Assembly (NCBI GenBank): GCA_045539335.1
Contig: JAZQFD010000029.1
Span: 65,420 to 129,419 of the forward strand
Direction of reading: 5' to 3'
DNA from: Eubacteriales bacterium
GTDB taxonomy: Bacteria > Bacillota > Clostridia > Oscillospirales > QAKW01
DNA length: 64,000 nucleotides
Position numbers and translations under genes: made by a program
The notes under the pieces: model-generated
Seen by the model: only the letters and a program-made list of their open reading frames with translations
Told to the model about the DNA's origin: nothing
The model's database searches: none
Shown here: piece by piece, positions 1 to 64,000 of the stretch
How positions within the stretch are numbered: position 1 is the first letter of the stretch
Layout of the letters: each line of letters starts with the position of its first letter

Positions 1-956
1 TCTACTTTGCTGCTGCTGAAACTGCCTATACTGCAATGAATAAGGTTCGTATTCGGACTCTTGCAGAAGAGGGGAGTCGAAAGGCGAAGCGGGCACTTTG
101 GATTACCGATCGTTATGAGAAGTCCTTATCAACCTTGCTGATCGGCACAAACGTTTTGCACGCCTCTTGTGCTACGCTGACAACATTGTTTGTTGAAAGA
201 GAGTTTGATACTTCTTATGTTTGGGTCGGTACTCTTGTGACGACCGTGATCATATATCTTCTGGGCGAAATGATTCCCAAAAGCTTTGGTAAGGCACGAA
301 GCGAAAGTTGTGCTTTGAACTTTAGTGGGAGTCTTATGCTTTTGGTTAAGATATTGACCCCGGTTTCTTTTTTCCTTACGTTGATTTCGAATGGTATCTC
401 CAAACTATTTAAAGCAGAAAAGCAAGACAATACCGTTACAGAAGAAGATCTGATGAATATCATCGAAACCATAGAAGATGAAGGTGTATTGGAGCCGGAA
501 AAGCAAGCTTTGGTTCATTCTGCGGTAGAATTCAGCAGTAAAGTGGCGTCGGATATAATGGTCCCGATGGAAGATGTTGTGATGCTCAATGTGGCAACCT
601 CTGTTGATGAGATTGCACAGTTTGTGAAAGCGCATCATTACTCCAGAATTCCGGTTTATGAGAATAAGGCCCAAAATATTATCGGTGTTTTGCAGGTAAA
701 TTCTTTCCTCAATAAGTACATTACAAAACAAAAAATTGATCTGAAAAAAATGCTCTTGAAAACCTATGTTTTTGAAGCAAACATCGAGATTTCCGAACTT
801 TTGAGCCGTATGCGACTGAATAAATTACATATGGTCTTTTTACGTGATGAAAAGCGTAATAAGATCGGAATGGTCACCCTTGAAGATATTCTGGAAGAAT
901 TGGTCGGCGATATTCAGGATGAAACAGACCTTGGAGAAGGTCTGGAATTGGTGTGA
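1..956 (+). CDS. CNNM/HlyC-CorC family transporter, paralog 1 (DUF21 + CBS pair). The 5' end is cut by the window edge and there is no C-terminal CorC_HlyC domain.
   Basis: The frame is open back to nt 3. YFAAAETAYTAMNKVRIR aligns with FFSGSEIAYTSLNKLRIK of the next gene. TM-rich N-terminus followed by CBS-pair motifs (IMVPMEDVVML, GMVTLEDILEELVGDI). The protein ends right after the CBS pair. Confidence 0.8.
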   Translation, partial: YFAAAETAYTAMNKVRIRTLAEEGSRKAKRALWITDRYEKSLSTLLIGTNVLHASCATLTTLFVEREFDTSYVWVGTLVTTVIIYLLGEMIPKSFGKARSESCALNFSGSLMLLVKILTPVSFFLTLISNGISKLFKAEKQDNTVTEEDLMNIIETIEDEGVLEPEKQALVHSAVEFSSKVASDIMVPMEDVVMLNVATSVDEIAQFVKAHHYSRIPVYENKAQNIIGVLQVNSFLNKYITKQKIDLKKMLLKTYVFEANIEISELLSRMRLNKLHMVFLRDEKRNKIGMVTLEDILEELVGDIQDETDLGEGLELV

Positions 957-970
957 GGGGGTGCAGAGAA

Positions 971-2248
971 ATGATGAGTTATATTTTAATCGCTATTTTA
1001 ATCTGCTTTTCTGCATTCTTCTCCGGTTCTGAAATTGCTTACACATCTTTGAATAAGCTTCGAATTAAAAAAGAAGCTGAGCAAGGGAACAAGTTGTCCA
1101 AATTGGTGGTTTATATTTGTGACCATTACCAGAATATTCTGTCTACTATTCTGATTGGTAATAATCTTGTGAATATTGCTGCCACCTCAGTAGCGGCGGT
1201 TATTGCCCTGCAGGTTGCTGATCGATTTGAAATTGAAGACGGAACGGCTGCAACAATCGTAACATTGATCATGACTGTATTAATCTTAATCTTTGGTGAG
1301 ATTTCGCCGAAGGTGATCAGTGCTCGTAAGAATGAAACTATTTCAAAGTTTGCCGCATATCCCTTGCTTGTTTTAATGGTCGTTTTCTATCCTTTGGTTA
1401 TGCTTTCAACCACCATCACTAAAGCCCTTTCTTTTATTTGGAAACGCCCCGGCGATGATGAGAATGTTACCATTACCGAAGAAGAATTTGCCACCATTCT
1501 GGAAACGGTTGAAGATGAGGGTGTATTGGATGAGGATCAAACTGAGCTTTTGCAATCTGCTCTTGATTTTCCGGATTTAAATGCTGAGGATATTCTGACC
1601 CCTCGCATTGATATGGTTTCTTTCGATATTGATGCGTCGTTGGATAAGGTGCTTGGTATTATTGCTGAAACGCAGTTTTCCCGTATTCCCGTATATGAAG
1701 AAACGATCGATCACATTATCGGTATTCTGCATGTGAATTCTCTTTATAAAGAATTGGTTGATAATCCAAACGCATCCATTCGGGAAATGTTGATGGAAGT
1801 TGTTTATATTCCTCAAACAATGAAATTGCCTGCTATCTTGGAAGAACTTCGTAAACGCCAAACTCACATGGCCATTGTTACAGATGAATATGGCGGAACC
1901 ATGGGCTTATTAACCATGGAAGATGTTTTGGAGCAGTTGGTTGGCGAAATCTGGGACGAAACCGATGAAATCGTTGACGAACTCACTAAGATTTCAGATG
2001 AACGTTATGAATGTAGCGGTCAGATGAGTATTGCAGACTTTTTCGATGAATTGGAACTGGATGATCGTGATTTTGAAAGCGAGGCAACAACTGTTGGTGG
2101 TTGGGCAGCCGAAATGATTGGTTCCATGCCTGAAGTGTTTGATGCCTTTCATTTTCGTCGTTTGACTGTGATTGTGAAAGAAATTGAAGGCAATCGTGTG
2201 TCACGGTTGATTGTTTTAATTCGACCGCTGGTAGAAGAAACAGAGTGA
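971..2248 (+). CDS. CNNM/HlyC-CorC family transporter, paralog 2 (DUF21 + CBS pair + CorC_HlyC domain)
   Basis: ATG at 971 follows a GAGGGGGTG RBS. It has the same architecture as the upstream gene plus a C-terminal transporter-associated domain (ERYECSGQMSIADFFDELE...RLTVIVKEIEGNRVSRLIVL). Confidence 0.85.
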   Translation: MMSYILIAILICFSAFFSGSEIAYTSLNKLRIKKEAEQGNKLSKLVVYICDHYQNILSTILIGNNLVNIAATSVAAVIALQVADRFEIEDGTAATIVTLIMTVLILIFGEISPKVISARKNETISKFAAYPLLVLMVVFYPLVMLSTTITKALSFIWKRPGDDENVTITEEEFATILETVEDEGVLDEDQTELLQSALDFPDLNAEDILTPRIDMVSFDIDASLDKVLGIIAETQFSRIPVYEETIDHIIGILHVNSLYKELVDNPNASIREMLMEVVYIPQTMKLPAILEELRKRQTHMAIVTDEYGGTMGLLTMEDVLEQLVGEIWDETDEIVDELTKISDERYECSGQMSIADFFDELELDDRDFESEATTVGGWAAEMIGSMPEVFDAFHFRRLTVIVKEIEGNRVSRLIVLIRPLVEETE

Positions 2249-3210
2249 ACAGATTTTCTCCGTGTGGAAAAATAGGGCTTGCCCCCATGGCAGGACCCGG
2301 TGATAGTGGCTTCCGACGCATCTGTCGTGAGTGTGGCGCTGATTATACCGTCTCGGAAATGATCAGCGCTAAAGCCATTCGCTATAATGCTGAGAAAACC
2401 ATTGCTTTGGCACGCCATACTGTAACTGAAAAACCAATGTTGGTACAATTGTTTGGTCAGGATCCTGAAGCAATGGAATATGCTTCTAAATTTATTTGGG
2501 AGCGTTTTTCGCCTGCAGGAATTGATTTAAATATGGGGTGTCCTGCACCTAAAATATTTAACAATGGAGACGGTAGTGCGCTTTTGCGCCAACCGTCTCT
2601 TTCTGCTGCTTTGGTAAAAGCGGCTCGTAAAGGATGCGCTGATGGACCGGTTAGTGTTAAAATGCGGATTGGCATTGATGAGATTGATCCAAAGATCGTT
2701 GAATTTGCTCAGGAGATGGAAAAGGCCGGAGCTGCATTTATTACGGTCCATGGGCGAACCCGAGAGCAATTCTATTCCGGAAAGGCAAGTTATGAGATGA
2801 TTCGCCGTATCAAAGATTCAGTGTCAATTCCGGTCATTGCGAATGGGGATGTTGTGGACGGTACATCTGCACGTAGTATTTTGGATGATACCGGCGCTGA
2901 TGGGTTTATGTTGGCTCGTGGTGCTTTGGGGGCACCGGATGTATTCTTGCGCATCAAAGATTATTTAAAAGGCAAACCTGAAAAAATACTTTCTTTGAGG
3001 GAGCGTTTTGATCTGTGTATAAAGCAACTGCTTTATACAGCTGAAGATAAAGGTGAAGAGCGGGCTTGCGTTGAATTTCGTAAGCACATGCTCTGGTATC
3101 TCAAGGGCATCAATGGCGCAGGTGTTTACAAGGCTGAAGCAGGACATATGTCTTGTATTGATCATTATCAAAAGTTGATTGAGAGAATTCTCGAGGAGCA
3201 AGAAGTATGA
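2245..3210 (+). CDS. dusB: tRNA-dihydrouridine synthase
   Basis: LAPMAGPGDSGFRRICRECGAD, DLNMGCPAPK and ITVHGRTREQ are Dus-family TIM-barrel motifs. The GTG start overlaps the upstream stop (GTGA). Confidence 0.85.
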   Translation: MNRFSPCGKIGLAPMAGPGDSGFRRICRECGADYTVSEMISAKAIRYNAEKTIALARHTVTEKPMLVQLFGQDPEAMEYASKFIWERFSPAGIDLNMGCPAPKIFNNGDGSALLRQPSLSAALVKAARKGCADGPVSVKMRIGIDEIDPKIVEFAQEMEKAGAAFITVHGRTREQFYSGKASYEMIRRIKDSVSIPVIANGDVVDGTSARSILDDTGADGFMLARGALGAPDVFLRIKDYLKGKPEKILSLRERFDLCIKQLLYTAEDKGEERACVEFRKHMLWYLKGINGAGVYKAEAGHMSCIDHYQKLIERILEEQEV

Positions 3211-4556
3211 GAAAATCGGTTGCAATGGACATGTGTCATGGTCCGTTGTTTTGGAATATTGTCAAATTTACGATTCCGATTATTTTGAGCAGTGTTTTAC
3301 AATTGTTGTTTAACGCCGCAGATTTGATTGTTGTGGGTCGCTTTTGTGGGAGTGTCTCGGTGGGGGCTGTGGGTGCTACCAGCTCTTTGGCCAGCTTATT
3401 TGTTAATTTTTTTGTAGGACTATCCGTTGGCGCAGGTGTTACGGTTGCTCAAGGAATTGGCTCAAAAGATGAAAAAAAGGTTCATTATGCAGTACATACA
3501 GCCATTCCGACTGCCTTAGTGAGTGGCGTCATATTAACCGTTTTAGGTATTTCACTCTCCAAGCAAGCTTTGATTTGGATGGACACCCCTGCAGAGCAGC
3601 TTCCGTTGGCGGCACTATACATGAAAATATATTTTGCCGGAATTATTGCCATGCTGCTTTATAACTTTGGCGCTGCCATTCTGCGAGCGGCGGGAGACAC
3701 CAAGCGTCCCTTGATTTATTTGTCGATTTCCGGCTTACTGAATGTTGTTCTGAATTGTATTTTCGTTATTTGTTTTCATATGGATGTTGGCGGCGTTGCC
3801 CTTGCAACCACCATTTCCCAATGCCTATCTGCTTGTTTGGTTATAATCGCTTTGATGCGTCGGGGAGATGCTTGCAAGCTTTCCCTGCTAAAGATGCGAT
3901 TTGATCGGATTGCGCTTAAGCGCATTCTTGCGATTGGTTTACCTGCAGGACTGCAGAGTTCATTGTTTTCAATTTCAAATGTTTTGATTCAGTCGTCCGT
4001 TAATTCCTTTGGGAACATTGCCGTTTCCGGTTGTGCCGCCGCTTCCAGTATTGAGGGGTTTGTTTGGGTGATTATAAGTGCGTTTGGTCAAACTGCCCTG
4101 AATTTTACCGGTCAAAACTATGGCGCCGGATTGTATAAACGTATTCATAAGGTGTTGCGATACTGCCTTATTACCGTGTTTATGGCGGGTATTGTCGCCG
4201 GAACAATTGCGTTTGTTTTTGCAAAACCATTGCTCTCTATTTATATCTCGGATTCGCCGGAGGCAATACAATACGGTGTTATTAAGATGATGATGGTTGG
4301 ATTGCCGTATTTTATAGGCGGTCTGATGGAGGTTACGACCGGTGTGATTCGTGGTATGGGCTATTCTGTTGTGACTATGTTTGTGACGGTTTTGGGCGTT
4401 TGCGGATTTCGTGTGTTTTGGATTTATACAGTATTTCAGCAATACCACACTTTGGAATGTCTGTATTTATCCTATCCGATTTCTTGGACCATCACCTTCT
4501 TGGTTCAGCTGGGAATGTACTTCGTTATCTGTCGAAAACGAGATTTAAAAATTTAA
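3207..4556 (+). CDS. MATE family efflux transporter
   Basis: 449 aa with about 12 predicted TM segments. Typical MATE N-terminus (IVKFTIPIILSSVLQLLFNAADLIVVGRF) and an internal duplication. ATGA overlap with dusB. Confidence 0.85.
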   Translation: MRKSVAMDMCHGPLFWNIVKFTIPIILSSVLQLLFNAADLIVVGRFCGSVSVGAVGATSSLASLFVNFFVGLSVGAGVTVAQGIGSKDEKKVHYAVHTAIPTALVSGVILTVLGISLSKQALIWMDTPAEQLPLAALYMKIYFAGIIAMLLYNFGAAILRAAGDTKRPLIYLSISGLLNVVLNCIFVICFHMDVGGVALATTISQCLSACLVIIALMRRGDACKLSLLKMRFDRIALKRILAIGLPAGLQSSLFSISNVLIQSSVNSFGNIAVSGCAAASSIEGFVWVIISAFGQTALNFTGQNYGAGLYKRIHKVLRYCLITVFMAGIVAGTIAFVFAKPLLSIYISDSPEAIQYGVIKMMMVGLPYFIGGLMEVTTGVIRGMGYSVVTMFVTVLGVCGFRVFWIYTVFQQYHTLECLYLSYPISWTITFLVQLGMYFVICRKRDLKI

Positions 4557-4588
4557 AAAGGTGCTTCGTAAGAAGCACCTTTTATTTT
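4556..4588. terminator. Bidirectional rho-independent terminator between the MATE gene and convergent serA
   Basis: Stem ggtgcttc, loop gtaa, stem gaagcacc, flanked by an A-run on the 5' side and a T-run on the 3' side. Confidence 0.75.
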
Positions 4589-4593
4589 AGTGG

Positions 4594-5748
4594 TTATCGG
4601 ATTGTCCGTACACGAAGAACACCATCAACGGCAGCTAGCTTTTCAATCACTGTCTCAGCAACATCTGCGTTACAATCAATCATAGTGTAGGCAAAGTCCC
4701 CTTTGGACTTGTTCAACAGATTATCGATGTTTACACCCTCGGCGGAAACAAGCGCCGAAAGGGTAGCCAATATATTAGGAATATTGCGATGGCAGATGCA
4801 GATTCTCAGCGCAGAGTTAAAGGGAGCAGACACGGCGGGATAGTTTACAGAATTAGTGATATTACCATACTCCAGATAATCCCGAATCTCCTTAACAGCC
4901 ATTACTGCGCAATTGTCTTCGCTTTCGGGAGTGGAAGCTCCCAAGTGGGGAATAGGCACTGCATTTTTCATCTTCAGGGTGTTGGCGTTGGGGAAGTCGG
5001 TTACATACTTTGCGACTTTGCCGCTTTCCAGAGCCGCAGCCATATCTTCATCGTTCACAAGATCAGCACGAGAAAGATTTAAGATACGAACGCCGTCTTT
5101 CATCAAAGCAATGGTGTCCTTGTTGATGCTGTGTTTGGTTTCGGCAGTCAAAGGGGCGTGCAAGCAGATATAGTCACACTGAGTGTAGATATCGTTGATA
5201 TCGGTAGCCTTAATAACATGGTGATTCAAGTTCCAAGCGGACTGAAGGGAAATGTAGGGGTCATATCCATATACCTTCATGCCAAGATGTTGAGCTGCAT
5301 TTGCCACCAGTACACCAATGGCGCCCAGGCCAATGACACCCAGCTTTTTGCCTAAAATCTCGGGACCTACAAATTGGGACTTGCCTTTTTCCACCTGCTT
5401 GGCAACGTCGTCGCCGGTCAGGGTCTTGGCCCAATCAATACCGCCTACGATATCACGGGATGCCAGAAACAGGGCGGCGATGGCCAGTTCCTTTACGGCA
5501 TTGGCGTTTGCACCGGGGGTATTGAATACAACAACACCCTTTTCAGCACAAGCATCCAAAGGAATGTTGTTGACACCTGCTCCTGCACGTGCAACGGCCA
5601 GCAGGGAAGAGGGCAGCTCCATATCGTGCAAAGAGGCACTTCTTACCAAAATGCCGTCAGGGGCATCACAGGTGTCCATGACTTCATATTTGTTGTCGAA
5701 GCCGTCAAGGCCGATTTTTGCAATTTTGTTTAATGTTTGAATTTTCAT
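4594..5748 (-). CDS. serA: D-3-phosphoglycerate dehydrogenase with C-terminal ACT domain
   Basis: 2-hydroxyacid dehydrogenase NAD motif GVIGLGAIGVLVA and catalytic-region motifs. ACT-like tail (ICHRNIPNILATLSALVSAEGVNIDNL). I chose the start MKIQTL (AAGGTGA RBS) over the upstream in-frame ATG at 5778. Confidence 0.85.
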   Translation of the reverse strand: MKIQTLNKIAKIGLDGFDNKYEVMDTCDAPDGILVRSASLHDMELPSSLLAVARAGAGVNNIPLDACAEKGVVVFNTPGANANAVKELAIAALFLASRDIVGGIDWAKTLTGDDVAKQVEKGKSQFVGPEILGKKLGVIGLGAIGVLVANAAQHLGMKVYGYDPYISLQSAWNLNHHVIKATDINDIYTQCDYICLHAPLTAETKHSINKDTIALMKDGVRILNLSRADLVNDEDMAAALESGKVAKYVTDFPNANTLKMKNAVPIPHLGASTPESEDNCAVMAVKEIRDYLEYGNITNSVNYPAVSAPFNSALRICICHRNIPNILATLSALVSAEGVNIDNLLNKSKGDFAYTMIDCNADVAETVIEKLAAVDGVLRVRTIR

Positions 5749-5758
5749 TTTATTCACC

Positions 5759-6838
5759 TTACTTATTCTCTGCTTCAAACTTCTTCATGAAGTTTACCAA
5801 AGCTTCTACGCCTTCATAGGGCATTGCATTGTAAATACTGGCACGCATGCCGCCAACCGAGCGGTGTCCTTTGATATTCACAAAACCGTTGGCAGTACAC
5901 TCGGCAATAAACTTTTTGTCCAACTCATCGTTGCCGGTAACAAAAGGAACATTCATCAAAGAACGGGATTCACCCATAACGGTGGGGCTGAACATTTCAG
6001 ACTGATCCAGGAAGTCATAAAGAAGCTTCGCCTTCTTTTTGTTTTGAGCTTCCAGCACTTTAATACCGCCCATGTTTTCAATCCACTCTAAAACCAGCTT
6101 CAAAATGTAGATGGCGTAGGTGGGGGGAGTGTTGAACATTGAGCCATTGTCAGCATGTGTTTGATAAGTAAACATGGTGGGGGTGCAAGCTTGGGGCTCT
6201 CCAATCAAATCTTCACGAATGATCACAACGGTGAGTCCTGCAGGCCCCATGTTCTTCTGAGCGCCTGCATAGATGACACCAAACTTGGAAACGTCAATTT
6301 CTTCGCTAAGAATGGAAGAAGACATATCAGCAACCAAGGGCACATTGCCGGTTTCAGGCAATTTATAGAACTTGGTTCCATAAATGGTGTTGTTGTAGCA
6401 AATGTGGAAATAATCTGCTTCGGGGTCGAAGTCAGCGCTGTTCAATTCGGGAATATAAGAGAACGTTTTATCTTCGCTGGAGGCAACCGCACGGCAAGTA
6501 CCATAACGACAGCCTTCCTTATAAGACTTTTTAGCCCATTGGCCGGTGATCACGTAGTCCGCCTTGCCATTTTTTGTCATCAGATTCAGAGGAATCATGG
6601 CAAACTGGCTGGAAGCACCGCCTTGCAGGAACAAAACCTTATAATTATCGGGAATCGAAAGGACCTTACGGAGCAGACTTTCCGCTGATTCGATGATGGC
6701 GCCGTACTCTTTTGAACGGTGACTCATCTCCATAACTGATTGGCCTGAAGTGCCATGTTCAGTCATTTCACTGGCGGCTTTTTCCAATACTTCAAGAGGA
6801 AGCATGGAGGGACCTGCGGAAAAATTGTAAACTCTCAT
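5759..6838 (-). CDS. serC: 3-phosphoserine aminotransferase
   Basis: MRVYNFSAGPSMLP N-terminus, FLQGGASSQF, and the PLP-lysine region AGAQKNMGPAG. The 25 aa upstream of this start in the ORF track are AT-rich leader sequence. Confidence 0.9.
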   Translation of the reverse strand: MRVYNFSAGPSMLPLEVLEKAASEMTEHGTSGQSVMEMSHRSKEYGAIIESAESLLRKVLSIPDNYKVLFLQGGASSQFAMIPLNLMTKNGKADYVITGQWAKKSYKEGCRYGTCRAVASSEDKTFSYIPELNSADFDPEADYFHICYNNTIYGTKFYKLPETGNVPLVADMSSSILSEEIDVSKFGVIYAGAQKNMGPAGLTVVIIREDLIGEPQACTPTMFTYQTHADNGSMFNTPPTYAIYILKLVLEWIENMGGIKVLEAQNKKKAKLLYDFLDQSEMFSPTVMGESRSLMNVPFVTGNDELDKKFIAECTANGFVNIKGHRSVGGMRASIYNAMPYEGVEALVNFMKKFEAENK

Positions 6839-7010
6839 TAAAAACACCTTTCTTTCAAAAAATATTATGTATATTATAAAATCTTTATTTAAAAAAGTCA
6901 ATTGATTTTTCAAATAGTTATTGCTTGAATATCCGGAATGTATATGTTATAATAAAACAAATGACACACTAGGTTAAAACGTTGAAATATAAGTACAAAG
7001 GGGTACAAAA

Positions 7011-7367
7011 ATGAAGCTTTCTAAAGTATGCGAATTGTTGGATGCAGAGGTGCTTTGCTGCGAAGAAGGATTGGATAACGAAGTGAAGAGTGCCTGTGGC
7101 TCTGATATGATGAGTGATGTATTGGCTTTTGTTAAAGACCAAGGGGTTCTGCTTACCGGACTTGTAAACCCGCAAACCGTTCGTACTGCCCAAATGATGG
7201 ACATGAAATGCATTATTTTCGTTCGTGGAAAAAAACCGGATAACACAACGATTACCTTGGCTGAAAATAATGGTATTACTGTGCTGGCTACTGAGTATCG
7301 TATGTATACAGCATGTGGTCTCCTTTACGCAAATGGACTATTTAGTGAAGGGGTTGACAAAGTATAA
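7011..7367 (+). CDS. DRTGG domain protein (first of two)
   Basis: 118 aa. GSDMMSDVLAFVKDQGVLLTGLVNPQTVRTAQMMDMKCIIFVRGKKP is the pattern typical of small DRTGG proteins found next to hydrogenase regulators. TAATG overlap with the next gene. Confidence 0.65.
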   Translation: MKLSKVCELLDAEVLCCEEGLDNEVKSACGSDMMSDVLAFVKDQGVLLTGLVNPQTVRTAQMMDMKCIIFVRGKKPDNTTITLAENNGITVLATEYRMYTACGLLYANGLFSEGVDKV

Positions 7368-7786
7368 TGGAACCGATTGTATTAAAATTTCAAGTTGACG
7401 GTGATGATTTTGGATGTGCCGGCGAGGCATCATCGGCCGTAAAGAAGACATTGAAGCAATTGGGTTTTTCGCCGGATGTGATTCGTCGTGTGGCCATTGC
7501 AATGTATGAGGGTGAGATCAATATGGTGATTCACGCTGAGGGTGGAGAAATCACTGTTGAGATTTCTGAAGGTTTGATTCGTATTGTTTTGGCTGATCGT
7601 GGGCCCGGTATTAAAGATGTGAATCTTGCCATGCAGGAGGGCTACTCTACCGCCCCTGAAGAGGTGCGTAATCTTGGTTTTGGAGCCGGTATGGGGCTGC
7701 CCAATATAAAAAAATACTCTGATGATTTAAGAATTGACACCGAACTGGGTGTCGGAACAACTCTCACAATTTTGATCAACACTTGA
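7367..7786 (+). CDS. HATPase_c-only protein, anti-sigma-factor/serine-kinase-like
   Basis: N box (EGEINMVIHA), G1 box (DRGPGI) and G2 box (GFGAGMGLPN). No sensor or DHp domain. Confidence 0.75.
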   Translation: MEPIVLKFQVDGDDFGCAGEASSAVKKTLKQLGFSPDVIRRVAIAMYEGEINMVIHAEGGEITVEISEGLIRIVLADRGPGIKDVNLAMQEGYSTAPEEVRNLGFGAGMGLPNIKKYSDDLRIDTELGVGTTLTILINT

Positions 7787-7795
7787 GGTGATAGT

Positions 7796-9052
7796 ATGGA
7801 ATATTTCCACTCGGTGACACTGGACCCCGGTCGCTGCAAGGGATGTACATCTTGTGTTAAACGTTGCCCAACAGAGGCAATTCGAGTAAAAGACGGGAAG
7901 GCCACAATCATTAAAGAGCGCTGTATTGACTGTGGCGAGTGTATTCGTGTTTGCCCCCATCATGCCAAAAAAGCAGTTTTTGATAAATTAACGATGCTTG
8001 AAAATTTTGAGTATAATGTTGCTCTCCCTGCGCCCGCTCTTTATGGTCAGTTTAACAATCTGGATAATGTTGATTATGTATTAAACGGACTGCTTGAAAT
8101 TGGCTTTGATGATGTTTTTGAAGTGGCTCGTTCTGCGGAACTGGTTTCTGAATTTACCAGAACTTACTTGGAGGATCCTGCTTGTCAAAAGCCGGTGATC
8201 TCCACGGCATGCCCTGCAATTGTGCGATTGATTCGGGTTCGTTTTCCGAAATTAATCTCTCATTTATTACCGGCACGAGCGCCGGTGGATGTTGCGGCAA
8301 TGATTGCACGGAAAGAGGCAATGGAGAAAACCGGACTTCCTTCCGAGAAGATCGGCGTTTTCTTCATATCACCATGCCCTGCCAAGGTGACGGCCATGCG
8401 TCAGCCCTTGGGGTATGATTCGACGGCTGTCAGTGGTGTTTTGGCGATTTCAGATGTTTATAAACCATTATTATCAGCGATGAACAAGATCCGGCAGCCT
8501 GCCCCTCTTTCGGAGTGTGGTTTGACCGGGATCTCCTGGTCTTATACCGGAGGTGAGGCTACTGCTTTGCTGAGTACCAAATATTTAGCGGCCGATGGCA
8601 TGGAAAATGTTATTAAGATCTTAGAAGAGATCGAGGATGACAAATTGCAAGATTTAGAGTTTGTTGAGCTTGGCGCATGTGTTTCGGGGTGTGTCGGTGG
8701 TTGTCTCACAATTGAAAATCCTTATATTGCCCGCACTCGTGTTCGTCAATTGCGAAAGTATAAGCCGGTTTCCTGCAATCGAATTAAGGATTATGATCTG
8801 ACAATCGATGAGTATAAATGGAATAGTGCGATTGAGTATGATCCTGTTATGCAATTGGATTCGGATCTTCAGCGTGCTATGCAGAAGATGCAAGAGATTC
8901 AGCGGATTGAAAAGGATCTTCCGGGAATCGACTGCTCTGCTTGCGGTTCTCCGTCTTGCCACGCCTTTGCTGTTGACGTTGTCAACGGTACAGCTAAAAT
9001 GGCTGATTGCTTGATTGTTTTGAAAAATCGTTTAAAGGATATTATGGACTAA
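7796..9052 (+). CDS. [FeFe]-hydrogenase-like protein of the putative sensory type (2x[4Fe-4S] ferredoxin domain + H-domain + C-terminal Cys motif)
   Basis: Two CxxCxxCxxxCP motifs at the N-terminus. The H-cluster motifs are present but altered: STACP (textbook TSCCP), SPCPAK (textbook MPCxxK) and ELGACVSGCVGGC (textbook ExMxCxxGCxxGG). C-terminal motif CSACGSPSCHAF...ADC. Confidence 0.75.
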   Translation: MEYFHSVTLDPGRCKGCTSCVKRCPTEAIRVKDGKATIIKERCIDCGECIRVCPHHAKKAVFDKLTMLENFEYNVALPAPALYGQFNNLDNVDYVLNGLLEIGFDDVFEVARSAELVSEFTRTYLEDPACQKPVISTACPAIVRLIRVRFPKLISHLLPARAPVDVAAMIARKEAMEKTGLPSEKIGVFFISPCPAKVTAMRQPLGYDSTAVSGVLAISDVYKPLLSAMNKIRQPAPLSECGLTGISWSYTGGEATALLSTKYLAADGMENVIKILEEIEDDKLQDLEFVELGACVSGCVGGCLTIENPYIARTRVRQLRKYKPVSCNRIKDYDLTIDEYKWNSAIEYDPVMQLDSDLQRAMQKMQEIQRIEKDLPGIDCSACGSPSCHAFAVDVVNGTAKMADCLIVLKNRLKDIMD

Positions 9053-9384
9053 TGAATGTACATGAACTTGCTTCTGCGTGTGGCTTTGAATATTTGTGCG
9101 GAAAGGGAACGGAAGGGCGCACAGTGAGTGGTGCTTATTGTTGTGATCTGCTTTCTTGGGTAATTGGGCGTGCAAGAGAGGAGGATGCACTGCTTACGGT
9201 GATGTCTAACGCTAATGTTATTGCGGTGGCAGTAATGGCAGATTTACCTTGCGTTGTTTTAACGGAAGGTGTGAAACCGGATAAAACAACGCTGGACAAA
9301 GCAATCGCAAACGATGTGATTGTTTTATCCTCTTCAATGACGACCTATGAAACAGCGGTACTGATTGCAAAAGCACTAAAATAA
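9052..9384 (+). CDS. DRTGG domain protein (second of two)
   Basis: MNVHELASACGFEYL...CCDLLSWVIG...VVLTEGVKPDKTT parallels the 7011 protein. TAATG overlap with the upstream stop. Confidence 0.65.
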   Translation: MNVHELASACGFEYLCGKGTEGRTVSGAYCCDLLSWVIGRAREEDALLTVMSNANVIAVAVMADLPCVVLTEGVKPDKTTLDKAIANDVIVLSSSMTTYETAVLIAKALK

Positions 9385-9396
9385 GGAGATCGTAGG

Positions 9397-10125
9397 ATGG
9401 AGCTTCGATATGATCTGCATATCCATTCGGCGCTTTCCCCTTGTGGGGATCCGGATATGACGCCGAATAATATTGTGAATATGGCAATGATCTGCGGGCT
9501 CGATATGATTGCTGTCTCCGATCATAACACCACCGGTAATGTCGGTGCAGTTATGGAGGTAGGAAAGGCTGCAGGGATAACGGTTGTTCCGGCGATGGAG
9601 CTTGAAACCGCTGAAGAGATTCATGTCCTTTGCCTTTTTCCAACCTTGGAGGCTGCTTGTGCTTTTGATCAAGAACAGGTAAGACCGGCTTTGCCGCCGA
9701 TGGAAAATGATGTTGCGATTTTTGGCAATCAACACATAATGGATCATGAGGATCGAATTATCGGCGAAGATCCACGCTATTTAATCAATGCGACAAGTAT
9801 TTCTCTGGATGGTTTACCAGAGATAATCGATCAATATGGCGGTGTTGCAATTCCCGCTCATATTGACAAATCAACCAAAAGCTTGGTGGGAAACTTTGGT
9901 ATGGTGGGGGATTATATGGGATTTCAATGTTTTGAATTGTCTCGTAATCTGCCGGACTATTTTATCGATGCGACCCCCGGCCTTGGCGGCCGACCATATG
10001 TGTATTTACATGATTCCGATGCTCATTATCTTCAGGATATCGGGGAGCATTCTGGGGAAAATTTGTTGGATTTGACCGAAAACACGGCGGAATCCTTGAT
10101 ATTGTACTTAAAAAACAGAAAATAA
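9397..10125 (+). CDS. PHP-domain metal-dependent phosphoesterase
   Basis: YDLHIHSALSPCGD (HxH motif), AVSDHNT, IPAHID and LHDSDAHYL are PHP metal-ligand motifs. Confidence 0.8.
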   Translation: MELRYDLHIHSALSPCGDPDMTPNNIVNMAMICGLDMIAVSDHNTTGNVGAVMEVGKAAGITVVPAMELETAEEIHVLCLFPTLEAACAFDQEQVRPALPPMENDVAIFGNQHIMDHEDRIIGEDPRYLINATSISLDGLPEIIDQYGGVAIPAHIDKSTKSLVGNFGMVGDYMGFQCFELSRNLPDYFIDATPGLGGRPYVYLHDSDAHYLQDIGEHSGENLLDLTENTAESLILYLKNRK

Positions 10126-10234
10126 TTGACTTTTTTTGAAAAAACTGTAGAAATCTGTATGATTATATGTTAAAATTAATATGTTTGCTTAGGTAAATAC
10201 TGCAACGCAGTCTCAATAAAAAGGAGGATATAAA

Positions 10235-10729
10235 ATGAGCAACAAGTGTCCCGTTCCATTCAAGGGAACAAAAGAGCAAGAGCAGCAACTGCTCGAAGTG
10301 ATCGCAAAGCATAAGGGTCAAGATGGTCCTTTGATGCCTGTTTTGCAGGAAGCCCAGGAAATCTACGGTTATCTGCCCATTGAAGTGCAGAAGATCGTAT
10401 CTGAGGGTCTGGATATTCCTTTGGAACACATCTATGGCGTTGTTACTTTCTATGCGCAGTTTTCTTTGGCACCCAAGGGTAAATATAAAATTGGTGTTTG
10501 CTTGGGAACTGCTTGCTATGTTAAAGGCTCCGGTGATATCCTGAACAAAATCAAGGAGATCATTGGAATCGATGTTGGTGAGTGCACTCCCGACGGTAAG
10601 TTCTCTCTGGAAGCTACCCGTTGCATCGGTGCTTGCGGTTTGGCTCCTGTTATGACCATTAACGAAGAAGTTTACGGCCGTTTGGTCGTTGGTGATATTC
10701 CTGATATTTTGAAGAAGTATATGGACTAA
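10235..10729 (+). CDS. hydC: NuoE-like [2Fe-2S] subunit of a HydABC-type hydrogenase
   Basis: Thioredoxin-like 2Fe-2S pattern CLGTAC...CIGACGLAP. It sits at the head of the hyd operon. Confidence 0.9.
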   Translation: MSNKCPVPFKGTKEQEQQLLEVIAKHKGQDGPLMPVLQEAQEIYGYLPIEVQKIVSEGLDIPLEHIYGVVTFYAQFSLAPKGKYKIGVCLGTACYVKGSGDILNKIKEIIGIDVGECTPDGKFSLEATRCIGACGLAPVMTINEEVYGRLVVGDIPDILKKYMD

Positions 10730-10738
10730 GGTCTGTGT

Positions 10739-11290
10739 ATGAAGGAACTGTCACTCAATATTCTTGATATTACTTATAATTCAATTAAAGCCAAAGCCAG
10801 TCGAATTGATATTCGAGTATCGGAGCGTTTTTCAACAAATCTGGTTGAAATTGTAATTAAAGACAACGGTTGCGGAATGGATGAGGCGTTTCTAGCCCAA
10901 GTTACGGATCCGTTTGTCACAACCCGCACGACAAGAAAAGTGGGGTTGGGGATTCCTCTGTTTAAGCAGAGCGCCGAGGATACAGACGGTCAATTTAAAA
11001 TCTCTTCAAAGGTAGGGGAGGGGACAACGGTTTACGCATCCTTTCGATTGGATCATTTGGATCGTGCGCCGATTGGTGATATGGCCAGCACAATGATCAG
11101 CTTGATTCAAGCGAATGATCAAGTGCGGTTTGTCTATGACCATTCCACAGATCAGGGGTCGTTTGTGTTAGATACGGATGATTTACATGAGCAGCTTGGC
11201 GATGTTCCTCTTTCGGAACCGGCAGTGCTTAATTGGATCGGAGATTTTATCAAAGAGAATTTGGACGAAATTCAAGGAGGAAGAATTTAA
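10739..11290 (+). CDS. HATPase_c-only ATP-binding protein embedded in the hydrogenase operon
   Basis: LNILDITYNSIKA (N box), DNGCGMD (G1) and GLGIPL (G2). No DHp, receiver or sensor domain. Confidence 0.75.
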   Translation: MKELSLNILDITYNSIKAKASRIDIRVSERFSTNLVEIVIKDNGCGMDEAFLAQVTDPFVTTRTTRKVGLGIPLFKQSAEDTDGQFKISSKVGEGTTVYASFRLDHLDRAPIGDMASTMISLIQANDQVRFVYDHSTDQGSFVLDTDDLHEQLGDVPLSEPAVLNWIGDFIKENLDEIQGGRI

Positions 11291-11665
11291 ATGAAATCTT
11301 TAGCTGAATTGCAGGCAATTAAAGAAAAAATGCAGAATAAAGTGAATCTGCGTGCTGCTGACAATGAAAACACCATTCGTGTTGTTGTCGGTATGGCTAC
11401 TTGTGGCATTGCAGCCGGTGCTCGTCCGGTACTGAATGCTTTCTTAAAAGAGATTGAAGATCGTCGCCTGAACGATGTAATTTGCACCCAGACCGGTTGT
11501 ATCGGCATCTGCCAGTATGAGCCGGTTGTTGAGGTAATTACTGCTGATGGCAACAAAACGACCTATGTTAAGATGACGGAAGATAAAGTTGCCAAAGTTG
11601 TAACTGAGCATCTTGTGAACAACAAGCCTGTTCAGGAATTCACCATCGGCGCTTACCAAAAGTAA
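11291..11665 (+). CDS. Thioredoxin-like (2Fe-2S) ferredoxin domain protein (HydD-like small subunit)
   Basis: 124 aa with GMATCGIAAGA...TGCIGICQYEP. The start directly abuts the upstream stop. Confidence 0.8.
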   Translation: MKSLAELQAIKEKMQNKVNLRAADNENTIRVVVGMATCGIAAGARPVLNAFLKEIEDRRLNDVICTQTGCIGICQYEPVVEVITADGNKTTYVKMTEDKVAKVVTEHLVNNKPVQEFTIGAYQK

Positions 11666-11680
11666 GGGGGAGTTTAAACC

Positions 11681-13474
11681 ATGATTAGAAACCATATTTT
11701 GATTTGTGGCGGTACAGGCTGTACCTCCTCCGGTTCTTTGAGCATTTTGGAAGCTTTAAATGCTGAACTGGAAAAGAATAACCTGCAAGATGAAGTAAAG
11801 GTTGTTATGACCGGTTGCTTTGGTCTTTGCGCTTTGGGCCCCATCATGATCGTTTATCCTGAAGGCTCTTTCTACAGCCGTATTGATGCAGATGCGATCC
11901 CTGAAATCGTTTCTGAGCATATCATCAAGGGCCGTATTGTTAAAAAATACCTCTATAGCGAAGTTGCTGAGATGGAAGAAAAGGGCGTTCACGCTTCTTT
12001 GAACGATACCAACTTCTACAAGAAGCAAAAGCGTGTTGCACTGCGTAACTGCGGTGTTATCAATCCCGAGATTATCGATGAGTATATTGCTTATGATGGC
12101 TATCAAGCTCTGGGTAAAGTTCTGACTGAAATGACTCCTGCCGATGTTATTAAGGTCATTAAGGACTCCGGTTTGCGTGGTCGTGGCGGCGGCGGGTTCC
12201 CCACCGGTCTGAAGTGGGATTTGGCTTCTCGCACCGTTGCTGACGTTAAGTATGTTTGCTGTAATGCTGACGAAGGTGACCCGGGTGCATTCATGGACCG
12301 TTCCATCCTGGAAGGTGATCCCCATGCTGTCATCGAGGCTATGGCAATTGCAGCTTATGCTGTTGGCGCTTGCAAAGGTTTTGTTTATATCCGTGCTGAG
12401 TATCCCATCGCCGTTAATCGTTTGCAGATTGCTATTAATCAGGCTCGTGAATACGGACTGCTGGGCAACAATATTTTCGGCACTGGCTTTAATTTCGATA
12501 TGGAAATCCGTCTGGGCGCCGGCGCATTTGTTTGCGGCGAGGAAACTGCTCTGATGACCTCTATCGAAGGTAATCGTGGCGAGCCTCGTCCTCGTCCTCC
12601 TTTCCCCTCTGAAAAGGGTATTTTCGGCATCCCCACCATGAACTGTAACGTTGAGACCTATGCCAATGTTCCTCAGATTATCTTAAAGGGTGCTGAGTGG
12701 TTTGGCTCCATGGGTACCGAGAAGTCCAAGGGTACTAAGGTATTTGCGTTGGGTGGTAAAATCACCAACACCGGTCTTGTTGAGATTCCTATGGGTACTA
12801 CCCTGCGTGAGGTTATCGAGGATATTGGTGGCGGTATTCCTAACGGTAAGAAGTTTAAGGCTGCTCAGACCGGTGGTCCTTCCGGCGGCTGTATTCCTGC
12901 TTCTTTGATCGATACTCCTATTGACTATGATAATCTGGTTGCAATCGGCTCCATGATGGGCTCTGGCGGTCTGATTGTTATGGACGAAGACAACTGTATG
13001 GTTGACATTGCTAAGTTCTTCTTGGAGTTTACTGTTGATGAGTCTTGCGGTAAGTGTACTCCTTGCCGTATTGGTACCAAGAGAATGCTGGAGTATTTGA
13101 ATAAGATTACTTCCGGTAAGGCTACGATGAAGGATATTGATGAACTGGAAGAGCTGTGCTACTACATCAAAGCCAACTCTCTTTGCGGTCTGGGTCAGAC
13201 TGCACCGAACCCTGTGCTTTCCACTCTGCGTTATTTCAGAGATGAATACGAGGCTCACGTTCTTGAGAAGCGCTGCCCTGCCGGCGTTTGTAAAGATTTG
13301 ATGCGCTATGAGATTACCGATGAGTGTAAGGGTTGTACCCTTTGTGCTCGTAACTGCCCTGTTAATGCGATCACCGGAACCGTTAAAAACGTACACTCCA
13401 TCGATCAAAGCAAGTGTATTAAGTGCGGCGTTTGCGTAAGCAAGTGTAAGTTTAAGGCTATTGTTCGGAAGTAA
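11681..13474 (+). CDS. hydB: NuoF-like NADH/FMN-binding subunit of a HydABC-type hydrogenase
   Basis: N-terminal 2Fe-2S domain (CGGTGC...GCFGLCALGP), FMN/NAD site GLRGRGGGGFPTG, NuoF 4Fe-4S motif ESCGKCTPCR, and a C-terminal 2x[4Fe-4S] ferredoxin domain. Confidence 0.92.
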   Translation: MIRNHILICGGTGCTSSGSLSILEALNAELEKNNLQDEVKVVMTGCFGLCALGPIMIVYPEGSFYSRIDADAIPEIVSEHIIKGRIVKKYLYSEVAEMEEKGVHASLNDTNFYKKQKRVALRNCGVINPEIIDEYIAYDGYQALGKVLTEMTPADVIKVIKDSGLRGRGGGGFPTGLKWDLASRTVADVKYVCCNADEGDPGAFMDRSILEGDPHAVIEAMAIAAYAVGACKGFVYIRAEYPIAVNRLQIAINQAREYGLLGNNIFGTGFNFDMEIRLGAGAFVCGEETALMTSIEGNRGEPRPRPPFPSEKGIFGIPTMNCNVETYANVPQIILKGAEWFGSMGTEKSKGTKVFALGGKITNTGLVEIPMGTTLREVIEDIGGGIPNGKKFKAAQTGGPSGGCIPASLIDTPIDYDNLVAIGSMMGSGGLIVMDEDNCMVDIAKFFLEFTVDESCGKCTPCRIGTKRMLEYLNKITSGKATMKDIDELEELCYYIKANSLCGLGQTAPNPVLSTLRYFRDEYEAHVLEKRCPAGVCKDLMRYEITDECKGCTLCARNCPVNAITGTVKNVHSIDQSKCIKCGVCVSKCKFKAIVRK

Positions 13475-13488
13475 AGGAGAGGAGAAAG

Positions 13489-15246
13489 ATGCAAATGATT
13501 AATTTAAAGATCAACGGCACTCCCATCAGTGTACCTGCCGGTACCACTGTTCTGGAAGCTGCCAGACAAATGAATATTGATATTCCCACTCTGTGCTTCC
13601 TGAAGGAAATCAACGCTATCGGTGCTTGCCGTATCTGCGTTGTTGAAAACAGAGTGAATGGCGTTGGCCGTTTGGTTGCCGCTTGTGTATTCCCCGTTGC
13701 TGAGGGAATGGATATCTACACCCATAGCCCCATGGTTCTTAAGGCCAGAAAGCAGACTCTTGAGTTGATTCTGTCCAACCATGATAAGAAATGTCTGTCT
13801 TGTGTTCGTTCCGGCGACTGTGAATTGCAGCGTCTTTGCAATGAGTACAAGGTGGAAAAAGAAGACGCTTATGATGGCGATGTAAACTTCTATGAAGTTG
13901 ATGAAACCGCTGTTCATATGATTCGTAACAATAATAAGTGTATTTTGTGCCGTCGTTGCGTTGCTGTTTGCGATAAGCTGCAGGGTGTATCGGTGATCGG
14001 TGCAAACGACAGAGGCTTTGCTACCCACATTGGTTCTGCTTTTGACGATGGTTTGGGCTTGACCTCTTGCGTATCCTGCGGTCAGTGTATTGTGGCTTGT
14101 CCTACCGGCGCACTGGCTGAGAAGGATGATACCGATAAGGTTTGGGAAGCCTTGGCTGATCCCACCAAGCATGTTGTTGTTCAGGTCGCGCCTTCTATCC
14201 GTGTAACTCTTGGTGAGGCTTTTGACATGCCGATCGGCACCAATGTTGAAGGTAAGATGGTAACTGCCCTGAAGAAATTGGGCTTTGATAAGGTGTTTGA
14301 TACCAACTTTGCTGCCGATCTTACCATTATGGAAGAAGCCAATGAGTTGATTGAGCGTGTCCAGAAGGGTGGCGCTCTGCCTATGATTACCTCTTGCTCT
14401 CCCGGCTGGATCAAGTTCTGCGAGCATTATTTCCCTGATATGATTCCTCATCTGTCTTCTTGCAAGTCTCCCCAACAGATGTTTGGCGCTCTTGTAAAGA
14501 CCTATTATGCCGAGAAGAACGGCATTGATCCCAAAGACATTGTTAGCGTTTCCGTTATGCCCTGTACCGCAAAGAAATTTGAGGTCGGTCGTGATGATCA
14601 GGCTGCTGCAGGTGTTGCCGATGTTGATATCGCCATCACCACTCGTGAATTGGCCAGAATGATTAAGCGTGCCGGATTGTTCTTCACTAAGTTGGAAGAC
14701 AGTGAGTTCGATAATCCTCTGGGTGTGGGCTCCGGTGCCGGTTTGATTTTCGGTGCTACCGGTGGTGTTATGGAAGCTGCTTTGCGTACCGCTGTTGAAA
14801 CCTTGACCGGTGAAGAGTTGGGCAAACTGGAGTTCCATGATGTTCGTGGTACTGCCGGTATTAAAGAGGCTACTTATAAAGTTGGCGATCTGGATGTTAA
14901 GGTTGCAGTATGCTCCGGTCTTGCTAATGCAAAAGAACTGCTGAAGAAGGTTCAAGCAGGTGAAGCTGATTATACCTTTATCGAGGTCATGGCTTGTCCC
15001 GGCGGCTGTGTAAACGGCGGCGGTCAGCCCTTCCAGCCTGCTTCGGTTCGGAACTTTGAAGATTTGCGTGCACTTCGTGCCAAAGCTCTTTATGATACCG
15101 ATGCTGGTATGAAACTGAGAAAATCTCATGATAATCCCATGATCAAAGAATTGTATGACGATTATCTCGAGCGTCCCGGTAGTCATAAGGCTCATAAGAT
15201 TCTTCATACTACTTATGTTGCTCGCAATCGTTTTGGTGAGCAGTAA
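13489..15246 (+). CDS. hydA: [FeFe] hydrogenase catalytic subunit (multi-cluster, group A bifurcating type)
   Basis: N-terminal 2Fe-2S domain, then ferredoxin-type clusters. H-cluster motifs TSCSPGW, MPCTAKKFE and EVMACPGGCVNGGGQP. Confidence 0.92.
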   Translation: MQMINLKINGTPISVPAGTTVLEAARQMNIDIPTLCFLKEINAIGACRICVVENRVNGVGRLVAACVFPVAEGMDIYTHSPMVLKARKQTLELILSNHDKKCLSCVRSGDCELQRLCNEYKVEKEDAYDGDVNFYEVDETAVHMIRNNNKCILCRRCVAVCDKLQGVSVIGANDRGFATHIGSAFDDGLGLTSCVSCGQCIVACPTGALAEKDDTDKVWEALADPTKHVVVQVAPSIRVTLGEAFDMPIGTNVEGKMVTALKKLGFDKVFDTNFAADLTIMEEANELIERVQKGGALPMITSCSPGWIKFCEHYFPDMIPHLSSCKSPQQMFGALVKTYYAEKNGIDPKDIVSVSVMPCTAKKFEVGRDDQAAAGVADVDIAITTRELARMIKRAGLFFTKLEDSEFDNPLGVGSGAGLIFGATGGVMEAALRTAVETLTGEELGKLEFHDVRGTAGIKEATYKVGDLDVKVAVCSGLANAKELLKKVQAGEADYTFIEVMACPGGCVNGGGQPFQPASVRNFEDLRALRAKALYDTDAGMKLRKSHDNPMIKELYDDYLERPGSHKAHKILHTTYVARNRFGEQ

Positions 15247-15250
15247 TTGA

Positions 15251-15281
15251 AAAAAGACGGTCTTCGGACCGTCTTTTTTTC
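15251..15281 (+). terminator. Rho-independent terminator of the hyd operon
   Basis: Stem gacggtc, loop ttcg, stem gaccgtc, followed by a T-run. Confidence 0.85.
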
Positions 15282-15311
15282 GTTATTTACACTTTTTTAA
15301 TGAATTACATA

Positions 15312-15340
15312 TTCACAAAATGGAATTTATGTAGTATAAT
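15312..15340 (+). promoter_or_regulatory. Sigma-A-type promoter for the parvulin-like gene
   Basis: TTCACA, 17-nt spacer, TATAAT. It lies about 40 nt upstream of the ATG. Confidence 0.5.
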
Positions 15341-15378
15341 ATGAATATTGTAATTACGTTTTACGGAGGTACACCCCT

Positions 15379-16950
15379 ATGGGTAAAGGACAACGGGTAC
15401 GAGCAACTCGTGCCGCAGAAAAAGAGGCAATGAAAGCAACCTTGGCTAAGAACGCCAAAAAGAAGCAACGTTCTACTATTGCAATGTCCGTTATTGCAAT
15501 CATCTTGGTGCTTTGCGTTGTTGGTAGTTTGGCATATAGCATTGTGCATGGCATCGCATTTGATCGTGGTGACATTCAGCGTAAGGCAGTTGTGTTGGAA
15601 ACTGAGAATTATAAGGTCGACGCAGCGATGATGTCGTATTTCTTCTATTCTCAGTATAATTCTTTTGTGAGCTCTCTTGCTTCTTCTTCAGATGAGAATA
15701 ATAACTATCTTTCTATGTATGGCTTGGATACCACCAAGCCTTTAAGATCCCAAAAAACGATCTTTAGTTCTGATGGCTCATCTTGGTTTGATTATATTGC
15801 ATCTGAAAGTGCATCTCAGGTAAAAGAACTCCTTTATCGTGCAGAAAAGGGGATTGAGACCGGTAAGAAGCTCGACGACGCTGATCAGGCCAATATTCAA
15901 GAGCAGATCGATTATGTGATTGAAGCAGCGGCAGAGAATTCCATTAAGGAAAAGGATGCTTTTTCTGCTTATTTCGGCACCGGTGTCAAAGAAGGCGATG
16001 TTCGCAAGTGCTTAGAACTTGCCATGATGGCCAATAAATATTATGATGAATTCTCTGACGCCCTCGTGTACACTGATGATGAGATTGATGCTTATTATAA
16101 AAAGAACATTGATTCCTATCGCTATGTAGACTATTATAGTTATGATGTTGTTGCATCTGACACAAAGGATTCTAAAACCTATGCTGCTGCAAAAGCACGT
16201 GCTGAACAGTTGGCTGCTTTGAAGGATACAAAAGCCTTTGCTGCCTGGGTTGAAAAAGATTATCGTGACAACAATCCTGTTTCTGAAGATCTTACCGAAG
16301 AAGATTTAAAAGAAAATCTCGATGAAATCTTGACCGGCCTAAGCACAAAGAAGATGACTCTTCAGAAGGACGATGAAATTTCTGATTGGTTGTTTAATGA
16401 TGCAAAGGTTGGTGATACCAAGATCAACGACGATGAGAGCGGCAAGTACACAGTTTATTTATTGACTGCTACGCCTTATCGTGATGAACAAATCACCAAG
16501 AATATTCGCCAGATTGTTTTCTTGAATTCTGCATATGACAAGAAGGATGAAACTACTAAAGCAAAAGCCGAGGAAGTAAAGGCTGCTTTGGAGGCTGCCG
16601 GCTATACCGAGGAAGCCTTCTTGGAAAAAGCAGAGGAGTTTAGCGCCGATTCTGCAACTGCATCTGTTGGCGGCCTTTGTGAGAACTATAAATCTAATGA
16701 TTTTGATGCTACCGTTTCCACTTGGGTATTTGACGCTAAGCGCAAGTCTGGTGATGTAGAGATTCTTAAGATCGAAGATGGTTATGTTCTTTGCTACTTT
16801 GTTGGCGACGGTTTACCTGCTTGGAAAGCAGACTGTGTCTCCGCTAAGAAAGATGACGACTATTCTGCCGCTTATGAAGAGTGGGTTAAGAATATCCCTC
16901 TGACAGAGAACAAGGACAGCTACGATAAGATTCCTGATATTACGGATTAA
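15379..16950 (+). CDS. Membrane-anchored SurA/PrsA-like protein with a C-terminal parvulin-type PPIase-like domain
   Basis: Basic N-terminus followed by one TM segment (IAMSVIAIILVLCVVGSLAY). C-terminal region AEEFSADSATASVGGLCENYKSNDFDATVSTWVF...GDVEILKIEDGYVLCYF resembles a parvulin fold. GGAGG RBS. Confidence 0.55.
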   Translation: MGKGQRVRATRAAEKEAMKATLAKNAKKKQRSTIAMSVIAIILVLCVVGSLAYSIVHGIAFDRGDIQRKAVVLETENYKVDAAMMSYFFYSQYNSFVSSLASSSDENNNYLSMYGLDTTKPLRSQKTIFSSDGSSWFDYIASESASQVKELLYRAEKGIETGKKLDDADQANIQEQIDYVIEAAAENSIKEKDAFSAYFGTGVKEGDVRKCLELAMMANKYYDEFSDALVYTDDEIDAYYKKNIDSYRYVDYYSYDVVASDTKDSKTYAAAKARAEQLAALKDTKAFAAWVEKDYRDNNPVSEDLTEEDLKENLDEILTGLSTKKMTLQKDDEISDWLFNDAKVGDTKINDDESGKYTVYLLTATPYRDEQITKNIRQIVFLNSAYDKKDETTKAKAEEVKAALEAAGYTEEAFLEKAEEFSADSATASVGGLCENYKSNDFDATVSTWVFDAKRKSGDVEILKIEDGYVLCYFVGDGLPAWKADCVSAKKDDDYSAAYEEWVKNIPLTENKDSYDKIPDITD

Positions 16951-16956
16951 CAAAAT

Positions 16957-16988
16957 AAAAATCCTTGAAACATGTTTCAAGGATTTTT
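16957..16988. terminator. Bidirectional terminator between convergent genes
   Basis: Perfect palindrome atccttgaaaca/tgtttcaaggat with A-rich sequence on the 5' side and T-rich sequence on the 3' side. Confidence 0.75.
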
Positions 16989-17556
16989 ATTCTTTCCAGC
17001 AGATTTTACAAGGAGTTTTTCCCGATTGTAAAGCCTCTTCTTCAGAAAACGGAATTGCTGATTTTCCGCCGTGTGTTATGGAACTGTGATATCGTTGGCC
17101 GGTAGGGGAGGCGTAAACAGTTTTGTTGGTTGCAGTATTGGTATTTACCTGTATCTGAATACTCTTTGATGTGTTTTTATAGTGTACAGTGATGGTGCAT
17201 ACACCGCTTTTTAAAGCGGTATAGAGATTATTCTTGACCGATAACACTTCAGAATCACTACAGGTAATGGCATAGTCTGCTATATAGTGATCGTTTGTTG
17301 AGATGCAGAAACCACCACTTTCTCCGACGGATAACTCCTTTCTTGTGGCAATGATTTCAAAAGTATCGGCACTTGGCTCCTTGTGAAAGGTTAACATCGC
17401 TGTCGATAGCAACGCAATAAAGATCAATAGTGATCCTATACTGATGATGATTTTATGAAAAATCTTTTGATCCGCCTTTAAAAGAAGCAGTAGACCAATC
17501 GGCCAGCATAGGCAGAGCATTGTGATTAAGAACGAACGGTTGTTTCGAAACTTCAT
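16987..17556 (-). CDS. Hypothetical membrane-anchored protein with an Ig-like (Big_2-like) region and a C-terminal His/Cys knuckle
   Basis: Two N-terminal TM segments. SVKNNLYTALKSGVCTITVHY resembles a bacterial Ig-like domain. The tail is GQRYHSSITHGG...GKTPCKICW. Confidence 0.45.
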   Translation of the reverse strand: MKFRNNRSFLITMLCLCWPIGLLLLLKADQKIFHKIIISIGSLLIFIALLSTAMLTFHKEPSADTFEIIATRKELSVGESGGFCISTNDHYIADYAITCSDSEVLSVKNNLYTALKSGVCTITVHYKNTSKSIQIQVNTNTATNKTVYASPTGQRYHSSITHGGKSAIPFSEEEALQSGKTPCKICWKE

Positions 17557-17620
17557 ACTTCACTTCCTTTCACTGCCTATATCATAGCATTATTTTATGT
17601 GAAATTCAATTGAGGTGTCT

Positions 17621-18655
17621 ATGGAATTATGGAAATATTTAAAAAATAATAAAAAACCCCTCGTATTATACGGCACCGGAAACGGTGCGGATCGCATTAT
17701 TGATGAGCTGAATCGACGTGACATCCCCATTCATGGTATTTTTGCCAGTGATGGATTTGTTCGCCATCAAAACTTTCGGGGTTTTACGGTAGGTAGTTAT
17801 GGCGAACTAAAAGAAGAGTTTGGAGAGATGACGGTTCTTCTTTCATTTGGTACCCATCGACCGGATGTAATAGACAATGTATTAAAAATAATGACTGAGC
17901 AAGAGGTGTTTTGTCCGGATGTTCCGGTTGCGGGGGGAGAACTATTTGACGAAGCGTTTCTGGAAAAACATTATAGAGCATTTGAGCAAGTTTACATAAT
18001 GTTGTGTGATGATCAATCCAGAAAGGTATATAAAAATGTTCTTCGTTCGAAGTTGACCGGTGAAATCATGCCGTTGTTGGAATGTGCTTCAGAACCTAAG
18101 GAAGCATATGAACTATTAAGCCTTTCAAGCGATGAGGCTTATCTTGATATCGGCGCATATACCGGAGACACGGTAGAACGTTTTGTTGAATGGACAAACG
18201 GATATTATAAACTGATCCATGCAGTGGAACCTGATCAAAAAAACTACAAAAAACTAATTGAAAATACGAAGCGTTTTCGAGATGTGTTTTGTTATAATTG
18301 TTGTTTGGGAGATCGTATTGGCATGGCAAATTTTTCCATGGATGGCGGACGAAAATCCCGTGCGATATCTGAAGGTGTTTCAGTTGTTGCTGAGACCGTT
18401 GATCATTTGCTTGATGATCAGAAGATTTCATTAATTAAAATGGACGTTGAAGGGATGGAAAAAAGTGTTATTCAAGGGGCGGCAAATATGATTAAACGCC
18501 ATAAACCAAAAATGGATATTGCTGCTTATCATCGAGCAGATGATTTATTTGCCTTACCTTTGCTTCTCAAGAATATTCAGCCGGATTTTCAATTGTATTT
18601 GCGCCGTTTTAGCAGTTTACCTGCATGGGATATGAATTACTATATAAAGTGGTAA
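17621..18655 (+). CDS. FkbM family methyltransferase
   Basis: YLDIGAYTGDT (SAM-binding glycine loop) and IKMDVEGMEKSVIQGA (FkbM signature). I prefer the ATG at 17621 after the GAGG RBS over the GTG at 17615. Confidence 0.75.
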   Translation: MELWKYLKNNKKPLVLYGTGNGADRIIDELNRRDIPIHGIFASDGFVRHQNFRGFTVGSYGELKEEFGEMTVLLSFGTHRPDVIDNVLKIMTEQEVFCPDVPVAGGELFDEAFLEKHYRAFEQVYIMLCDDQSRKVYKNVLRSKLTGEIMPLLECASEPKEAYELLSLSSDEAYLDIGAYTGDTVERFVEWTNGYYKLIHAVEPDQKNYKKLIENTKRFRDVFCYNCCLGDRIGMANFSMDGGRKSRAISEGVSVVAETVDHLLDDQKISLIKMDVEGMEKSVIQGAANMIKRHKPKMDIAAYHRADDLFALPLLLKNIQPDFQLYLRRFSSLPAWDMNYYIKW

Positions 18656-18769
18656 ATGTCATTTTTAAAGTTTACATAATCTATCTGCAAATGATGATTT
18701 TAAATTTGGTCTTTGGTTTCATGCTTTGTGTTCGCGCATATTTTTTATTATTGGTGAATTGGAAAAATA

Positions 18770-18797
18770 TTGACAAAGAACTATAAATTGTTATAAT
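18770..18797 (+). promoter_or_regulatory. Sigma-A promoter of the nagB / phosphohexomutase operon
   Basis: TTGACA, 16-nt spacer, TATAAT, with a TGn extended -10. Confidence 0.6.
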
Positions 18798-18827
18798 TAA
18801 ATTATAAATATTATAGGGGGAAATTCT

Positions 18828-19541
18828 ATGAAAGTCATTGAAACAAACAGTTATTTAGAAACAAGCGCATGTGCTGCTGAGATATTAGCAGAGCAGATTC
18901 GTAACAAACCAAACGCCGTTTTGGGCCTGGCGACTGGTTCTTCTCCTGTTGGGATGTATAAAGAATTGATCCGTATGAACAAGGAAGGCACTCTTGATTT
19001 TTCGAAGATTACTTCTGTGAATTTGGATGAGTATTATGGATTAGCCCCCGAGAATGATCAAAGTTATCGTTATTTTATGAACAACAATTTGTTTGATCAT
19101 GTGAACATCTGCAAAGAGAATACATATGTGCCTGATGGTTTGACAAAAGATCCTGAGGCTGAGTGTGCTGCTTATGATAAGCGAATTGAAGACCTCGGTG
19201 GAATTGATCTTCAGGTTTTGGGAATGGGTTTGAATGGACATGTCGGTTTTAATGAACCTGATGATCATTTCCCTGTCGGTACGCACCTGGTGACCTTGGA
19301 AGAGTCTACCATTATTGCAAATTCTCGTTTCTTTGCTTCTAAGGAAGAAGTGCCTACTCAGGCGCTCAGTATGGGTCTTAAGGGGATTATGACGGCGAAA
19401 AAGATTGTCATGATTGTTCATGGTAAGGCAAAAAAAGAAACCTTGGAAAAGGCTCTTTATGGCCCCGTTACTCCTAAGGTTCCTGCTTCTATTTTACAGT
19501 TACATCCGGATGTAACCGTTGTTTGTAGTTTTAATGAGTGA
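18828..19541 (+). CDS. nagB: Glucosamine-6-phosphate deaminase
   Basis: LGLATGSSPVGMY, NLDEY and GMGLNGHVGFNEP are NagB-family motifs. Confidence 0.88.
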   Translation: MKVIETNSYLETSACAAEILAEQIRNKPNAVLGLATGSSPVGMYKELIRMNKEGTLDFSKITSVNLDEYYGLAPENDQSYRYFMNNNLFDHVNICKENTYVPDGLTKDPEAECAAYDKRIEDLGGIDLQVLGMGLNGHVGFNEPDDHFPVGTHLVTLEESTIIANSRFFASKEEVPTQALSMGLKGIMTAKKIVMIVHGKAKKETLEKALYGPVTPKVPASILQLHPDVTVVCSFNE

Positions 19542-19564
19542 TAATTTTTGGAGGTATTCATAAG

Positions 19565-20974
19565 ATGATTCGTTTCGGTACCGGCGGCTGGCGCGCTGAA
19601 ATTGGTTCTGAGTTTATTAAAGAGAATATTTGCAAGGTCGGACAAGGCGTTTGTGACCTTATGAAAAAGGAAGGGAAGACCGGTAAGCCTGTTATTATTG
19701 GTTATGACCGTCGTTTCTTGTCTAAGGAAGCTGGCATGTGGCTTGCGGAAGTGTTGGCAGGAAACGGTGTTGAGGTTATTTTCTTGCGGCGTAGCGCACC
19801 TACTCCTTTGGTGATGCACACGGTAAAGAATCAAGAACTTTACTATGGCTTGGAAGTAACTGCATCTCATAACCCTTCAATCTACAATGGTATTAAATTG
19901 ATTGTGGAAGAAGGACGTGATGCTGATGTCGACGTCACCAATTTGCTGGAAGAGTTAATTGATGCCGTTAGCGAATATAATTCCGTTTCCTTTGAAGAGG
20001 GAATTGCAAAAAAACTAATAACTTATTGGGAAAATCCCTTCAACGACTTTTTGGATGATATCATCGGCGTTTTGGATGTTGATGCCATTCGTAATCGTGG
20101 TCTTCGTATTCTTTTTGATTCGATGCATGGAAGTGCCACTTATCCTCTGATGACCATTTTCTATACCGCTCGCTGCACCTTGGATCTGATCCACGGTGAT
20201 AAGGATGCTTACTTTGGTGGTATGATGCCCGCACCCACTCAAAGCACTTTGCGTGAGTTGGCCGAGCAGGTGGTTGATGGTGGGTATGATCTTGGTATCG
20301 GCGTTGATGGCGACGGTGATCGTCTTGGTATTATTGATCACAATGGTGCTTATATCAGTGCAAACCAAATCCTGGTCCTTTTGTACTACTACTTGCATGA
20401 ATATAAGGGGTGGAAGGGCCCCGTTGTTCGCAATCTGGCCACAACCCATATGCTGGATGTATTGGCTGAGGATCTGGGTGAGAAGTGCTATGAAGTCCCT
20501 GTTGGATTTAAGTACATTTCGTCTAAGATTGATGAAGTTGATGCAGTTTTAGGCGGTGAGTCCTCCGGTGGTTTGACCGTTCGTGGACACATTCATGGAA
20601 AAGACTCGGTGTACGCTGCATCCCTCTTTGCTGAAATGATCTGTAAAACCGGCAAATCCCCTTGTGAACTTTTTGCTGAATTGGAAAAGAAATACGGTAA
20701 GTTTGAAATGGTTGAGTTTAACTTGCCGTTTGCTCCTGAGGCCAAAGATGAAGTGGTTGGCAAGGTTATGGTTGAGCGGTTACTTCCGGAGTTTGGTCAA
20801 AAAATCAAGTCTGTCAGTTATGAGGACGGCTGTAAGGTACATTTTGAAGATAATTCCTTCGTTATTTGCCGTTTTAGTGGCACAGAACCTTTGCTTCGCA
20901 TTTTTGCTGAAGGAAAGACTGTGGAGCAAGCTCAAGGTTATATTGATGACTGGAAGGCTTTACTCAATCTTTGA
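19565..20974 (+). CDS. Phosphoglucomutase/phosphomannomutase family protein (alpha-D-phosphohexomutase)
   Basis: FGTGGWRA, active-site TASHNP, metal loop GVDGDGDRLG, sugar loop GGESSGG. The start MIRFGT follows a GGAGG RBS. Confidence 0.85.
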   Translation: MIRFGTGGWRAEIGSEFIKENICKVGQGVCDLMKKEGKTGKPVIIGYDRRFLSKEAGMWLAEVLAGNGVEVIFLRRSAPTPLVMHTVKNQELYYGLEVTASHNPSIYNGIKLIVEEGRDADVDVTNLLEELIDAVSEYNSVSFEEGIAKKLITYWENPFNDFLDDIIGVLDVDAIRNRGLRILFDSMHGSATYPLMTIFYTARCTLDLIHGDKDAYFGGMMPAPTQSTLRELAEQVVDGGYDLGIGVDGDGDRLGIIDHNGAYISANQILVLLYYYLHEYKGWKGPVVRNLATTHMLDVLAEDLGEKCYEVPVGFKYISSKIDEVDAVLGGESSGGLTVRGHIHGKDSVYAASLFAEMICKTGKSPCELFAELEKKYGKFEMVEFNLPFAPEAKDEVVGKVMVERLLPEFGQKIKSVSYEDGCKVHFEDNSFVICRFSGTEPLLRIFAEGKTVEQAQGYIDDWKALLNL

Positions 20975-20982
20975 TTTTAATG

Positions 20983-21018
20983 AAAAAGACACCTTGGATT
21001 TCCAAGGTGTCTTTTTTT
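20983..21018. terminator. Bidirectional terminator between the phosphohexomutase gene and hppA
   Basis: Stem gacaccttgga, short loop, stem tccaaggtgtc, with A-run and T-run flanks. Confidence 0.85.
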
Positions 21019-21035
21019 ACATACAATATTCAGAT

Positions 21036-23123
21036 TTAAAAGATACTGAAATTAACAACAAGTGCTGCAAATACGATGGAGACCATAGAGAGCAGTTTAA
21101 TGAGAATGTTGATTGCAGGGCCAGCCGTATCTTTGAAGGGATCACCTACTGTGTCGCCAACGACACCCGCTTTATGTTGATCAGAGCCTTTGCCGCCATG
21201 CTCGCCACTTTCGATATATTTCTTTGCGTTATCCCATGCGCCGCCGGAGTTGGACATGAAGATTGCCATCAGAAATCCGGAAGCAGTTGCGCCGGCCAAC
21301 ATGCCGACAACGCCGGTACAGCCTAAGACAAGACCTAATACAACGGGAACAACAACAGCAACAACAGTGGGGAGGATCATTTCTTTCAAGCTGGATTTTG
21401 TACAAAGATCAACGCAGGAAGCGTAATCGGGATCAGCTTTCCCTTCCATCAGTCCCGTGATGGAGTTGAACTGTCGACGAACTTCCAGCACTACGGACTG
21501 TGCAGCTTTGCCAACAGATTCCATGGTCAAAGCAGCAAAAACAAAGGGTAGACACGCACCGATAAATAAACCGATAAGTACAGTGGGATTCATCAAACTC
21601 AAGTTAGAAACCTTTTCTGCGCCACCAATGGAATGCACCTTATCAATGTAAGAGGCCATAAGTGCAAGCGCAGTCAGTGCCGCAGAACCAATTGCAAAGC
21701 CTTTACCAGTTGCTGCGGTTGTGTTGCCGAGGGAATCAAGGGCATCGGTGCGCTTACGAACCTCGGGTTCTAAACCGGCCATTTCAGCAATGCCGCCTGC
21801 ATTATCGGCAACCGGGCCATAAGCGTCGGTGGCCAGCGTAATACCTAAGGTAGAGAGCATACCGACTGCAGCTAAGGCAATACCGTACAGACCGAGATTT
21901 GTATCTGTGTTGCCGCCGGAAACAAAATAGGATACTAAAACGCAAACTGCAACAATTAATACAGGAAGGGCGGTAGAAAGCATTCCGAGAGATAAGCCGC
22001 CAATAATAATTGTTGCGGAGCCGGTCTCGGATTTTCCGGCCAGTTTTTTGGTGGGATTATAAGAATCAGAAGTGAAATACTCAGTAGATTGACCGATAAG
22101 AACACCGGCAAGTAATCCGGAAAGGATTGCAAAATACATACCAATGTGCTCCTTACCGAGCAGGAACCAAACTAAAGGAATTGCAATGATTGCAATTAAA
22201 ATGGCGCTGAAGTTCGTTCCTCGACTTAGTGCACGAAGGAGACTTTTCTGAGAAGCTCCTTCTTTGGTGCGAACCAAGAATGTACCGAGAATTGAGCAAA
22301 GGATACCGATGCCGGCCATAGCCATGGGCAAAGCGAGGGATTGAATATTGCCGAAGGCGGCAACACCTAAAGCGGAAGCGGAGATGATAGAGCCAACATA
22401 AGATTCATAGAGATCGGCGCCCATGCCGGCTACGTCCCCAACGTTATCACCTACATTATCGGCAATAACGGCGGGATTTCTCGGGTCATCTTCCGGAATG
22501 CCGGCCTCTACTTTACCAACCAAGTCGGCGCCAACATCAGCGGCTTTGGTAAAGATACCGCCGCCCACTCTGGCAAAAAGGGCCATGGAAGAGGCTCCCA
22601 ATCCAAATGTAAGCATGGCACCGGTAATTTCAGCGGGGGAGTACTTCATAATGTACTTCAGTATCATAAACCAAACCGAAATATCAAACAATCCAAGGCC
22701 AACAACGGTAAAGCCCATAACAGAGCCAGCGGAAAAGGCGATACGCAGACCTCGGTTGAGACCCTCACGACAAGCGTTGGCGGTACGGCTGTTTGCGGCG
22801 GTTGCGATTTTCATGCCAACAAATCCGGAAAGTGCCGAGAACACACCGCCGGTAACAAAAGCAAAGGGGACCACCCAATCCAAGAGTTTAAATGCAGCCA
22901 TGATTCCCAATATAAAAAACATGCAAACAAAGAAAACAGCAACAATAGTATATTGACGCTTCAAATATGCATTTGCACCCTTCCGTATTGATTGTGCAAT
23001 TTTCTTCATAAGGTCGGTTCCTTCTGAAAACTTAAGAACCTTTTTTGCAGTGAATACCGCAAAAAGAAGTGCCGCAACAGAGCAGACAAATGTAAGTACA
23101 ACGATGTAATTTTCCAGTTTCAT
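21036..23123 (-). CDS. hppA: Membrane-integral ion-translocating pyrophosphatase (K+-dependent type by motif)
   Basis: 695 aa with about 16 TM segments. Motifs [30 protein letters not shown] (Ala at the position that is Lys in K+-independent enzymes) and [10 protein letters not shown]. Confidence 0.92.
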
Positions 23124-23147
23124 TTTGGTTTCCTTTCTCTTTGTTCA

Positions 23148-23208
23148 TGAAAAAATAAAAAAGCGCACAAAAACAAGAAGGATCCGCCCTTCTTAACTTT
23201 TGTGCACT
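23148..23208 (-). terminator. Terminator-like hairpin inside the hppA 5' leader (candidate attenuator)
   Basis: On the minus strand, gtgcacaaaa pairs with ttttgtgcgc (10 bp) and the inner aagaagg pairs with ccttctt (7 bp). A ttttttatttttt tract follows, and the hppA ATG is about 30 nt further on. Confidence 0.55.
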
Positions 23209-23237
23209 CTCAATATCTCATGTGCTTACTTTCATAT

Positions 23238-23265
23238 ATTATATCATCGAAATTAGGTTTGTCAA
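23238..23265 (-). promoter_or_regulatory. Sigma-A promoter for hppA
   Basis: Read on the minus strand: TTGACA, 16-nt spacer, TATAAT, with a TGn extended -10. Confidence 0.6.
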
Positions 23266-23283
23266 TATTTTTTTAATTTACGA

Positions 23284-23311
23284 TTGAATATCCAAAAAAA
23301 TATGATATAAT
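23284..23311 (+). promoter_or_regulatory. Sigma-A promoter for pncB (divergent from hppA)
   Basis: TTGAAT, 16-nt spacer, TATAAT, with a TGn extended -10. Confidence 0.55.
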
Positions 23312-23365
23312 ATCATCATAAAAATTAGGAAGAAATTGTACTTTTTTCCAACTTTAAATTAGAAG

Positions 23366-24817
23366 GTGTTAATTTTGAAAACAGAATTTGAATTAAGTTT
23401 ATTGAATGATTTCTATGAATTTACTATGAGCAATGGTTTATTCAACGAAGGAATGGGCGAGAGAATTGTCTATTTCGATGTTTTCTTTCGCAGAATACCG
23501 GATCGTGGCGGTTATGCAATTTGCTGCGGCTTAGATCAGGTAATTGACTATCTCTCTAATTTATCCTATTCGGAAGAATCGATTGAATTTCTGCGTGAAA
23601 AGCATTTGTTTTCGGAAGGTTTTTTGGATTATTTAAGAAACTTTAAGTTTTCTTGTGATGTTTTTGCGGTTCCGGAGGGGACTCCAGTATTTCCAGGTGA
23701 GCCAATTTTAACGGTCCGTGGACCTGCAATTCAAGCGCAACTTTTGGAAACAATGCTTCTTTTAACATTGAATCATCAAAGCTTAATTGCTACCAAGGCC
23801 TCCCGCATTGTACGTGCTGCCGATGGTCGTGGGGTTAGCGAATTCGGTGCTCGTCGTGCTCATGGCACTGCTGCATCTGTTTTGGGGGCAAGAGCCGCTT
23901 ATATTGCAGGATGTTCCGGAACTTCTAATGCATTGTGCGATAAGCTTTATGGTGTTCCCTGTACCGGTACAATGGCGCATAGCTGGGTACAGAGCTTCCC
24001 GACAGAATACGATGCATTCTACGCTTATGCACAGAATTATCCGAATTCTTGCGTTCTATTAATTGATACTTATAATGTACTGAAATCCGGCTTGCCCAAC
24101 GCAATTAAATGTTTCGATGAGGTGTTGAAGCCCCAAGGGTGCAGACCGATTGCAGTTCGAATTGATTCCGGTGACATTACTTATCTTTCCAAGAAAATTC
24201 GAAAAGTTTTGGATGATTCCGGTTATACAGATTGCAAGATTATGGTTTCCAATTCATTGGATGAATATATCATCCGTGATTGTATTATGCAAGGTGCCAA
24301 GATTGATTTATTTGGTGTAGGGGAGAGGTTGATCACTTCTCGCAGCGAGTCAGTCTTTGGCGGCGTTTATAAATTGGTTGCTGTTGAAGAAGCGGACGGT
24401 ACAATTACACCTAAAATCAAGATATCTGAAAACATTGAAAAGATTACAACGCCCTGCTTCAAGCAATTGTATCGATTCTTTTCCAAGGAAACGGGGATGG
24501 CGATTGCTGATCTGATTACACTACATGATGAGCAAATAGATGAGAATGAGCCCTATACCTTGTTTGATCCTGTTCATACTTGGAAGGAAAAGTTAGTGAC
24601 AGATTATAGGGCAGTTCCTTTACTGAAGCCTATATTTCTAAATGGCAAATTGGTGTATGAGAAGCCTACAACCGGCGAAATCAGGGATTATTCTTTGGAG
24701 CAGGTTGGGTTGCTCTGGGATGAAGTGAAGCGTTTTGAAAATCCACACAAATACTATGTAGATTTCTCGTTAAAGCTGTGGAATATTAAAAATGATTTGT
24801 TAAAAAAGCAGCAATAA
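23366..24817 (+). CDS. pncB: Nicotinate phosphoribosyltransferase
   Basis: LLNDFYEFTM, GTMAHSWVQ (phosphohistidine region) and the 483-aa length. The start could be the GTG at 23366 or the TTG at 23375, both after a GAAGGTG RBS. Confidence 0.85.
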   Translation: MLILKTEFELSLLNDFYEFTMSNGLFNEGMGERIVYFDVFFRRIPDRGGYAICCGLDQVIDYLSNLSYSEESIEFLREKHLFSEGFLDYLRNFKFSCDVFAVPEGTPVFPGEPILTVRGPAIQAQLLETMLLLTLNHQSLIATKASRIVRAADGRGVSEFGARRAHGTAASVLGARAAYIAGCSGTSNALCDKLYGVPCTGTMAHSWVQSFPTEYDAFYAYAQNYPNSCVLLIDTYNVLKSGLPNAIKCFDEVLKPQGCRPIAVRIDSGDITYLSKKIRKVLDDSGYTDCKIMVSNSLDEYIIRDCIMQGAKIDLFGVGERLITSRSESVFGGVYKLVAVEEADGTITPKIKISENIEKITTPCFKQLYRFFSKETGMAIADLITLHDEQIDENEPYTLFDPVHTWKEKLVTDYRAVPLLKPIFLNGKLVYEKPTTGEIRDYSLEQVGLLWDEVKRFENPHKYYVDFSLKLWNIKNDLLKKQQ

Positions 24818-24835
24818 TCGATTCGTCAAGTTTAA

Positions 24836-24876
24836 CAAAAACACCGGTTGAATTTTTTATCAGCCGGTGTTTTTGT
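24836..24876 (+). terminator. Rho-independent terminator after pncB
   Basis: Stem acaccggttg, loop, stem cagccggtgt, then a T-run. Confidence 0.75.
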
Positions 24877-24970
24877 TAATGTTGCACATATGATTATGTA
24901 AACTTCATATTTTTGGCAAGTCATGACCTAGAAAAATTAACAATAAATTCGTAAATTTTTAAAAATATCA

Positions 24971-24999
24971 TTGAAATTATATATATTATATGTTATAAT
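24971..24999 (+). promoter_or_regulatory. Sigma-A promoter of the 12-kb ABC-like operon
   Basis: TTGAAA, 17-nt spacer, TATAAT, with a TGn extended -10. This leaves a leader of about 120 nt before the ATG at 25127. Confidence 0.55.
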
Positions 25000-25126
25000 T
25001 CATCCGATAGTATGGAGAATTGAGGCCAAAAGTGATTTGTGTATTTTGACTAAATTTAACTGTTCGAATTCACAAACATCTAAGTTTTACTTCTACGTAC
25101 GGATCAATCTATTCTGGAGGTAGTTT

Positions 25127-28100
25127 ATGAAAGACAAGAATGTTAGTTCTGTATTACGTTCTTTTCTTGCGGCATTGCTGGTTCTGACAATGGCGTTCAC
25201 CATGACCTTCAGCGTTTTTGCTGATGAAGAGGTTATTGATGACGCTACTGACAGTTCTGCTGCAGAAGATGTTACGTTGGATACAGACGCCCCTGTTAAC
25301 ACAGGCGCTTCCAAGCCTGCCGCAACAGTCACGCCTGAAGGTGGTTCCAACCAATCTTCGGTTTCTGTTGTTGGTTTCTATCGTGAGGGCAGATATGTAG
25401 ACTATTACGCCGAATATCAGGATTATGATAAAAAACTTCCTGAAATCGTAGTAGATGCCGATCTGTTTACCGCTGTAACAGCTCCTCATGAAATTGTTGC
25501 TTCCCATGAAGGTCGCACCAATGCCTTTGTTATGACGGATGTTGGTAGTGTTACATACACCATTACGGTTCAAGAAACCGGCATGTATGCCCTTAAACTT
25601 GACTATATGCCTTTGCTTGGCAATGGTAATGGCAAAAACTACGAGCTGTCGGTTATGATCGATGGTAAACTTCCGCACAACGATTCCGATCGTTTTGTTC
25701 TGAAGCGGAATTGGGCAGATGAGGATGAGGTTCGTCCTCAAGACTCTGCCGGCAACGATCTTTATTCGAAGCAGGTTGAGGAATCCAAATGGCTTTCCAA
25801 GGATGTGCGTGACCCCGACGGTGTATTTGATGATCCTGCTAAGTTTTATTTGACCGCAGGAACTCATACCGTTACCTTGAGCGTTGAAGCCGGCATTCTT
25901 GCTTTGGATATGATTCGTTTTTACAACGATGGCAAGACGATTAGCTACAATGACTACATCGAAATGCATGATGCAGAAGGTGCAACAGATGTCAACAATG
26001 CCTTCCAGCTTGAAATGGAGGATTATGACGATAAGAGCGAATCTTTGGTTCAGCCCGCATACGACCGTAGTGACCCGAAGGTAACTCCTTATAGCATCAG
26101 CAAAACTCGCATGAACGTTGTTGGCGGCGAGAACTGGAATACAAACGGTCAGTCTATTAACTGGACGATTGATGTTCCTGAGAGTGGATACTACACCATC
26201 GGTTTCCGTTATCGTCAGTCTTATGTGGAAGACTCGATCTCCTATCGTAAGATTTTGATTGACGGCAAGCTTCCTTTTGCTGAGGCAAGCCAGGTTGGCT
26301 TTATGTACGGAAGTGGCTTCCAGTACACGAAGGCCAGCGGTGTCGATGAAAACGGTAAAACCTTTGATTATAAGTTCTACTTAGAAGAGGGTACCCACTG
26401 TTTCACCATGGAGGCCGTCATTGGTCCTATGGCCAACGTTGGTCGTGTGGCTGAGGATATCGTTTATCAGCTTAACTATATCTATCGTAAGATTATTATT
26501 GTTACCGGTACCGAACCTGATACCTATCGTGACTATGAGCTGGAGAAGCGTGTTAATGGTCTGATGGATATGTTGAATTCTGTATATGAGAGCGTTAAGG
26601 GAATTCAGGAAGAAGTTATTGCAATCAACGGCTCTCTGGCTTCTGCTACAATCTTAACAACACTGCAGATGCAGCTTGAGGATTTTGTTGCCAAGCCTTA
26701 TGTAATTCCTGATCGTCTTTCCGTATTTAAGGATAACATCAGTTCTCTGAGTTCCTGGATGTTAGATTTACGCAATCAGCCTGTACAAATTGATAAGACA
26801 ATTTTCAATGGTACTGCAGCTAAAGAGGCTCGTCAAACCTCTAGTTTCTTGGAGGGTTTGGCTCATGAGATCCGTGCATTCTGGTCTTCCTTTGTAGATG
26901 ACTATACCACCGTTGGTTCTGCCAATGAAGATGGTCGTACTTTGACTGTTTGGGTTGGTACTGGTCGTGACCAGGCAATGGTTCTGAAAACTCTTTGCGA
27001 TAACTATTTCACCAAAGATACCGGAATCTCCGTTAATGTCTCTCTTGTACCTCTTTCTATACTTTCTAAAGCAATTGTTGCAAATCGTGGTCCTGATATC
27101 GCACTGCACGTATCTCGTTCTGAGCCTATGAACTTGGGTGTAAGAAATGCGGTATATGATATTAGTCAGTTTGAAGACTTTGATGAGGTTGCTACTCGTT
27201 TTACCAAGTATGCTTTGACTCCTTATACCTTGAGCACAACCGATTCCAATGGTAATGCAATTCAAAGGGTATTTGCTTTACCTGAGACCCAAAATTTCGA
27301 CATGTTGTTCTACCGTACGGATATCTTTGCTGAGTTGGGCATTCAGGTTCCCAACACCTGGGATGATCTTGATAACATCTTGCCTTATATTCAGGCAAAC
27401 AACATGACAGTTGGTTTGGACACCAACCTGGGCGGCGGTACGTTCTTCTCCTTGATTTTGCAAGGTGGTCACACTCCTTATAGAGAAGATGGTGCTGTTA
27501 CCAACTTTACCCAGCAATATGCGATCGACGCTTTTGAAAAGTGGACTCGCTACTATCTCCAATACGATCTTCCCACTGACTATAGCTGGTATAGCCGTTT
27601 CCGTAATGGTGAGATGCCTTTGGTAAGTACCAGTTATTCCAACATTACCTATCTGCAGGAGTCTGCTCCTGAGTTGAACGGTCTTTGGTCTGTGGCACCC
27701 ATTCCGGGTACTCTGGATCCCGATACCGGTCTTGTAAATCACGCCGAAGAATCCACTGGCATGAGTGGTGCGATGATCGTTTCTAAGACCATCAAGAGTG
27801 CTAAGAATCCCGAGCAGCAGCTAGAAGATGCTTGGACATTTATGAAGTGGTGGACGTCTGCTGAGATTGCCGGTGAATATGGTAACCGTATTGAGATGGC
27901 GATCGGCTCTGTTGCGAGATATACCACTGCAAACATTGAGGCTTTTGAAAAGATTAAGTGGACTACTGAAGAGGCTGCGATCATTAAAGAGCAGCGTCAG
28001 TGGATTCGTGAGAATCCCGAGTTGGTTGGTGGCTACTATGTGGGCCGTAACATTATTAATGCATTCCGTAATGTTACCAACAAACACACCAATCCTCGTG

Positions 28101-28195
28101 AAAAACTTATTTATTATAATGAACAGATTAATGATGAGATTTGGCGTAAGAGATCTGAATACAATCTTTCTGTTCCGGAGGAGGCGAATAAATAA
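25127..28195 (+). CDS. Giant secreted solute-binding protein: signal peptide + two CBM-like beta-sandwich modules + helical linker + family-1 extracellular SBP domain
   Basis: Signal peptide LLVLTMAFTMTFSVFA/DEE with no lipobox Cys. Duplicated modules (TYTITVQETGMYALKLDY...IDGKLP...FYLTAGTHTVTLS versus NWTIDVPESGYYTIGFRY...IDGKLP...FYLEEGTHCFTME). The C-terminal ~430 aa are SBP-like (LTVWVGTGRDQAMVLKTLCDNYFTKDTGISVNV...). Confidence 0.7.
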   Translation: MKDKNVSSVLRSFLAALLVLTMAFTMTFSVFADEEVIDDATDSSAAEDVTLDTDAPVNTGASKPAATVTPEGGSNQSSVSVVGFYREGRYVDYYAEYQDYDKKLPEIVVDADLFTAVTAPHEIVASHEGRTNAFVMTDVGSVTYTITVQETGMYALKLDYMPLLGNGNGKNYELSVMIDGKLPHNDSDRFVLKRNWADEDEVRPQDSAGNDLYSKQVEESKWLSKDVRDPDGVFDDPAKFYLTAGTHTVTLSVEAGILALDMIRFYNDGKTISYNDYIEMHDAEGATDVNNAFQLEMEDYDDKSESLVQPAYDRSDPKVTPYSISKTRMNVVGGENWNTNGQSINWTIDVPESGYYTIGFRYRQSYVEDSISYRKILIDGKLPFAEASQVGFMYGSGFQYTKASGVDENGKTFDYKFYLEEGTHCFTMEAVIGPMANVGRVAEDIVYQLNYIYRKIIIVTGTEPDTYRDYELEKRVNGLMDMLNSVYESVKGIQEEVIAINGSLASATILTTLQMQLEDFVAKPYVIPDRLSVFKDNISSLSSWMLDLRNQPVQIDKTIFNGTAAKEARQTSSFLEGLAHEIRAFWSSFVDDYTTVGSANEDGRTLTVWVGTGRDQAMVLKTLCDNYFTKDTGISVNVSLVPLSILSKAIVANRGPDIALHVSRSEPMNLGVRNAVYDISQFEDFDEVATRFTKYALTPYTLSTTDSNGNAIQRVFALPETQNFDMLFYRTDIFAELGIQVPNTWDDLDNILPYIQANNMTVGLDTNLGGGTFFSLILQGGHTPYREDGAVTNFTQQYAIDAFEKWTRYYLQYDLPTDYSWYSRFRNGEMPLVSTSYSNITYLQESAPELNGLWSVAPIPGTLDPDTGLVNHAEESTGMSGAMIVSKTIKSAKNPEQQLEDAWTFMKWWTSAEIAGEYGNRIEMAIGSVARYTTANIEAFEKIKWTTEEAAIIKEQRQWIRENPELVGGYYVGRNIINAFRNVTNKHTNPREKLIYYNEQINDEIWRKRSEYNLSVPEEANK

Positions 28196-29154
28196 TGGCT
28201 AAAGCAAAACAAAATGATCTTGATTTGCTGAAGAAGAAAAAGTTAACATTTTCTGAAAAAGTTCGCTTTACCTGGAGACAGGTGATTGATAACCGTGTTA
28301 ACTATTTCATGTTGACACCGTTTTTGGTTTTCTTCTTCCTGTTCACCGTGTTGCCGGTGTTGTCCTCCATGGTTCTGTCCTTTACACGCTATGATATTCT
28401 GAATAATCCTGTTTTCGTTGGATGGGATAACTACCTCAGAATGTTCTTGGAAGACGATGTATTTATGATTGCTTTGAAGAACACCCTTCAATTTGCAATT
28501 ATTACCGGTCCTGTCAGTTATTTGCTGTGCTTCGTATTTGCATGGTTCATTAACGATTTGCCTCCGGTTGCCAGAGCGTTCTTTACTGTGGTGTTCTATG
28601 CGCCCACTTTGGCAAACATCTACTTCATCTTCCAGTACTTATTTAGTAGTGATATGTATGGTCTTGCCAACTCGATCCTGATGAACCTTGGTTTGATGGA
28701 TGAACCGATTGCTTGGTTGACCAATACGGATTACATGCTCAACATCGTAATTATTGTTCAATTGTGGTGTTCTTTGGGTACCGGCTTCCTTTCTTTTGTT
28801 GCCGGTCTACAAAATTTGGATCCTTCCTTGGCCGAGGCCGGTGCCATCGATGGTGTCCGCAATCGTTTCCAAGAACTCTTCTATATCACCCTTCCTCAGA
28901 TGGGCGGTATGCTGATGTTCGGTGCGGTTATGCAGATTTCTTCTGCGTTCGCAGTGGGTGGTATTTCCTCCGCCTTGCTGGGTAACCCCTCTGTTGACTA
29001 TGCCGGTCACACTTTAGTTTTGCATATTGCAGACTTTGGTAATACACGTTTTGAACTTGGCTATGCTTCTGCCATCGCTGTATTCTTGTTTGCTTTGATG
29101 CTTATTACAAAAGCGGTCATTAATAAAATACTGGATCGCTTCTCAGATGATTAA
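28195..29154 (+). CDS. Sugar ABC transporter permease (MalF/LplB type), pair 1
   Basis: 6 TM segments. EAA-loop region LAEAGAIDGVRNRFQELFYITLPQM. 1-nt overlap with the SBP stop. Confidence 0.85.
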   Translation: MAKAKQNDLDLLKKKKLTFSEKVRFTWRQVIDNRVNYFMLTPFLVFFFLFTVLPVLSSMVLSFTRYDILNNPVFVGWDNYLRMFLEDDVFMIALKNTLQFAIITGPVSYLLCFVFAWFINDLPPVARAFFTVVFYAPTLANIYFIFQYLFSSDMYGLANSILMNLGLMDEPIAWLTNTDYMLNIVIIVQLWCSLGTGFLSFVAGLQNLDPSLAEAGAIDGVRNRFQELFYITLPQMGGMLMFGAVMQISSAFAVGGISSALLGNPSVDYAGHTLVLHIADFGNTRFELGYASAIAVFLFALMLITKAVINKILDRFSDD

Positions 29155-29174
29155 GGAAAGGAGAGTGAATTATT

Positions 29175-30032
29175 ATGTCAACTAAACTTAGAAGAACTAA
29201 AGTTTCCGTTGTCGGAGACATTACCACATATTTGTTACTCGCTCTCTATGCCAGCTTTATGGCGCTTCCTTTGGTTTATTCTGTTGCTCAGGCATTTAAA
29301 CCCTACAACGAATTGTTCATTTTCCCGCCTCGTTTTCTTCCGAAGAACCCGACCTTGATGAACTTCAAAAAGTTGTTTGATCTTACGTCAACCGCTTGGG
29401 TTCCGTTCTCAAGATACGTGTTTAACACTATTTTGAATACCGTTGTTGGTACTGTTATTCATATTTTGTCTGCAGCAATGGCTGCATACCCCTTGGCTAA
29501 AAACCGTTTCCCCGGAAAAAAAGGCATCAACAAGGTAATTGTTTGGTCGTTGCTTTTTGCCGGTGGCGTTACAGAGATTCCTGTATACTTGGTAATGTCC
29601 AAGTTGGGTATCATTGATACTTACTTTGCATTCTGGCTTCCTGAGCTTTCCGCTACCATGGGCGTTTTCTTGCTCCGTCAGAACATTGCTCAGCTTCCGA
29701 ATGCGGTGGTTGAAGCAGCTCGAATCGACGGGGCAGAGGAGTGGAAGATTCTTTGGTCGATCATCATGCCGGCTGTTAAGCCCGCTTGGCTGACCTTGGC
29801 AATTTTCTCATTCCAACGTAACTGGAATGCTACCGCTACTTCCTATATTTATACAGAGACTCTCAAAACTCTTCCTTCTGCACTTAGCCAGATTACCGCT
29901 GCCGGTAGTGTTGCTCGTGCAGGTGAGGCTTATGCAGCGTCGATTTTGTTGATGATCCCTCCGATTATCTTCTTTATCTTAGCTCAGAGTAGTACTGTAA
30001 AGACAATGGCTCACGCCGGTATTAAGGGTTAA
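29175..30032 (+). CDS. Carbohydrate ABC transporter permease (MalG/LplC type), pair 1
   Basis: EAA loop VVEAARIDGAEEWKILWSIIMPAVKP. 6 TM segments. Confidence 0.85.
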   Translation: MSTKLRRTKVSVVGDITTYLLLALYASFMALPLVYSVAQAFKPYNELFIFPPRFLPKNPTLMNFKKLFDLTSTAWVPFSRYVFNTILNTVVGTVIHILSAAMAAYPLAKNRFPGKKGINKVIVWSLLFAGGVTEIPVYLVMSKLGIIDTYFAFWLPELSATMGVFLLRQNIAQLPNAVVEAARIDGAEEWKILWSIIMPAVKPAWLTLAIFSFQRNWNATATSYIYTETLKTLPSALSQITAAGSVARAGEAYAASILLMIPPIIFFILAQSSTVKTMAHAGIKG

Positions 30033-30047
30033 GGAGGTGTATGTTAA

Positions 30048-31604
30048 GTGATGAAACAAAAGTTTATTAAAGTTTTGACTGTTGTGATGATTGCTTTGGT
30101 GCTTTCATCAATGACGGCAATCGTTGCTTCTGCATATACCCCTTACAATTCCTATAATTATAATTACTATGGCGAAGCAATTGAAACCCCCGCTTGTTAT
30201 GCTCCTGAAGCTGTTTATGGCGGAACAGATCTTGGAATTGGCGCACTTGGCAAGGTAGTGGATCTTTATGTCAGTCCTCAAAACGAAGTGTATTTGCTGG
30301 AATACCACGGCGCTGATGGTTTGGTTCGTATTCATATCTTTGACGAGAATATGAAGCTCGTTAAAACGCTTAGTTCCTATACTGCAAACGGTCAACCCTA
30401 TAACTTGTTCTTATCTGAAAGCTTGGTTGTTGACGATGAAGGCTACATTTATGTATGCGATACCGGTAACAATCAGATTGTTAAAATGGATCGTAATGGC
30501 GTGATTGTTCAGACGGTTGGCGCTCCCAATTCTGATATGTTTGAGGGTGCGTTTAATCCCCTGAGAATTGCAATCGCCAAGAATGGTTCTCTGTATGTTA
30601 TCAGCAGAAGCACCTTGGATGGTATCATGGAATTTAATCCTCAAGGAACCTTCCTTCGTTACTTTGGTGCTCCTAACGTTAAGATGAGCGTTTCTGACAT
30701 GGTTGCATTGGCATGGAGAAGAGTTTACCGCTCTTTGTTTGGTCAAGGCGTTGACGAATCTTTCGTAACCTTCGTACCCACCGAATTTACGAATTTGGTT
30801 GTTGATGAATACGGTTTCGTATTTGCAGTAGTTGCTGCCGCCGAAGACAATAGTGAACAGCTCTTCAAGATGAACTTCTTGGGTAACAACATTTTGGATC
30901 CTACAGCAAAGAGCACCAAGAAAGTCAGCGACTCTTTGTCTAAGACTTATGGTGACTTGGTTCGTCGTGCTACAGTTGGTACCGGAAACACCTTTACTGA
31001 TGTAGCTGTGGACGATGAGGGCTTTTTCACCATGATGGACTATAACCTCGGAAAACTCTTCGAGTATGATTCCGAAGGAAATCTGGTATCAGTTTATGGT
31101 GGTAAGGGCTATCAGCATGGTATGCTGCAGAAGCCCAAGGCAATCGCAAAACTCGGCGATAAGACTCTGATTTTGGATGAGTATTATCAAACAATCACCG
31201 CCTATGATTTGACCGATTATGGCGAGACCTTCCACGAAGCGATTGTTCTGTACAATAAGGGTAAATATGATGAGGCTGAAGACCAGTGGATCGAAGTTCT
31301 CAAGAGTAATGCCAACTGTGAAATGGGTCACATCGGCTTGGGTAAGGTCTCTTATCAGCATGGTGATTATGCAAAAGCATTGTTCCACTTTGAAATTGCA
31401 AACGATCGTATGAACTATGAGAGTTCTTATTCTCTTTATAGAGAGCAGTTAATCGCTGATAACTTCGGTACTGTCATGACTCTGTTGGTTGTTTTGATTA
31501 TCTTGGCCTTTGTATGGCGCTTGTTTGGTAAAAACATTATTAACGCTATTAAAGAAAGAAGACAAGGAGGTGGAAATGATGACGATGCAGAATTTATGGA
31601 GTAA
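30048..31604 (+). CDS. Secreted NHL-like beta-propeller + TPR protein with a C-terminal TM anchor
   Basis: Signal peptide. Repeated blade-like motifs (YIYVCDTGNNQIVKMDRNG, GSLYVISRSTLDGIMEFNPQG, FFTMMDYNLGKLFEYDSEGN). TPR-like YNKGKYDEAEDQW...QHGDYAKALFHFE. TM segment TVMTLLVVLIILAFVW near the C-terminus. Confidence 0.6.
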   Translation: MMKQKFIKVLTVVMIALVLSSMTAIVASAYTPYNSYNYNYYGEAIETPACYAPEAVYGGTDLGIGALGKVVDLYVSPQNEVYLLEYHGADGLVRIHIFDENMKLVKTLSSYTANGQPYNLFLSESLVVDDEGYIYVCDTGNNQIVKMDRNGVIVQTVGAPNSDMFEGAFNPLRIAIAKNGSLYVISRSTLDGIMEFNPQGTFLRYFGAPNVKMSVSDMVALAWRRVYRSLFGQGVDESFVTFVPTEFTNLVVDEYGFVFAVVAAAEDNSEQLFKMNFLGNNILDPTAKSTKKVSDSLSKTYGDLVRRATVGTGNTFTDVAVDDEGFFTMMDYNLGKLFEYDSEGNLVSVYGGKGYQHGMLQKPKAIAKLGDKTLILDEYYQTITAYDLTDYGETFHEAIVLYNKGKYDEAEDQWIEVLKSNANCEMGHIGLGKVSYQHGDYAKALFHFEIANDRMNYESSYSLYREQLIADNFGTVMTLLVVLIILAFVWRLFGKNIINAIKERRQGGGNDDDAEFME

Positions 31605-32262
31605 TCTTTATACATTCTGGAAAAAACTGAGTAATCGGCTGTTCGTTGGCAAAAAGAATCCCTTTTTAATGCTGGCACATCCCGCTGAAACAATGGAAGA
31701 TTTAAAGCAAAAGAAGAACGGCTCCGTTGTTTATGCCACCTTGCTGTTGCTTGCATATTCCGTTGCGGCCGTTATTAAGGCTGTTGCTACCGGTTTTTTG
31801 TATTCCTCTGCAAGAACTGAAGATTTTAACATCATTTCCGTTCTTTCTTCCTCCAGTGTATTGGTTGTTTTATTTGTTGTTGCCAACTGGGCACTGTGTA
31901 CATTGCTGAATGGTGAGGGTCGCATGGTGGACATTTATGTTATGACCTGCTATAACCTAACTCCGCTGATTATCGGTGACCTTGTTTCTACCTTTTTCTC
32001 CGGTTTCTTACTTCCGGATGAGTATGTGTTTGTGAATATCTTTGCCACCTGTATGAGTCTTTGGTTTGTAGTCTTGATGATTTACGGGGTTATGACCATT
32101 CACAATTATTCACTTTGGGGAACTCTTTTGAATCTGATTATTTCCCTTGTTGCAATGGCAGTAATCTTTTTCTTGATTTTCTTGTTTGTTGTTCTTGTTC
32201 AGCAGCTGTATGTGTTTATCTTTACGATTTTCACAGAATGCCGCATTCGGTTCTTGAGTTAA
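31576..32262 (+). CDS. Yip1-family integral membrane protein
   Basis: Start MMTMQNLW follows a GGAGGTG RBS and overlaps the upstream gene by 29 nt. Soluble N-terminus followed by 5 TM segments, the typical Yip1 topology. Confidence 0.6.
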   Translation: MMTMQNLWSNLYTFWKKLSNRLFVGKKNPFLMLAHPAETMEDLKQKKNGSVVYATLLLLAYSVAAVIKAVATGFLYSSARTEDFNIISVLSSSSVLVVLFVVANWALCTLLNGEGRMVDIYVMTCYNLTPLIIGDLVSTFFSGFLLPDEYVFVNIFATCMSLWFVVLMIYGVMTIHNYSLWGTLLNLIISLVAMAVIFFLIFLFVVLVQQLYVFIFTIFTECRIRFLS

Positions 32263-32281
32263 GAGGGGAGGAGTGATTATA

Positions 32282-34513
32282 ATGAAAAGATTTATTTCGA
32301 TTGTTGTAACGATTGTAACCCTTCTTTCTTGCATTGTTGTGGCAATTCCTGCCGCAGCAGCGCCTGCTCCTGAGCGTTTGGATGTTGAGGGCAACTATGT
32401 TCTGGTTGATCAAAACGATAAGTTGGCTCTTTATTTGGATTATGCGACCGGTATGTTTGGTGTAATGAATTTGAAAACCGGTACCGTTTGGTATTCCAAT
32501 CCTATTGATCGTAAAAACGATCAGGTGGCAACCGGCGACACAAAAACAGAGTTAAATACCCTGATTGCTGTTAAATACCTGACCGCCAACTACGAGCAGC
32601 TTACAAAGAATTCCAGCTTTGCCTCTTTTGTTACAGAGTATAACGGTGATGATGTTATTCTCTCCTTCTACTTCAACGAGGTAAACACCAAATTTATCAT
32701 TCCCATCAAATTGTCTTTGGAAGAAGATTATTTGAGAGTGGAATTGATGCTTGACCACATTAAAGAACTTGGCTCTTCTAAAGTGCTTGACGTTTCTTTG
32801 CTGCAGTTTTTTGGTGCTGCCGGCTTGAATGATACAGGCTATGCACTTTTGACCGATGGTTCCGGCTCTTTGATGGAGTTCAATATTGATGGTCAGCATT
32901 CCTATGAGTTTGGTGCAAGCAATGAAGGTACCTTCTATGCTGAAAACCCCACCGAGACTGCCAATCAGTCATACTATACTAACTGGAATGAACCTTTCCG
33001 GCTTCCTGTCCTTGGCATGGTTAAAAATGGCGAGGCATATGTTAACATCGTCGAAAGTGGTGCTGCTGTTACTGAGGCGCATGCTTATGTGAGTCGCTTC
33101 AAGAATAGCTACAATACCATTTATAACTCCGTTAACGTTCGTGATACTCAGAGCCGTATCAGTTCTGCCGGTAAGTCCGGTAAAGGCTTCTACTATACAG
33201 ATGAGCTTCCCGAGAACTATATTGCTCGCTACTATTTCTTGGATGGTGAAGATGCTGACTATGTTGGCATGGCCGAAAAGTACAGAGAGTATCTGATTAA
33301 TGAAAAGAAGATGGCCCCCATTAGCGAGAGTGTTGCCAACACTTTGTGTATTTCTCTTTATGGTGCCGTTAAGAAGTCCATGCATTTTCTTGGCATTCCT
33401 TATACCGGCGTTGAAGCATTGACCACCTTTTCTGAAGCAGAAGAATTGGTTAATCAGCTTCAGGCCGATCAGGTAAATAAGGTATTTCTGAATTATCTGG
33501 GTTGGAATGATGGTGGACTTGAGTCTACCCTCGAAACCGACTTTAGCATTGAATCCAAGCTTGGTAGTAAGAAAACTGTAAACAGTCTGATCAATACTGT
33601 TAATAACATTGAGAACTATCACCTTGCTTTTGACATGGATCTTCAGGCTTTTTACAAAGAGAATTCTGATGTTAAGAAATTCAAGAACAGTGCGTATGGT
33701 TTGAATTCTTCTCCCGTTACGCTGTTTAGATCTAGAATTTCTGCAGCTGGCGCTTTGGATAAGTCTTCGATCAGCCATCAGTTGATCAATCCTTTGGATA
33801 TGCCTGTATTTGCCAATGAGTTTGTTGGTGTTGCAACCAAGAGAAATGTGAACAGTTTCTCCTTTGGTTCTATCGGTGAAACTCTGTATTGCGCTTACAA
33901 CGCCGAGAAACTGGTTACTCGTGATAAGGCTGCTGCTTTGATGACCGATGTATTTACCTCTACTAAGGAAGTAATCGGAGACAAGGGAATCGTTAACACC
34001 AATGGTGGTAATGCTTATGCAACCCCTTATGTCGATAACGTTCTAAATGCTCCCGTTTATGGAAGCCACAACAACATTGCAAAGCAGGAAGTACCTTTCT
34101 ATCAGATCGTATTCCGTGGCTATGTTAACCTCGCAAGTAATCCTGTTAACTTGGATTCTGAGAAAGATGATCTGATTCTCAAGATTGCTGAAAGCGGAAT
34201 GAGTCTCTACTATCTTTTGATGGATGCAGATTCCACCTCTTTCCAAGGTACATCTTTCTCCGGCTCCTTCGCTTGCGCTCTTGATGATCATTATGAAGAA
34301 ATGATCGCCAATTATAATCGTTTGAAACCCCTTTATGATGCTATTGGTACCAGCTCGATTTCTGATTTTGAAATCGTTTCCAAGGACGTTCGCATCACTA
34401 CTTATAGCAATGGCGCTAAGGTGTATGTGAACTATGGGGATGCTGATGTTACAATCAATAATGTATTGATTAAGGCTGATGACTTTACTGTAGTAGGAGG
34501 TGCGAATTCATGA
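32282..34513 (+). CDS. Large secreted/anchored protein of unknown function (DUF5696-like from memory; possible distant glycoside-hydrolase fold)
   Basis: N-terminal signal/anchor FISIVVTIVTLLSCIVVAIPAAAAP. About 740 aa with no motif I can assign. The segment VFLNYLGWNDGGLES suggests a TIM-barrel-like core, but this is weak. Confidence 0.5.
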   Translation: MKRFISIVVTIVTLLSCIVVAIPAAAAPAPERLDVEGNYVLVDQNDKLALYLDYATGMFGVMNLKTGTVWYSNPIDRKNDQVATGDTKTELNTLIAVKYLTANYEQLTKNSSFASFVTEYNGDDVILSFYFNEVNTKFIIPIKLSLEEDYLRVELMLDHIKELGSSKVLDVSLLQFFGAAGLNDTGYALLTDGSGSLMEFNIDGQHSYEFGASNEGTFYAENPTETANQSYYTNWNEPFRLPVLGMVKNGEAYVNIVESGAAVTEAHAYVSRFKNSYNTIYNSVNVRDTQSRISSAGKSGKGFYYTDELPENYIARYYFLDGEDADYVGMAEKYREYLINEKKMAPISESVANTLCISLYGAVKKSMHFLGIPYTGVEALTTFSEAEELVNQLQADQVNKVFLNYLGWNDGGLESTLETDFSIESKLGSKKTVNSLINTVNNIENYHLAFDMDLQAFYKENSDVKKFKNSAYGLNSSPVTLFRSRISAAGALDKSSISHQLINPLDMPVFANEFVGVATKRNVNSFSFGSIGETLYCAYNAEKLVTRDKAAALMTDVFTSTKEVIGDKGIVNTNGGNAYATPYVDNVLNAPVYGSHNNIAKQEVPFYQIVFRGYVNLASNPVNLDSEKDDLILKIAESGMSLYYLLMDADSTSFQGTSFSGSFACALDDHYEEMIANYNRLKPLYDAIGTSSISDFEIVSKDVRITTYSNGAKVYVNYGDADVTINNVLIKADDFTVVGGANS

Positions 34514-35859
34514 AAAAATCAAATAATGAATTGAATAATACTCCCGCAGTAGAGCTGGAAACTGTTGCCACTCCCGAAGTTGAAGTTGAAGCAACTGTTG
34601 CTGAGGTTGAGGTAATGGAACCTATCAATCCTAATGCGCAGGTGGCTGCTGATTTAACAAAGCAAAATGCAGAGCGTGCAAGAGAAATTGTTAAGGAGCG
34701 TTTAGCTAAAATGTCTCCTGAGCAAATCGAAGCTCTGCGTAATGCAAAATCTGCAAAAATTGCTGCGGAACAAGTCGAAGAAACTGAACCTGAAGTGCCT
34801 GCTGTTTCTCCTGAAGAAACAGAGGCTGTAAAGGCTCGTCTTTCTCAAATGACCTCTGAGCAGATTATTGCTGCCCAAGCTGCAAAAGCTGCCAAGGTTG
34901 CCGCTGCGGCTGCTGCAACAGCAGAGGCTACTTCTGCTGTTGCCCCTGCTAAGAAAGCAAAGAAGAAGCGGAGAGGTCCTCGGATTTCCTATGAATCCAA
35001 GCAAGCCTTTAGCGGTTTTATGTTTGTATTGCCGTGGTTTATTGGTTTCCTGCTGTTCTTTGCAGCACCTTGCTTGGAATCCCTGCAGTTCTCTTTCTCT
35101 AAGGTTGACCCGTATAATCAGTATGCCTGTACATGGACCGGCCTTGCTAACTATACCAAACTACTGACAAAAGAGCCGACCTTTATGCAGGCGTTGACCG
35201 ATACCCTTACGGATTTGCTGGTAAACGTTCCTGTTGTATTGATTTTCAGTTTGTTTGTAGCTGTTCTGCTGAATCGTAAATTCCCCGGTCGTGGCTTGGT
35301 GCGTGGAATCTTCTTCCTGCCGGTTATTGTTACCACCGGTGTTGTAATGTCTACTTTCAGCTCCAGTGACTCTGAGGCTGCATTTAGCGGTACCATGAAC
35401 AGAGGTATTCTTTTCCAGATGACCGACGCCAGAGACTTTTTGGTTGATCTTGGTTTGAATGAAACGATTACTCAGTACATGTCTGACGTTGCCGACCGCA
35501 TCTTTGATGTGGTATGGGATTCCGGTGTACAGATCCTCTTGTTCTTGGCTGCTTTGCAGGGTATTTCTCCGCAGCTTTATGAAGCAAGTAGCGTTGAGGG
35601 TGCTACTGCATGGGAGACCTTCTGGTTGATTACATTCCCCAATGTGGCTCCTATCATTCTGGTTAACATCGTTTATACTATCGTTGATACCTACAACGAT
35701 CCTGAAAACCTTGTTTTGGCTCAGATTGAAACTTATACAGGTGTTACCTTTAACTTTGGTGGTGCAGCCGCCATTTCCTGGACATTCTTTACGGTCGTTT
35801 TGCTGTTGCTGGGCGTTGTCTTCGGTGTATATGCATTCCTGACCAGAAAATCTCGTTAA
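34510..35859 (+). CDS. Sugar ABC transporter permease (MalF type), pair 2, with a ~155-aa Ala/Glu/Lys-rich N-terminal extension
   Basis: ATGA overlap with the upstream gene. The extension carries a tandem repeat. The core has 6 TM segments and the EAA loop LYEASSVEGATAWETFWLITFPNV. Confidence 0.8.
   Translation: MKKSNNELNNTPAVELETVATPEVEVEATVAEVEVMEPINPNAQVAADLTKQNAERAREIVKERLAKMSPEQIEALRNAKSAKIAAEQVEETEPEVPAVSPEETEAVKARLSQMTSEQIIAAQAAKAAKVAAAAAATAEATSAVAPAKKAKKKRRGPRISYESKQAFSGFMFVLPWFIGFLLFFAAPCLESLQFSFSKVDPYNQYACTWTGLANYTKLLTKEPTFMQALTDTLTDLLVNVPVVLIFSLFVAVLLNRKFPGRGLVRGIFFLPVIVTTGVVMSTFSSSDSEAAFSGTMNRGILFQMTDARDFLVDLGLNETITQYMSDVADRIFDVVWDSGVQILLFLAALQGISPQLYEASSVEGATAWETFWLITFPNVAPIILVNIVYTIVDTYNDPENLVLAQIETYTGVTFNFGGAAAISWTFFTVVLLLLGVVFGVYAFLTRKSR
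34690..34911 (+). repeat. In-frame tandem repeat within the permease N-terminal extension
   Basis: VKERLAKMSPEQIEALRNAKSAKIAAEQ (34690-34773) and VKARLSQMTSEQIIAAQAAKAAKVAAAA (34828-34911) match at roughly half of their positions. Confidence 0.7.
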
Positions 35860-35876
35860 GAAAGGAGGCTACAAAT

Positions 35877-36872
35877 ATGAGAATTATTAAAGCGTTTAAA
35901 CATCAATTCGGTAGTGAACGCAAAAATGCTGATAAACGCATGTGGGCTTATATTGCCACCAAGTTTATTGGAAATGTTGCAGTTGCTTTGATTTTGATTG
36001 GTTTGTCTTATATCATTTTGTATCCTCTGATCTTCAGTTTGGCTCAGGCTATTCGTACCAGCCAGGATATGTATGATACGACTATTGTTTACATCCCCAA
36101 ACATTTCACCCTGGAGAACTTTCCTAAGGCGTGGACGGGTTTGAATTTCCCTGTTGCTTTTGCAAATACCTTTAACATTGCAATTTGGCCCACCATTTTG
36201 CAGGTTTGTATTTGTGCACTGGCAGGTTATGGTCTTGCAAGATTTAAGTTCAAGGGCAAGGGTCTTTTGTTCTTCTTTGTGTTGCTGACCATCATTATTC
36301 CTCCCTCTACCATTATGATTTCTCAGTACACCAGCTTCCGTTTCTTTGATCCTTTATATCTGGCTTCGGCAGTACATTCCTTTGGCTGGATTGAGGAACC
36401 CTATTTTGACCTTACCGACTCTCTTTGGAGCTTTATTTTGCCCGCCGCTTTTGGTAGTGGTTTGAAGAGTGGTTTGTTCATCTTCGTTTATCGTCAGTTC
36501 TTCAGCGGATTCCCCAAGGAATTGGAAGAAGCAGCTTATATTGATGGTTGCGGTGCTATGAAAACATTCTTGAGAATTCTGGTTCCTAATATGGGTCCTG
36601 CATTTACTACTGTTTTCATGTTCTGTATCACTTGGTATTGGAATGATTATTATACCGTTCCCATGTTCTTGCCGAACACCGATACTTTGCCCAGTGTACT
36701 GGATGGATTGTTCAAATCCTTGCAGAGCATCTTTGTCGGCACTGACTCTTTGACCTTGTACCCTGTGTTGCGTGCCGGTATTTTGATTTATATCGCACCC
36801 CTCTTGTTGACATTCATTCTCTTCCAGAGAAAGTTGACAGAGTCCATTGCAAGAACCGGTATCGTAGGTTAA
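35877..36872 (+). CDS. Carbohydrate ABC transporter permease (MalG type), pair 2
   Basis: EAA loop LEEAAYIDGCGAMKTFLRILVPNM. 6 TM segments. AAGGAGG RBS. Confidence 0.85.
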   Translation: MRIIKAFKHQFGSERKNADKRMWAYIATKFIGNVAVALILIGLSYIILYPLIFSLAQAIRTSQDMYDTTIVYIPKHFTLENFPKAWTGLNFPVAFANTFNIAIWPTILQVCICALAGYGLARFKFKGKGLLFFFVLLTIIIPPSTIMISQYTSFRFFDPLYLASAVHSFGWIEEPYFDLTDSLWSFILPAAFGSGLKSGLFIFVYRQFFSGFPKELEEAAYIDGCGAMKTFLRILVPNMGPAFTTVFMFCITWYWNDYYTVPMFLPNTDTLPSVLDGLFKSLQSIFVGTDSLTLYPVLRAGILIYIAPLLLTFILFQRKLTESIARTGIVG

Positions 36873-36883
36873 TGCTATTAAAA

Positions 36884-36916
36884 GAGACAACGCTTTTGAG
36901 CGTTGTCTCTTTTTTT
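36884..36916 (+). terminator. Rho-independent terminator closing the ABC-like operon
   Basis: Stem gagacaacgc, loop ttttga, stem gcgttgtctc, then a T-run. Confidence 0.85.
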
Positions 36917-37079
36917 AAAAGTTCATGTGCTCAACAAAGTTTCCGACTGCCTTAATTGCATTACCGGCGGTTTTGGATACACACTTTTTAGGTTTGTTTT
37001 TTGCCACCAGCATGCTTGCGGTTGCGCCCAATGCCATGCCGGCAATTGCTGAAAACATGACTGCTTTTCCTTGCTTCAT
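36915..37079 (-). CDS. Small hypothetical protein, 54 aa (below the ORF-track cutoff)
   Basis: My translation is MKQGKAVMFSAIAGMALGATASMLVAKNKPKKCVSKTAGNAIKAVGNFVEHMNF. An AAGGGA RBS sits 7 nt upstream. One hydrophobic helix. The stop lies inside the bidirectional terminator tail. Confidence 0.35.
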   Translation of the reverse strand: MKQGKAVMFSAIAGMALGATASMLVAKNKPKKCVSKTAGNAIKAVGNFVEHMNF

Positions 37080-37204
37080 TTTATCATCCCTTTCTTTGAA
37101 CTAATATTAGTATGTCGATTGTTTGGTTAATTATTTACTTTTTCGATTAAATAAGTTATAATATTATATTATTGTGTTATTTTCGACTTTTTAACGAGGT
37201 TTAT

Positions 37205-39382
37205 ATGCGATATTATCAAATGGATGCCAAGGCATTGGCGTTAGAATTGAATAGTGACCATGTTATTGGTCGGTCAGAAACAAACCGTGCTTCTCAAAAC
37301 AAAGCAGGTATTAACCTTGCTCAATTGTTAAATAGAGTGCTTTCTCATCTTCGATCTAAGCAGTATATTGCAATGATCGTCTCTGCGGCATTCTACTTTT
37401 TGACGATTGTTTTTTCTTTTTTAAATAAAAACTATTCCTTGTTGCTGATCTCTTTATTGGCATTTATTGGCTTTGTTTTTATGGATTTTGTAGAACTTTT
37501 AGTTCTATCTTTGCAAGAGATGCGCCATGAAATGAACTGTGTTGAGAGCCGCCAGAAGGTGATGGTGATCCGATCTGATCAAAAGCAGGCAATTGATCCT
37601 GATGATTTAATGATAGGGGATTTATTGTTGCTTGAATCAGGAAGTATTCTACATGCTGACGCCAGAGTTATTTCATGCAACCATTTGTTTATAGATGAAA
37701 AAAATGTTTTTAATACCGACATCGCTTCTGCAAAAACATCTGAGCCGATTTTAGCAGAGAATCTTGCGGCTGAGCAGCAATCAAATATGCTTTGGAAGGG
37801 AAGCGTTGTTCGCTCCGGCACCTGTCGGTGTATGGTAACTGCTTTAAATGAAGATTGCTACATTGAGAAAACCGGCGGTCGTAAGGAAAAGCAACACCAT
37901 TCTTATTATTTGAATCGTCAAAATAGTTTTGGTAATCTCCTGACTATTGTATTACTGTTAGTTTTTGCGGTTTTAACGTTTGTGTCTGCCTTGATCACCA
38001 AGCGGTTCTTGGATGCCGTTTTCTTAATGGCAATTTTAAGTTCTCTTCTGAATTCGAATATTATTTATTATTTACCTAAATATTATCTTTATAAGACGGC
38101 AAATCAACTCTATAAGGGCGGCACTTTAGTGCGAAATATTGAAGCTTTTGATGGTATGAACCGTGAAAAAGAACTATATTTTGATTGCGAGAGACTGATT
38201 TCATCAAGTTTGACCTATTCTTTCACAGAAGAATATATTGAATCCGAAGCGAGTAGCTTGAACTACTATCAAGCACTCCTCGGTCAAAAGGCATCTGATT
38301 TGAAGAAAACCTATTCCGACACTATTCAACTGGTGCCGGGAAGCGCAGTCGAACGAGATCAAATTGGCAATTACTTTGGCGCCTTTATGAATGAAGGAAA
38401 AGCAAAGGTTGTTGTGCTGGGTTACTGGCAAGGAATGCGGAAGATAATAAATAACATGGATGACTCCCTATTACAGCAGATCCAAACCTTAGAGCGTCAA
38501 GGGAAGATGGTTTGGTTACTTGCAGGTAAAGATCTGCCTTTTGATTCCGGCCTTGCTCTAAATACAATGGATCAGCTGACATTGCGTTCCATGCTTGTGT
38601 TTGACATTCATGTTAATCCGATTCAGAAAAAACAAATCGAACGTGTTTTTCATGCTGAAATGTCCTGCGTTTTATACAGCCGATATAGTGACTATTTGAC
38701 GGAATTTGTTGCAAAATCATATGGATTTCAGAAGATACTTAATGAGTGCCCTGAAAAGTCGTTTTATTCAGCTATGAATAATACGAATGAAATTTTAGTG
38801 GCTGATTATCAGTCATCTTCTTTTGATCAAGAACATTCAAATGTACTTTTAAAAGACCAAAACACGATCATCGATGTCATTCAAACTGTTAAGCAGTTGT
38901 TTTGCGGATTATCACGTACCATCCACTTTATTGGGGTTTTATCCGCTTTTGTAATTATTTCAATCGTGATTATGTTTTTTGCCGATACTCAAATAGAAAC
39001 AATGGTTGTTTCACTTTTGCTGCTTAAACCCCTGTTTTATTTGAGCGGACAGGCTTTTATTGGATCAACGATCAATTTCTCCAAAAGCGGCAAAAGTGTT
39101 GTCTTTGCCTCCTTTTGCGGCCTTGTAGGCTTGTTTTCCGCAATTACACATAGTGAAATAGCTCTGATATGTGTTGAGTTCTCTTTGATTTTGATAATTG
39201 CTTATTTAATGGTGCGTATGTTGATCCGATACAAAAAATGCATTATAAATCCGGTTGCTATTCTTATCGCTGCCATATTGGTTTTAATGTCGGCCTTCTT
39301 GCATTTTGAGTTTATGGGAACGATTTTGTTGCTTGCGTTGTTTCCACCGCTTGCTACCTATCTTTTAGATTTATTTTATTGA
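37205..39382 (+). CDS. Degenerate P-type (P2-like) ATPase homolog, probably a non-catalytic membrane protein
   Basis: Cation_ATPase_N-like start (YYQMDAKALALELNSD). Actuator-domain-like VMVIRSDQKQAIDPDDLMIGDLLLLESGSILHADARVI...FIDEKNVFNTD, where TGES is missing. LYFDCERLISS occupies the place of ICSDKTGTLT. About 10 TM segments. Confidence 0.6.
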   Translation: MRYYQMDAKALALELNSDHVIGRSETNRASQNKAGINLAQLLNRVLSHLRSKQYIAMIVSAAFYFLTIVFSFLNKNYSLLLISLLAFIGFVFMDFVELLVLSLQEMRHEMNCVESRQKVMVIRSDQKQAIDPDDLMIGDLLLLESGSILHADARVISCNHLFIDEKNVFNTDIASAKTSEPILAENLAAEQQSNMLWKGSVVRSGTCRCMVTALNEDCYIEKTGGRKEKQHHSYYLNRQNSFGNLLTIVLLLVFAVLTFVSALITKRFLDAVFLMAILSSLLNSNIIYYLPKYYLYKTANQLYKGGTLVRNIEAFDGMNREKELYFDCERLISSSLTYSFTEEYIESEASSLNYYQALLGQKASDLKKTYSDTIQLVPGSAVERDQIGNYFGAFMNEGKAKVVVLGYWQGMRKIINNMDDSLLQQIQTLERQGKMVWLLAGKDLPFDSGLALNTMDQLTLRSMLVFDIHVNPIQKKQIERVFHAEMSCVLYSRYSDYLTEFVAKSYGFQKILNECPEKSFYSAMNNTNEILVADYQSSSFDQEHSNVLLKDQNTIIDVIQTVKQLFCGLSRTIHFIGVLSAFVIISIVIMFFADTQIETMVVSLLLLKPLFYLSGQAFIGSTINFSKSGKSVVFASFCGLVGLFSAITHSEIALICVEFSLILIIAYLMVRMLIRYKKCIINPVAILIAAILVLMSAFLHFEFMGTILLLALFPPLATYLLDLFY

Positions 39383-39393
39383 GGTATATATTA

Positions 39394-40143
39394 ATGGGTT
39401 TGGAAGAAAAGAATCAGCCTGAATATGTTTTTGGGAAGAATAATGTTACTGAATTGCTTCTGACGGAGCTTCCGGTGGAAAAGGTATATTTAGCCGGAGA
39501 TCCTCAAAATTCTGGATTTAAAAAAATCGTTGCTCTTTGTAAGGGAAAGGGGATCCCCATTCTTCACACAGACACCGTAACTTTAAATCGCAAGTTTCCT
39601 CGCCTAAATCACCAGGGTGTGCTCGCTGTTTGTGGTCAAAAGGAGTATGCATCGGTTGAAGATATTTTGAAGGCTGCTGAAGAAAAAGGGGAGAGCCCCT
39701 TCATAATCATTGCCGATGAGATTGCTGATCCGCATAATTTAGGTGCCATCTTGCGTTCTGCTGATGCTTTTGGCGTACATGGAGTGATTATTTCAAAGCG
39801 TCGTGCTGCCGGTTTGACTCCTTCTGTTGCAAAAGCTAGCGGAGGTGCTATTCATACCATGCCCGTTGCTCGTGTTGCCAATCTTGCACAAACAGTTGAT
39901 GAATTGAAGGAGAAAAACATCTGGGTTTATGGTTGCGATATGGCAGGAGAGAAGGTATATTATGAGCAGGACTATTCCGGCGGAGTTGCTTTGATTGTGG
40001 GGAGTGAAGACACCGGTATTTCTCGTTTACTCAGAGAAAAATGTGACTTTTTTGTTCGAATTCCCATGAAGGGAACCATTCCCTGTTTAAATGCCTCGGT
40101 AGCAGCCTCAGTTATTATGCAGGAAATTGCAAAACAACGATAA
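39394..40143 (+). CDS. rlmB: 23S rRNA (guanosine-2'-O)-methyltransferase, SpoU/TrmH family
   Basis: N-terminal substrate-binding domain plus SPOUT motifs (HNLGAILRSADAFGV, LIVGSEDTGIS, IPMKGTIPCLNASVAASV). Confidence 0.85.
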   Translation: MGLEEKNQPEYVFGKNNVTELLLTELPVEKVYLAGDPQNSGFKKIVALCKGKGIPILHTDTVTLNRKFPRLNHQGVLAVCGQKEYASVEDILKAAEEKGESPFIIIADEIADPHNLGAILRSADAFGVHGVIISKRRAAGLTPSVAKASGGAIHTMPVARVANLAQTVDELKEKNIWVYGCDMAGEKVYYEQDYSGGVALIVGSEDTGISRLLREKCDFFVRIPMKGTIPCLNASVAASVIMQEIAKQR

Positions 40144-40153
40144 GGAGCATACA

Positions 40154-42169
40154 ATGAGCTTTGAACCCAAAGATCAAAATATAGATTTTGAAGATCTGAT
40201 CAATCGTATCAATGCTCTTCAGGATGTTGAAACTATTGTGAAGGATTCTAAATCAGCAATAGAGAATCACGAATCTGTAACTTCGCACCATCCTTCGGAC
40301 TCTTCTATTGTTGACGAGGATATTTTTAATTCAGTTAAGAATAAAAAGAAGGATCAATTTCAATCTAAAGAAAAATCGGTAATTCGCCGTCTTTTAGATG
40401 AAGATGAGGACGAGAACGATGCGGATGAGGAACCGAACCTCCCCATATATGATGAGGTTCGAGAAGATATTGAAGACTTTGAATCAGAAGATGAAAAGGA
40501 TGAGATATATCGAGATTTAAAGAATATTGTTGGCAAAATGGCTGTAAAAACGATTGCCTTATTTTTGGTTAGCATTGTCTCGGTGGTCTTATTCATTTAT
40601 GGGATTAATAATGGTTCTGCTGATTATGGCGCAAAAACCATTTTATTTCAGTTATCCCTGTTGGCTGTAGATATTGTTTGCTTTGCTCTGTCCTTTGGAA
40701 TCTTCTTGGATGGTTTGGCTCGACTGCTCAGGCTTCGTGCAGATACGGATACTCTACTGGCGCTCTTTTTTATTGCCCTATTCGTTATGCGGCTTTCCTG
40801 CATGATTCATCCTGAACTTCAGGCATACCCTCTTTATCTTGAGCCCATGCTGGCCATTGGTCTTTATTTCAATGTATTATCCAAGAAAAAAATTGCATCG
40901 AATATCAAGAATAACTTCAGACAAATCGCATCTTCCGGTGATGTTTTGACAGCAACACTACAACCAAATTGTGAGGTTAAAAATGAATTGATTTTAGAAA
41001 CCGGCGAAGGGGGAGAGATCTTGTTTGCCCATCAAACCGGGCTGGTTTCTCAATATATTGATCATAGTTATAGCGACTTTGAATATGATCGAAGCCTGCA
41101 TCGTTTCTTATTCATCATCGTAGTTGGCGTTTTTGCAGGTACGGTTGCAGTTGGGCAACTGACGGGCTGGAAAGAAGCGCTGCTGTTTCCGGCCACTGCC
41201 TTTGCTCTTTCTATTCCGTTTTTCTCCCGATATTCTTACGCAGCATCTATTGCCAAAAATGGAAGAAAAATCCGAAAAAACGGTGGTGTTTTAACTTCGG
41301 TTGAATCGGCAAAGTCTATCGAAGATGCCGATTTAATTATGATCTCAGAAGAGGATTTCCTTGGAAAGGATGCCGTTTTGCTTCAAGGAGTAAAAGCGTT
41401 AGGGGATTTGCAAATTGATGAATTGATTACCAATATTTCTGCGCTGTTTAATTGCGTCGGAACCCCGCTAAAACGGCTCTTTATGAAGATGATCGATACA
41501 AGCACCGTACAACTGCCGAGGGTAGATGACATCTACTATCATTCCGGCCAAGGATACTCTTGCTTGATTCACAGTAAAATGTTTTTAGTTGGAAATTGGG
41601 AATTAATGCAACAATTCAATGTTGACTTTCCTTTGCAGTTTTCTCAAATGAAATTAAAAGGATGTCACTATCCCGTTTATGTTGCTTATAAGAATGAACC
41701 TGCCGGCATTTTTATCGCAAGCTACGAGCACAATGAGGCAACAGAGCGTGCAATTGAAATCGCCATTGCAGAGCAGGTTGGGGTAGGCTTGGTTTCAAAA
41801 AACTTTTTATTTACCCAGCCGCTTTTAAAAAAGCTTTATCCGAATATCGATACGGACTTATTCCATATTATTTCCCCCAATACCGGCGAAGCGTGTAAAG
41901 AGTTTTTGCAGCCATGTTCAAAATCACCCGATTTAATTGCATCCAAGCGTGGGCCGCAAGGTTTAATGGCATGTCTTTACGGCGCCAGCAAAATGCTGAC
42001 AGCTTTGAAGATCAACCGAATTATCCGTATTTTATACAGTCTTTTAAGTTTGGGCCTCATTTTCTTTATTGCATTGGCAGGGTATTCCAATGACACTTCT
42101 ATACAAATCTTTATTTTTCAGGGGATTTGGACAGCGGTGGTTTATTTGATTTGTACTTTTTGCAAATAA
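40154..42169 (+). CDS. Degenerate P1B-type (heavy-metal) ATPase homolog with an acidic N-terminal region, probably non-catalytic
   Basis: GLARLLRLRADTDTLLAL resembles the P1B TM-B region (xNMDxLVAL). SIPFFS occupies the place of the CPC motif. DLIMISEEDFLG replaces VVFDKTGTLT. LVGNWELMQQ resembles LVGNxxLM. VSKN replaces TGD. Confidence 0.55.
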   Translation: MSFEPKDQNIDFEDLINRINALQDVETIVKDSKSAIENHESVTSHHPSDSSIVDEDIFNSVKNKKKDQFQSKEKSVIRRLLDEDEDENDADEEPNLPIYDEVREDIEDFESEDEKDEIYRDLKNIVGKMAVKTIALFLVSIVSVVLFIYGINNGSADYGAKTILFQLSLLAVDIVCFALSFGIFLDGLARLLRLRADTDTLLALFFIALFVMRLSCMIHPELQAYPLYLEPMLAIGLYFNVLSKKKIASNIKNNFRQIASSGDVLTATLQPNCEVKNELILETGEGGEILFAHQTGLVSQYIDHSYSDFEYDRSLHRFLFIIVVGVFAGTVAVGQLTGWKEALLFPATAFALSIPFFSRYSYAASIAKNGRKIRKNGGVLTSVESAKSIEDADLIMISEEDFLGKDAVLLQGVKALGDLQIDELITNISALFNCVGTPLKRLFMKMIDTSTVQLPRVDDIYYHSGQGYSCLIHSKMFLVGNWELMQQFNVDFPLQFSQMKLKGCHYPVYVAYKNEPAGIFIASYEHNEATERAIEIAIAEQVGVGLVSKNFLFTQPLLKKLYPNIDTDLFHIISPNTGEACKEFLQPCSKSPDLIASKRGPQGLMACLYGASKMLTALKINRIIRILYSLLSLGLIFFIALAGYSNDTSIQIFIFQGIWTAVVYLICTFCK

Positions 42170-42181
42170 TTAATCAAATGC

Positions 42182-42210
42182 TTGCATTTTGTTTGTTCAT
42201 AATGTATAAT
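42182..42210 (+). promoter_or_regulatory. Sigma-A promoter of the EF-G paralog gene
   Basis: TTGCAT, 17-nt spacer, TATAAT. Confidence 0.55.
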
Positions 42211-42263
42211 AATCCCATAGTAAATCATGCGGGCTATTTAAGCACCGTGAAAGGAGTTTTCAT

Positions 42264-44315
42264 ATGAGCACACTTGCAAAAAACATTCGTAACATTTGTT
42301 TGATCGGCCACAAAGGAAATGGTAAGACCACTTTGGCCGAAGCAATGATTTATTTTGCCAAAAAGAGCGATCGACTCGGCAAAATTGAGCAAGGAAATAC
42401 CATTCTTGATTTTGACGCTGAAGAGATTAAACGCAAGTTTTCTATTTCTCTTTCTATGGCTGCGTTTGAATATAAAGACACCAAAATTAATTTAATTGAC
42501 GTTCCCGGCAACTATGACTACGAAGGTGATCAGATCTCCGGATTGGAGGTTTCCGATCTCGCATTGATTGTTCTCTCTGCTAAAAATACCGTTTCAGTCG
42601 GTACTGAAAAAGCTTGGCAAAAGACGGAAGAACGTCAAATGCCACGTGCGTTTTTTGTAACCGGTTTGGATGATGAAAATGCTGATTTCTACAGCATTGT
42701 TGAGCAGTTGCATGCTAAATTCGGCGGATCTCAGATCCTTCCTATTACTCTTCCTATTATTGAGGATGGTAAAATGGTTGGTACCGTCAATGTGATTACC
42801 AATGAAGGTTATCGCTTTGGTGTTGGCGATTGTCCGGTGCCTGCCAATATGCAAGATAAGGTTAATACCTACTATCACGAAGCTTTAGAAGCTATTGCCG
42901 AAACGGACGATGCATTGATGGATAAGTTCTTCAATGAAGAGGAATTTACCTCCGAAGAATTAGAAGAGGGTATGAAAAACGCAATAGCCCTCAAATTGTT
43001 ATATCCCGTATTTGGTGGTGTCCCCACCGAAGTTTTGGGAATTTATCAGTTGCTCCATTCCATCGTGGACTATTTCCCGTCTCCTCTTTGCAATGGAACC
43101 GTGACGGTTGAAAAGAACGGGGAAGCCGTTGAGTTGGATTGCAATCCCTCCGGCCCTATGGTTTTGCGTGTATTCAAGACGGTTGCAGATCCCTTTGTTG
43201 GAAAAATGTCTTTCTTCAAGGTTTATTCCGGCACTGTCAAAAAAGACGCCAGTTACTTAAATACTCGTAAGGATGAGTATGAAAAGATTGCTCATGTTTA
43301 TATTCCTTTTGGCAAAAAGCAAGTAGAGGTTTCCGATCTTCAGGCCGGTGATATTGGCGTGTTCACCAAGCTGGTCTGTACTGCTACATCTGATGCTCTT
43401 TGTGATAAAGATTGCCCCGTCGTATTTGAGCCTATCAAGTTTCCCGGTGCCAACTACAGCAAATCTGTTGTCTCTTTGGCAAAAGGGGATGAAGAAAAGA
43501 TTGCTCAAGGCATTAACCGCATGATCGAGGAAGATCCTTCCTTAAAGTTTGTAGTAAATCCTGAAACCAAACAGATGGTGCTTTCCGGCTTTGGCGATCT
43601 CCAACTGGATGTTGTTGTTTCTAAATTAGCATCTAAGTTTGGCGTTAAAGTTGAGTTGGGCGATGTGAAAGTTCCTTATCGTGAAGCAATTCGTAAAAAA
43701 GTTAAGGTTGAAGGCAAGCATAAGAAACAGTCCGGTGGCCATGGTCAGTATGGTCATGTTTGGATTGAGTTTGAGCCTCTGTTTGAAGGCGAATTTGAGT
43801 TTGCTGAATCCGTATTCGGCGGTGCAGTACCGAAAAACTATTTCCCTGCCGTTGAAAAGGGATTGCGTGAATCCATCAATAAGGGTGTACTGGCAGGATA
43901 TCCTGTCACCGGTTTAAAAGCCACCTTGTTGGATGGCTCCTATCATCCCGTTGATTCTTCTGAAATGGCATTTAAGACGGCGGCTTCCATTGCATTCAAA
44001 GAAGGTATGAAGGCAGCCAACCCTGTTTTACTGGAACCTGTCGGCACCTTGAAAGTATTGGTTTCGGATGCTCTGATGGGCGATATCATTGGTGATATTA
44101 ATAAGCGTCGTGGTCAGATTCTCTCCATGGATGCTGCTGAAACCAGAGGTTATAAGGTTGTTAGCGCAATTGTTCCCATGAGTGAGATGAACTCTTATGC
44201 TATGGATCTCCGCAGCATGACCCATGCTCGTGCCTCTTTTGAGTTCTCTTTCTTAGAGTATCGTGAAGCTCCTGCCAATATCACTCAAAAGGTTATCGCA
44301 GAAAAAGCAGAATAA
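42264..44315 (+). CDS. Elongation factor G paralog with divergent G-domain motifs
   Basis: Five-domain EF-G layout. Domain IV has DGSYHPVDSSEMAF. G1 is GHKGNGKT, G3 is DVPGN (canonical DTPGH), and G4 is TGLD (canonical NKxD). Confidence 0.8.
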   Translation: MSTLAKNIRNICLIGHKGNGKTTLAEAMIYFAKKSDRLGKIEQGNTILDFDAEEIKRKFSISLSMAAFEYKDTKINLIDVPGNYDYEGDQISGLEVSDLALIVLSAKNTVSVGTEKAWQKTEERQMPRAFFVTGLDDENADFYSIVEQLHAKFGGSQILPITLPIIEDGKMVGTVNVITNEGYRFGVGDCPVPANMQDKVNTYYHEALEAIAETDDALMDKFFNEEEFTSEELEEGMKNAIALKLLYPVFGGVPTEVLGIYQLLHSIVDYFPSPLCNGTVTVEKNGEAVELDCNPSGPMVLRVFKTVADPFVGKMSFFKVYSGTVKKDASYLNTRKDEYEKIAHVYIPFGKKQVEVSDLQAGDIGVFTKLVCTATSDALCDKDCPVVFEPIKFPGANYSKSVVSLAKGDEEKIAQGINRMIEEDPSLKFVVNPETKQMVLSGFGDLQLDVVVSKLASKFGVKVELGDVKVPYREAIRKKVKVEGKHKKQSGGHGQYGHVWIEFEPLFEGEFEFAESVFGGAVPKNYFPAVEKGLRESINKGVLAGYPVTGLKATLLDGSYHPVDSSEMAFKTAASIAFKEGMKAANPVLLEPVGTLKVLVSDALMGDIIGDINKRRGQILSMDAAETRGYKVVSAIVPMSEMNSYAMDLRSMTHARASFEFSFLEYREAPANITQKVIAEKAE

Positions 44316-44372
44316 TTTTATAAACTGAACCATATAAATGGAGTGTAAATCCATTTGGAAGAGGGCTCATGT

Positions 44373-44837
44373 ATGTTTATATGGTCAGTTAAAATCAACC
44401 GTAATCTTATTTGGAGTATATGTGCGGTCATTTGCTTATCAATTGGCGCTTTTGCAGTTTTCTCTCCGAAAGCATCAACGAGTGTTTTGAAAAATTCTAT
44501 TGACACAGTTGCAAAAACAACGGAGCAACAGGTGGCATTGCTTAAGGCTTTTGGTTATGAGGTTGATCCACAGCCTATTTTGATCGAAGAAGTCATTATT
44601 CCTTCTGAATTTGATGAAGGATATAATACATATAACGATTATCAAAGGTTAAGCGGATTTGATCTTTCAAAATACAAAGGAACCCGTGCAAAAAAATATA
44701 CTTATACGGTACTAAACTATCCTGATCAGAAGGATGATGTTGTGGCGAACCTGCTTGTATACAACGGAAAAGCGGTTGGCGGCGATATTTCTTCTGTACA
44801 GTTAAATGGATTTGTTCATGGATTTGTAAAAGAATAA
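44373..44837 (+). CDS. Small membrane-anchored protein (DUF4830-like from memory)
   Basis: N-terminal TM segment LIWSICAVICLSIGAFAVF, then a ~120-aa domain (LKAFGYEVDPQPILIEEVIIPSEFDEGYNTYNDYQ). Confidence 0.45.
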   Translation: MFIWSVKINRNLIWSICAVICLSIGAFAVFSPKASTSVLKNSIDTVAKTTEQQVALLKAFGYEVDPQPILIEEVIIPSEFDEGYNTYNDYQRLSGFDLSKYKGTRAKKYTYTVLNYPDQKDDVVANLLVYNGKAVGGDISSVQLNGFVHGFVKE

Positions 44838-44875
44838 AGATGTGTTCGGATTAATTCCGAACACATCTTTTGTTT
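44837..44875 (+). terminator. Rho-independent terminator
   Basis: Stem aagatgtgttcgga, loop ttaa, stem ttccgaacacatctt, then a T-rich tail. Confidence 0.8.
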
Positions 44876-44935
44876 CTTGACAATAAAGACAGAAATTCCT
44901 ATAATAGACTCAGCATAGTTTTGGAGGATGTATTC

Positions 44936-45634
44936 TTGAGACTGGATAAATTCTTGTGTGATACGCTAAACTATACCAGAAGCGAAATAAAAAAGATCAT
45001 CGGATCCGGTCGAGTGTCCTTAAACGGAGAAATAGTGCGCACCGGAAGCATACACGTAGATGATCAGATTGTATGCTTTGATGGGGAGGAAGTTTCATAT
45101 CAGCAATTCTTCTATATCATGCTCCATAAGCCTAAGGGTTACATTTGCGCTAATCACGATCGATCTAATAAAACAGTTTTTGATCTTCTTCCGAAAGAGT
45201 ATCAAAAAAAAGATTTATTTGTGTGCGGAAGATTGGATAAAGATACAACAGGACTTGTGTTGATCACCAATAATGGTGCAGTAGCACATCGTTTGTTGGC
45301 GCCCAAAAAAGAAGTTTACAAAGAATATATTGTTGGGTTACGGGATAAAGTTTCTACAGAAGACATCATGCGTTTAAAGGATGGAATCATATTAAGAGAC
45401 GGTTTACATTGCAAACCGGCTTATTTCGAGCCTTGTGATGAAAAAGTCGGTGTAATTAAGATTTCTGAAGGAAAGTACCATCAAATTAAACGAATGTTTG
45501 CAGCGCTTGGAAATGAAGTGATTTCTCTCCATCGAAGCAGCATACATGGCTTGCAATTGGATCAAAATCTTCCGATAGGGGAGTGTCGGTATCTTACGGA
45601 TGCGGAAATCAAGTCCATTGAGATGATCGAATAG
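44936..45634 (+). CDS. rsuA: RsuA/RluB-family rRNA pseudouridine synthase (S4 domain + catalytic domain)
   Basis: The TTG start follows a GGAGGA RBS. LRLDKFLCDT...RVSLNGE is the S4 domain. The catalytic motif is GRLDKDTTGLVLITN. Confidence 0.8.
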   Translation: MRLDKFLCDTLNYTRSEIKKIIGSGRVSLNGEIVRTGSIHVDDQIVCFDGEEVSYQQFFYIMLHKPKGYICANHDRSNKTVFDLLPKEYQKKDLFVCGRLDKDTTGLVLITNNGAVAHRLLAPKKEVYKEYIVGLRDKVSTEDIMRLKDGIILRDGLHCKPAYFEPCDEKVGVIKISEGKYHQIKRMFAALGNEVISLHRSSIHGLQLDQNLPIGECRYLTDAEIKSIEMIE

Positions 45635-45803
45635 TTTTGGCATTTCAACCAAAAAAACCTGCAGTTTCGTTTTAGGTGCGGAATCTTTGTGCAGAATTAC
45701 TAAATTGTAAACATGAAATTTGTTCAAAAAAAGTATTTAATTTTATATTGTTTTATGGTATAGTTATCATAGTTAATAATGCTTATTCAGGAGGTTTAAC
45801 GAA

Positions 45804-46913
45804 ATGGCAAGTTTGTCATTAAAAGGCATTTACAAAAGATATCCCGGTGGTGTTGTTGCAGTTTCCGATTTCAATCTGGAAATTGAAGACAAAGAGTTTT
45901 TGGTTCTTGTTGGTCCTTCCGGTTGTGGTAAATCTACCACTTTGAGAATGATCGCCGGTCTGGAAGAAATCACTGAAGGTGAACTGTTCATTGGTGACAA
46001 ACTTGTTAATGACGTTGCTCCCAAGGATAGAGACATCGCAATGGTGTTCCAGAACTACGCTCTGTATCCTCATATGACCTGTTTTGATAACATGGCATTT
46101 GGTCTGAAGCTTAGAAAGACCCCCAAGGACGAGATCAAGAGACGTGTAGAAGAGGCCGCTAAGATCCTCGACATCAGCCACTTGCTCGACAGAAAGCCTA
46201 AGGCTTTGTCCGGTGGTCAGCGTCAGCGTGTTGCTTTGGGTCGTGCAATCGTTCGTGAACCTAAAGTATTCTTGCTCGATGAGCCTTTGTCCAACTTGGA
46301 TGCTAAGCTTCGTGCTCAGATGAGAACCGAGCTTTCTAAGATTCACCACAATTTGAAAACCACCTTTATTTATGTAACCCATGACCAGACTGAGGCTATG
46401 ACCATGGCTACCAGAATCGTTGTTATGAAAGACGGTTTGATTCAGCAGGTTGATACTCCTCAAAATCTGTATCTCTATCCCTGCAATGTTTTCGTTGCCG
46501 GCTTTATCGGATCTCCCCAGATGAACTTTGTTAAGGTTCAGTTGGTTGAAAAGGCTGATGGTTACTACATCGAGTTTGCTGACAATTCCTTGAAGCTGCC
46601 CGAAAACAAGATTAACGATGCAGTAAAAGAAAAGGTTGGTCAGAATTTGATCCTCGGTATTCGTCCTGAGCATGTTCATGACGAGGAAGAGCATCTGAAG
46701 AATTTGCCCGGTTATATCGTTACTGCTAACGTTGAAGTCGCTGAGAAGATGGGTTCTGAGACTTATCTGTATCTGGACGTTGAGGGTAGCAAGTACACCG
46801 CTCGTGTATCTCCTAAGTCTACCGCCGTTGCAGATGATGTAATTAAAGTTGCTTTGGATCTCGAGTATTGCCATCTCTTTGATGCGGAAACCGAACAAAC
46901 CTTAGTGAACTAA
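45804..46913 (+). CDS. MsmX/UgpC/MalK-type sugar ABC transporter ATP-binding protein (orphan, no adjacent permease)
   Basis: Walker A GPSGCGKST, Q-loop, signature LSGGQRQRV, Walker B FLLDEPLSNLD, and a C-terminal TOBE-like regulatory domain. Confidence 0.9.
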   Translation: MASLSLKGIYKRYPGGVVAVSDFNLEIEDKEFLVLVGPSGCGKSTTLRMIAGLEEITEGELFIGDKLVNDVAPKDRDIAMVFQNYALYPHMTCFDNMAFGLKLRKTPKDEIKRRVEEAAKILDISHLLDRKPKALSGGQRQRVALGRAIVREPKVFLLDEPLSNLDAKLRAQMRTELSKIHHNLKTTFIYVTHDQTEAMTMATRIVVMKDGLIQQVDTPQNLYLYPCNVFVAGFIGSPQMNFVKVQLVEKADGYYIEFADNSLKLPENKINDAVKEKVGQNLILGIRPEHVHDEEEHLKNLPGYIVTANVEVAEKMGSETYLYLDVEGSKYTARVSPKSTAVADDVIKVALDLEYCHLFDAETEQTLVN

Positions 46914-46927
46914 TTCCTATTATAAAA

Positions 46928-46954
46928 GCGCTCCGTTTTTTCGGAGCGCTTTTT
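46928..46954 (+). terminator. Rho-independent terminator
   Basis: Stem gcgctccg, loop tttttt, stem cggagcgc, then a T-run. Confidence 0.85.
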
Positions 46955-47088
46955 ATTTTTTGAAAAACATGGCCATCTGTTGTGCAATGTTAACAAATTT
47001 TTTTATAAAAAACTGTTGAAAAAGATACCGAAATGTTGTAAAATCTATAATAGCATTACATTTTTAATGTATAGGAGGAGTATTGGGT

Positions 47089-48174
47089 ATGTCCAATCGT
47101 TTTTTTCAAAGTGTTGTTTATCAGTTAAAGGATAGTATTGATCGTACGGTCGGCGTTATTGATGAAAATGGCGTCGTAATTTCCTGTAGCGATTTAATCA
47201 AAATCGGAGAAGTGCATGAAAATATAATCTCTTCTATTTCTGCTACAATGGAAAGTGTAACGGAGGATGGCTATACGTATAAGCCCTTGAACTCTCGCTC
47301 CGGTTTGGAGTATGTTGCATTCGTTGAGGGAACCGATGAACTGGCGTCTCGTTACATCAACCTGATTACCATTACCTTAACCAATATTAAGCAATGTTAC
47401 GATGAAAAATTCGATAAGAACAATTTTGTGAAGAATGTTATTTTAGATAATATTCTTCCCGGGGATATTTATATCAAAGCAAAGGAACTGCGGTTTGAGG
47501 TTGAAGCCTGCCGTGTTGTTATTTTAATTCGTCTTTCCGATAAAAGCGATGTTTCTGCCTATGATATTTTGCAAGGGCTGTTTCCGGATCGTCAAAAAGA
47601 CTTTATCATCAACATCAATGAGACCGACTTGGTGCTGGTGAAGGAAGTTAAGAATATCAGTGATAATAAAGATCTTGAAAAACTGGCTAAGAGCATTGTT
47701 GCCAGCGTCAGTAGTGAGCTTTACATCAAATCTTATGTTGGTATTGGAACGATTGTTGACAACTTGAAAGATCTTCCTCGTTCTTTTAATGAGGCTCAAA
47801 TTGCCTTGGAAGTCGGCAAAGTGTTTGACACCGAGAAGTTCATAATGACCTATGATAATCTTGGAATCGGACGCTTGATTTATCAACTTCCCACCACTCT
47901 TTGCGAGATGTTCTTATCTGAAGTCTTCAAAAAAGGGTCTATTGAATCTTTGGATTATGAAACCCTCTTCACTATTCAAAAGTTTTTTGAAAATAACCTG
48001 AATGTATCGGAGACCTCCCGTAAGCTTTTTGTTCATCGGAATACCCTTGTATATCGTCTTGAAAAGATTCGCAAGCTGACCGGTTTGGATCTAAGACGGT
48101 TTGACCATGCCATCGTGTTTAAAGTGGCATTAATGGTTAAAAAGTATTTGACTGCTAATCCGACAAAGTTTTAA
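47089..48174 (+). CDS. PucR/CdaR-family transcriptional regulator
   Basis: C-terminal PucR HTH domain (NVSETSRKLFVHRNTLVYRLEKIRKLTGLDLR). ATG at 47089 after an AGGAGG RBS. Confidence 0.75.
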   Translation: MSNRFFQSVVYQLKDSIDRTVGVIDENGVVISCSDLIKIGEVHENIISSISATMESVTEDGYTYKPLNSRSGLEYVAFVEGTDELASRYINLITITLTNIKQCYDEKFDKNNFVKNVILDNILPGDIYIKAKELRFEVEACRVVILIRLSDKSDVSAYDILQGLFPDRQKDFIININETDLVLVKEVKNISDNKDLEKLAKSIVASVSSELYIKSYVGIGTIVDNLKDLPRSFNEAQIALEVGKVFDTEKFIMTYDNLGIGRLIYQLPTTLCEMFLSEVFKKGSIESLDYETLFTIQKFFENNLNVSETSRKLFVHRNTLVYRLEKIRKLTGLDLRRFDHAIVFKVALMVKKYLTANPTKF

Positions 48175-48187
48175 TTAAGGGGTTAAT

Positions 48188-48874
48188 ATGATTCTTTTTG
48201 ATGATGTTTATAAAAGCTATCCGAACGGAACCAATGCGCTAAATGGTATTTCCTTTAAAATTGAAGACGGTGAATTTGTTTTTATTATCGGCGCCAGCGG
48301 TGCAGGGAAGAGCACAGTTATCAAATTATTGATGCATGAGGAAGTGCCGACCGGCGGAACCGTAATCGTGGGCGATTATAACATAAAAAAAATGCGAAAT
48401 TCCAAGGTGCCGATGTTGCGTCGCAGCATGGGAGTTGTTTTTCAAGATTTCCGCTTAATCGATAATCTTACTGTGTTTGATAACGTAGCTTTTGCCATGC
48501 GTGCAGTGGGATGCTCTCAGCGCACCATTCGCCGCCGTGTACCTTATGTACTAGGCGTTGTTGGCCTTGGGCATAAGGCAAAAAACTATCCCGATGAACT
48601 CTCCGGCGGAGAGCAGCAGCGGGTTGCTATGGCTCGTGCCCTCGTAAATAATCCTCGTATGATTATCGCCGATGAGCCTACCGGAAATGTTGATCCCGAG
48701 ATGGCTCGTGAGATTATGGAACTATTAAATCAAATCAACCAAAACGGCACAACAGTCATTGTTGTTACCCATGACAATACATTGGTTAATGAGTTTAACA
48801 AGCGTGTGATTCACATTGAAAAAGGTCGAGTGACGAGTGATCAGGTTGGCGGATACTACGCCGAGCAAGAGTAA
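48188..48874 (+). CDS. ftsE: Cell division ATP-binding protein FtsE
   Basis: Walker [10 protein letters not shown], signature LSGGEQQRV, Walker [12 protein letters not shown]. 228 aa, directly upstream of ftsX. Confidence 0.9.
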
Positions 48875-48885
48875 GGAGGGACGAA

Positions 48886-49764
48886 ATGTATTTTCTTCAA
48901 TCCGCTTTTAAAAGCATTCGAAAAAACTATTTAATGTCCTTTGCCTCCATTTTTGTATTGGTTGCTTGTATGTTGATCATCGGGTCTGTATTTTTGTGTT
49001 CTGCCAATATCGATGCTTTGATGGATGATCTTGGATCAAACAATGAGATTGTGGCTTATGTGGATGATGAGTTGGATGAAAGCGAGTTTTCCGCACTGAA
49101 GGCCGAATTGGAATCCATTGAATATGTCGAGAGTGTTCAGTTTGTCACTAAAGATGCCGCATTGGCGGAGTATCAGGAACGTTTTGGGGAAGATGGCTCT
49201 TATCTTTCGTGGTTTTATGGTGACGAAAATCCTTTGCGCAATGAATTCCGTATTCATGTAGGAGAAAAGGATTTGGAGCATTTTGAATCCGTAACGGAGG
49301 AAGTTGCTTTAACCGATGGCGTTGCTAACACTTCGGATTCCCAGGATGTTGTGAACGTTTTGCTTTCTTTGCAAAATGTAATGGATGTTCTCGGGTTCTG
49401 GATCATGATTCTTTTGGCGCTGGTTTCTTGGTTTATTGTTTATAATACCATTAAGTTGGCTATGTATAATCGCCGCCATGAAATTAATATCATGAAATAT
49501 GTGGGCGCAACGAATGGATTTATTCGTACCCCCTTCATTTTGGAGGGTGTGATCCTTGGGTTGTGTGCTGCTGCAATTTCCTTTGCAGTTCAGTGGATTA
49601 TATATGTCTATCTGCTTCAACCCTTGGTCGCAGATCTTCAATTTGTTGTTACCATTCCCTTTGCCACTCTGGCACCGGTTATTGCCATATATTTTGGCAT
49701 AATTGGTCTGTTGGTTGGTTTGATCGGTAGCGGATTCTCGATTAATAAGTATTTAAAGGTATAG
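48886..49764 (+). CDS. ftsX: Permease-like cell division protein FtsX
   Basis: One TM segment, a large extracellular domain, then 3 TM segments. The conserved IMKYVGATNGFIRTPF motif is present. Confidence 0.88.
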   Translation: MYFLQSAFKSIRKNYLMSFASIFVLVACMLIIGSVFLCSANIDALMDDLGSNNEIVAYVDDELDESEFSALKAELESIEYVESVQFVTKDAALAEYQERFGEDGSYLSWFYGDENPLRNEFRIHVGEKDLEHFESVTEEVALTDGVANTSDSQDVVNVLLSLQNVMDVLGFWIMILLALVSWFIVYNTIKLAMYNRRHEINIMKYVGATNGFIRTPFILEGVILGLCAAAISFAVQWIIYVYLLQPLVADLQFVVTIPFATLAPVIAIYFGIIGLLVGLIGSGFSINKYLKV

Positions 49765-49772
49765 GTGTATTT

Positions 49773-50957
49773 ATGAGAAAATGGCGATCTATAATTGCCT
49801 TATTAATTGTAATTTTGCTGGTTCTCGGAATGTTTACCACCATTGCTTTCAGCTTTCAAACCAATGCTTCCGAAGTTTCGGATATGCAGCATGAGCTGGA
49901 TGATTTGATTTCAAAGCGGGAAAAGCTTGAAAAAGAATTAGAAGCAATTAAAAATAAAAAGGACGCAGCACTAGAGCAAAAAGTTATTTTAGATCAACAG
50001 ATCATGGATTTGAATGCTGAGGCTGACATTTTGGATGGAATGGTTGATGCACTTTCCGAAGAATTAGATGCCAGTGAAGCAGCATTGGAAAAAGCTCAGG
50101 ATGTCTTAGATGAGAACATTGATCTTGCTAAAGACAGAATACGAGCAATGTATGAACTGGGAAATACCTCTTATTTGAGCATCATTCTCAGTTCCGGATC
50201 TTTACACGATTTCATCGCTCGTGTTGAGATGGTTAAGCAGATGTCTGCCTATGACCAAAAAGTAATTGATGAACTAAAAGCAACGAAAACTACGATTGAG
50301 GAAGAAACCAAAGCAATAACCGAAAAAAAGGAAGCGCAAGAAAAGGCTTTATCTGCACTGGAAAGTAATGTTTCTTCTTTAAAGAAAAAGCAATCCCAAA
50401 GCGCAGCCCTTATTGATGGTTTTAATGAGAAAACAGCCGAAAACATTAAAGCCATTGAAGCTGCGGAGCGTGCAGAAGCTGAATTGCAAGCCGAGATTCG
50501 AAAGGCTCTTGCAAACAGTAGTAACGATACTTTTGTTGGTGGTCAATTTCTTTGGCCAATTCCCGGTTATTACACAGTCACCAGTGAATTTGGTTATCGC
50601 ACTCATCCGACTACCGGTGTTTATAAACTGCATACCGGCGTTGATATTGCCGGTAGTAAAATCAGCGGAAAACCGATTTTAGCTGCAAATGGCGGCACAG
50701 TACTAAAAGCAGGCTACAACCGTGGTTATGGTAACTATGTAGTAATTGACCATGGCGGTGGCTTCAGCACTCTTTATGCTCACGCCAGCAGTCTGGCAGT
50801 TTCAGCAGGTCAGACCGTTGCTCGTGGAGATACCGTTGCCTATGTAGGCACCAGCGGATATTCTACCGGATATCATCTTCATTTTGAGATTATTGAAAAT
50901 GGGGAATACCAAAACCCGCTTTCATATTTTAATGAAATTAACTTTACTTTTGCTTAA
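49773..50957 (+). CDS. Coiled-coil + M23 (LytM) peptidase with intact catalytic motifs
   Basis: Signal/anchor, then a ~230-aa coiled coil, then an M23 domain with HTGVD (HxxxD) and YHLHFE (HxH). Confidence 0.85.
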   Translation: MRKWRSIIALLIVILLVLGMFTTIAFSFQTNASEVSDMQHELDDLISKREKLEKELEAIKNKKDAALEQKVILDQQIMDLNAEADILDGMVDALSEELDASEAALEKAQDVLDENIDLAKDRIRAMYELGNTSYLSIILSSGSLHDFIARVEMVKQMSAYDQKVIDELKATKTTIEEETKAITEKKEAQEKALSALESNVSSLKKKQSQSAALIDGFNEKTAENIKAIEAAERAEAELQAEIRKALANSSNDTFVGGQFLWPIPGYYTVTSEFGYRTHPTTGVYKLHTGVDIAGSKISGKPILAANGGTVLKAGYNRGYGNYVVIDHGGGFSTLYAHASSLAVSAGQTVARGDTVAYVGTSGYSTGYHLHFEIIENGEYQNPLSYFNEINFTFA

Positions 50958-50972
50958 TGGGCAGGTGTATGT

Positions 50973-52148
50973 ATGAAAAGAAAAGTTGAACTTGGCACTG
51001 TGATATTCTTTATCGTTGCCACAGTTCTGGTCACTTGCATTGCCACTTATATGTATATGGCACATATGGTGGAGCGCACAACCGGAAAAAGTGAAATGTT
51101 TGAAAAGCTTACCCGTGTATATCAAGTGGTCAATAATCGATATATTGGCTCAATTGATGAGGATTCAGCAATGGATTCATTGCTGAGCGGTTATATTGAT
51201 GGTGTAGATCGCTATGGTGTATATTTAAATAAGTCTTCTTACTTGGAATTTAAGAATTCTCAGGAAGGAAAAAATATTGGAATCGGCGTTACTGTAAAGT
51301 ATGTTGCTTCGACCGGATATCTAAAGGTGACTCGTGTGATTCCTGGCTCTCCGGCGGAATCTGCTGGTGTATTGGCTGGTGATATCATTGCCCGTATTGG
51401 AAACGACGATGTATCTCAAATGAGTTATACAGACGCTACAAATCGTCTTCAGGCGAGTGTTGGTTCTGAAATTAAGTTGACGGTTTTGCGCAATAACACC
51501 AGCATTCCGTTGAATGTGACTGTTCAGCAGTATACTGAAAAAACCGTCACATCAAAGTTGATGGTTTCTAAGGTTGGTTATATTGCAATCAGCGCATTTG
51601 ATGCGAATACTGCCAAAGATTTTAAAGCGGCGTATGATGAATTAAAGGGTGTTGGTGCGGTTAAGTTCATTTTTGATGTTCGCAACAATACCGGCGGTGC
51701 TTTATCTTCCGTTGTTGAAATCCTTGATTATTTGTTGCCGGAAGGAACCCTTTGCACGGTGCGTGATCGAAACGGCGGTGAAGATGTTTATACATCCAAC
51801 GCAGAATGTATGACCGGAGAATATGTTGTTTTAATTAATGGCGGAACCTATAGTGGAGGCGAGCTTTTTGCTGCGGCCATCCGTGATTATAAATATGGCA
51901 CTTTGATTGGAAAGAATACCTTTGGCAAAGGAATGGCACAAGAGATTATTCCTTTAGGAGATGAATCGGCAGTATATCTCTCCACCAATCTTTATTACCC
52001 GCCCAATGGTGTTAATTTTGATGGAATCGGAGTTGCCCCTGATGCAGAGGTCCTTCTAACTGCTGATTTAGAAGACCGGTTCTACGAGCTCACTTATGCA
52101 GAAGATCTTCAATTACAGGCAGCCATGACCCATTTAGGTGCTGCATAA
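50973..52148 (+). CDS. S41 family C-terminal processing peptidase (PDZ + catalytic domain)
   Basis: N-terminal TM segment. PDZ domain (GSPAESAGVLAGDIIARIG). Catalytic region NGGTYSGGELFAAAI and TFGKG (Ser/Lys dyad). Confidence 0.85.
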   Translation: MKRKVELGTVIFFIVATVLVTCIATYMYMAHMVERTTGKSEMFEKLTRVYQVVNNRYIGSIDEDSAMDSLLSGYIDGVDRYGVYLNKSSYLEFKNSQEGKNIGIGVTVKYVASTGYLKVTRVIPGSPAESAGVLAGDIIARIGNDDVSQMSYTDATNRLQASVGSEIKLTVLRNNTSIPLNVTVQQYTEKTVTSKLMVSKVGYIAISAFDANTAKDFKAAYDELKGVGAVKFIFDVRNNTGGALSSVVEILDYLLPEGTLCTVRDRNGGEDVYTSNAECMTGEYVVLINGGTYSGGELFAAAIRDYKYGTLIGKNTFGKGMAQEIIPLGDESAVYLSTNLYYPPNGVNFDGIGVAPDAEVLLTADLEDRFYELTYAEDLQLQAAMTHLGAA

Positions 52149-52151
52149 AAC

Positions 52152-52182
52152 AAAAAAGCGGAGTGTTTACTCCGCTTTTTTT
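52152..52182. terminator. Bidirectional terminator between the S41 peptidase and the convergent PAP2 gene
   Basis: Stem aaaaaagcggagt, loop gttt, stem actccgctttttt. Confidence 0.8.
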
Positions 52183-52832
52183 ATTAACTTTTTCCAAGAA
52201 GGTTTGTAGGCCAACAGATACATTGGTATTGCTAAGACGATTGAGCCAAACATATCTAAGATAGAATGTTGCTTAACAAACACCGTTGACAGACAAATGG
52301 AGATGGTAAGAAGTGTTACCAGCACAATGACCCATGGATGCTTTTTACACCATTCATTTTTCCATAATGCAATGTTCATGCCGATTGAATTAAAGCAATG
52401 AATGCTTGGAAAAACATCATGTGGGGTATCGCCTTCTTGCAACCATGCAATTGCGTCAATCAAGATATTATCACGCCCAAGAGTGGTATAATCAACTCGT
52501 AGGTTTTGGTAATTGGGAAAGAGCGTATAAATAATCAGGCAAATGGTCATTCCCGTGTAAAGGAAAATGCACATTCTTATAAAATCTTCTCGATTGTTGA
52601 AGATCAAAAACACAAACCCTGCCGCAATATAAGCGAACCATAGAAAATAGGGGATGACAAACCATTCATTAAATGGAATGAGATCATCCAATCTACTGTA
52701 AATCAGCGTAAGATTCGAGCGGGTGGGAGTGAACTGATTTAAAAAGTTAAACCAGGGAAGATAAAACGCAAAATAAATCAGCCATATTGTGTGGGGATAA
52801 TCTTGCTTGATTTTTTTAAACAGCTTAATCAT
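52167..52832 (-). CDS. PAP2-superfamily membrane protein (phosphatase / phospholipid head-group transferase-like)
   Basis: 6 TM segments. PAP2 C2 and C3-like motifs FPSIHCF and VFVKQHSILD. Confidence 0.6.
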   Translation of the reverse strand: MIKLFKKIKQDYPHTIWLIYFAFYLPWFNFLNQFTPTRSNLTLIYSRLDDLIPFNEWFVIPYFLWFAYIAAGFVFLIFNNREDFIRMCIFLYTGMTICLIIYTLFPNYQNLRVDYTTLGRDNILIDAIAWLQEGDTPHDVFPSIHCFNSIGMNIALWKNEWCKKHPWVIVLVTLLTISICLSTVFVKQHSILDMFGSIVLAIPMYLLAYKPSWKKLIKKAE

Positions 52833-52841
52833 AATTCACCA

Positions 52842-53861
52842 TTAATTGAATTTATATAATTTCTGGACAATGCGATATGCAATAACAGAGAATGTGCGTA
52901 CAACCTTATTTTTATGGGAGTATACACCTGCCAGCGAACGGTATCGCAAGTGTTTATAGTACTGAGGATGCTCTCTTTTGATATATTCCCAGTATTCCGC
53001 CAATTTATCGATTGAGTCTTTCGTTCCATCGATAGTCAAAAGAGAAGAAGCGATAAGAACCATAATGCTGGCATAATTAATCATACACCGATATAAGCGA
53101 GGCTCTATCTTTCGGATCTCCGTGAGATCGTGTCGCTTTAAAATCAACTTAGATACCAATATTTGCTGATCAACTCGCTTAATCATGTTTTTTTCATTGA
53201 CGGATTGATCTTCTCTTCCGATATAATAGCGATAAAAATCTGCATCGGAGTAATATAGTGTTTTTACATACGGCAGAGTGTAGTACAGAAAGATATTATC
53301 TACATAAAAGGTGTGTAAGGGAATGTTCAGCTCTGCTTTGCGCACCAATTCTGTGCGATAAAATGCCGAATGCATAATAATGTATCGAGTAATGTCATAG
53401 GCTCTGCATTCCGACCATGTAAACTTACGGTGACGGGGGAGAATGCCATGGTAGTGAACGGTATGATTCTTTCGCTCATCATGCTCATATACGTAATTGC
53501 AGATAATCATATCCAAAGGGTCTTGCGCATCAATGGATTCTTCAATGATTTGCAAAATCCTATGGTACGCATCAGGGTCTGCCCAGTCATCAGAATCTAC
53601 AATCTTATAATAAAGGCCTTCCGCAACCGAAAGTCCGGCCATAATGCCGGAGCCGTGACCGCCGTTCTCTTTATGAATCACTTTAATGATATCGGGGTAT
53701 TCTTCTTTATATCTATCGGCGATTTCTCCTGTTCGATCAGAGGAACCGTCGTTTACGATAATGATTTCAACCTTATTGCCGCCAATTAGCAAAGAGTCGA
53801 TGCAGCGCTTCATATAGGATTCGCTGTTATAACATGGTACGGCAAAGGAAATCAGTTTCAT
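52842..53861 (-). CDS. Family 2 glycosyltransferase
   Basis: FAVPCYNSESYMKRCIDSLL, IIVNDGSSD and DSDD (DxD) motifs. Confidence 0.85.
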   Translation of the reverse strand: MKLISFAVPCYNSESYMKRCIDSLLIGGNKVEIIIVNDGSSDRTGEIADRYKEEYPDIIKVIHKENGGHGSGIMAGLSVAEGLYYKIVDSDDWADPDAYHRILQIIEESIDAQDPLDMIICNYVYEHDERKNHTVHYHGILPRHRKFTWSECRAYDITRYIIMHSAFYRTELVRKAELNIPLHTFYVDNIFLYYTLPYVKTLYYSDADFYRYYIGREDQSVNEKNMIKRVDQQILVSKLILKRHDLTEIRKIEPRLYRCMINYASIMVLIASSLLTIDGTKDSIDKLAEYWEYIKREHPQYYKHLRYRSLAGVYSHKNKVVRTFSVIAYRIVQKLYKFN

Positions 53862-53922
53862 GAATAACCTCTCCTTTTACAATCTTTGTTCTATGATATA
53901 TTATCACATTCAGACCATAAAA

Positions 53923-54987
53923 TCAAGGAGAGGAAAAGAGATGATTAATTAATTTTTCTTTAAGACATTCGGTTGCCTCATAATCGGTACCGATCGCATA
54001 TTCGCTTTCGATTTTCATATGAATTTCTCGAGCATTATTGAGCATTTCGGAGGCCAAATCCAACTGAGAACGGATCATTTTTTTGATTAAAGACAGCTTA
54101 TTGCGCCGATTATCCATAAATTCTTTTGGGATATAGTTTTGCAGGATAATCTTCCGATCAATCTGTTCATCCGAAAGATCAAGAGGGAAGATGCCATCCA
54201 CAACAACAAAGGAAAGCTTTGTTGATGGAATAATGATATGTTGAATCGATTCCTTTCCGAGTAGGGGATTATAACCATTTATATGGTCTATTCCATTTTG
54301 TGTAAGAGCACGATCCCAATATTCCATCAAGAAATGCCCAATCATCCATCGATCTTCAATCATAATAGTATGCTTGGAAAGTGAGTTGATGGTCTCATTT
54401 AATGTGATTCTGCCCTCGGGAGAAATTGATGTAAAAAAGCGTTTGCTGATTTTAGGGTTCCCTTCTCTTTTTTCCCATAGTCCATATTGTTTTAAAATAC
54501 GATCCCCTAAATTTTGTAAGCGATTAACGTCCAACTGATTTTTTAAAGGAAGAAATACACTTGTGTATAGCTTTTTAGTTGCTCCAAGCAAAGAATAACA
54601 CGACTTATATATCTCTGACTTTCGATCACAAAGATGAATAATTTTATTTTTATTCATTTTTGCCTCGTCCCAGCCTTGACCTAAATCAATTATATTTCCA
54701 CCGACCCCCGGATATTTTGGTTCAAAATTATGAGGCGCTGTGGCATCAAAAATAACAACTTTTTGATCAGGCAGAACTACGCCATCTAAACTCTTTGGAT
54801 CGCCGGAACAGTAGATTAATTCAGCATTATTTGACTTGGCGGCAATCCGTTTTAAAAGTGTACTTTTCCCGCACCCCGGACCGCCTTTAATATAATAAAC
54901 TTTTGAGTTTTTTTCATCAATTAATGTATCAAAAAATGATACAAAACCATCGCCGCTATTTGCCGCACAATAGGATTTATATTGCAT
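53923..54987 (-). CDS. Uncharacterised P-loop NTPase
   Basis: Walker A GGPGCGKST and Walker-B-like VVIFDATAPH. I recognise no other domain. Divergent from sigG. Confidence 0.55.
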   Translation of the reverse strand: MQYKSYCAANSGDGFVSFFDTLIDEKNSKVYYIKGGPGCGKSTLLKRIAAKSNNAELIYCSGDPKSLDGVVLPDQKVVIFDATAPHNFEPKYPGVGGNIIDLGQGWDEAKMNKNKIIHLCDRKSEIYKSCYSLLGATKKLYTSVFLPLKNQLDVNRLQNLGDRILKQYGLWEKREGNPKISKRFFTSISPEGRITLNETINSLSKHTIMIEDRWMIGHFLMEYWDRALTQNGIDHINGYNPLLGKESIQHIIIPSTKLSFVVVDGIFPLDLSDEQIDRKIILQNYIPKEFMDNRRNKLSLIKKMIRSQLDLASEMLNNAREIHMKIESEYAIGTDYEATECLKEKLINHLFSSP

Positions 54988-55031
54988 AAAATCACCTCTG
55001 AATATTTTATGATCTATCTTCGGTTATGTTC

Positions 55032-55061
55032 GTATAAGAAAGAAGAACGCTGGAAATAATG
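55032..55061 (+). promoter_or_regulatory. Forespore sigma-F/sigma-G-type promoter upstream of sigG
   Basis: GTATA, 15-nt spacer, GGAAATAATG. This matches the Bacillus subtilis sigma-F consensus GYATA-15-GGnnAnAHTR at every specified position. Confidence 0.55.
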
Positions 55062-55087
55062 AGATTAAAAGACGGCGGAGGTAAAAA

Positions 55088-55855
55088 ATGCAAAATCGAG
55101 TTATTATCAGCGGGGTTGATACATCAAAATTACCCATTCTATCTAATGATGAAAAAAATGAACTTCTGAAGAGAATTAAAGAAGGGGATGCCGAAGCGAA
55201 AGATCAGTTTGTACAAGGAAATCTTCGCTTGGTTTTATCGATAGTTCAGCGTTTTGCAGGACGAGATGAATGTATGGACGATCTTTTTCAAGTGGGTTGT
55301 ATCGGATTAATTAAAAGCATTGATAATTTTGATCTTAGTCTCGGACTACGTTTCAGTACCTATGGCGTTCCTATGATTTTGGGCGAAATTCGACGTTATT
55401 TGAGAGATAATAACATGGTTCGAGTGTCTCGAGCCACTCGTGATCTTGCCTATCGTGCGCTTTCAGCAAAAGAAAAACTATCCAATCAAAAAAACCGAGA
55501 GCCGAGCATTAAGGAAATCGCTGATGAAATGGGGGTCAAAAAAGAAGAAGTGGTGATGGCATTGGATGCCATTGTGGATCCGATTTCGCTTTTTGAACCG
55601 GTGTATTCCGATGGAAATGACGCAATTTATGTAATGGACCAGATCAGTGATAACCGTGGCGGGGATGATTGGATCGATGAACTTCTGATTAAGGATGCAA
55701 TCAATAGTCTTCCGGAACGTGAAAAAAACATCATTGAGCTTCGCTTTTTAGAGGGTAAGACACAAATGGAAGTCGCCCAAGAGGTGGGGATCTCTCAAGC
55801 GCAGGTCTCTCGCCTTGAAAAGGGCGCAATCAGCCGGATTAAAAGCCAATTGTAA
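55088..55855 (+). CDS. sigG: Sporulation sigma factor SigG
   Basis: ISGVDTSKLPILSNDE, GNLRLVLSIVQRF, DDLFQVGCIGLIKSIDNFDLSLGLRFSTYGVPMILGEIRRYLRDNNMVRVSR. These closely parallel B. subtilis SigG, including the SigG-specific N-terminus. Confidence 0.88.
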   Translation: MQNRVIISGVDTSKLPILSNDEKNELLKRIKEGDAEAKDQFVQGNLRLVLSIVQRFAGRDECMDDLFQVGCIGLIKSIDNFDLSLGLRFSTYGVPMILGEIRRYLRDNNMVRVSRATRDLAYRALSAKEKLSNQKNREPSIKEIADEMGVKKEEVVMALDAIVDPISLFEPVYSDGNDAIYVMDQISDNRGGDDWIDELLIKDAINSLPEREKNIIELRFLEGKTQMEVAQEVGISQAQVSRLEKGAISRIKSQL

Positions 55856-55911
55856 CCTTTTTCATCAAAGCGCATAGTGTACTATAAACCAACTTTTGAA
55901 TCGGGAGGAGT

Positions 55912-56499
55912 ATGATGCTGGTTAAAGTTTTAGACGAAAACCGAGTGAAAATCCTGATGGAAGAGCAAGATATTGATCAGTATGATCTTCCGTTTGAAAA
56001 AATTGATTATGATGATCCCGTTTCCAAAGCTTTTTTGTTTGAACTCATCCAAAAAACTTATGATGAAACCGGAATGAACTTCCAAGACGGTCGCTTAATG
56101 GTGGAAGTGATTCCTGGAGTTTCACGCTCTTATTATATCCTTTTAACTCGAATCAAAAGCGATGGGGAAGAGAAAATTGAATTTGATAAAACCGAGCAAT
56201 ATGAAGCAGAAATGTATATTTTTCGAGTGGAGCATGGGCGTGATGTTATACGCTTTTTTGATGCCTGTTATGCTTTCCATCCCAAAGCAAGTCAGGTGTA
56301 TTACTACAGTGACTCTTACTACATCACGTTGAGTTTTCATCCACATCAAATATCCGATAAAGGTTTTGCCCCCTTTATCCAGCATCTTGAGGAATATGGA
56401 AAGCGCTGTCGTTATCATTATATCAATGGGGCAATACTGCAAGAAAAAGGTGAAAAAATCATAAGTCCTAATGCGTATGATGCTCTGAAATCAAATTGA
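55912..56499 (+). CDS. MecA-like adaptor protein
   Basis: The N-terminal pattern VKVLDENRVKILMEEQDIDQYDL...LMVEVIPGVSRSYYILLTR resembles the MecA N-domain, and the length (195 aa) is similar. Confidence 0.55.
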   Translation: MMLVKVLDENRVKILMEEQDIDQYDLPFEKIDYDDPVSKAFLFELIQKTYDETGMNFQDGRLMVEVIPGVSRSYYILLTRIKSDGEEKIEFDKTEQYEAEMYIFRVEHGRDVIRFFDACYAFHPKASQVYYYSDSYYITLSFHPHQISDKGFAPFIQHLEEYGKRCRYHYINGAILQEKGEKIISPNAYDALKSN

Positions 56500-56502
56500 T
56501 TC

Positions 56503-56540
56503 ATCGCCCGAAGTTTGTTGCTTCGGGCGATCTCTTTATA
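56503..56540 (+). terminator. Rho-independent terminator
   Basis: Stem atcgcccgaag, loop tttgttg, stem cttcgggcgat, then a T-rich tail. Confidence 0.65.
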
Positions 56541-56623
56541 TCATGATTTTTTTTATATTTATTGACAAAATGTCTATTTCTTATTATTATATAATAAATA
56601 ACTATATATTGGAGTAGTATAAT

Positions 56624-57505
56624 ATGTCGATTAGAAGTATGACGGGCTTTGGCCGTGGAACCGGTTCCTTTGGCAGTCTGGATTTCACCATTGATATTAA
56701 GTCTGTTAATCATCGTTTTTTTGATTTTTCTGCAAGAATTTATAAAGATTATGCTTTTTTGGAAGAACCAATTAAAAAGAGGATTGCGCAAACCATTCAC
56801 CGTGGAAAGGTTGATGTCTATTTTCATACCGAAAAATCCACAGAATCTGCTGATTTGATTGCAACGGTGGATGAGAATCTTGTTCGTGCTTATCTTGATG
56901 CTGCACAAAAACTTTCAGAGTTAGGCATTAAAAATGATCTTGGTGCTTCACGGGTGTTATCCTTTCCGGATGTACTGACCATCAAACAACCGGAAGTCTC
57001 TGATGAAGAGATCACTGCAGCAGTATTAAAAGGTGTTGATGATGCACTTGCCGCATTTGTTCAAATGCGTGAAATTGAAGGTGAGAGACTAAAGCGTGAT
57101 TTGACTGAGAATTTGACCTTTGTTTCCAAAGCAGTTGAAAATATTGAGAAGCTTGCCCCTGCATCTGTTGAGCTTTATCGCCAAAGACTGAAAGATAAAA
57201 TAAAAGAGACTTTAGGCGATCGAACGATCGATGAAAATCGAGTTTTGACTGAGGTTGCTATTTTTGCCGATAAGGTAGCCGTTGATGAGGAGACCGTGCG
57301 TTTAAAGAGTCACCTCAGCCAGTTTAATGATCTCTTAAACAGCGATGGCCCCATTGGCAAAAAACTTGATTTTTTGGTTCAGGAAATGAATCGTGAGATC
57401 AACACCTGTGGTTCAAAGTGCAACAGCATTGAAATTACTCGTATTGTTGTTGATGTAAAGTCTCACATTGAAAAGATTCGTGAGCAGATTCAAAACATTG
57501 AATAA
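56624..57505 (+). CDS. yicC: YicC/YloC family endoribonuclease
   Basis: MSIRSMTGFGRG start and the conserved C-terminal motif LDFLVQEMNREINTCGSK. Confidence 0.88.
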   Translation: MSIRSMTGFGRGTGSFGSLDFTIDIKSVNHRFFDFSARIYKDYAFLEEPIKKRIAQTIHRGKVDVYFHTEKSTESADLIATVDENLVRAYLDAAQKLSELGIKNDLGASRVLSFPDVLTIKQPEVSDEEITAAVLKGVDDALAAFVQMREIEGERLKRDLTENLTFVSKAVENIEKLAPASVELYRQRLKDKIKETLGDRTIDENRVLTEVAIFADKVAVDEETVRLKSHLSQFNDLLNSDGPIGKKLDFLVQEMNREINTCGSKCNSIEITRIVVDVKSHIEKIREQIQNIE

Positions 57506-57517
57506 AAGGAGTACCCC

Positions 57518-57784
57518 ATGAAGCTTATTAACATCGGTTTTGGTAACATGATTAATTCATCCAGAATTATTGCTATCGTCAGTCCTGATAGTGCGCCGAT
57601 CAAGCGAATTATTCTCGAGGCAAAAGAGAGCAGTGTTTTGGTAGATGCTACTTATGGCCGCAGAACTCGTGCTGTGATCATTACAGATAGCGATCATGTC
57701 ATTCTTTCTCCGCTACAGCCTGAGACTGTGGCAAACCGCTTAACCGATACCTACGATGAAGAGGGAGGAGAAGATGATGAGTAA
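57518..57784 (+). CDS. remA: RemA/YlzA (DUF370) regulator
   Basis: 88 aa. [30 protein letters not shown]...[22 protein letters not shown]. Confidence 0.88.
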
Positions 57785-58328
57785 AGGAAAGCTGATCATC
57801 ATATCCGGCCCGAGCGGAACCGGAAAAGGAACAGTGCTTGCCGAGGTGTTTAAAGCAAATTCCAATTTGGTTTATTCCGTTTCTGCCACCACACGCAAGC
57901 CCCGACCCGGCGAAACCGATGGTGTTGAATATTTTTTCATCACCAAAGAGGAGTTTGAAAACAAAATTCAGCGCAACGAAATGCTGGAATATGCTACATA
58001 CTGTGATAATTATTATGGCACTCCGGCTGACTTTATTGAGGCCCAGCGTAATGCAGGCAAAGATGTCATTCTTGAGATTGAGCTGTGCGGTGCTTTGCAG
58101 GTAATGAATAAGTGCCCCGACGCCGTGTCGATCTTCATCCTGCCGCCCAGCATGGAGGAGTTAAAGCGTCGCTTATCGTCTCGTGGTACTGAAGAAGAGT
58201 CCGTTGTTGCCGCTCGCATCGCAAAGGCAACAGAAGAAATCGAAAAAGCAGAGCTGTATGATTATAAAGTGGTCAATCTGGATATTCATGCCGCTGCTTT
58301 GGAAATAAACAATATTATCAATCAATAA
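57774..58328 (+). CDS. gmk: Guanylate kinase
   Basis: [12 protein letters not shown]-loop, [11 protein letters not shown] and YYGTP motifs. The start follows a GGAGGAG RBS and overlaps the remA 3' end. Confidence 0.9.
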
Positions 58329-58341
58329 AGGAGATTATAAA

Positions 58342-58551
58342 ATGCTTTATCCCGCAGTATCTGAACTTGAAAACAAATCTCAAAGCCGCTATGCATTGGT
58401 GATTATGACCGCTAAGCGTGCCCGTCAAATTTCTGAGCAAGCCAATGCTCAGGAGATTGAATTGCCCCATAAGCCTGTTAAGATGGCGATCTTGGACATT
58501 GCAGCAGGCAAGGTTGCAATCAAAGAATCTTCTGAAACGGTCAAAGAGTAA
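58342..58551 (+). CDS. rpoZ: DNA-directed RNA polymerase subunit omega
   Basis: 69 aa with SRYALVIMTAKRARQI. Located after gmk, as in Bacillus. Confidence 0.88.
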   Translation: MLYPAVSELENKSQSRYALVIMTAKRARQISEQANAQEIELPHKPVKMAILDIAAGKVAIKESSETVKE

Positions 58552-60977
58552 TGAAAGCGTGTATCTGTCGTGTTGCAATTGATCAGATTGTTGAGAAAAT
58601 CGACAGAGACTATGATTATATCGTCCCGAATTCTTTGGCGAGTGTTGTATTGCCCGGTATGCGTGTGCTGGTTCCTTTCGGCAAGGGAAATGTATTGAAA
58701 AAGGCAATGGTTTTAAGTTGCTTTAAAGATACACCGGACTCGCAGCTGAAAGAAATTGTGCGAATTCTGGATCAAAAGCCAATGTTGGATGAAATCCACC
58801 TAAAGCTTGCCCAATGGATGTCGCAGCAATACTTTGTGACCCGCTATCAGGCAATTCGATGCATGATTCCTCTTGGAATGGATTATAAAGTGAATGAAAT
58901 CTTTGCTTTAAATCCAAATTTGGAATCCTATCCCGAAGAATATAACAAACTTGTTTCATATTTGAAGAAGTTTGGAAAGCCGCTTCGCCGAAGCGATTTT
59001 CCGCCGTCGCTGAAGGCATTGTGCCTTCCTGCTTATCGGGATGGGGTTTTAATCGAAGAAATCACCTCTGTGCGCAACATCGGAGATCTGAAAGAAAAAA
59101 AGATTCGTGCACTTCTCGGAAAGGAAGAGCTGGAAAGTTATCTTGCCGAGATGGATCATCGTTTTGAAAAGCAACGAGATCTGTTGTCGTTGTTCTTAGA
59201 CGAGGCGGAACTTAGCGCAAAAGATGCTCTGTATTATTCGGGATGCGGCCCTTCGACGATTAAAACTCTGGTCAAAAAGGGGCTCATCGAGGTATTCAGC
59301 GTTGCAAAGGAACGGATTCCTTATAAAGGTTTAGAACGCAATGAGCAACAAGAGGATTTACATCTGCAAAAAGAGCAAAATCAAGCCTATGATGAAATTG
59401 CAGCAACCATTGGTCAAGAATCTACCCATTTGTTGTATGGCGTCACCGGCAGCGGAAAAACCCATGTCTTTATGAAGTTGATGGATGACCTGACTGCTGC
59501 AGGTAAATCAGTGTTAATGCTGGTGCCCGAAATTGCTTTAACACCTCAGATGCTCAGTCGGTTTTATCTGCGTTATGGCAATTGTGTGTCAGTGCTTCAC
59601 AGCGGATTATCTCTGGGTGAAAAAGCAGATGAATGGAAAAAAATTCATCGTGGAGAAGCAACTATTGTTGTTGGCACCCGCAGCGCAATCTTCGCGCCGA
59701 TGAAAAATCTGGGTTTGATTATCATGGATGAAGAACATGAGGCAACTTACAAATCCGAAACTTCGCCTCGTTTTCATACTCGTGACATTGCCCGTTTCTT
59801 ATCTCATCATGCCAAAGCACCTTTACTTTTAGCTTCCGCCACCCCATCATTGGAAAGCTTTTATCAGACCGAAAAAGGAAACTATCAATTACACACCATG
59901 GCCAAGCGATACAACGACGCTGCCTTGCCAACAGTTGAATTAATTGATATGCGTGAAGAACCCATGGCAGAGGGGTCCAAAGTATTCAGCGAACATTTGG
60001 TGGGTGCTCTGAACGACACCTTGAATCGGAAGGAACAAGCCATCTTATTCCTGAATCGTCGTGGCATGCATTCGGTCGTTGGATGCTCCAAGTGCGGCAC
60101 AATTGCCAAGTGTCCTTCTTGCGGTATCTCTTTAACCTATCACAAGGCCAATCAGCGTTTAATGTGTCATTATTGCGGTTATAACATCAAACGATTCTAT
60201 GAGTGTCCTGAGTGTAAAAGCGATAGCATTAAAATGCTGGGGCTTGGAACTCAGTATGCCGAAGAGGAACTGCAGACGCTGTTTCCTTCTGCTCGAATTT
60301 TGCGAATGGATGTGGATACAGTCGATTCGTATTTATCCTACGGTGAGCGATTGGATGCTTTTAGGCATGGAGAATATGACATCCTGCTGGGCACTCAAAT
60401 GATTGCAAAAGGATTAGATTTCCCCGCTGTTACTTTGGTAGGAGTGCTCCAAGCCGATATGTCCTTATATGTTGACGATTTTCGTGCTAATGAGCGTACA
60501 TTTAATTTGTTAACCCAAGTCTGTGGGCGTTCCGGTCGAAGCGAAAAAGCGGGGCGAGCAATTATCCAAACCTATTGCCCCGACCATCAGGTAATTTCGC
60601 TTTCCAAGGATCAAGACTATCTGCAATTCTATCAGCAAGAAATTGCTTTTCGTAAATTGGTCGGCTATCCTCCGTTTTGTGACATTCTGTTGGTCACGGT
60701 GGAGGGATTTTCGCCAAAGGCAGTTTACGATCATATTTCTCAGATTTATCAATTTTTCCAGAATGCCAGCATCAGCACCTATCATGACATTCCGCTCCGT
60801 CTTTTAACTCCTGTTGTTCCTCGTGTTGGAATGATTCGTGGAAAGAGTCGAATGCAGATGCTCATCAAGTGTAAAAACTCTCGCCGCCTTAGAGATTTAA
60901 TTCGAGAGAGTCGGAATCTAGAGCTGCCTGCCGGTATTCAAGTAATATTTAATATTAATCCTATTCAGTATATTTGA
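58551..60977 (+). CDS. priA: Primosomal replication-restart helicase PriA
   Basis: Walker A GVTGSGKT, DEEH box IIMDEEHE, and Cys-rich zinc region CSKCGTIAKCPSCGISLTYHK...CHYCGY...CPECKS. Confidence 0.92.
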   Translation: MKACICRVAIDQIVEKIDRDYDYIVPNSLASVVLPGMRVLVPFGKGNVLKKAMVLSCFKDTPDSQLKEIVRILDQKPMLDEIHLKLAQWMSQQYFVTRYQAIRCMIPLGMDYKVNEIFALNPNLESYPEEYNKLVSYLKKFGKPLRRSDFPPSLKALCLPAYRDGVLIEEITSVRNIGDLKEKKIRALLGKEELESYLAEMDHRFEKQRDLLSLFLDEAELSAKDALYYSGCGPSTIKTLVKKGLIEVFSVAKERIPYKGLERNEQQEDLHLQKEQNQAYDEIAATIGQESTHLLYGVTGSGKTHVFMKLMDDLTAAGKSVLMLVPEIALTPQMLSRFYLRYGNCVSVLHSGLSLGEKADEWKKIHRGEATIVVGTRSAIFAPMKNLGLIIMDEEHEATYKSETSPRFHTRDIARFLSHHAKAPLLLASATPSLESFYQTEKGNYQLHTMAKRYNDAALPTVELIDMREEPMAEGSKVFSEHLVGALNDTLNRKEQAILFLNRRGMHSVVGCSKCGTIAKCPSCGISLTYHKANQRLMCHYCGYNIKRFYECPECKSDSIKMLGLGTQYAEEELQTLFPSARILRMDVDTVDSYLSYGERLDAFRHGEYDILLGTQMIAKGLDFPAVTLVGVLQADMSLYVDDFRANERTFNLLTQVCGRSGRSEKAGRAIIQTYCPDHQVISLSKDQDYLQFYQQEIAFRKLVGYPPFCDILLVTVEGFSPKAVYDHISQIYQFFQNASISTYHDIPLRLLTPVVPRVGMIRGKSRMQMLIKCKNSRRLRDLIRESRNLELPAGIQVIFNINPIQYI

Positions 60978-60990
60978 GGTGAAACAATTC

Positions 60991-61458
60991 ATGGCATTAA
61001 GAAATGTGGTTCGCAACGACAACGAATTTTTAGGAAAAAAGTCCAGACCTGTCACAAACTTTGATGATAAGCTTGCAACATTGGTGGACGATATGAGAGA
61101 TACCCTACGCAAAGAGGCAGGAGCCGGCTTAGCTGCTCCTCAAGTTGGCGTCTTGCGGCAGATTTTCATTGCCGATATTCATGGAGACGGCACCGAATAT
61201 AAAGAGTTTATAAATCCCGAAATCATTTCTGCCACCGGCAAGAATGATCGGTATTATGAAGGATGCCTTTCTTATCCCGGACGGACTTTTCGTATTGTTC
61301 GAGCAAACAAAGTGAAAATGAGAGCACAGAATGTAAAAGGGGAGACCTTTGAGTTTACAGCTGATGATTTTCTGGCTCGTTGCCTTCTTCACGAATATGA
61401 TCATTTGGAAGGAATCACCATCCCCATGATCGGCGAAGAGGTATTTGATCATGAATAA
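60991..61458 (+). CDS. def: Peptide deformylase
   Basis: GLAAPQVG, EGCLS and HEYDHLEG metal-binding motifs. ATG at 60991 after a GAGGTG RBS. Confidence 0.9.
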   Translation: MALRNVVRNDNEFLGKKSRPVTNFDDKLATLVDDMRDTLRKEAGAGLAAPQVGVLRQIFIADIHGDGTEYKEFINPEIISATGKNDRYYEGCLSYPGRTFRIVRANKVKMRAQNVKGETFEFTADDFLARCLLHEYDHLEGITIPMIGEEVFDHE

Positions 61459-62386
61459 GCTTCGTGTTTTATTTATGGGAACACCGGATTTTGCTTTGCC
61501 TTCTTGCAAGGCAATCCATGATCATTTTCATTTAGTTGGTGTTGTTACTCAGCCGGATCGCCCAAAGGGGAGAGGCGGCAAATTATCGGCCCCTCCGGTA
61601 AAAGAATATGCAATTGCAAACAATATTCCTTACTGGCAACCCACTATCTTGAAAGACGGAAGTTTTCAAGAGGTCTTGGATAAGACAACCCCTGATTTAA
61701 TTGTTGTTGCTGCCTATGGCCGCATTCTTCCTGCCTATATTTTGGATTATCCTCGGTATGGCTGCATCAATGTGCATGGTTCTCTTTTGCCTCAGTATAG
61801 GGGGGCGGCTCCCATCCAGCGAGCGGTGATCAACGGCGATTCTGAAACCGGTATTACCATTATGCGCATGGCTCTCGGAATGGATACGGGTGATATGATT
61901 CTTCAGAAAAAGACCTGTATCACTGAGAATGACACTTCCGGAAGTTTATTTGATCGACTGTCCGAAATGGGAGCGGATGTTTTGCTGGAGGCGATTCGTT
62001 TGATTGTTGAGGGTTCCGCTGTGTATACACCTCAATGTGATGAACTTGCCACCCATGCACCAATGATTCAAAAAGCGGAGGGTCTTTTGGATTTTTCAAA
62101 ATCTGCAAAGGCGGTTCGTTGTTTAATTATGGGAATGAATCCTTCTCCCGGTGCCTTCTTGGATTTTGATGGTTATCGCTTGAAGATTCATGAAGCGATG
62201 TCCGGCTCACATGCGGATGGCCCTGTTGGAACCATTGCTAAGATTAGCTCAGAGGGTATCGAAGTTATTTGCGGTGACCACAACACTGTTCTTATTAAAA
62301 CCGTACAAAAACAAGGTAAAAACAAAACAGATGCATATTCCTATGCTTGCGGTGCTAAACTTGCCGTGGGGGAATATTTAAGATAA
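61451..62386 (+). CDS. fmt: Methionyl-tRNA formyltransferase
   Basis: VLFMGTPDFALP, VVTQPDRPKGRG and NVHGSLLPQYRGAAPIQ. 8-nt overlap with def. Confidence 0.9.
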   Translation: MNKLRVLFMGTPDFALPSCKAIHDHFHLVGVVTQPDRPKGRGGKLSAPPVKEYAIANNIPYWQPTILKDGSFQEVLDKTTPDLIVVAAYGRILPAYILDYPRYGCINVHGSLLPQYRGAAPIQRAVINGDSETGITIMRMALGMDTGDMILQKKTCITENDTSGSLFDRLSEMGADVLLEAIRLIVEGSAVYTPQCDELATHAPMIQKAEGLLDFSKSAKAVRCLIMGMNPSPGAFLDFDGYRLKIHEAMSGSHADGPVGTIAKISSEGIEVICGDHNTVLIKTVQKQGKNKTDAYSYACGAKLAVGEYLR

Positions 62387-62398
62387 GGAGAATGCCGA

Positions 62399-63082
62399 AT
62401 GTACTATGGCGTTTACTATATTTGGATGTTGCCGGTTCTGATTTTATCGCTCATCGTCCAGCTTCATTTAAAATCAACATATTCAAAGTTTTCCTCTAGC
62501 GGAAACAGTCGGAATATGACCGGTGCTCAGATGGCAGAGATGATATTGCGAGGCGCAGGCATCCACGATGTGAGCGTTAATTGCGTAAACGGTCACCTTT
62601 CCGACCATTTTGATCCCCTAAAAAAGATGGTAAACCTTTCGCCTGAAGTGTACAACGGTACCAGCATTGCATCCATTGGAATTGCCGCCCATGAATGCGG
62701 CCATGCAATTCAGCACCATGAACAATATTTTCCCATTCGCCTGCGCAGTGCAGTGGTTGGGATCACAAATTTCAGTTCTAAATTATTATACTTTTTAATG
62801 ATCATGAGTTTCTTTCTTTCCGGTATGTGGAGTGCTACTGTCTGGAATGTGGCAATTCTATGTTATGTTGTGATTTTTGCATTCCAGTTGATTACGCTTC
62901 CGGTTGAATTCAACGCATCTTCCCGTGCGGTGGTTCAAATTCAATCGGCCGGTTTTACCGAAGAGGATACTAGCGGGGTGCGTCGGGTTTTAACGGCCGC
63001 AGCCTTAACTTATGTAGCATCCGCCGTTACCGCTTTATGGCAACTTTTAATTATGATCATGCGTCGGCGGAATAATCGATGA
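62399..63082 (+). CDS. YugP-like membrane zinc metallopeptidase
   Basis: N-terminal TM segment. HExxH motif in AAHECGHAIQH. C-terminal TM segments. Confidence 0.75.
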   Translation: MYYGVYYIWMLPVLILSLIVQLHLKSTYSKFSSSGNSRNMTGAQMAEMILRGAGIHDVSVNCVNGHLSDHFDPLKKMVNLSPEVYNGTSIASIGIAAHECGHAIQHHEQYFPIRLRSAVVGITNFSSKLLYFLMIMSFFLSGMWSATVWNVAILCYVVIFAFQLITLPVEFNASSRAVVQIQSAGFTEEDTSGVRRVLTAAALTYVASAVTALWQLLIMIMRRRNNR

Positions 63083-64000
63083 ATAAATCTGCTCGAAAAA
63101 TTGCATATGAACTTATAAATGAATGGGAAGAAAAATCGACATTCCCGAATTTGGCCCTTAAAAACACCTTAAGAGCGATTACTGATCAACGAGATCGTCG
63201 CTTTATCACAGCGCTGGTCTATGGTGTTGTGGAGCGAAAGATCACCCTGGATCATTTTATCGAAAAATGTACAGATCATAAAAAAATCGAAAGCACGATT
63301 CGATCGATATTGCGCATGGGGATTTATCAGATGTTTTATATGAATGTCCCTTCTTCTGCTGCTTGCAATACTTCGGTGGATCTGGCAAAGGAAGTCGGTT
63401 TTTTTCGCTCTTGCGGATTGGTAAACGCCGTTCTCAGACGATGCGACCGTGAACGGGAGGAGCTTCTTCTCTTAAAGAAGGCGAGCTTTTCTGTACGATA
63501 CTCCATTGCACCCCAATTGGTTGATCTGATTTTGAATCAATACGGGAAAGAGACCTTTATAGCAATGATGGAGCGTGAATCGGGAAGCAAAAACTCCATT
63601 CACTTATACCATAACATTAAGCGAGGTTCTAAAAGCGACTTCTTGAAAATAATGCAGCAAGAGGGTTTTGAATTGGAAGAAACCCCTTCTAAGCATTTAT
63701 ATAAAGTATTTGGAAACTATTCACCGGAGCATTCCGCCGCCTTTCTGGATGGCTGGTGTCATGTTGTTGGCCCTCATTCAGCAAAAGCCGCCTTATTGCT
63801 TCAGGCCGGAGCAGTAGGCATTATGGACCTATGCGCAGCTCCGGGTGGAAAAACATATATTTTGGCATCATTAACCGATGAGACTGTAGAGGCGTTTGAT
63901 ATACATCCTCATAAGATTCATCTTCTGCAAAAGGAAGCAAAACGATTGGGGCATAACAATATCATTGTAACTCAACACGATGCCACACAATTGATGAGTG
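63079..64000 (+). CDS. rsmB: 16S rRNA (cytosine-C5)-methyltransferase RsmB, 3' end truncated by the window edge
   Basis: ATGA overlap with the upstream gene. NusB-like N-domain (ARKIAYELINEW...DRRFITALVYGVVERK). SAM motif MDLCAAPGGKT. Confidence 0.88.
   Translation, partial: MNKSARKIAYELINEWEEKSTFPNLALKNTLRAITDQRDRRFITALVYGVVERKITLDHFIEKCTDHKKIESTIRSILRMGIYQMFYMNVPSSAACNTSVDLAKEVGFFRSCGLVNAVLRRCDREREELLLLKKASFSVRYSIAPQLVDLILNQYGKETFIAMMERESGSKNSIHLYHNIKRGSKSDFLKIMQQEGFELEETPSKHLYKVFGNYSPEHSAAFLDGWCHVVGPHSAKAALLLQAGAVGIMDLCAAPGGKTYILASLTDETVEAFDIHPHKIHLLQKEAKRLGHNNIIVTQHDATQLMS

Follow-up and report, generated by a model that had tools for sequence, protein, structure and literature searches.

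The window analyzed here is a 64-kb stretch of DNA (64,000 nucleotides) that carries, at positions 25127-36872, a block of eight co-directional open reading frames on the plus strand (ORF calls). Neighboring genes overlap by 1 nt at 28195, by 29 nt at 31576/31604 and through an ATGA at 34510, gaps of 15-20 nt separate the remaining genes, and a GGAGG-type ribosome-binding site precedes each of the eight. Pfam recovered from the block SBP_bac_8 with a weak CBM_35 match, four BPD_transp_1 domains, NHL with TPR, Yip1, and DUF5696. The eight genes, their three overlaps, a promoter-like site and a terminator had been proposed by an earlier sequence-only reading of this DNA; all were confirmed from the sequence, and its domain assignments by Pfam.

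Upstream of the block lies a sigma-70-type promoter-like site (24971..24999, plus strand) consisting of TTGAAA, a 17-nt spacer and TATAAT with an extended TG, followed by a putative 5' untranslated leader of about 127 nt (25000..25126, plus strand; read from the sequence). What had been called a strong promoter is the top site of a 14-kb scan (24000-38000), with 11/12 matches, but promoter-like sites across that region occur at chance level (32 observed versus 30.6 expected), so that the promoter is plausible and statistically unproven. Rfam families gave zero matches across the whole window, the leader included. The block ends at an intrinsic terminator (36880..36916, plus strand, start approximate) formed by a 15-bp hairpin and a U-run (folding energy -22.6 kcal/mol, z = -6.4), which is possibly bidirectional and common to the operon and a convergent 54-aa ORF. 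According to Pfam, neither the block nor its immediate flanks contain an ATPase, a recognizable glycoside hydrolase or, as had been claimed, a regulator. The operon of this clade is surrounded by housekeeping genes, without glycoside hydrolases or regulators, in a vertically inherited neighborhood where NAPRTase lies upstream and a P-type ATPase downstream. The layout supports the view that the block is one operon-like unit.

Receptor, permeases and a candidate ATPase

The first gene (25127..28195, plus strand) encodes a giant substrate-binding protein (SBP) of 1022 aa that is predicted to be membrane-tethered, as judged from Pfam, an AF2 model (pLDDT 84.8, pTM 0.79), Foldseek and a PDB profile search. 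From N to C terminus it comprises a signal/anchor helix, a disordered linker, two CBM6/35-like beta-sandwiches, a four-helix bundle and a CUT1 oligosaccharide-binding domain. In this clade the signal peptide looks cleavable (VFA-DE) and is without a lipobox. Homologues (n=259) span 920-1046 aa, and the SBP domain is conserved to the same degree as the rest of the protein. The solved structures nearest to it are without exception oligosaccharide SBPs, the closest by Foldseek and PDB profile being the beta-1,2-glucooligosaccharide-binding protein Lin1841 (E 1e-29), and the model indicates that the C-terminal domain is a genuine oligosaccharide-binding fold.

The four permeases, assigned by Pfam and motif, form two pairs on the plus strand. 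Permease 1F (28195..29154; MalF/UgpA-type, EAA loop EAGAIDG), with six predicted TM segments, begins on the 1-nt overlap with the SBP stop codon and is followed by permease 1G (29175..30032; MalG/UgpE-type, EAARIDG). The second pair consists of permease 2F (34510..35859), a divergent MalF-type protein with EAA loop EASSVEG whose gene shares the ATGA overlap with the DUF5696 gene, and the MalG-type permease 2G (35877..36872; EAAYIDG). Permease 2F carries a clade-specific, cytoplasmic N-terminal extension of about 160 aa that is rich in Ala, Glu and Lys. The block encodes two complete MalF/MalG-type translocators, with the ATPase-docking EAA loop kept in all four subunits; across the four families the motif is present in 53/53, 62/62, 48/56 and 57/62 members.

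The lack of an ATPase, to which the sequence-only reading had drawn attention, holds for the block itself but is ordinary for CUT1 sugar importers of the Bacillota, which use a common multitask MsmX/MsmK ATPase (PMC7658222). An orphan MalK/UgpC/MsmK-type ABC ATPase with MalK OB and TOBE domains is encoded outside the operon, 9 kb downstream (45804..46913, plus strand; Pfam; NCBIfam matches UgpC 3e-146 and MalK 3e-133). By analogy, it is a candidate energizer in trans.

NHL-TPR and Yip1 proteins

Between the permease pairs, the NHL/TPR gene (30048 or 30051..31604, plus strand; Pfam, profile search, TM prediction) encodes a signal peptide, a six-bladed NHL beta-propeller, TPR repeats, a C-terminal TM anchor (residues 476-494) and a short cytoplasmic tail. 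Its profile hits consensus TPR proteins and NHL propellers, among the latter the sensor domain of PknD. The next gene, overlapping it by the 29 nt given above, encodes a Yip1-family membrane protein with five TM segments (31576..32262, plus strand; Pfam E 6.6e-17). In nine loci (L042, L052, L055, L058, L059, L060, L063, L066 and L067) the two occur as a single-gene NHL-Yip1 fusion, and a gene of L071 likewise bears both Pfam domains. The two are fused in at least nine lineages, and in this block the Yip1 gene encodes the NHL-TPR protein's split partner.

The similarity of the propeller to the extracellular sensor domain of PknD would suit a sensory transceptor, in which the propeller, the giant SBP and a pseudo-glycosidase (the DUF5696 protein) detect a glycan of the envelope or the environment while the permeases chiefly signal rather than feed. 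The housekeeping context of the clade's operon, devoid of catabolic genes, and the long cytoplasmic extension on permease 2F are also consistent with such a device. We nevertheless consider it improbable: Pfam detects no kinase, response regulator, GGDEF or DNA-binding domain in or beside the cassette in this clade, other lineages encode their regulators separately, as ordinary AraC/His-kinase or LacI genes, and the EAA loops and SBP folds are typical of working importers.

A GH129-like protein without the canonical catalytic pair

The DUF5696 gene (32282..34513, plus strand; Pfam E 2.5e-141) encodes 743 aa from its ATG, identical in sequence to the database protein P0001, and the product is probably a surface-tethered lipoprotein, its LLSC lipobox including Cys17. 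Its AF2 model (pLDDT 88.4) retrieved ZgGH129 (E 1e-31) and NagBb (E 3e-29) by Foldseek, hhalign aligned the family with ZgGH129-like proteins at 99.2% probability, and those proteins themselves score as Pfam DUF5696. The GH129 nucleophile Asp (Zg D486) aligns with N524, and the acid/base Glu with N574. By alignment and residue conservation, neither catalytic position is kept as an acid across the cassette family. Fold and profile mark it as a clear GH129 homologue, which by its aligned residues lacks the canonical catalytic pair. The block had been said to hold no recognizable glycoside hydrolase, a statement that stands at the level of Pfam names only.

The protein could still have enzymatic activity through non-canonical residues, since the pocket-side loop PDGSGS is strongly conserved and D192 is found in 91% of DUF5696 sequences. 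It would then act as an extracellular glycosidase or transglycosylase through residues such as D192 (in an N-domain loop), D451/D453 or E627, trimming glycans held on the CBM-like modules of the giant SBP, with two products entering via the two translocators. The GH129 homology spans the full length of the protein, the top conserved motifs, including the PDGSGS loop and D192, surround the predicted pocket, the protein is surface-tethered, and the Caldicellulosiruptor bescii counterpart carries a GH129 annotation and is induced together with xylanases (PMC8579813). We regard this reading as unlikely, because the nucleophile position is N/S/G/A in 19/19 diverse members examined, the acid/base position varies within the clade, nothing corresponds to the third acid (KIQD) that ZgGH129-like proteins conserve, and no barrel acid is conserved in at least 90% of the family. 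Moreover, DUF5696 stays constant while flanking glycoside hydrolase repertoires differ, so that a structural role fits better than that of a substrate-specific enzyme.

Conservation of the cassette

A synteny survey seeded with DUF5696 yielded 68 loci, 44 of which hold the complete, ordered eight-gene set; the others are broken by contig ends, with L044 and L062 as partial exceptions. Seeding independently with the SBP recovered the same cassette in 4/4 loci. The neighborhood check that the sequence-only reading had proposed thus found the gene order recurring across genera, and its statement that similar gene sets occur elsewhere was correct. Hosts include Clostridia, Paenibacillus and Treponema. 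Overlapping junctions recur as well, in 35/47 loci for SBP/permease 1F, 49/50 for NHL/Yip1 (fusions counted) and 43/53 for DUF5696/permease 2F.

More distant cassettes, in Paenibacillus, Treponema, Mobilitalea and others, bear a ninth gene for an ordinary lipoprotein SBP that is missing from this clade; the claim of one receptor is accordingly valid for this clade only. Their flanks are rich in hemicellulases (GH10, GH43, GH3, GH39, GH31, GH127, GH26, GH5, GH130 and GH36), and elsewhere flanks are mixed, with xylan, mannan, rhamnosidase and GH2 functions and even recA/SMC. The flanks turn over completely and the cassette remains intact. It appears to be a widely conserved, barely studied sugar-uptake machine.

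Either half of the block resembles a normal CUT1 module, and the annotation of C. bescii has two separate transporters, Xlo and Axo, as would be expected if two independent, ordinary ABC sugar importers had come to lie around three unrelated envelope genes. Such a chance juxtaposition is very improbable, because the co-conservation of NHL, Yip1 and DUF5696 with the two permease pairs is strict across genera and in two phyla. The eight-gene order persists in several Bacillota classes and in Spirochaetota, with either seed, at protein identities ranging from 81% to about 22%, junctions are translationally coupled, and the cassette survives wholly changed flanks.

Discussion

We propose, with a probability of roughly 0.6, that the block is a single operon for a conserved tandem CUT1-type carbohydrate ABC import cassette of the xloEFG-NHL-GH129-axoFGE type, serving hemicellulose-type oligosaccharides and equipped with accessory subunits that are conserved and non-catalytic. 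The giant receptor would capture oligosaccharides and deliver them to permease pair 1. For the accessory proteins, we infer that the NHL-TPR and Yip1 proteins might form an assembly scaffold that keeps the parts together. The GH129-like protein, whose gene is translationally coupled to that of permease 2F, could serve as a partner of pair 2 by binding glycans or by acting in a non-canonical way. Power for both translocators may come in trans from the MsmK-type ATPase at 45804. The second, ordinary SBP of other lineages was presumably lost in this clade; pair 2 would therefore be served by the giant SBP, the GH129-like protein or an SBP encoded elsewhere. The likeliest substrate would be hemicellulose-derived, for example xylo- or arabinoxylo-oligosaccharides. 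This is a guess, since the clade's operon sits amid housekeeping genes without a glycoside hydrolase or regulator, and since flanks elsewhere vary although the SBP domain is conserved like the rest of the protein.

It had also been suggested that the locus might be an envelope machine unrelated to nutrient import; such a machine might assemble or export a cell-surface glycan. Its strong, constitutive-looking promoter, its vertically inherited housekeeping neighborhood and three envelope proteins of unknown role would be compatible with this. To our knowledge, every studied system that joins SBPs to EAA-loop type I permeases is an importer. The EAA loop in all four permeases and the bona fide oligosaccharide-binding SBP domain point to import and make the envelope machine highly implausible, as do the absence of glycosyltransferase, flippase and polymerase from the cassette (Pfam), and its occurrence elsewhere within glycan-degradation loci, including xylan induction in C. 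bescii (PMC8579813).

The closest known counterpart to the proposed import cassette is the xylan degradation locus (XDL) of Caldicellulosiruptor (Anaerocellum) bescii, xloEFG-Athe_0177(NHL)-Athe_0178(GH129)-axoFGE (Athe_0174-0181; Csac_2419-2412), an operon induced on xylan and Avicel (PMC8579813). By published annotation and gene order, it shares the SBP, two CUT1 permeases, NHL-repeat protein, GH129-like protein and two further CUT1 permeases. The sequence-only reading knew of no functional study; the same architecture is in fact present in this xylan-induced, XynR-regulated locus, where XynR binding to the operator has been measured (PMC12285236), but the locus was published as two predicted transporters, Xlo and Axo, with the accessory genes left unanalyzed (PMC8579813, PMC12285236). 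It matches the nine-gene form, and its msmK is separate and co-induced. In contrast to the window, the C. bescii operon has a second SBP (AxoE) at its end, followed by xylanases and xylosidases under XynR/AraR, none of which occurs in the window, and its NHL gene is one ORF, presumably an NHL-Yip1 fusion, whereas NHL and Yip1 are split here.

Canonical Bacillota CUT1 importers such as B. subtilis AraNPQ-MsmX likewise combine an SBP_bac_1/8 receptor and MalF/MalG-type EAA permeases with an ATPase whose gene lies elsewhere and which several importers share (PMC7658222). The receptor in the window differs in being about 2.4x the usual size, with some 600 extra N-terminal residues, and in not being a lipoprotein, and the operon has two permease pairs with three conserved non-transporter envelope proteins embedded between them. 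The DUF5696 protein shares with GH129 (ZgGH129 3,6-anhydro-D-galactosidase, PDB 5OPQ/8RZK; NagBb alpha-N-acetylgalactosaminidase, 5WZN) and the related GH101 an N-terminal beta-sandwich, a (beta/alpha)8 barrel and a C-terminal beta-sandwich, but at about 13% identity, and it is always encoded within the transporter cassette rather than a catabolic enzyme set.

YknW, a Yip1-family protein, is an assembly factor of the Bacillus ABC transporter YknWXYZ (PMC4887032); it too is a membrane protein encoded beside an ABC transporter complex, whose assembly it modulates. The comparison goes no further than analogy: YknYZ belongs to the MacB-type exporters and has a membrane-fusion protein, whereas the window encodes type I importers, and in the cassette an NHL-TPR ectodomain is coupled to the Yip1 domain or fused with it. 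In the heteromeric amino-acid transporters SLC3/SLC7 (4F2hc or rBAT with LAT-type permeases), a glycosidase-fold ectodomain (GH13-like, dead in 4F2hc) is an obligatory, ancillary transporter subunit. These systems are eukaryotic, belong to another glycosidase fold family and transporter class and are not homologous, and so are a precedent only for a pseudo-glycosidase as a subunit. Finally, Sus-like polysaccharide utilization loci of the Bacteroidota also co-encode surface glycan-binding and glycosidase-fold proteins with a transporter, coupling surface capture to import; they do so with TonB-dependent SusC/SusD genes, which the cassette lacks, whereas the cassette uses ABC importers, in hosts that are mostly Bacillota.

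Results

Operon structure and surroundings

We found eight co-directional open reading frames at 25127-36872, in agreement with the coordinates proposed in the sequence-only reading, and Pfam returned all of the domains it had assigned. The overlaps it had described were borne out as well: 1 nt at 28195, 29 nt between the end of the NHL gene (31604) and the ATG of the Yip1 gene (31576), and an ATGA at 34510. The remaining intergenic gaps within the operon measure 15-20 nt, and a GGAGG-type ribosome-binding site lies 5' of every start. For the NHL protein, ATG 30051 is the likelier start; for Yip1 it is ATG 31576, rather than an upstream TTG, and for DUF5696 ATG 32282. From the latter, the product has 743 aa and is identical to the database protein P0001; an exact-sequence lookup of the window DUF5696 protein returned no record.

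A promoter-like site at 24971-24999 matches 11 of 12 positions, has an extended TG and is the top scorer in the region scanned, where such sites as a class are not commoner than in shuffled sequence. The terminator consists of a 15-bp hairpin and a U-run (-22.6 kcal/mol, z = -6.4 by folding) and was missed by a simple scanner because the flanking A and U runs pair. An Rfam search of the whole window gave no family match, hence no known riboswitch in the 127-nt leader. A Pfam-type domain search of the operon surroundings agreed with the earlier claim that the operon has no regulator and found neither a regulator nor a glycoside hydrolase in the flanks (nicotinate phosphoribosyltransferase, NAPRTase, and P-type ATPase); a missing regulator is an ordinary feature. 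On the minus strand, a convergent 54-aa ORF (MKQGKAVMFSAIAGMALGATASMLVAKNKPKKCVSKTAGNAIKAVGNFVEHMNF, 36919-37083) with one hydrophobic segment ends at the operon terminator hairpin, which, given this arrangement, may stop transcription in both directions.

Further downstream, a SpoU methyltransferase gene (39379-40143) has a long membrane-protein ORF on either side (37172-39382 and 40127-42169). For the first of these ORFs, which is syntenic with the cassette in close relatives, the match to E1-E2 ATPase is only partial, and neither a hydrolase nor a HAD domain was reported; the second (680 aa) has a multi-TM look and no Pfam or NCBIfam match. Both may be degenerate or divergent P-type ATPase-like proteins. 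Context genes at 7796-15246 and 48188-52148 mark the chromosome of an anaerobic member of the Clostridia, one set comprising an electron-bifurcating-type [FeFe] hydrogenase (HydA-like, NuoF-like) and a second FtsE/FtsX, a PcsB-like M23 peptidase and a tail-specific protease. Within the 64 kb, we found no other sugar-utilisation genes than those of the NagB-like isomerase/lactonase and phosphoglucomutase/phosphomannomutase families (18828-20974).

Conservation of the cassette

A 44-sequence DUF5696 alignment (A1) contained no conserved peptide usable as a locus seed. A scan of one genome per GTDB species with a seed from a closer alignment (A2) yielded 68 loci, in which gene presence was determined by tblastn with all eight window proteins and, as permease paralogues cross-hit, read from per-locus maps. 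The complete order of genes 1 to 8 is present in 44 of these loci. The others are interrupted by a contig end, except for two partial exceptions: in L044, two ordinary SBP genes (1843-4521) replace the giant SBP and the first permease pair within the 4.7 kb available upstream, and in L062 tblastn detected no second MalG-type gene, the place of which is occupied by a 1330-aa ORF (13038-17030). A search with the giant SBP gave 259 homologues of 920-1046 aa, and when this protein served as a second seed, four of four distant contigs carried SBP, permease, permease, NHL, Yip1, DUF5696, permease and permease genes. The gene-neighbourhood check left over from the sequence-only reading thus shows the eight-gene order recurring with two independent seeds, and with both of them the NHL, Yip1 and DUF5696 genes are co-conserved with the permeases. 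Chance juxtaposition of these genes, a poorly supported explanation of the locus, is ruled out by the synteny.

The closer hosts are uncultured gut Clostridia, with 81-40% identity; further ones, at 22-36% identity, include Oscillospiraceae, Acutalibacteraceae, Defluviitaleaceae, Ca. Darwinibacter, four Paenibacillus species and two Treponema MAGs. The flanks of the window are common only to closer relatives, with NAPRTase upstream in the close and mid groups and the P-type ATPase downstream in the close group. The NAPRTase gene (23366-24817) directly upstream of the cassette is found in nearly all relatives down to ~40% DUF5696 identity, a sign that in the window clade the cassette has been inherited vertically at one fixed place in the chromosome. 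Distant loci have entirely different flanks, rich in hemicellulases (GH families encountered include GH10, GH43, GH3, GH39, GH31, GH127, GH26+CBM35, GH5, GH130, GH36, GH78 and GH2) and regulators (AraC/histidine kinase, LacI), with housekeeping genes now and then. The DUF5696 family itself is large: at 50% identity it forms 4,100 clusters when E <= 1e-30 to the cassette profile is required, and 7,174 when the cut-off is E <= 1e-3. It is spread over human and ruminant gut Clostridia, Paenibacillus, termite Treponema and, by published annotation, the biofuel organism Anaerocellum bescii.

Permeases and the ATPase

All four permeases (BPD_transp_1) have six hydrophobic segments and an EAA loop (EAGAIDG, EAARIDG, EASSVEG and EAAYIDG), a motif that is conserved across loci. 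The combination of two MalF/MalG-type subunits with an EAA coupling loop, characteristic of CUT1 importers, is therefore present twice, and because of these features both pairs look like working type I importers dependent on a MalK-type ATPase. An exporter reading, itself poorly supported, was rejected, the permeases being of importer type and paired with SBPs. The sequence-only reading had pointed to the absence of an ATPase, and it is correct that Pfam detects no nucleotide-binding subunit inside the operon. This is not unusual, since it is normal in Bacillota for CUT1 importers to share a 'multitask' ATPase and sharing in trans is established (PMC7658222), and a candidate MalK/UgpC-type ATPase with OB_MalK and TOBE domains stands alone at 45804-46913. 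One locus, from a Defluviitaleaceae MAG (L064), has an MsmK-like ATPase gene (1947-3086) directly 5' of the giant SBP gene; its product is 46% identical to the window orphan ATPase, and it is the sole cassette-attached ATPase seen.

The giant SBP

The SBP domain of the giant SBP matches SBP_bac_8 in Pfam (E 2.4e-16), and its best PDB match in a profile search is Lin1841, a beta-1,2-glucooligosaccharide binder (E 1e-29). The structural model has good confidence (pLDDT 84.8, pTM 0.79). It predicts an N-terminal hydrophobic helix (residues 4-27), a disordered acidic linker (27-80), two beta-sandwiches (~100-267 and 290-431), a four-helix bundle (435-590) and a complete SBP fold (605-1022). In Foldseek, the full-length protein matched through its SBP domain only, with TM values of 0.7-0.8, up to 0.79, to oligosaccharide SBPs; the N-terminal 600 residues were without a match. 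We call the beta-sandwiches putatively CBM6/35-like on the basis of model topology and sub-threshold Pfam matches in 16 of 38 homologues, the matches seen in many homologues being CBM_35, CBM_6, Golvesin_C and GH115_C. Between lineages, conservation is about the same in all four domains (28-38% identity), which argues that the N-terminal modules are integral parts of the receptor and not decorations. The giant SBP is not a lipoprotein: its N-terminus has the look of an uncleaved anchor in Paenibacillus and Treponema and of a cleavable signal (VFA|DE) in the window clade.

The NHL-TPR and Yip1 proteins

The NHL-TPR protein comprises a signal peptide and a six-bladed NHL propeller, then about two TPR repeats and, after a TM helix, a short tail of charged residues. 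Its propeller profile hits the sensor domain of PknD as well as the 'Pizza' designs, which were derived from that domain; a pure sensor function for the cassette is poorly supported. The Yip1 protein matches PF04893 with E 6.6e-17 over 170 of 173 profile positions and has five hydrophobic segments, as expected of the family. In at least nine lineages, the two proteins are a single polypeptide in the order ectodomain, TM helix, short basic linker and five-TM Yip1 domain, and for one fused gene both Pfam domains are present in the database's own gene call. These fusions are direct Rosetta-stone evidence that the two window proteins would function as one unit. There is one studied precedent for a bacterial Yip1 protein as a transporter accessory: YknW modulates assembly of the YknXYZ ABC complex (PMC4887032).

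The DUF5696 protein is a GH129 homologue

The DUF5696 model is confident (pLDDT 88.4, pTM 0.89), and its top structural matches in Foldseek are the two solved GH129 enzymes, ZgGH129 (8RZK/5OPQ, E 1e-31) and NagBb (E 3e-29), with GH101, GH31 and GH36 ranking after them. The family profile also found ZgGH129 among PDB sequences (E 1.2e-9), and profile-profile comparison (hhalign) aligned the cassette family with ZgGH129-like proteins at 99.2% probability over 605 columns. ZgGH129 homologues fetched from the protein database themselves carry PF18952 (DUF5696). A separate profile of the C-terminal half of the barrel (A3) returned nanobody and MBP-fusion noise only from the PDB sequences. The protein thus has both the three-domain fold with a central (beta/alpha)8 barrel and the sequence homology that define GH129. 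The earlier statement that the locus has no recognisable glycoside hydrolase holds at the level of Pfam names only and fails at the level of homology.

In ZgGH129-like proteins, the nucleophile Asp of the ADITDI motif is invariant (D459 in the database protein P0102, equivalent to Zg D486, the residue mutated in PDB 8RZK, with a +27 offset fixed from the 5OPQ numbering). This residue is not retained in the cassette family: Zg D486 aligns to N524 of the window protein, and the column holds N, S, G, A or L and is never acidic in 19 diverse cassette proteins. The general acid/base Glu of the invariant GTE motif, 31 residues past the nucleophile, is not retained either. It aligns to N574 in a column with N, L, G, Q, A or T in the window clade and D or E in only a few distant members. 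In the alignment, the KIQD aspartate of ZgGH129-like proteins has no counterpart in the cassette family. Only one acid, D192, is conserved in at least 90% of the family; it sits in an N-domain loop (PDGSGS) whose aligned counterpart in GH129 is equally conserved.

Judging from sequence and model, a ligand pocket has probably been retained; the canonical retaining mechanism has not. The DUF5696 protein is either a pseudo-enzyme that binds glycans or an enzyme whose residues have been relocated. The latter is the main rival to our interpretation: an active enzyme using non-canonical residues would make the cassette a self-contained capture-cleave-import system. DUF5696 is invariant beside very different glycoside hydrolase repertoires, and this constancy while the neighbouring enzymes vary favours a structural or binding role.

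The protein is tethered, with a lipobox-like LLSC (Cys17) in the window and close relatives, clear lipoboxes in several distant relatives and a TM anchor in Paenibacillus. Longer forms, by 100-130 aa (847-875 versus 743 aa in the window), occur in L070, L071, L072, L049, L042, L061 and L067; the extra segment is apparently N-terminal, tblastn covering these proteins only from about residue 140.

Modules inside the cassette

Overlaps recur at three junctions, between the giant SBP and the first MalF-type gene (35 of 47 loci), NHL and Yip1 (49 of 50) and DUF5696 and the second MalF-type gene (43 of 53). All other cassette junctions are short gaps across lineages. This pattern suggests three translationally coupled modules: the giant SBP with pair 1, NHL with Yip1, and DUF5696 with pair 2. 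More distant cassettes usually have a ninth gene, either 3' of pair 2 or 5' of the giant SBP, for an ordinary lipoprotein SBP of 450-530 aa. We found this second SBP in at least 17 of the more distant loci; neither the window nor any of the 41 closer loci (L001-L041) has it. In these closer loci, the second MalF-type permease has instead acquired an N-terminal extension, which is ~160 aa long and of low complexity in the closest group; the mid group has a shorter one. Extension and absence of the second SBP thus coincide. In the window (34510-35000), the extension is cytoplasmic and rich in Ala, Glu and Lys, with an internal repeat (RLAKMSPEQIEALRNAKSAKIAAEQ / RLSQMTSEQIIAAQAAKAAKVAAA). This ~160-aa form is restricted to the closest clade, where the median permease length is 457 aa, compared with 348 aa for the mid group and 302 aa for distant loci.

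Discussion

Gram-positive bacteria that live in the gut or degrade biomass take up glycans mainly through sugar ABC importers, which are usually pictured as one binding protein, two permeases and a shared ATPase. In the cassette, this set is joined by three invariant envelope proteins and a second translocon. It constitutes one strictly co-inherited operon with two importer-type translocators and an ATPase available in trans. Its products include a genuine oligosaccharide receptor that carries additional modules, a GH129 homologue stripped of its catalytic residues and an NHL-TPR/Yip1 unit. There is nothing unusual in the lack of an ATPase and a regulator; what calls for explanation is the conserved trio of accessory proteins.

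We propose that the giant SBP feeds permease pair 1, that the GH129-like protein partners pair 2, and that NHL-TPR/Yip1 could act as a scaffold of the assembly. In the window clade, the giant SBP, the GH129-like protein or an SBP from an unlinked gene might serve pair 2. Taken furthest, this leads to a speculative model, to which we assign a probability of roughly 15%: the GH129-fold lipoprotein and NHL-TPR-Yip1 would be obligate structural subunits of a two-translocon ABC import supercomplex, with the pseudo-glycosidase as a non-SBP-fold receptor or gate of the second translocon. Such a role would explain how the window clade manages without a second SBP. If the supercomplex model is true, the cassette would be for Gram-positive bacteria what Sus-like surface capture machines are elsewhere, and would have its eukaryotic parallel in SLC3/SLC7. 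Should the accessory proteins prove to be structural subunits, textbook accounts of how Gram-positive bacteria import glycans are incomplete, and the explanation of a large 'DUF' family would be that a glycosidase became a subunit of a transporter.

Literature searches on DUF5696/PF18952, and on Yip1 with ABC permeases or Paenibacillus, gave nothing relevant, and only literature pairing 'GH129' with 'ABC transporter' led to Caldicellulosiruptor. In the C. bescii regulon reconstruction, the xylan degradation locus (XDL) begins with an operon xloEFG-X-GH129-axoFGE (Athe_0174-0181), orthologous to Csac_2419-2412. Its genes are all up-regulated on xylan and Avicel and are counted among the targets of XynR and AraR; msmK, encoded separately, is co-induced (PMC8579813). 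XynR binds to the XDL operator with a Kd of 161 nM (PMC12285236), and the genes in C. saccharolyticus respond to xylan-rich biomass (PMC5658599). By its architecture and published annotation, this operon would be the nine-gene form of the cassette. The authors of the reconstruction interpreted it as a pair of predicted transporters of xylo- and arabinoxylo-oligosaccharides and discussed neither the NHL and GH129 genes nor the size of XloE or wider conservation (PMC8579813). From the C. bescii induction data and our flank census, the substrates would belong to the class of hemicellulose-type oligosaccharides. A genetically tractable host with a known inducer, xylan, exists, and direct testing is possible.

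The literature searched describes neither the cross-phylum conservation, the NHL-Yip1 fusion and the loss of the GH129 catalytic pair nor the giant receptor architecture and the SBP-less variant of the window clade. A Sus-like PUL of the Bacteroidota type was rejected for want of SusC/SusD: neither the operon nor its flanks encode a TonB-dependent transporter or a SusD-like domain. With the XDL, the window shares the order SBP, F, G, NHL(-Yip1), GH129-like, F, G; it differs in having no second ordinary SBP beside pair 2 and no co-located xylanases or XynR/AraR operator, its flanks being NAPRTase and P-type ATPase. The window locus is a variant of the CUT1 sugar importers, and its cassette type appears once in the literature, where it was not recognised as a unit.
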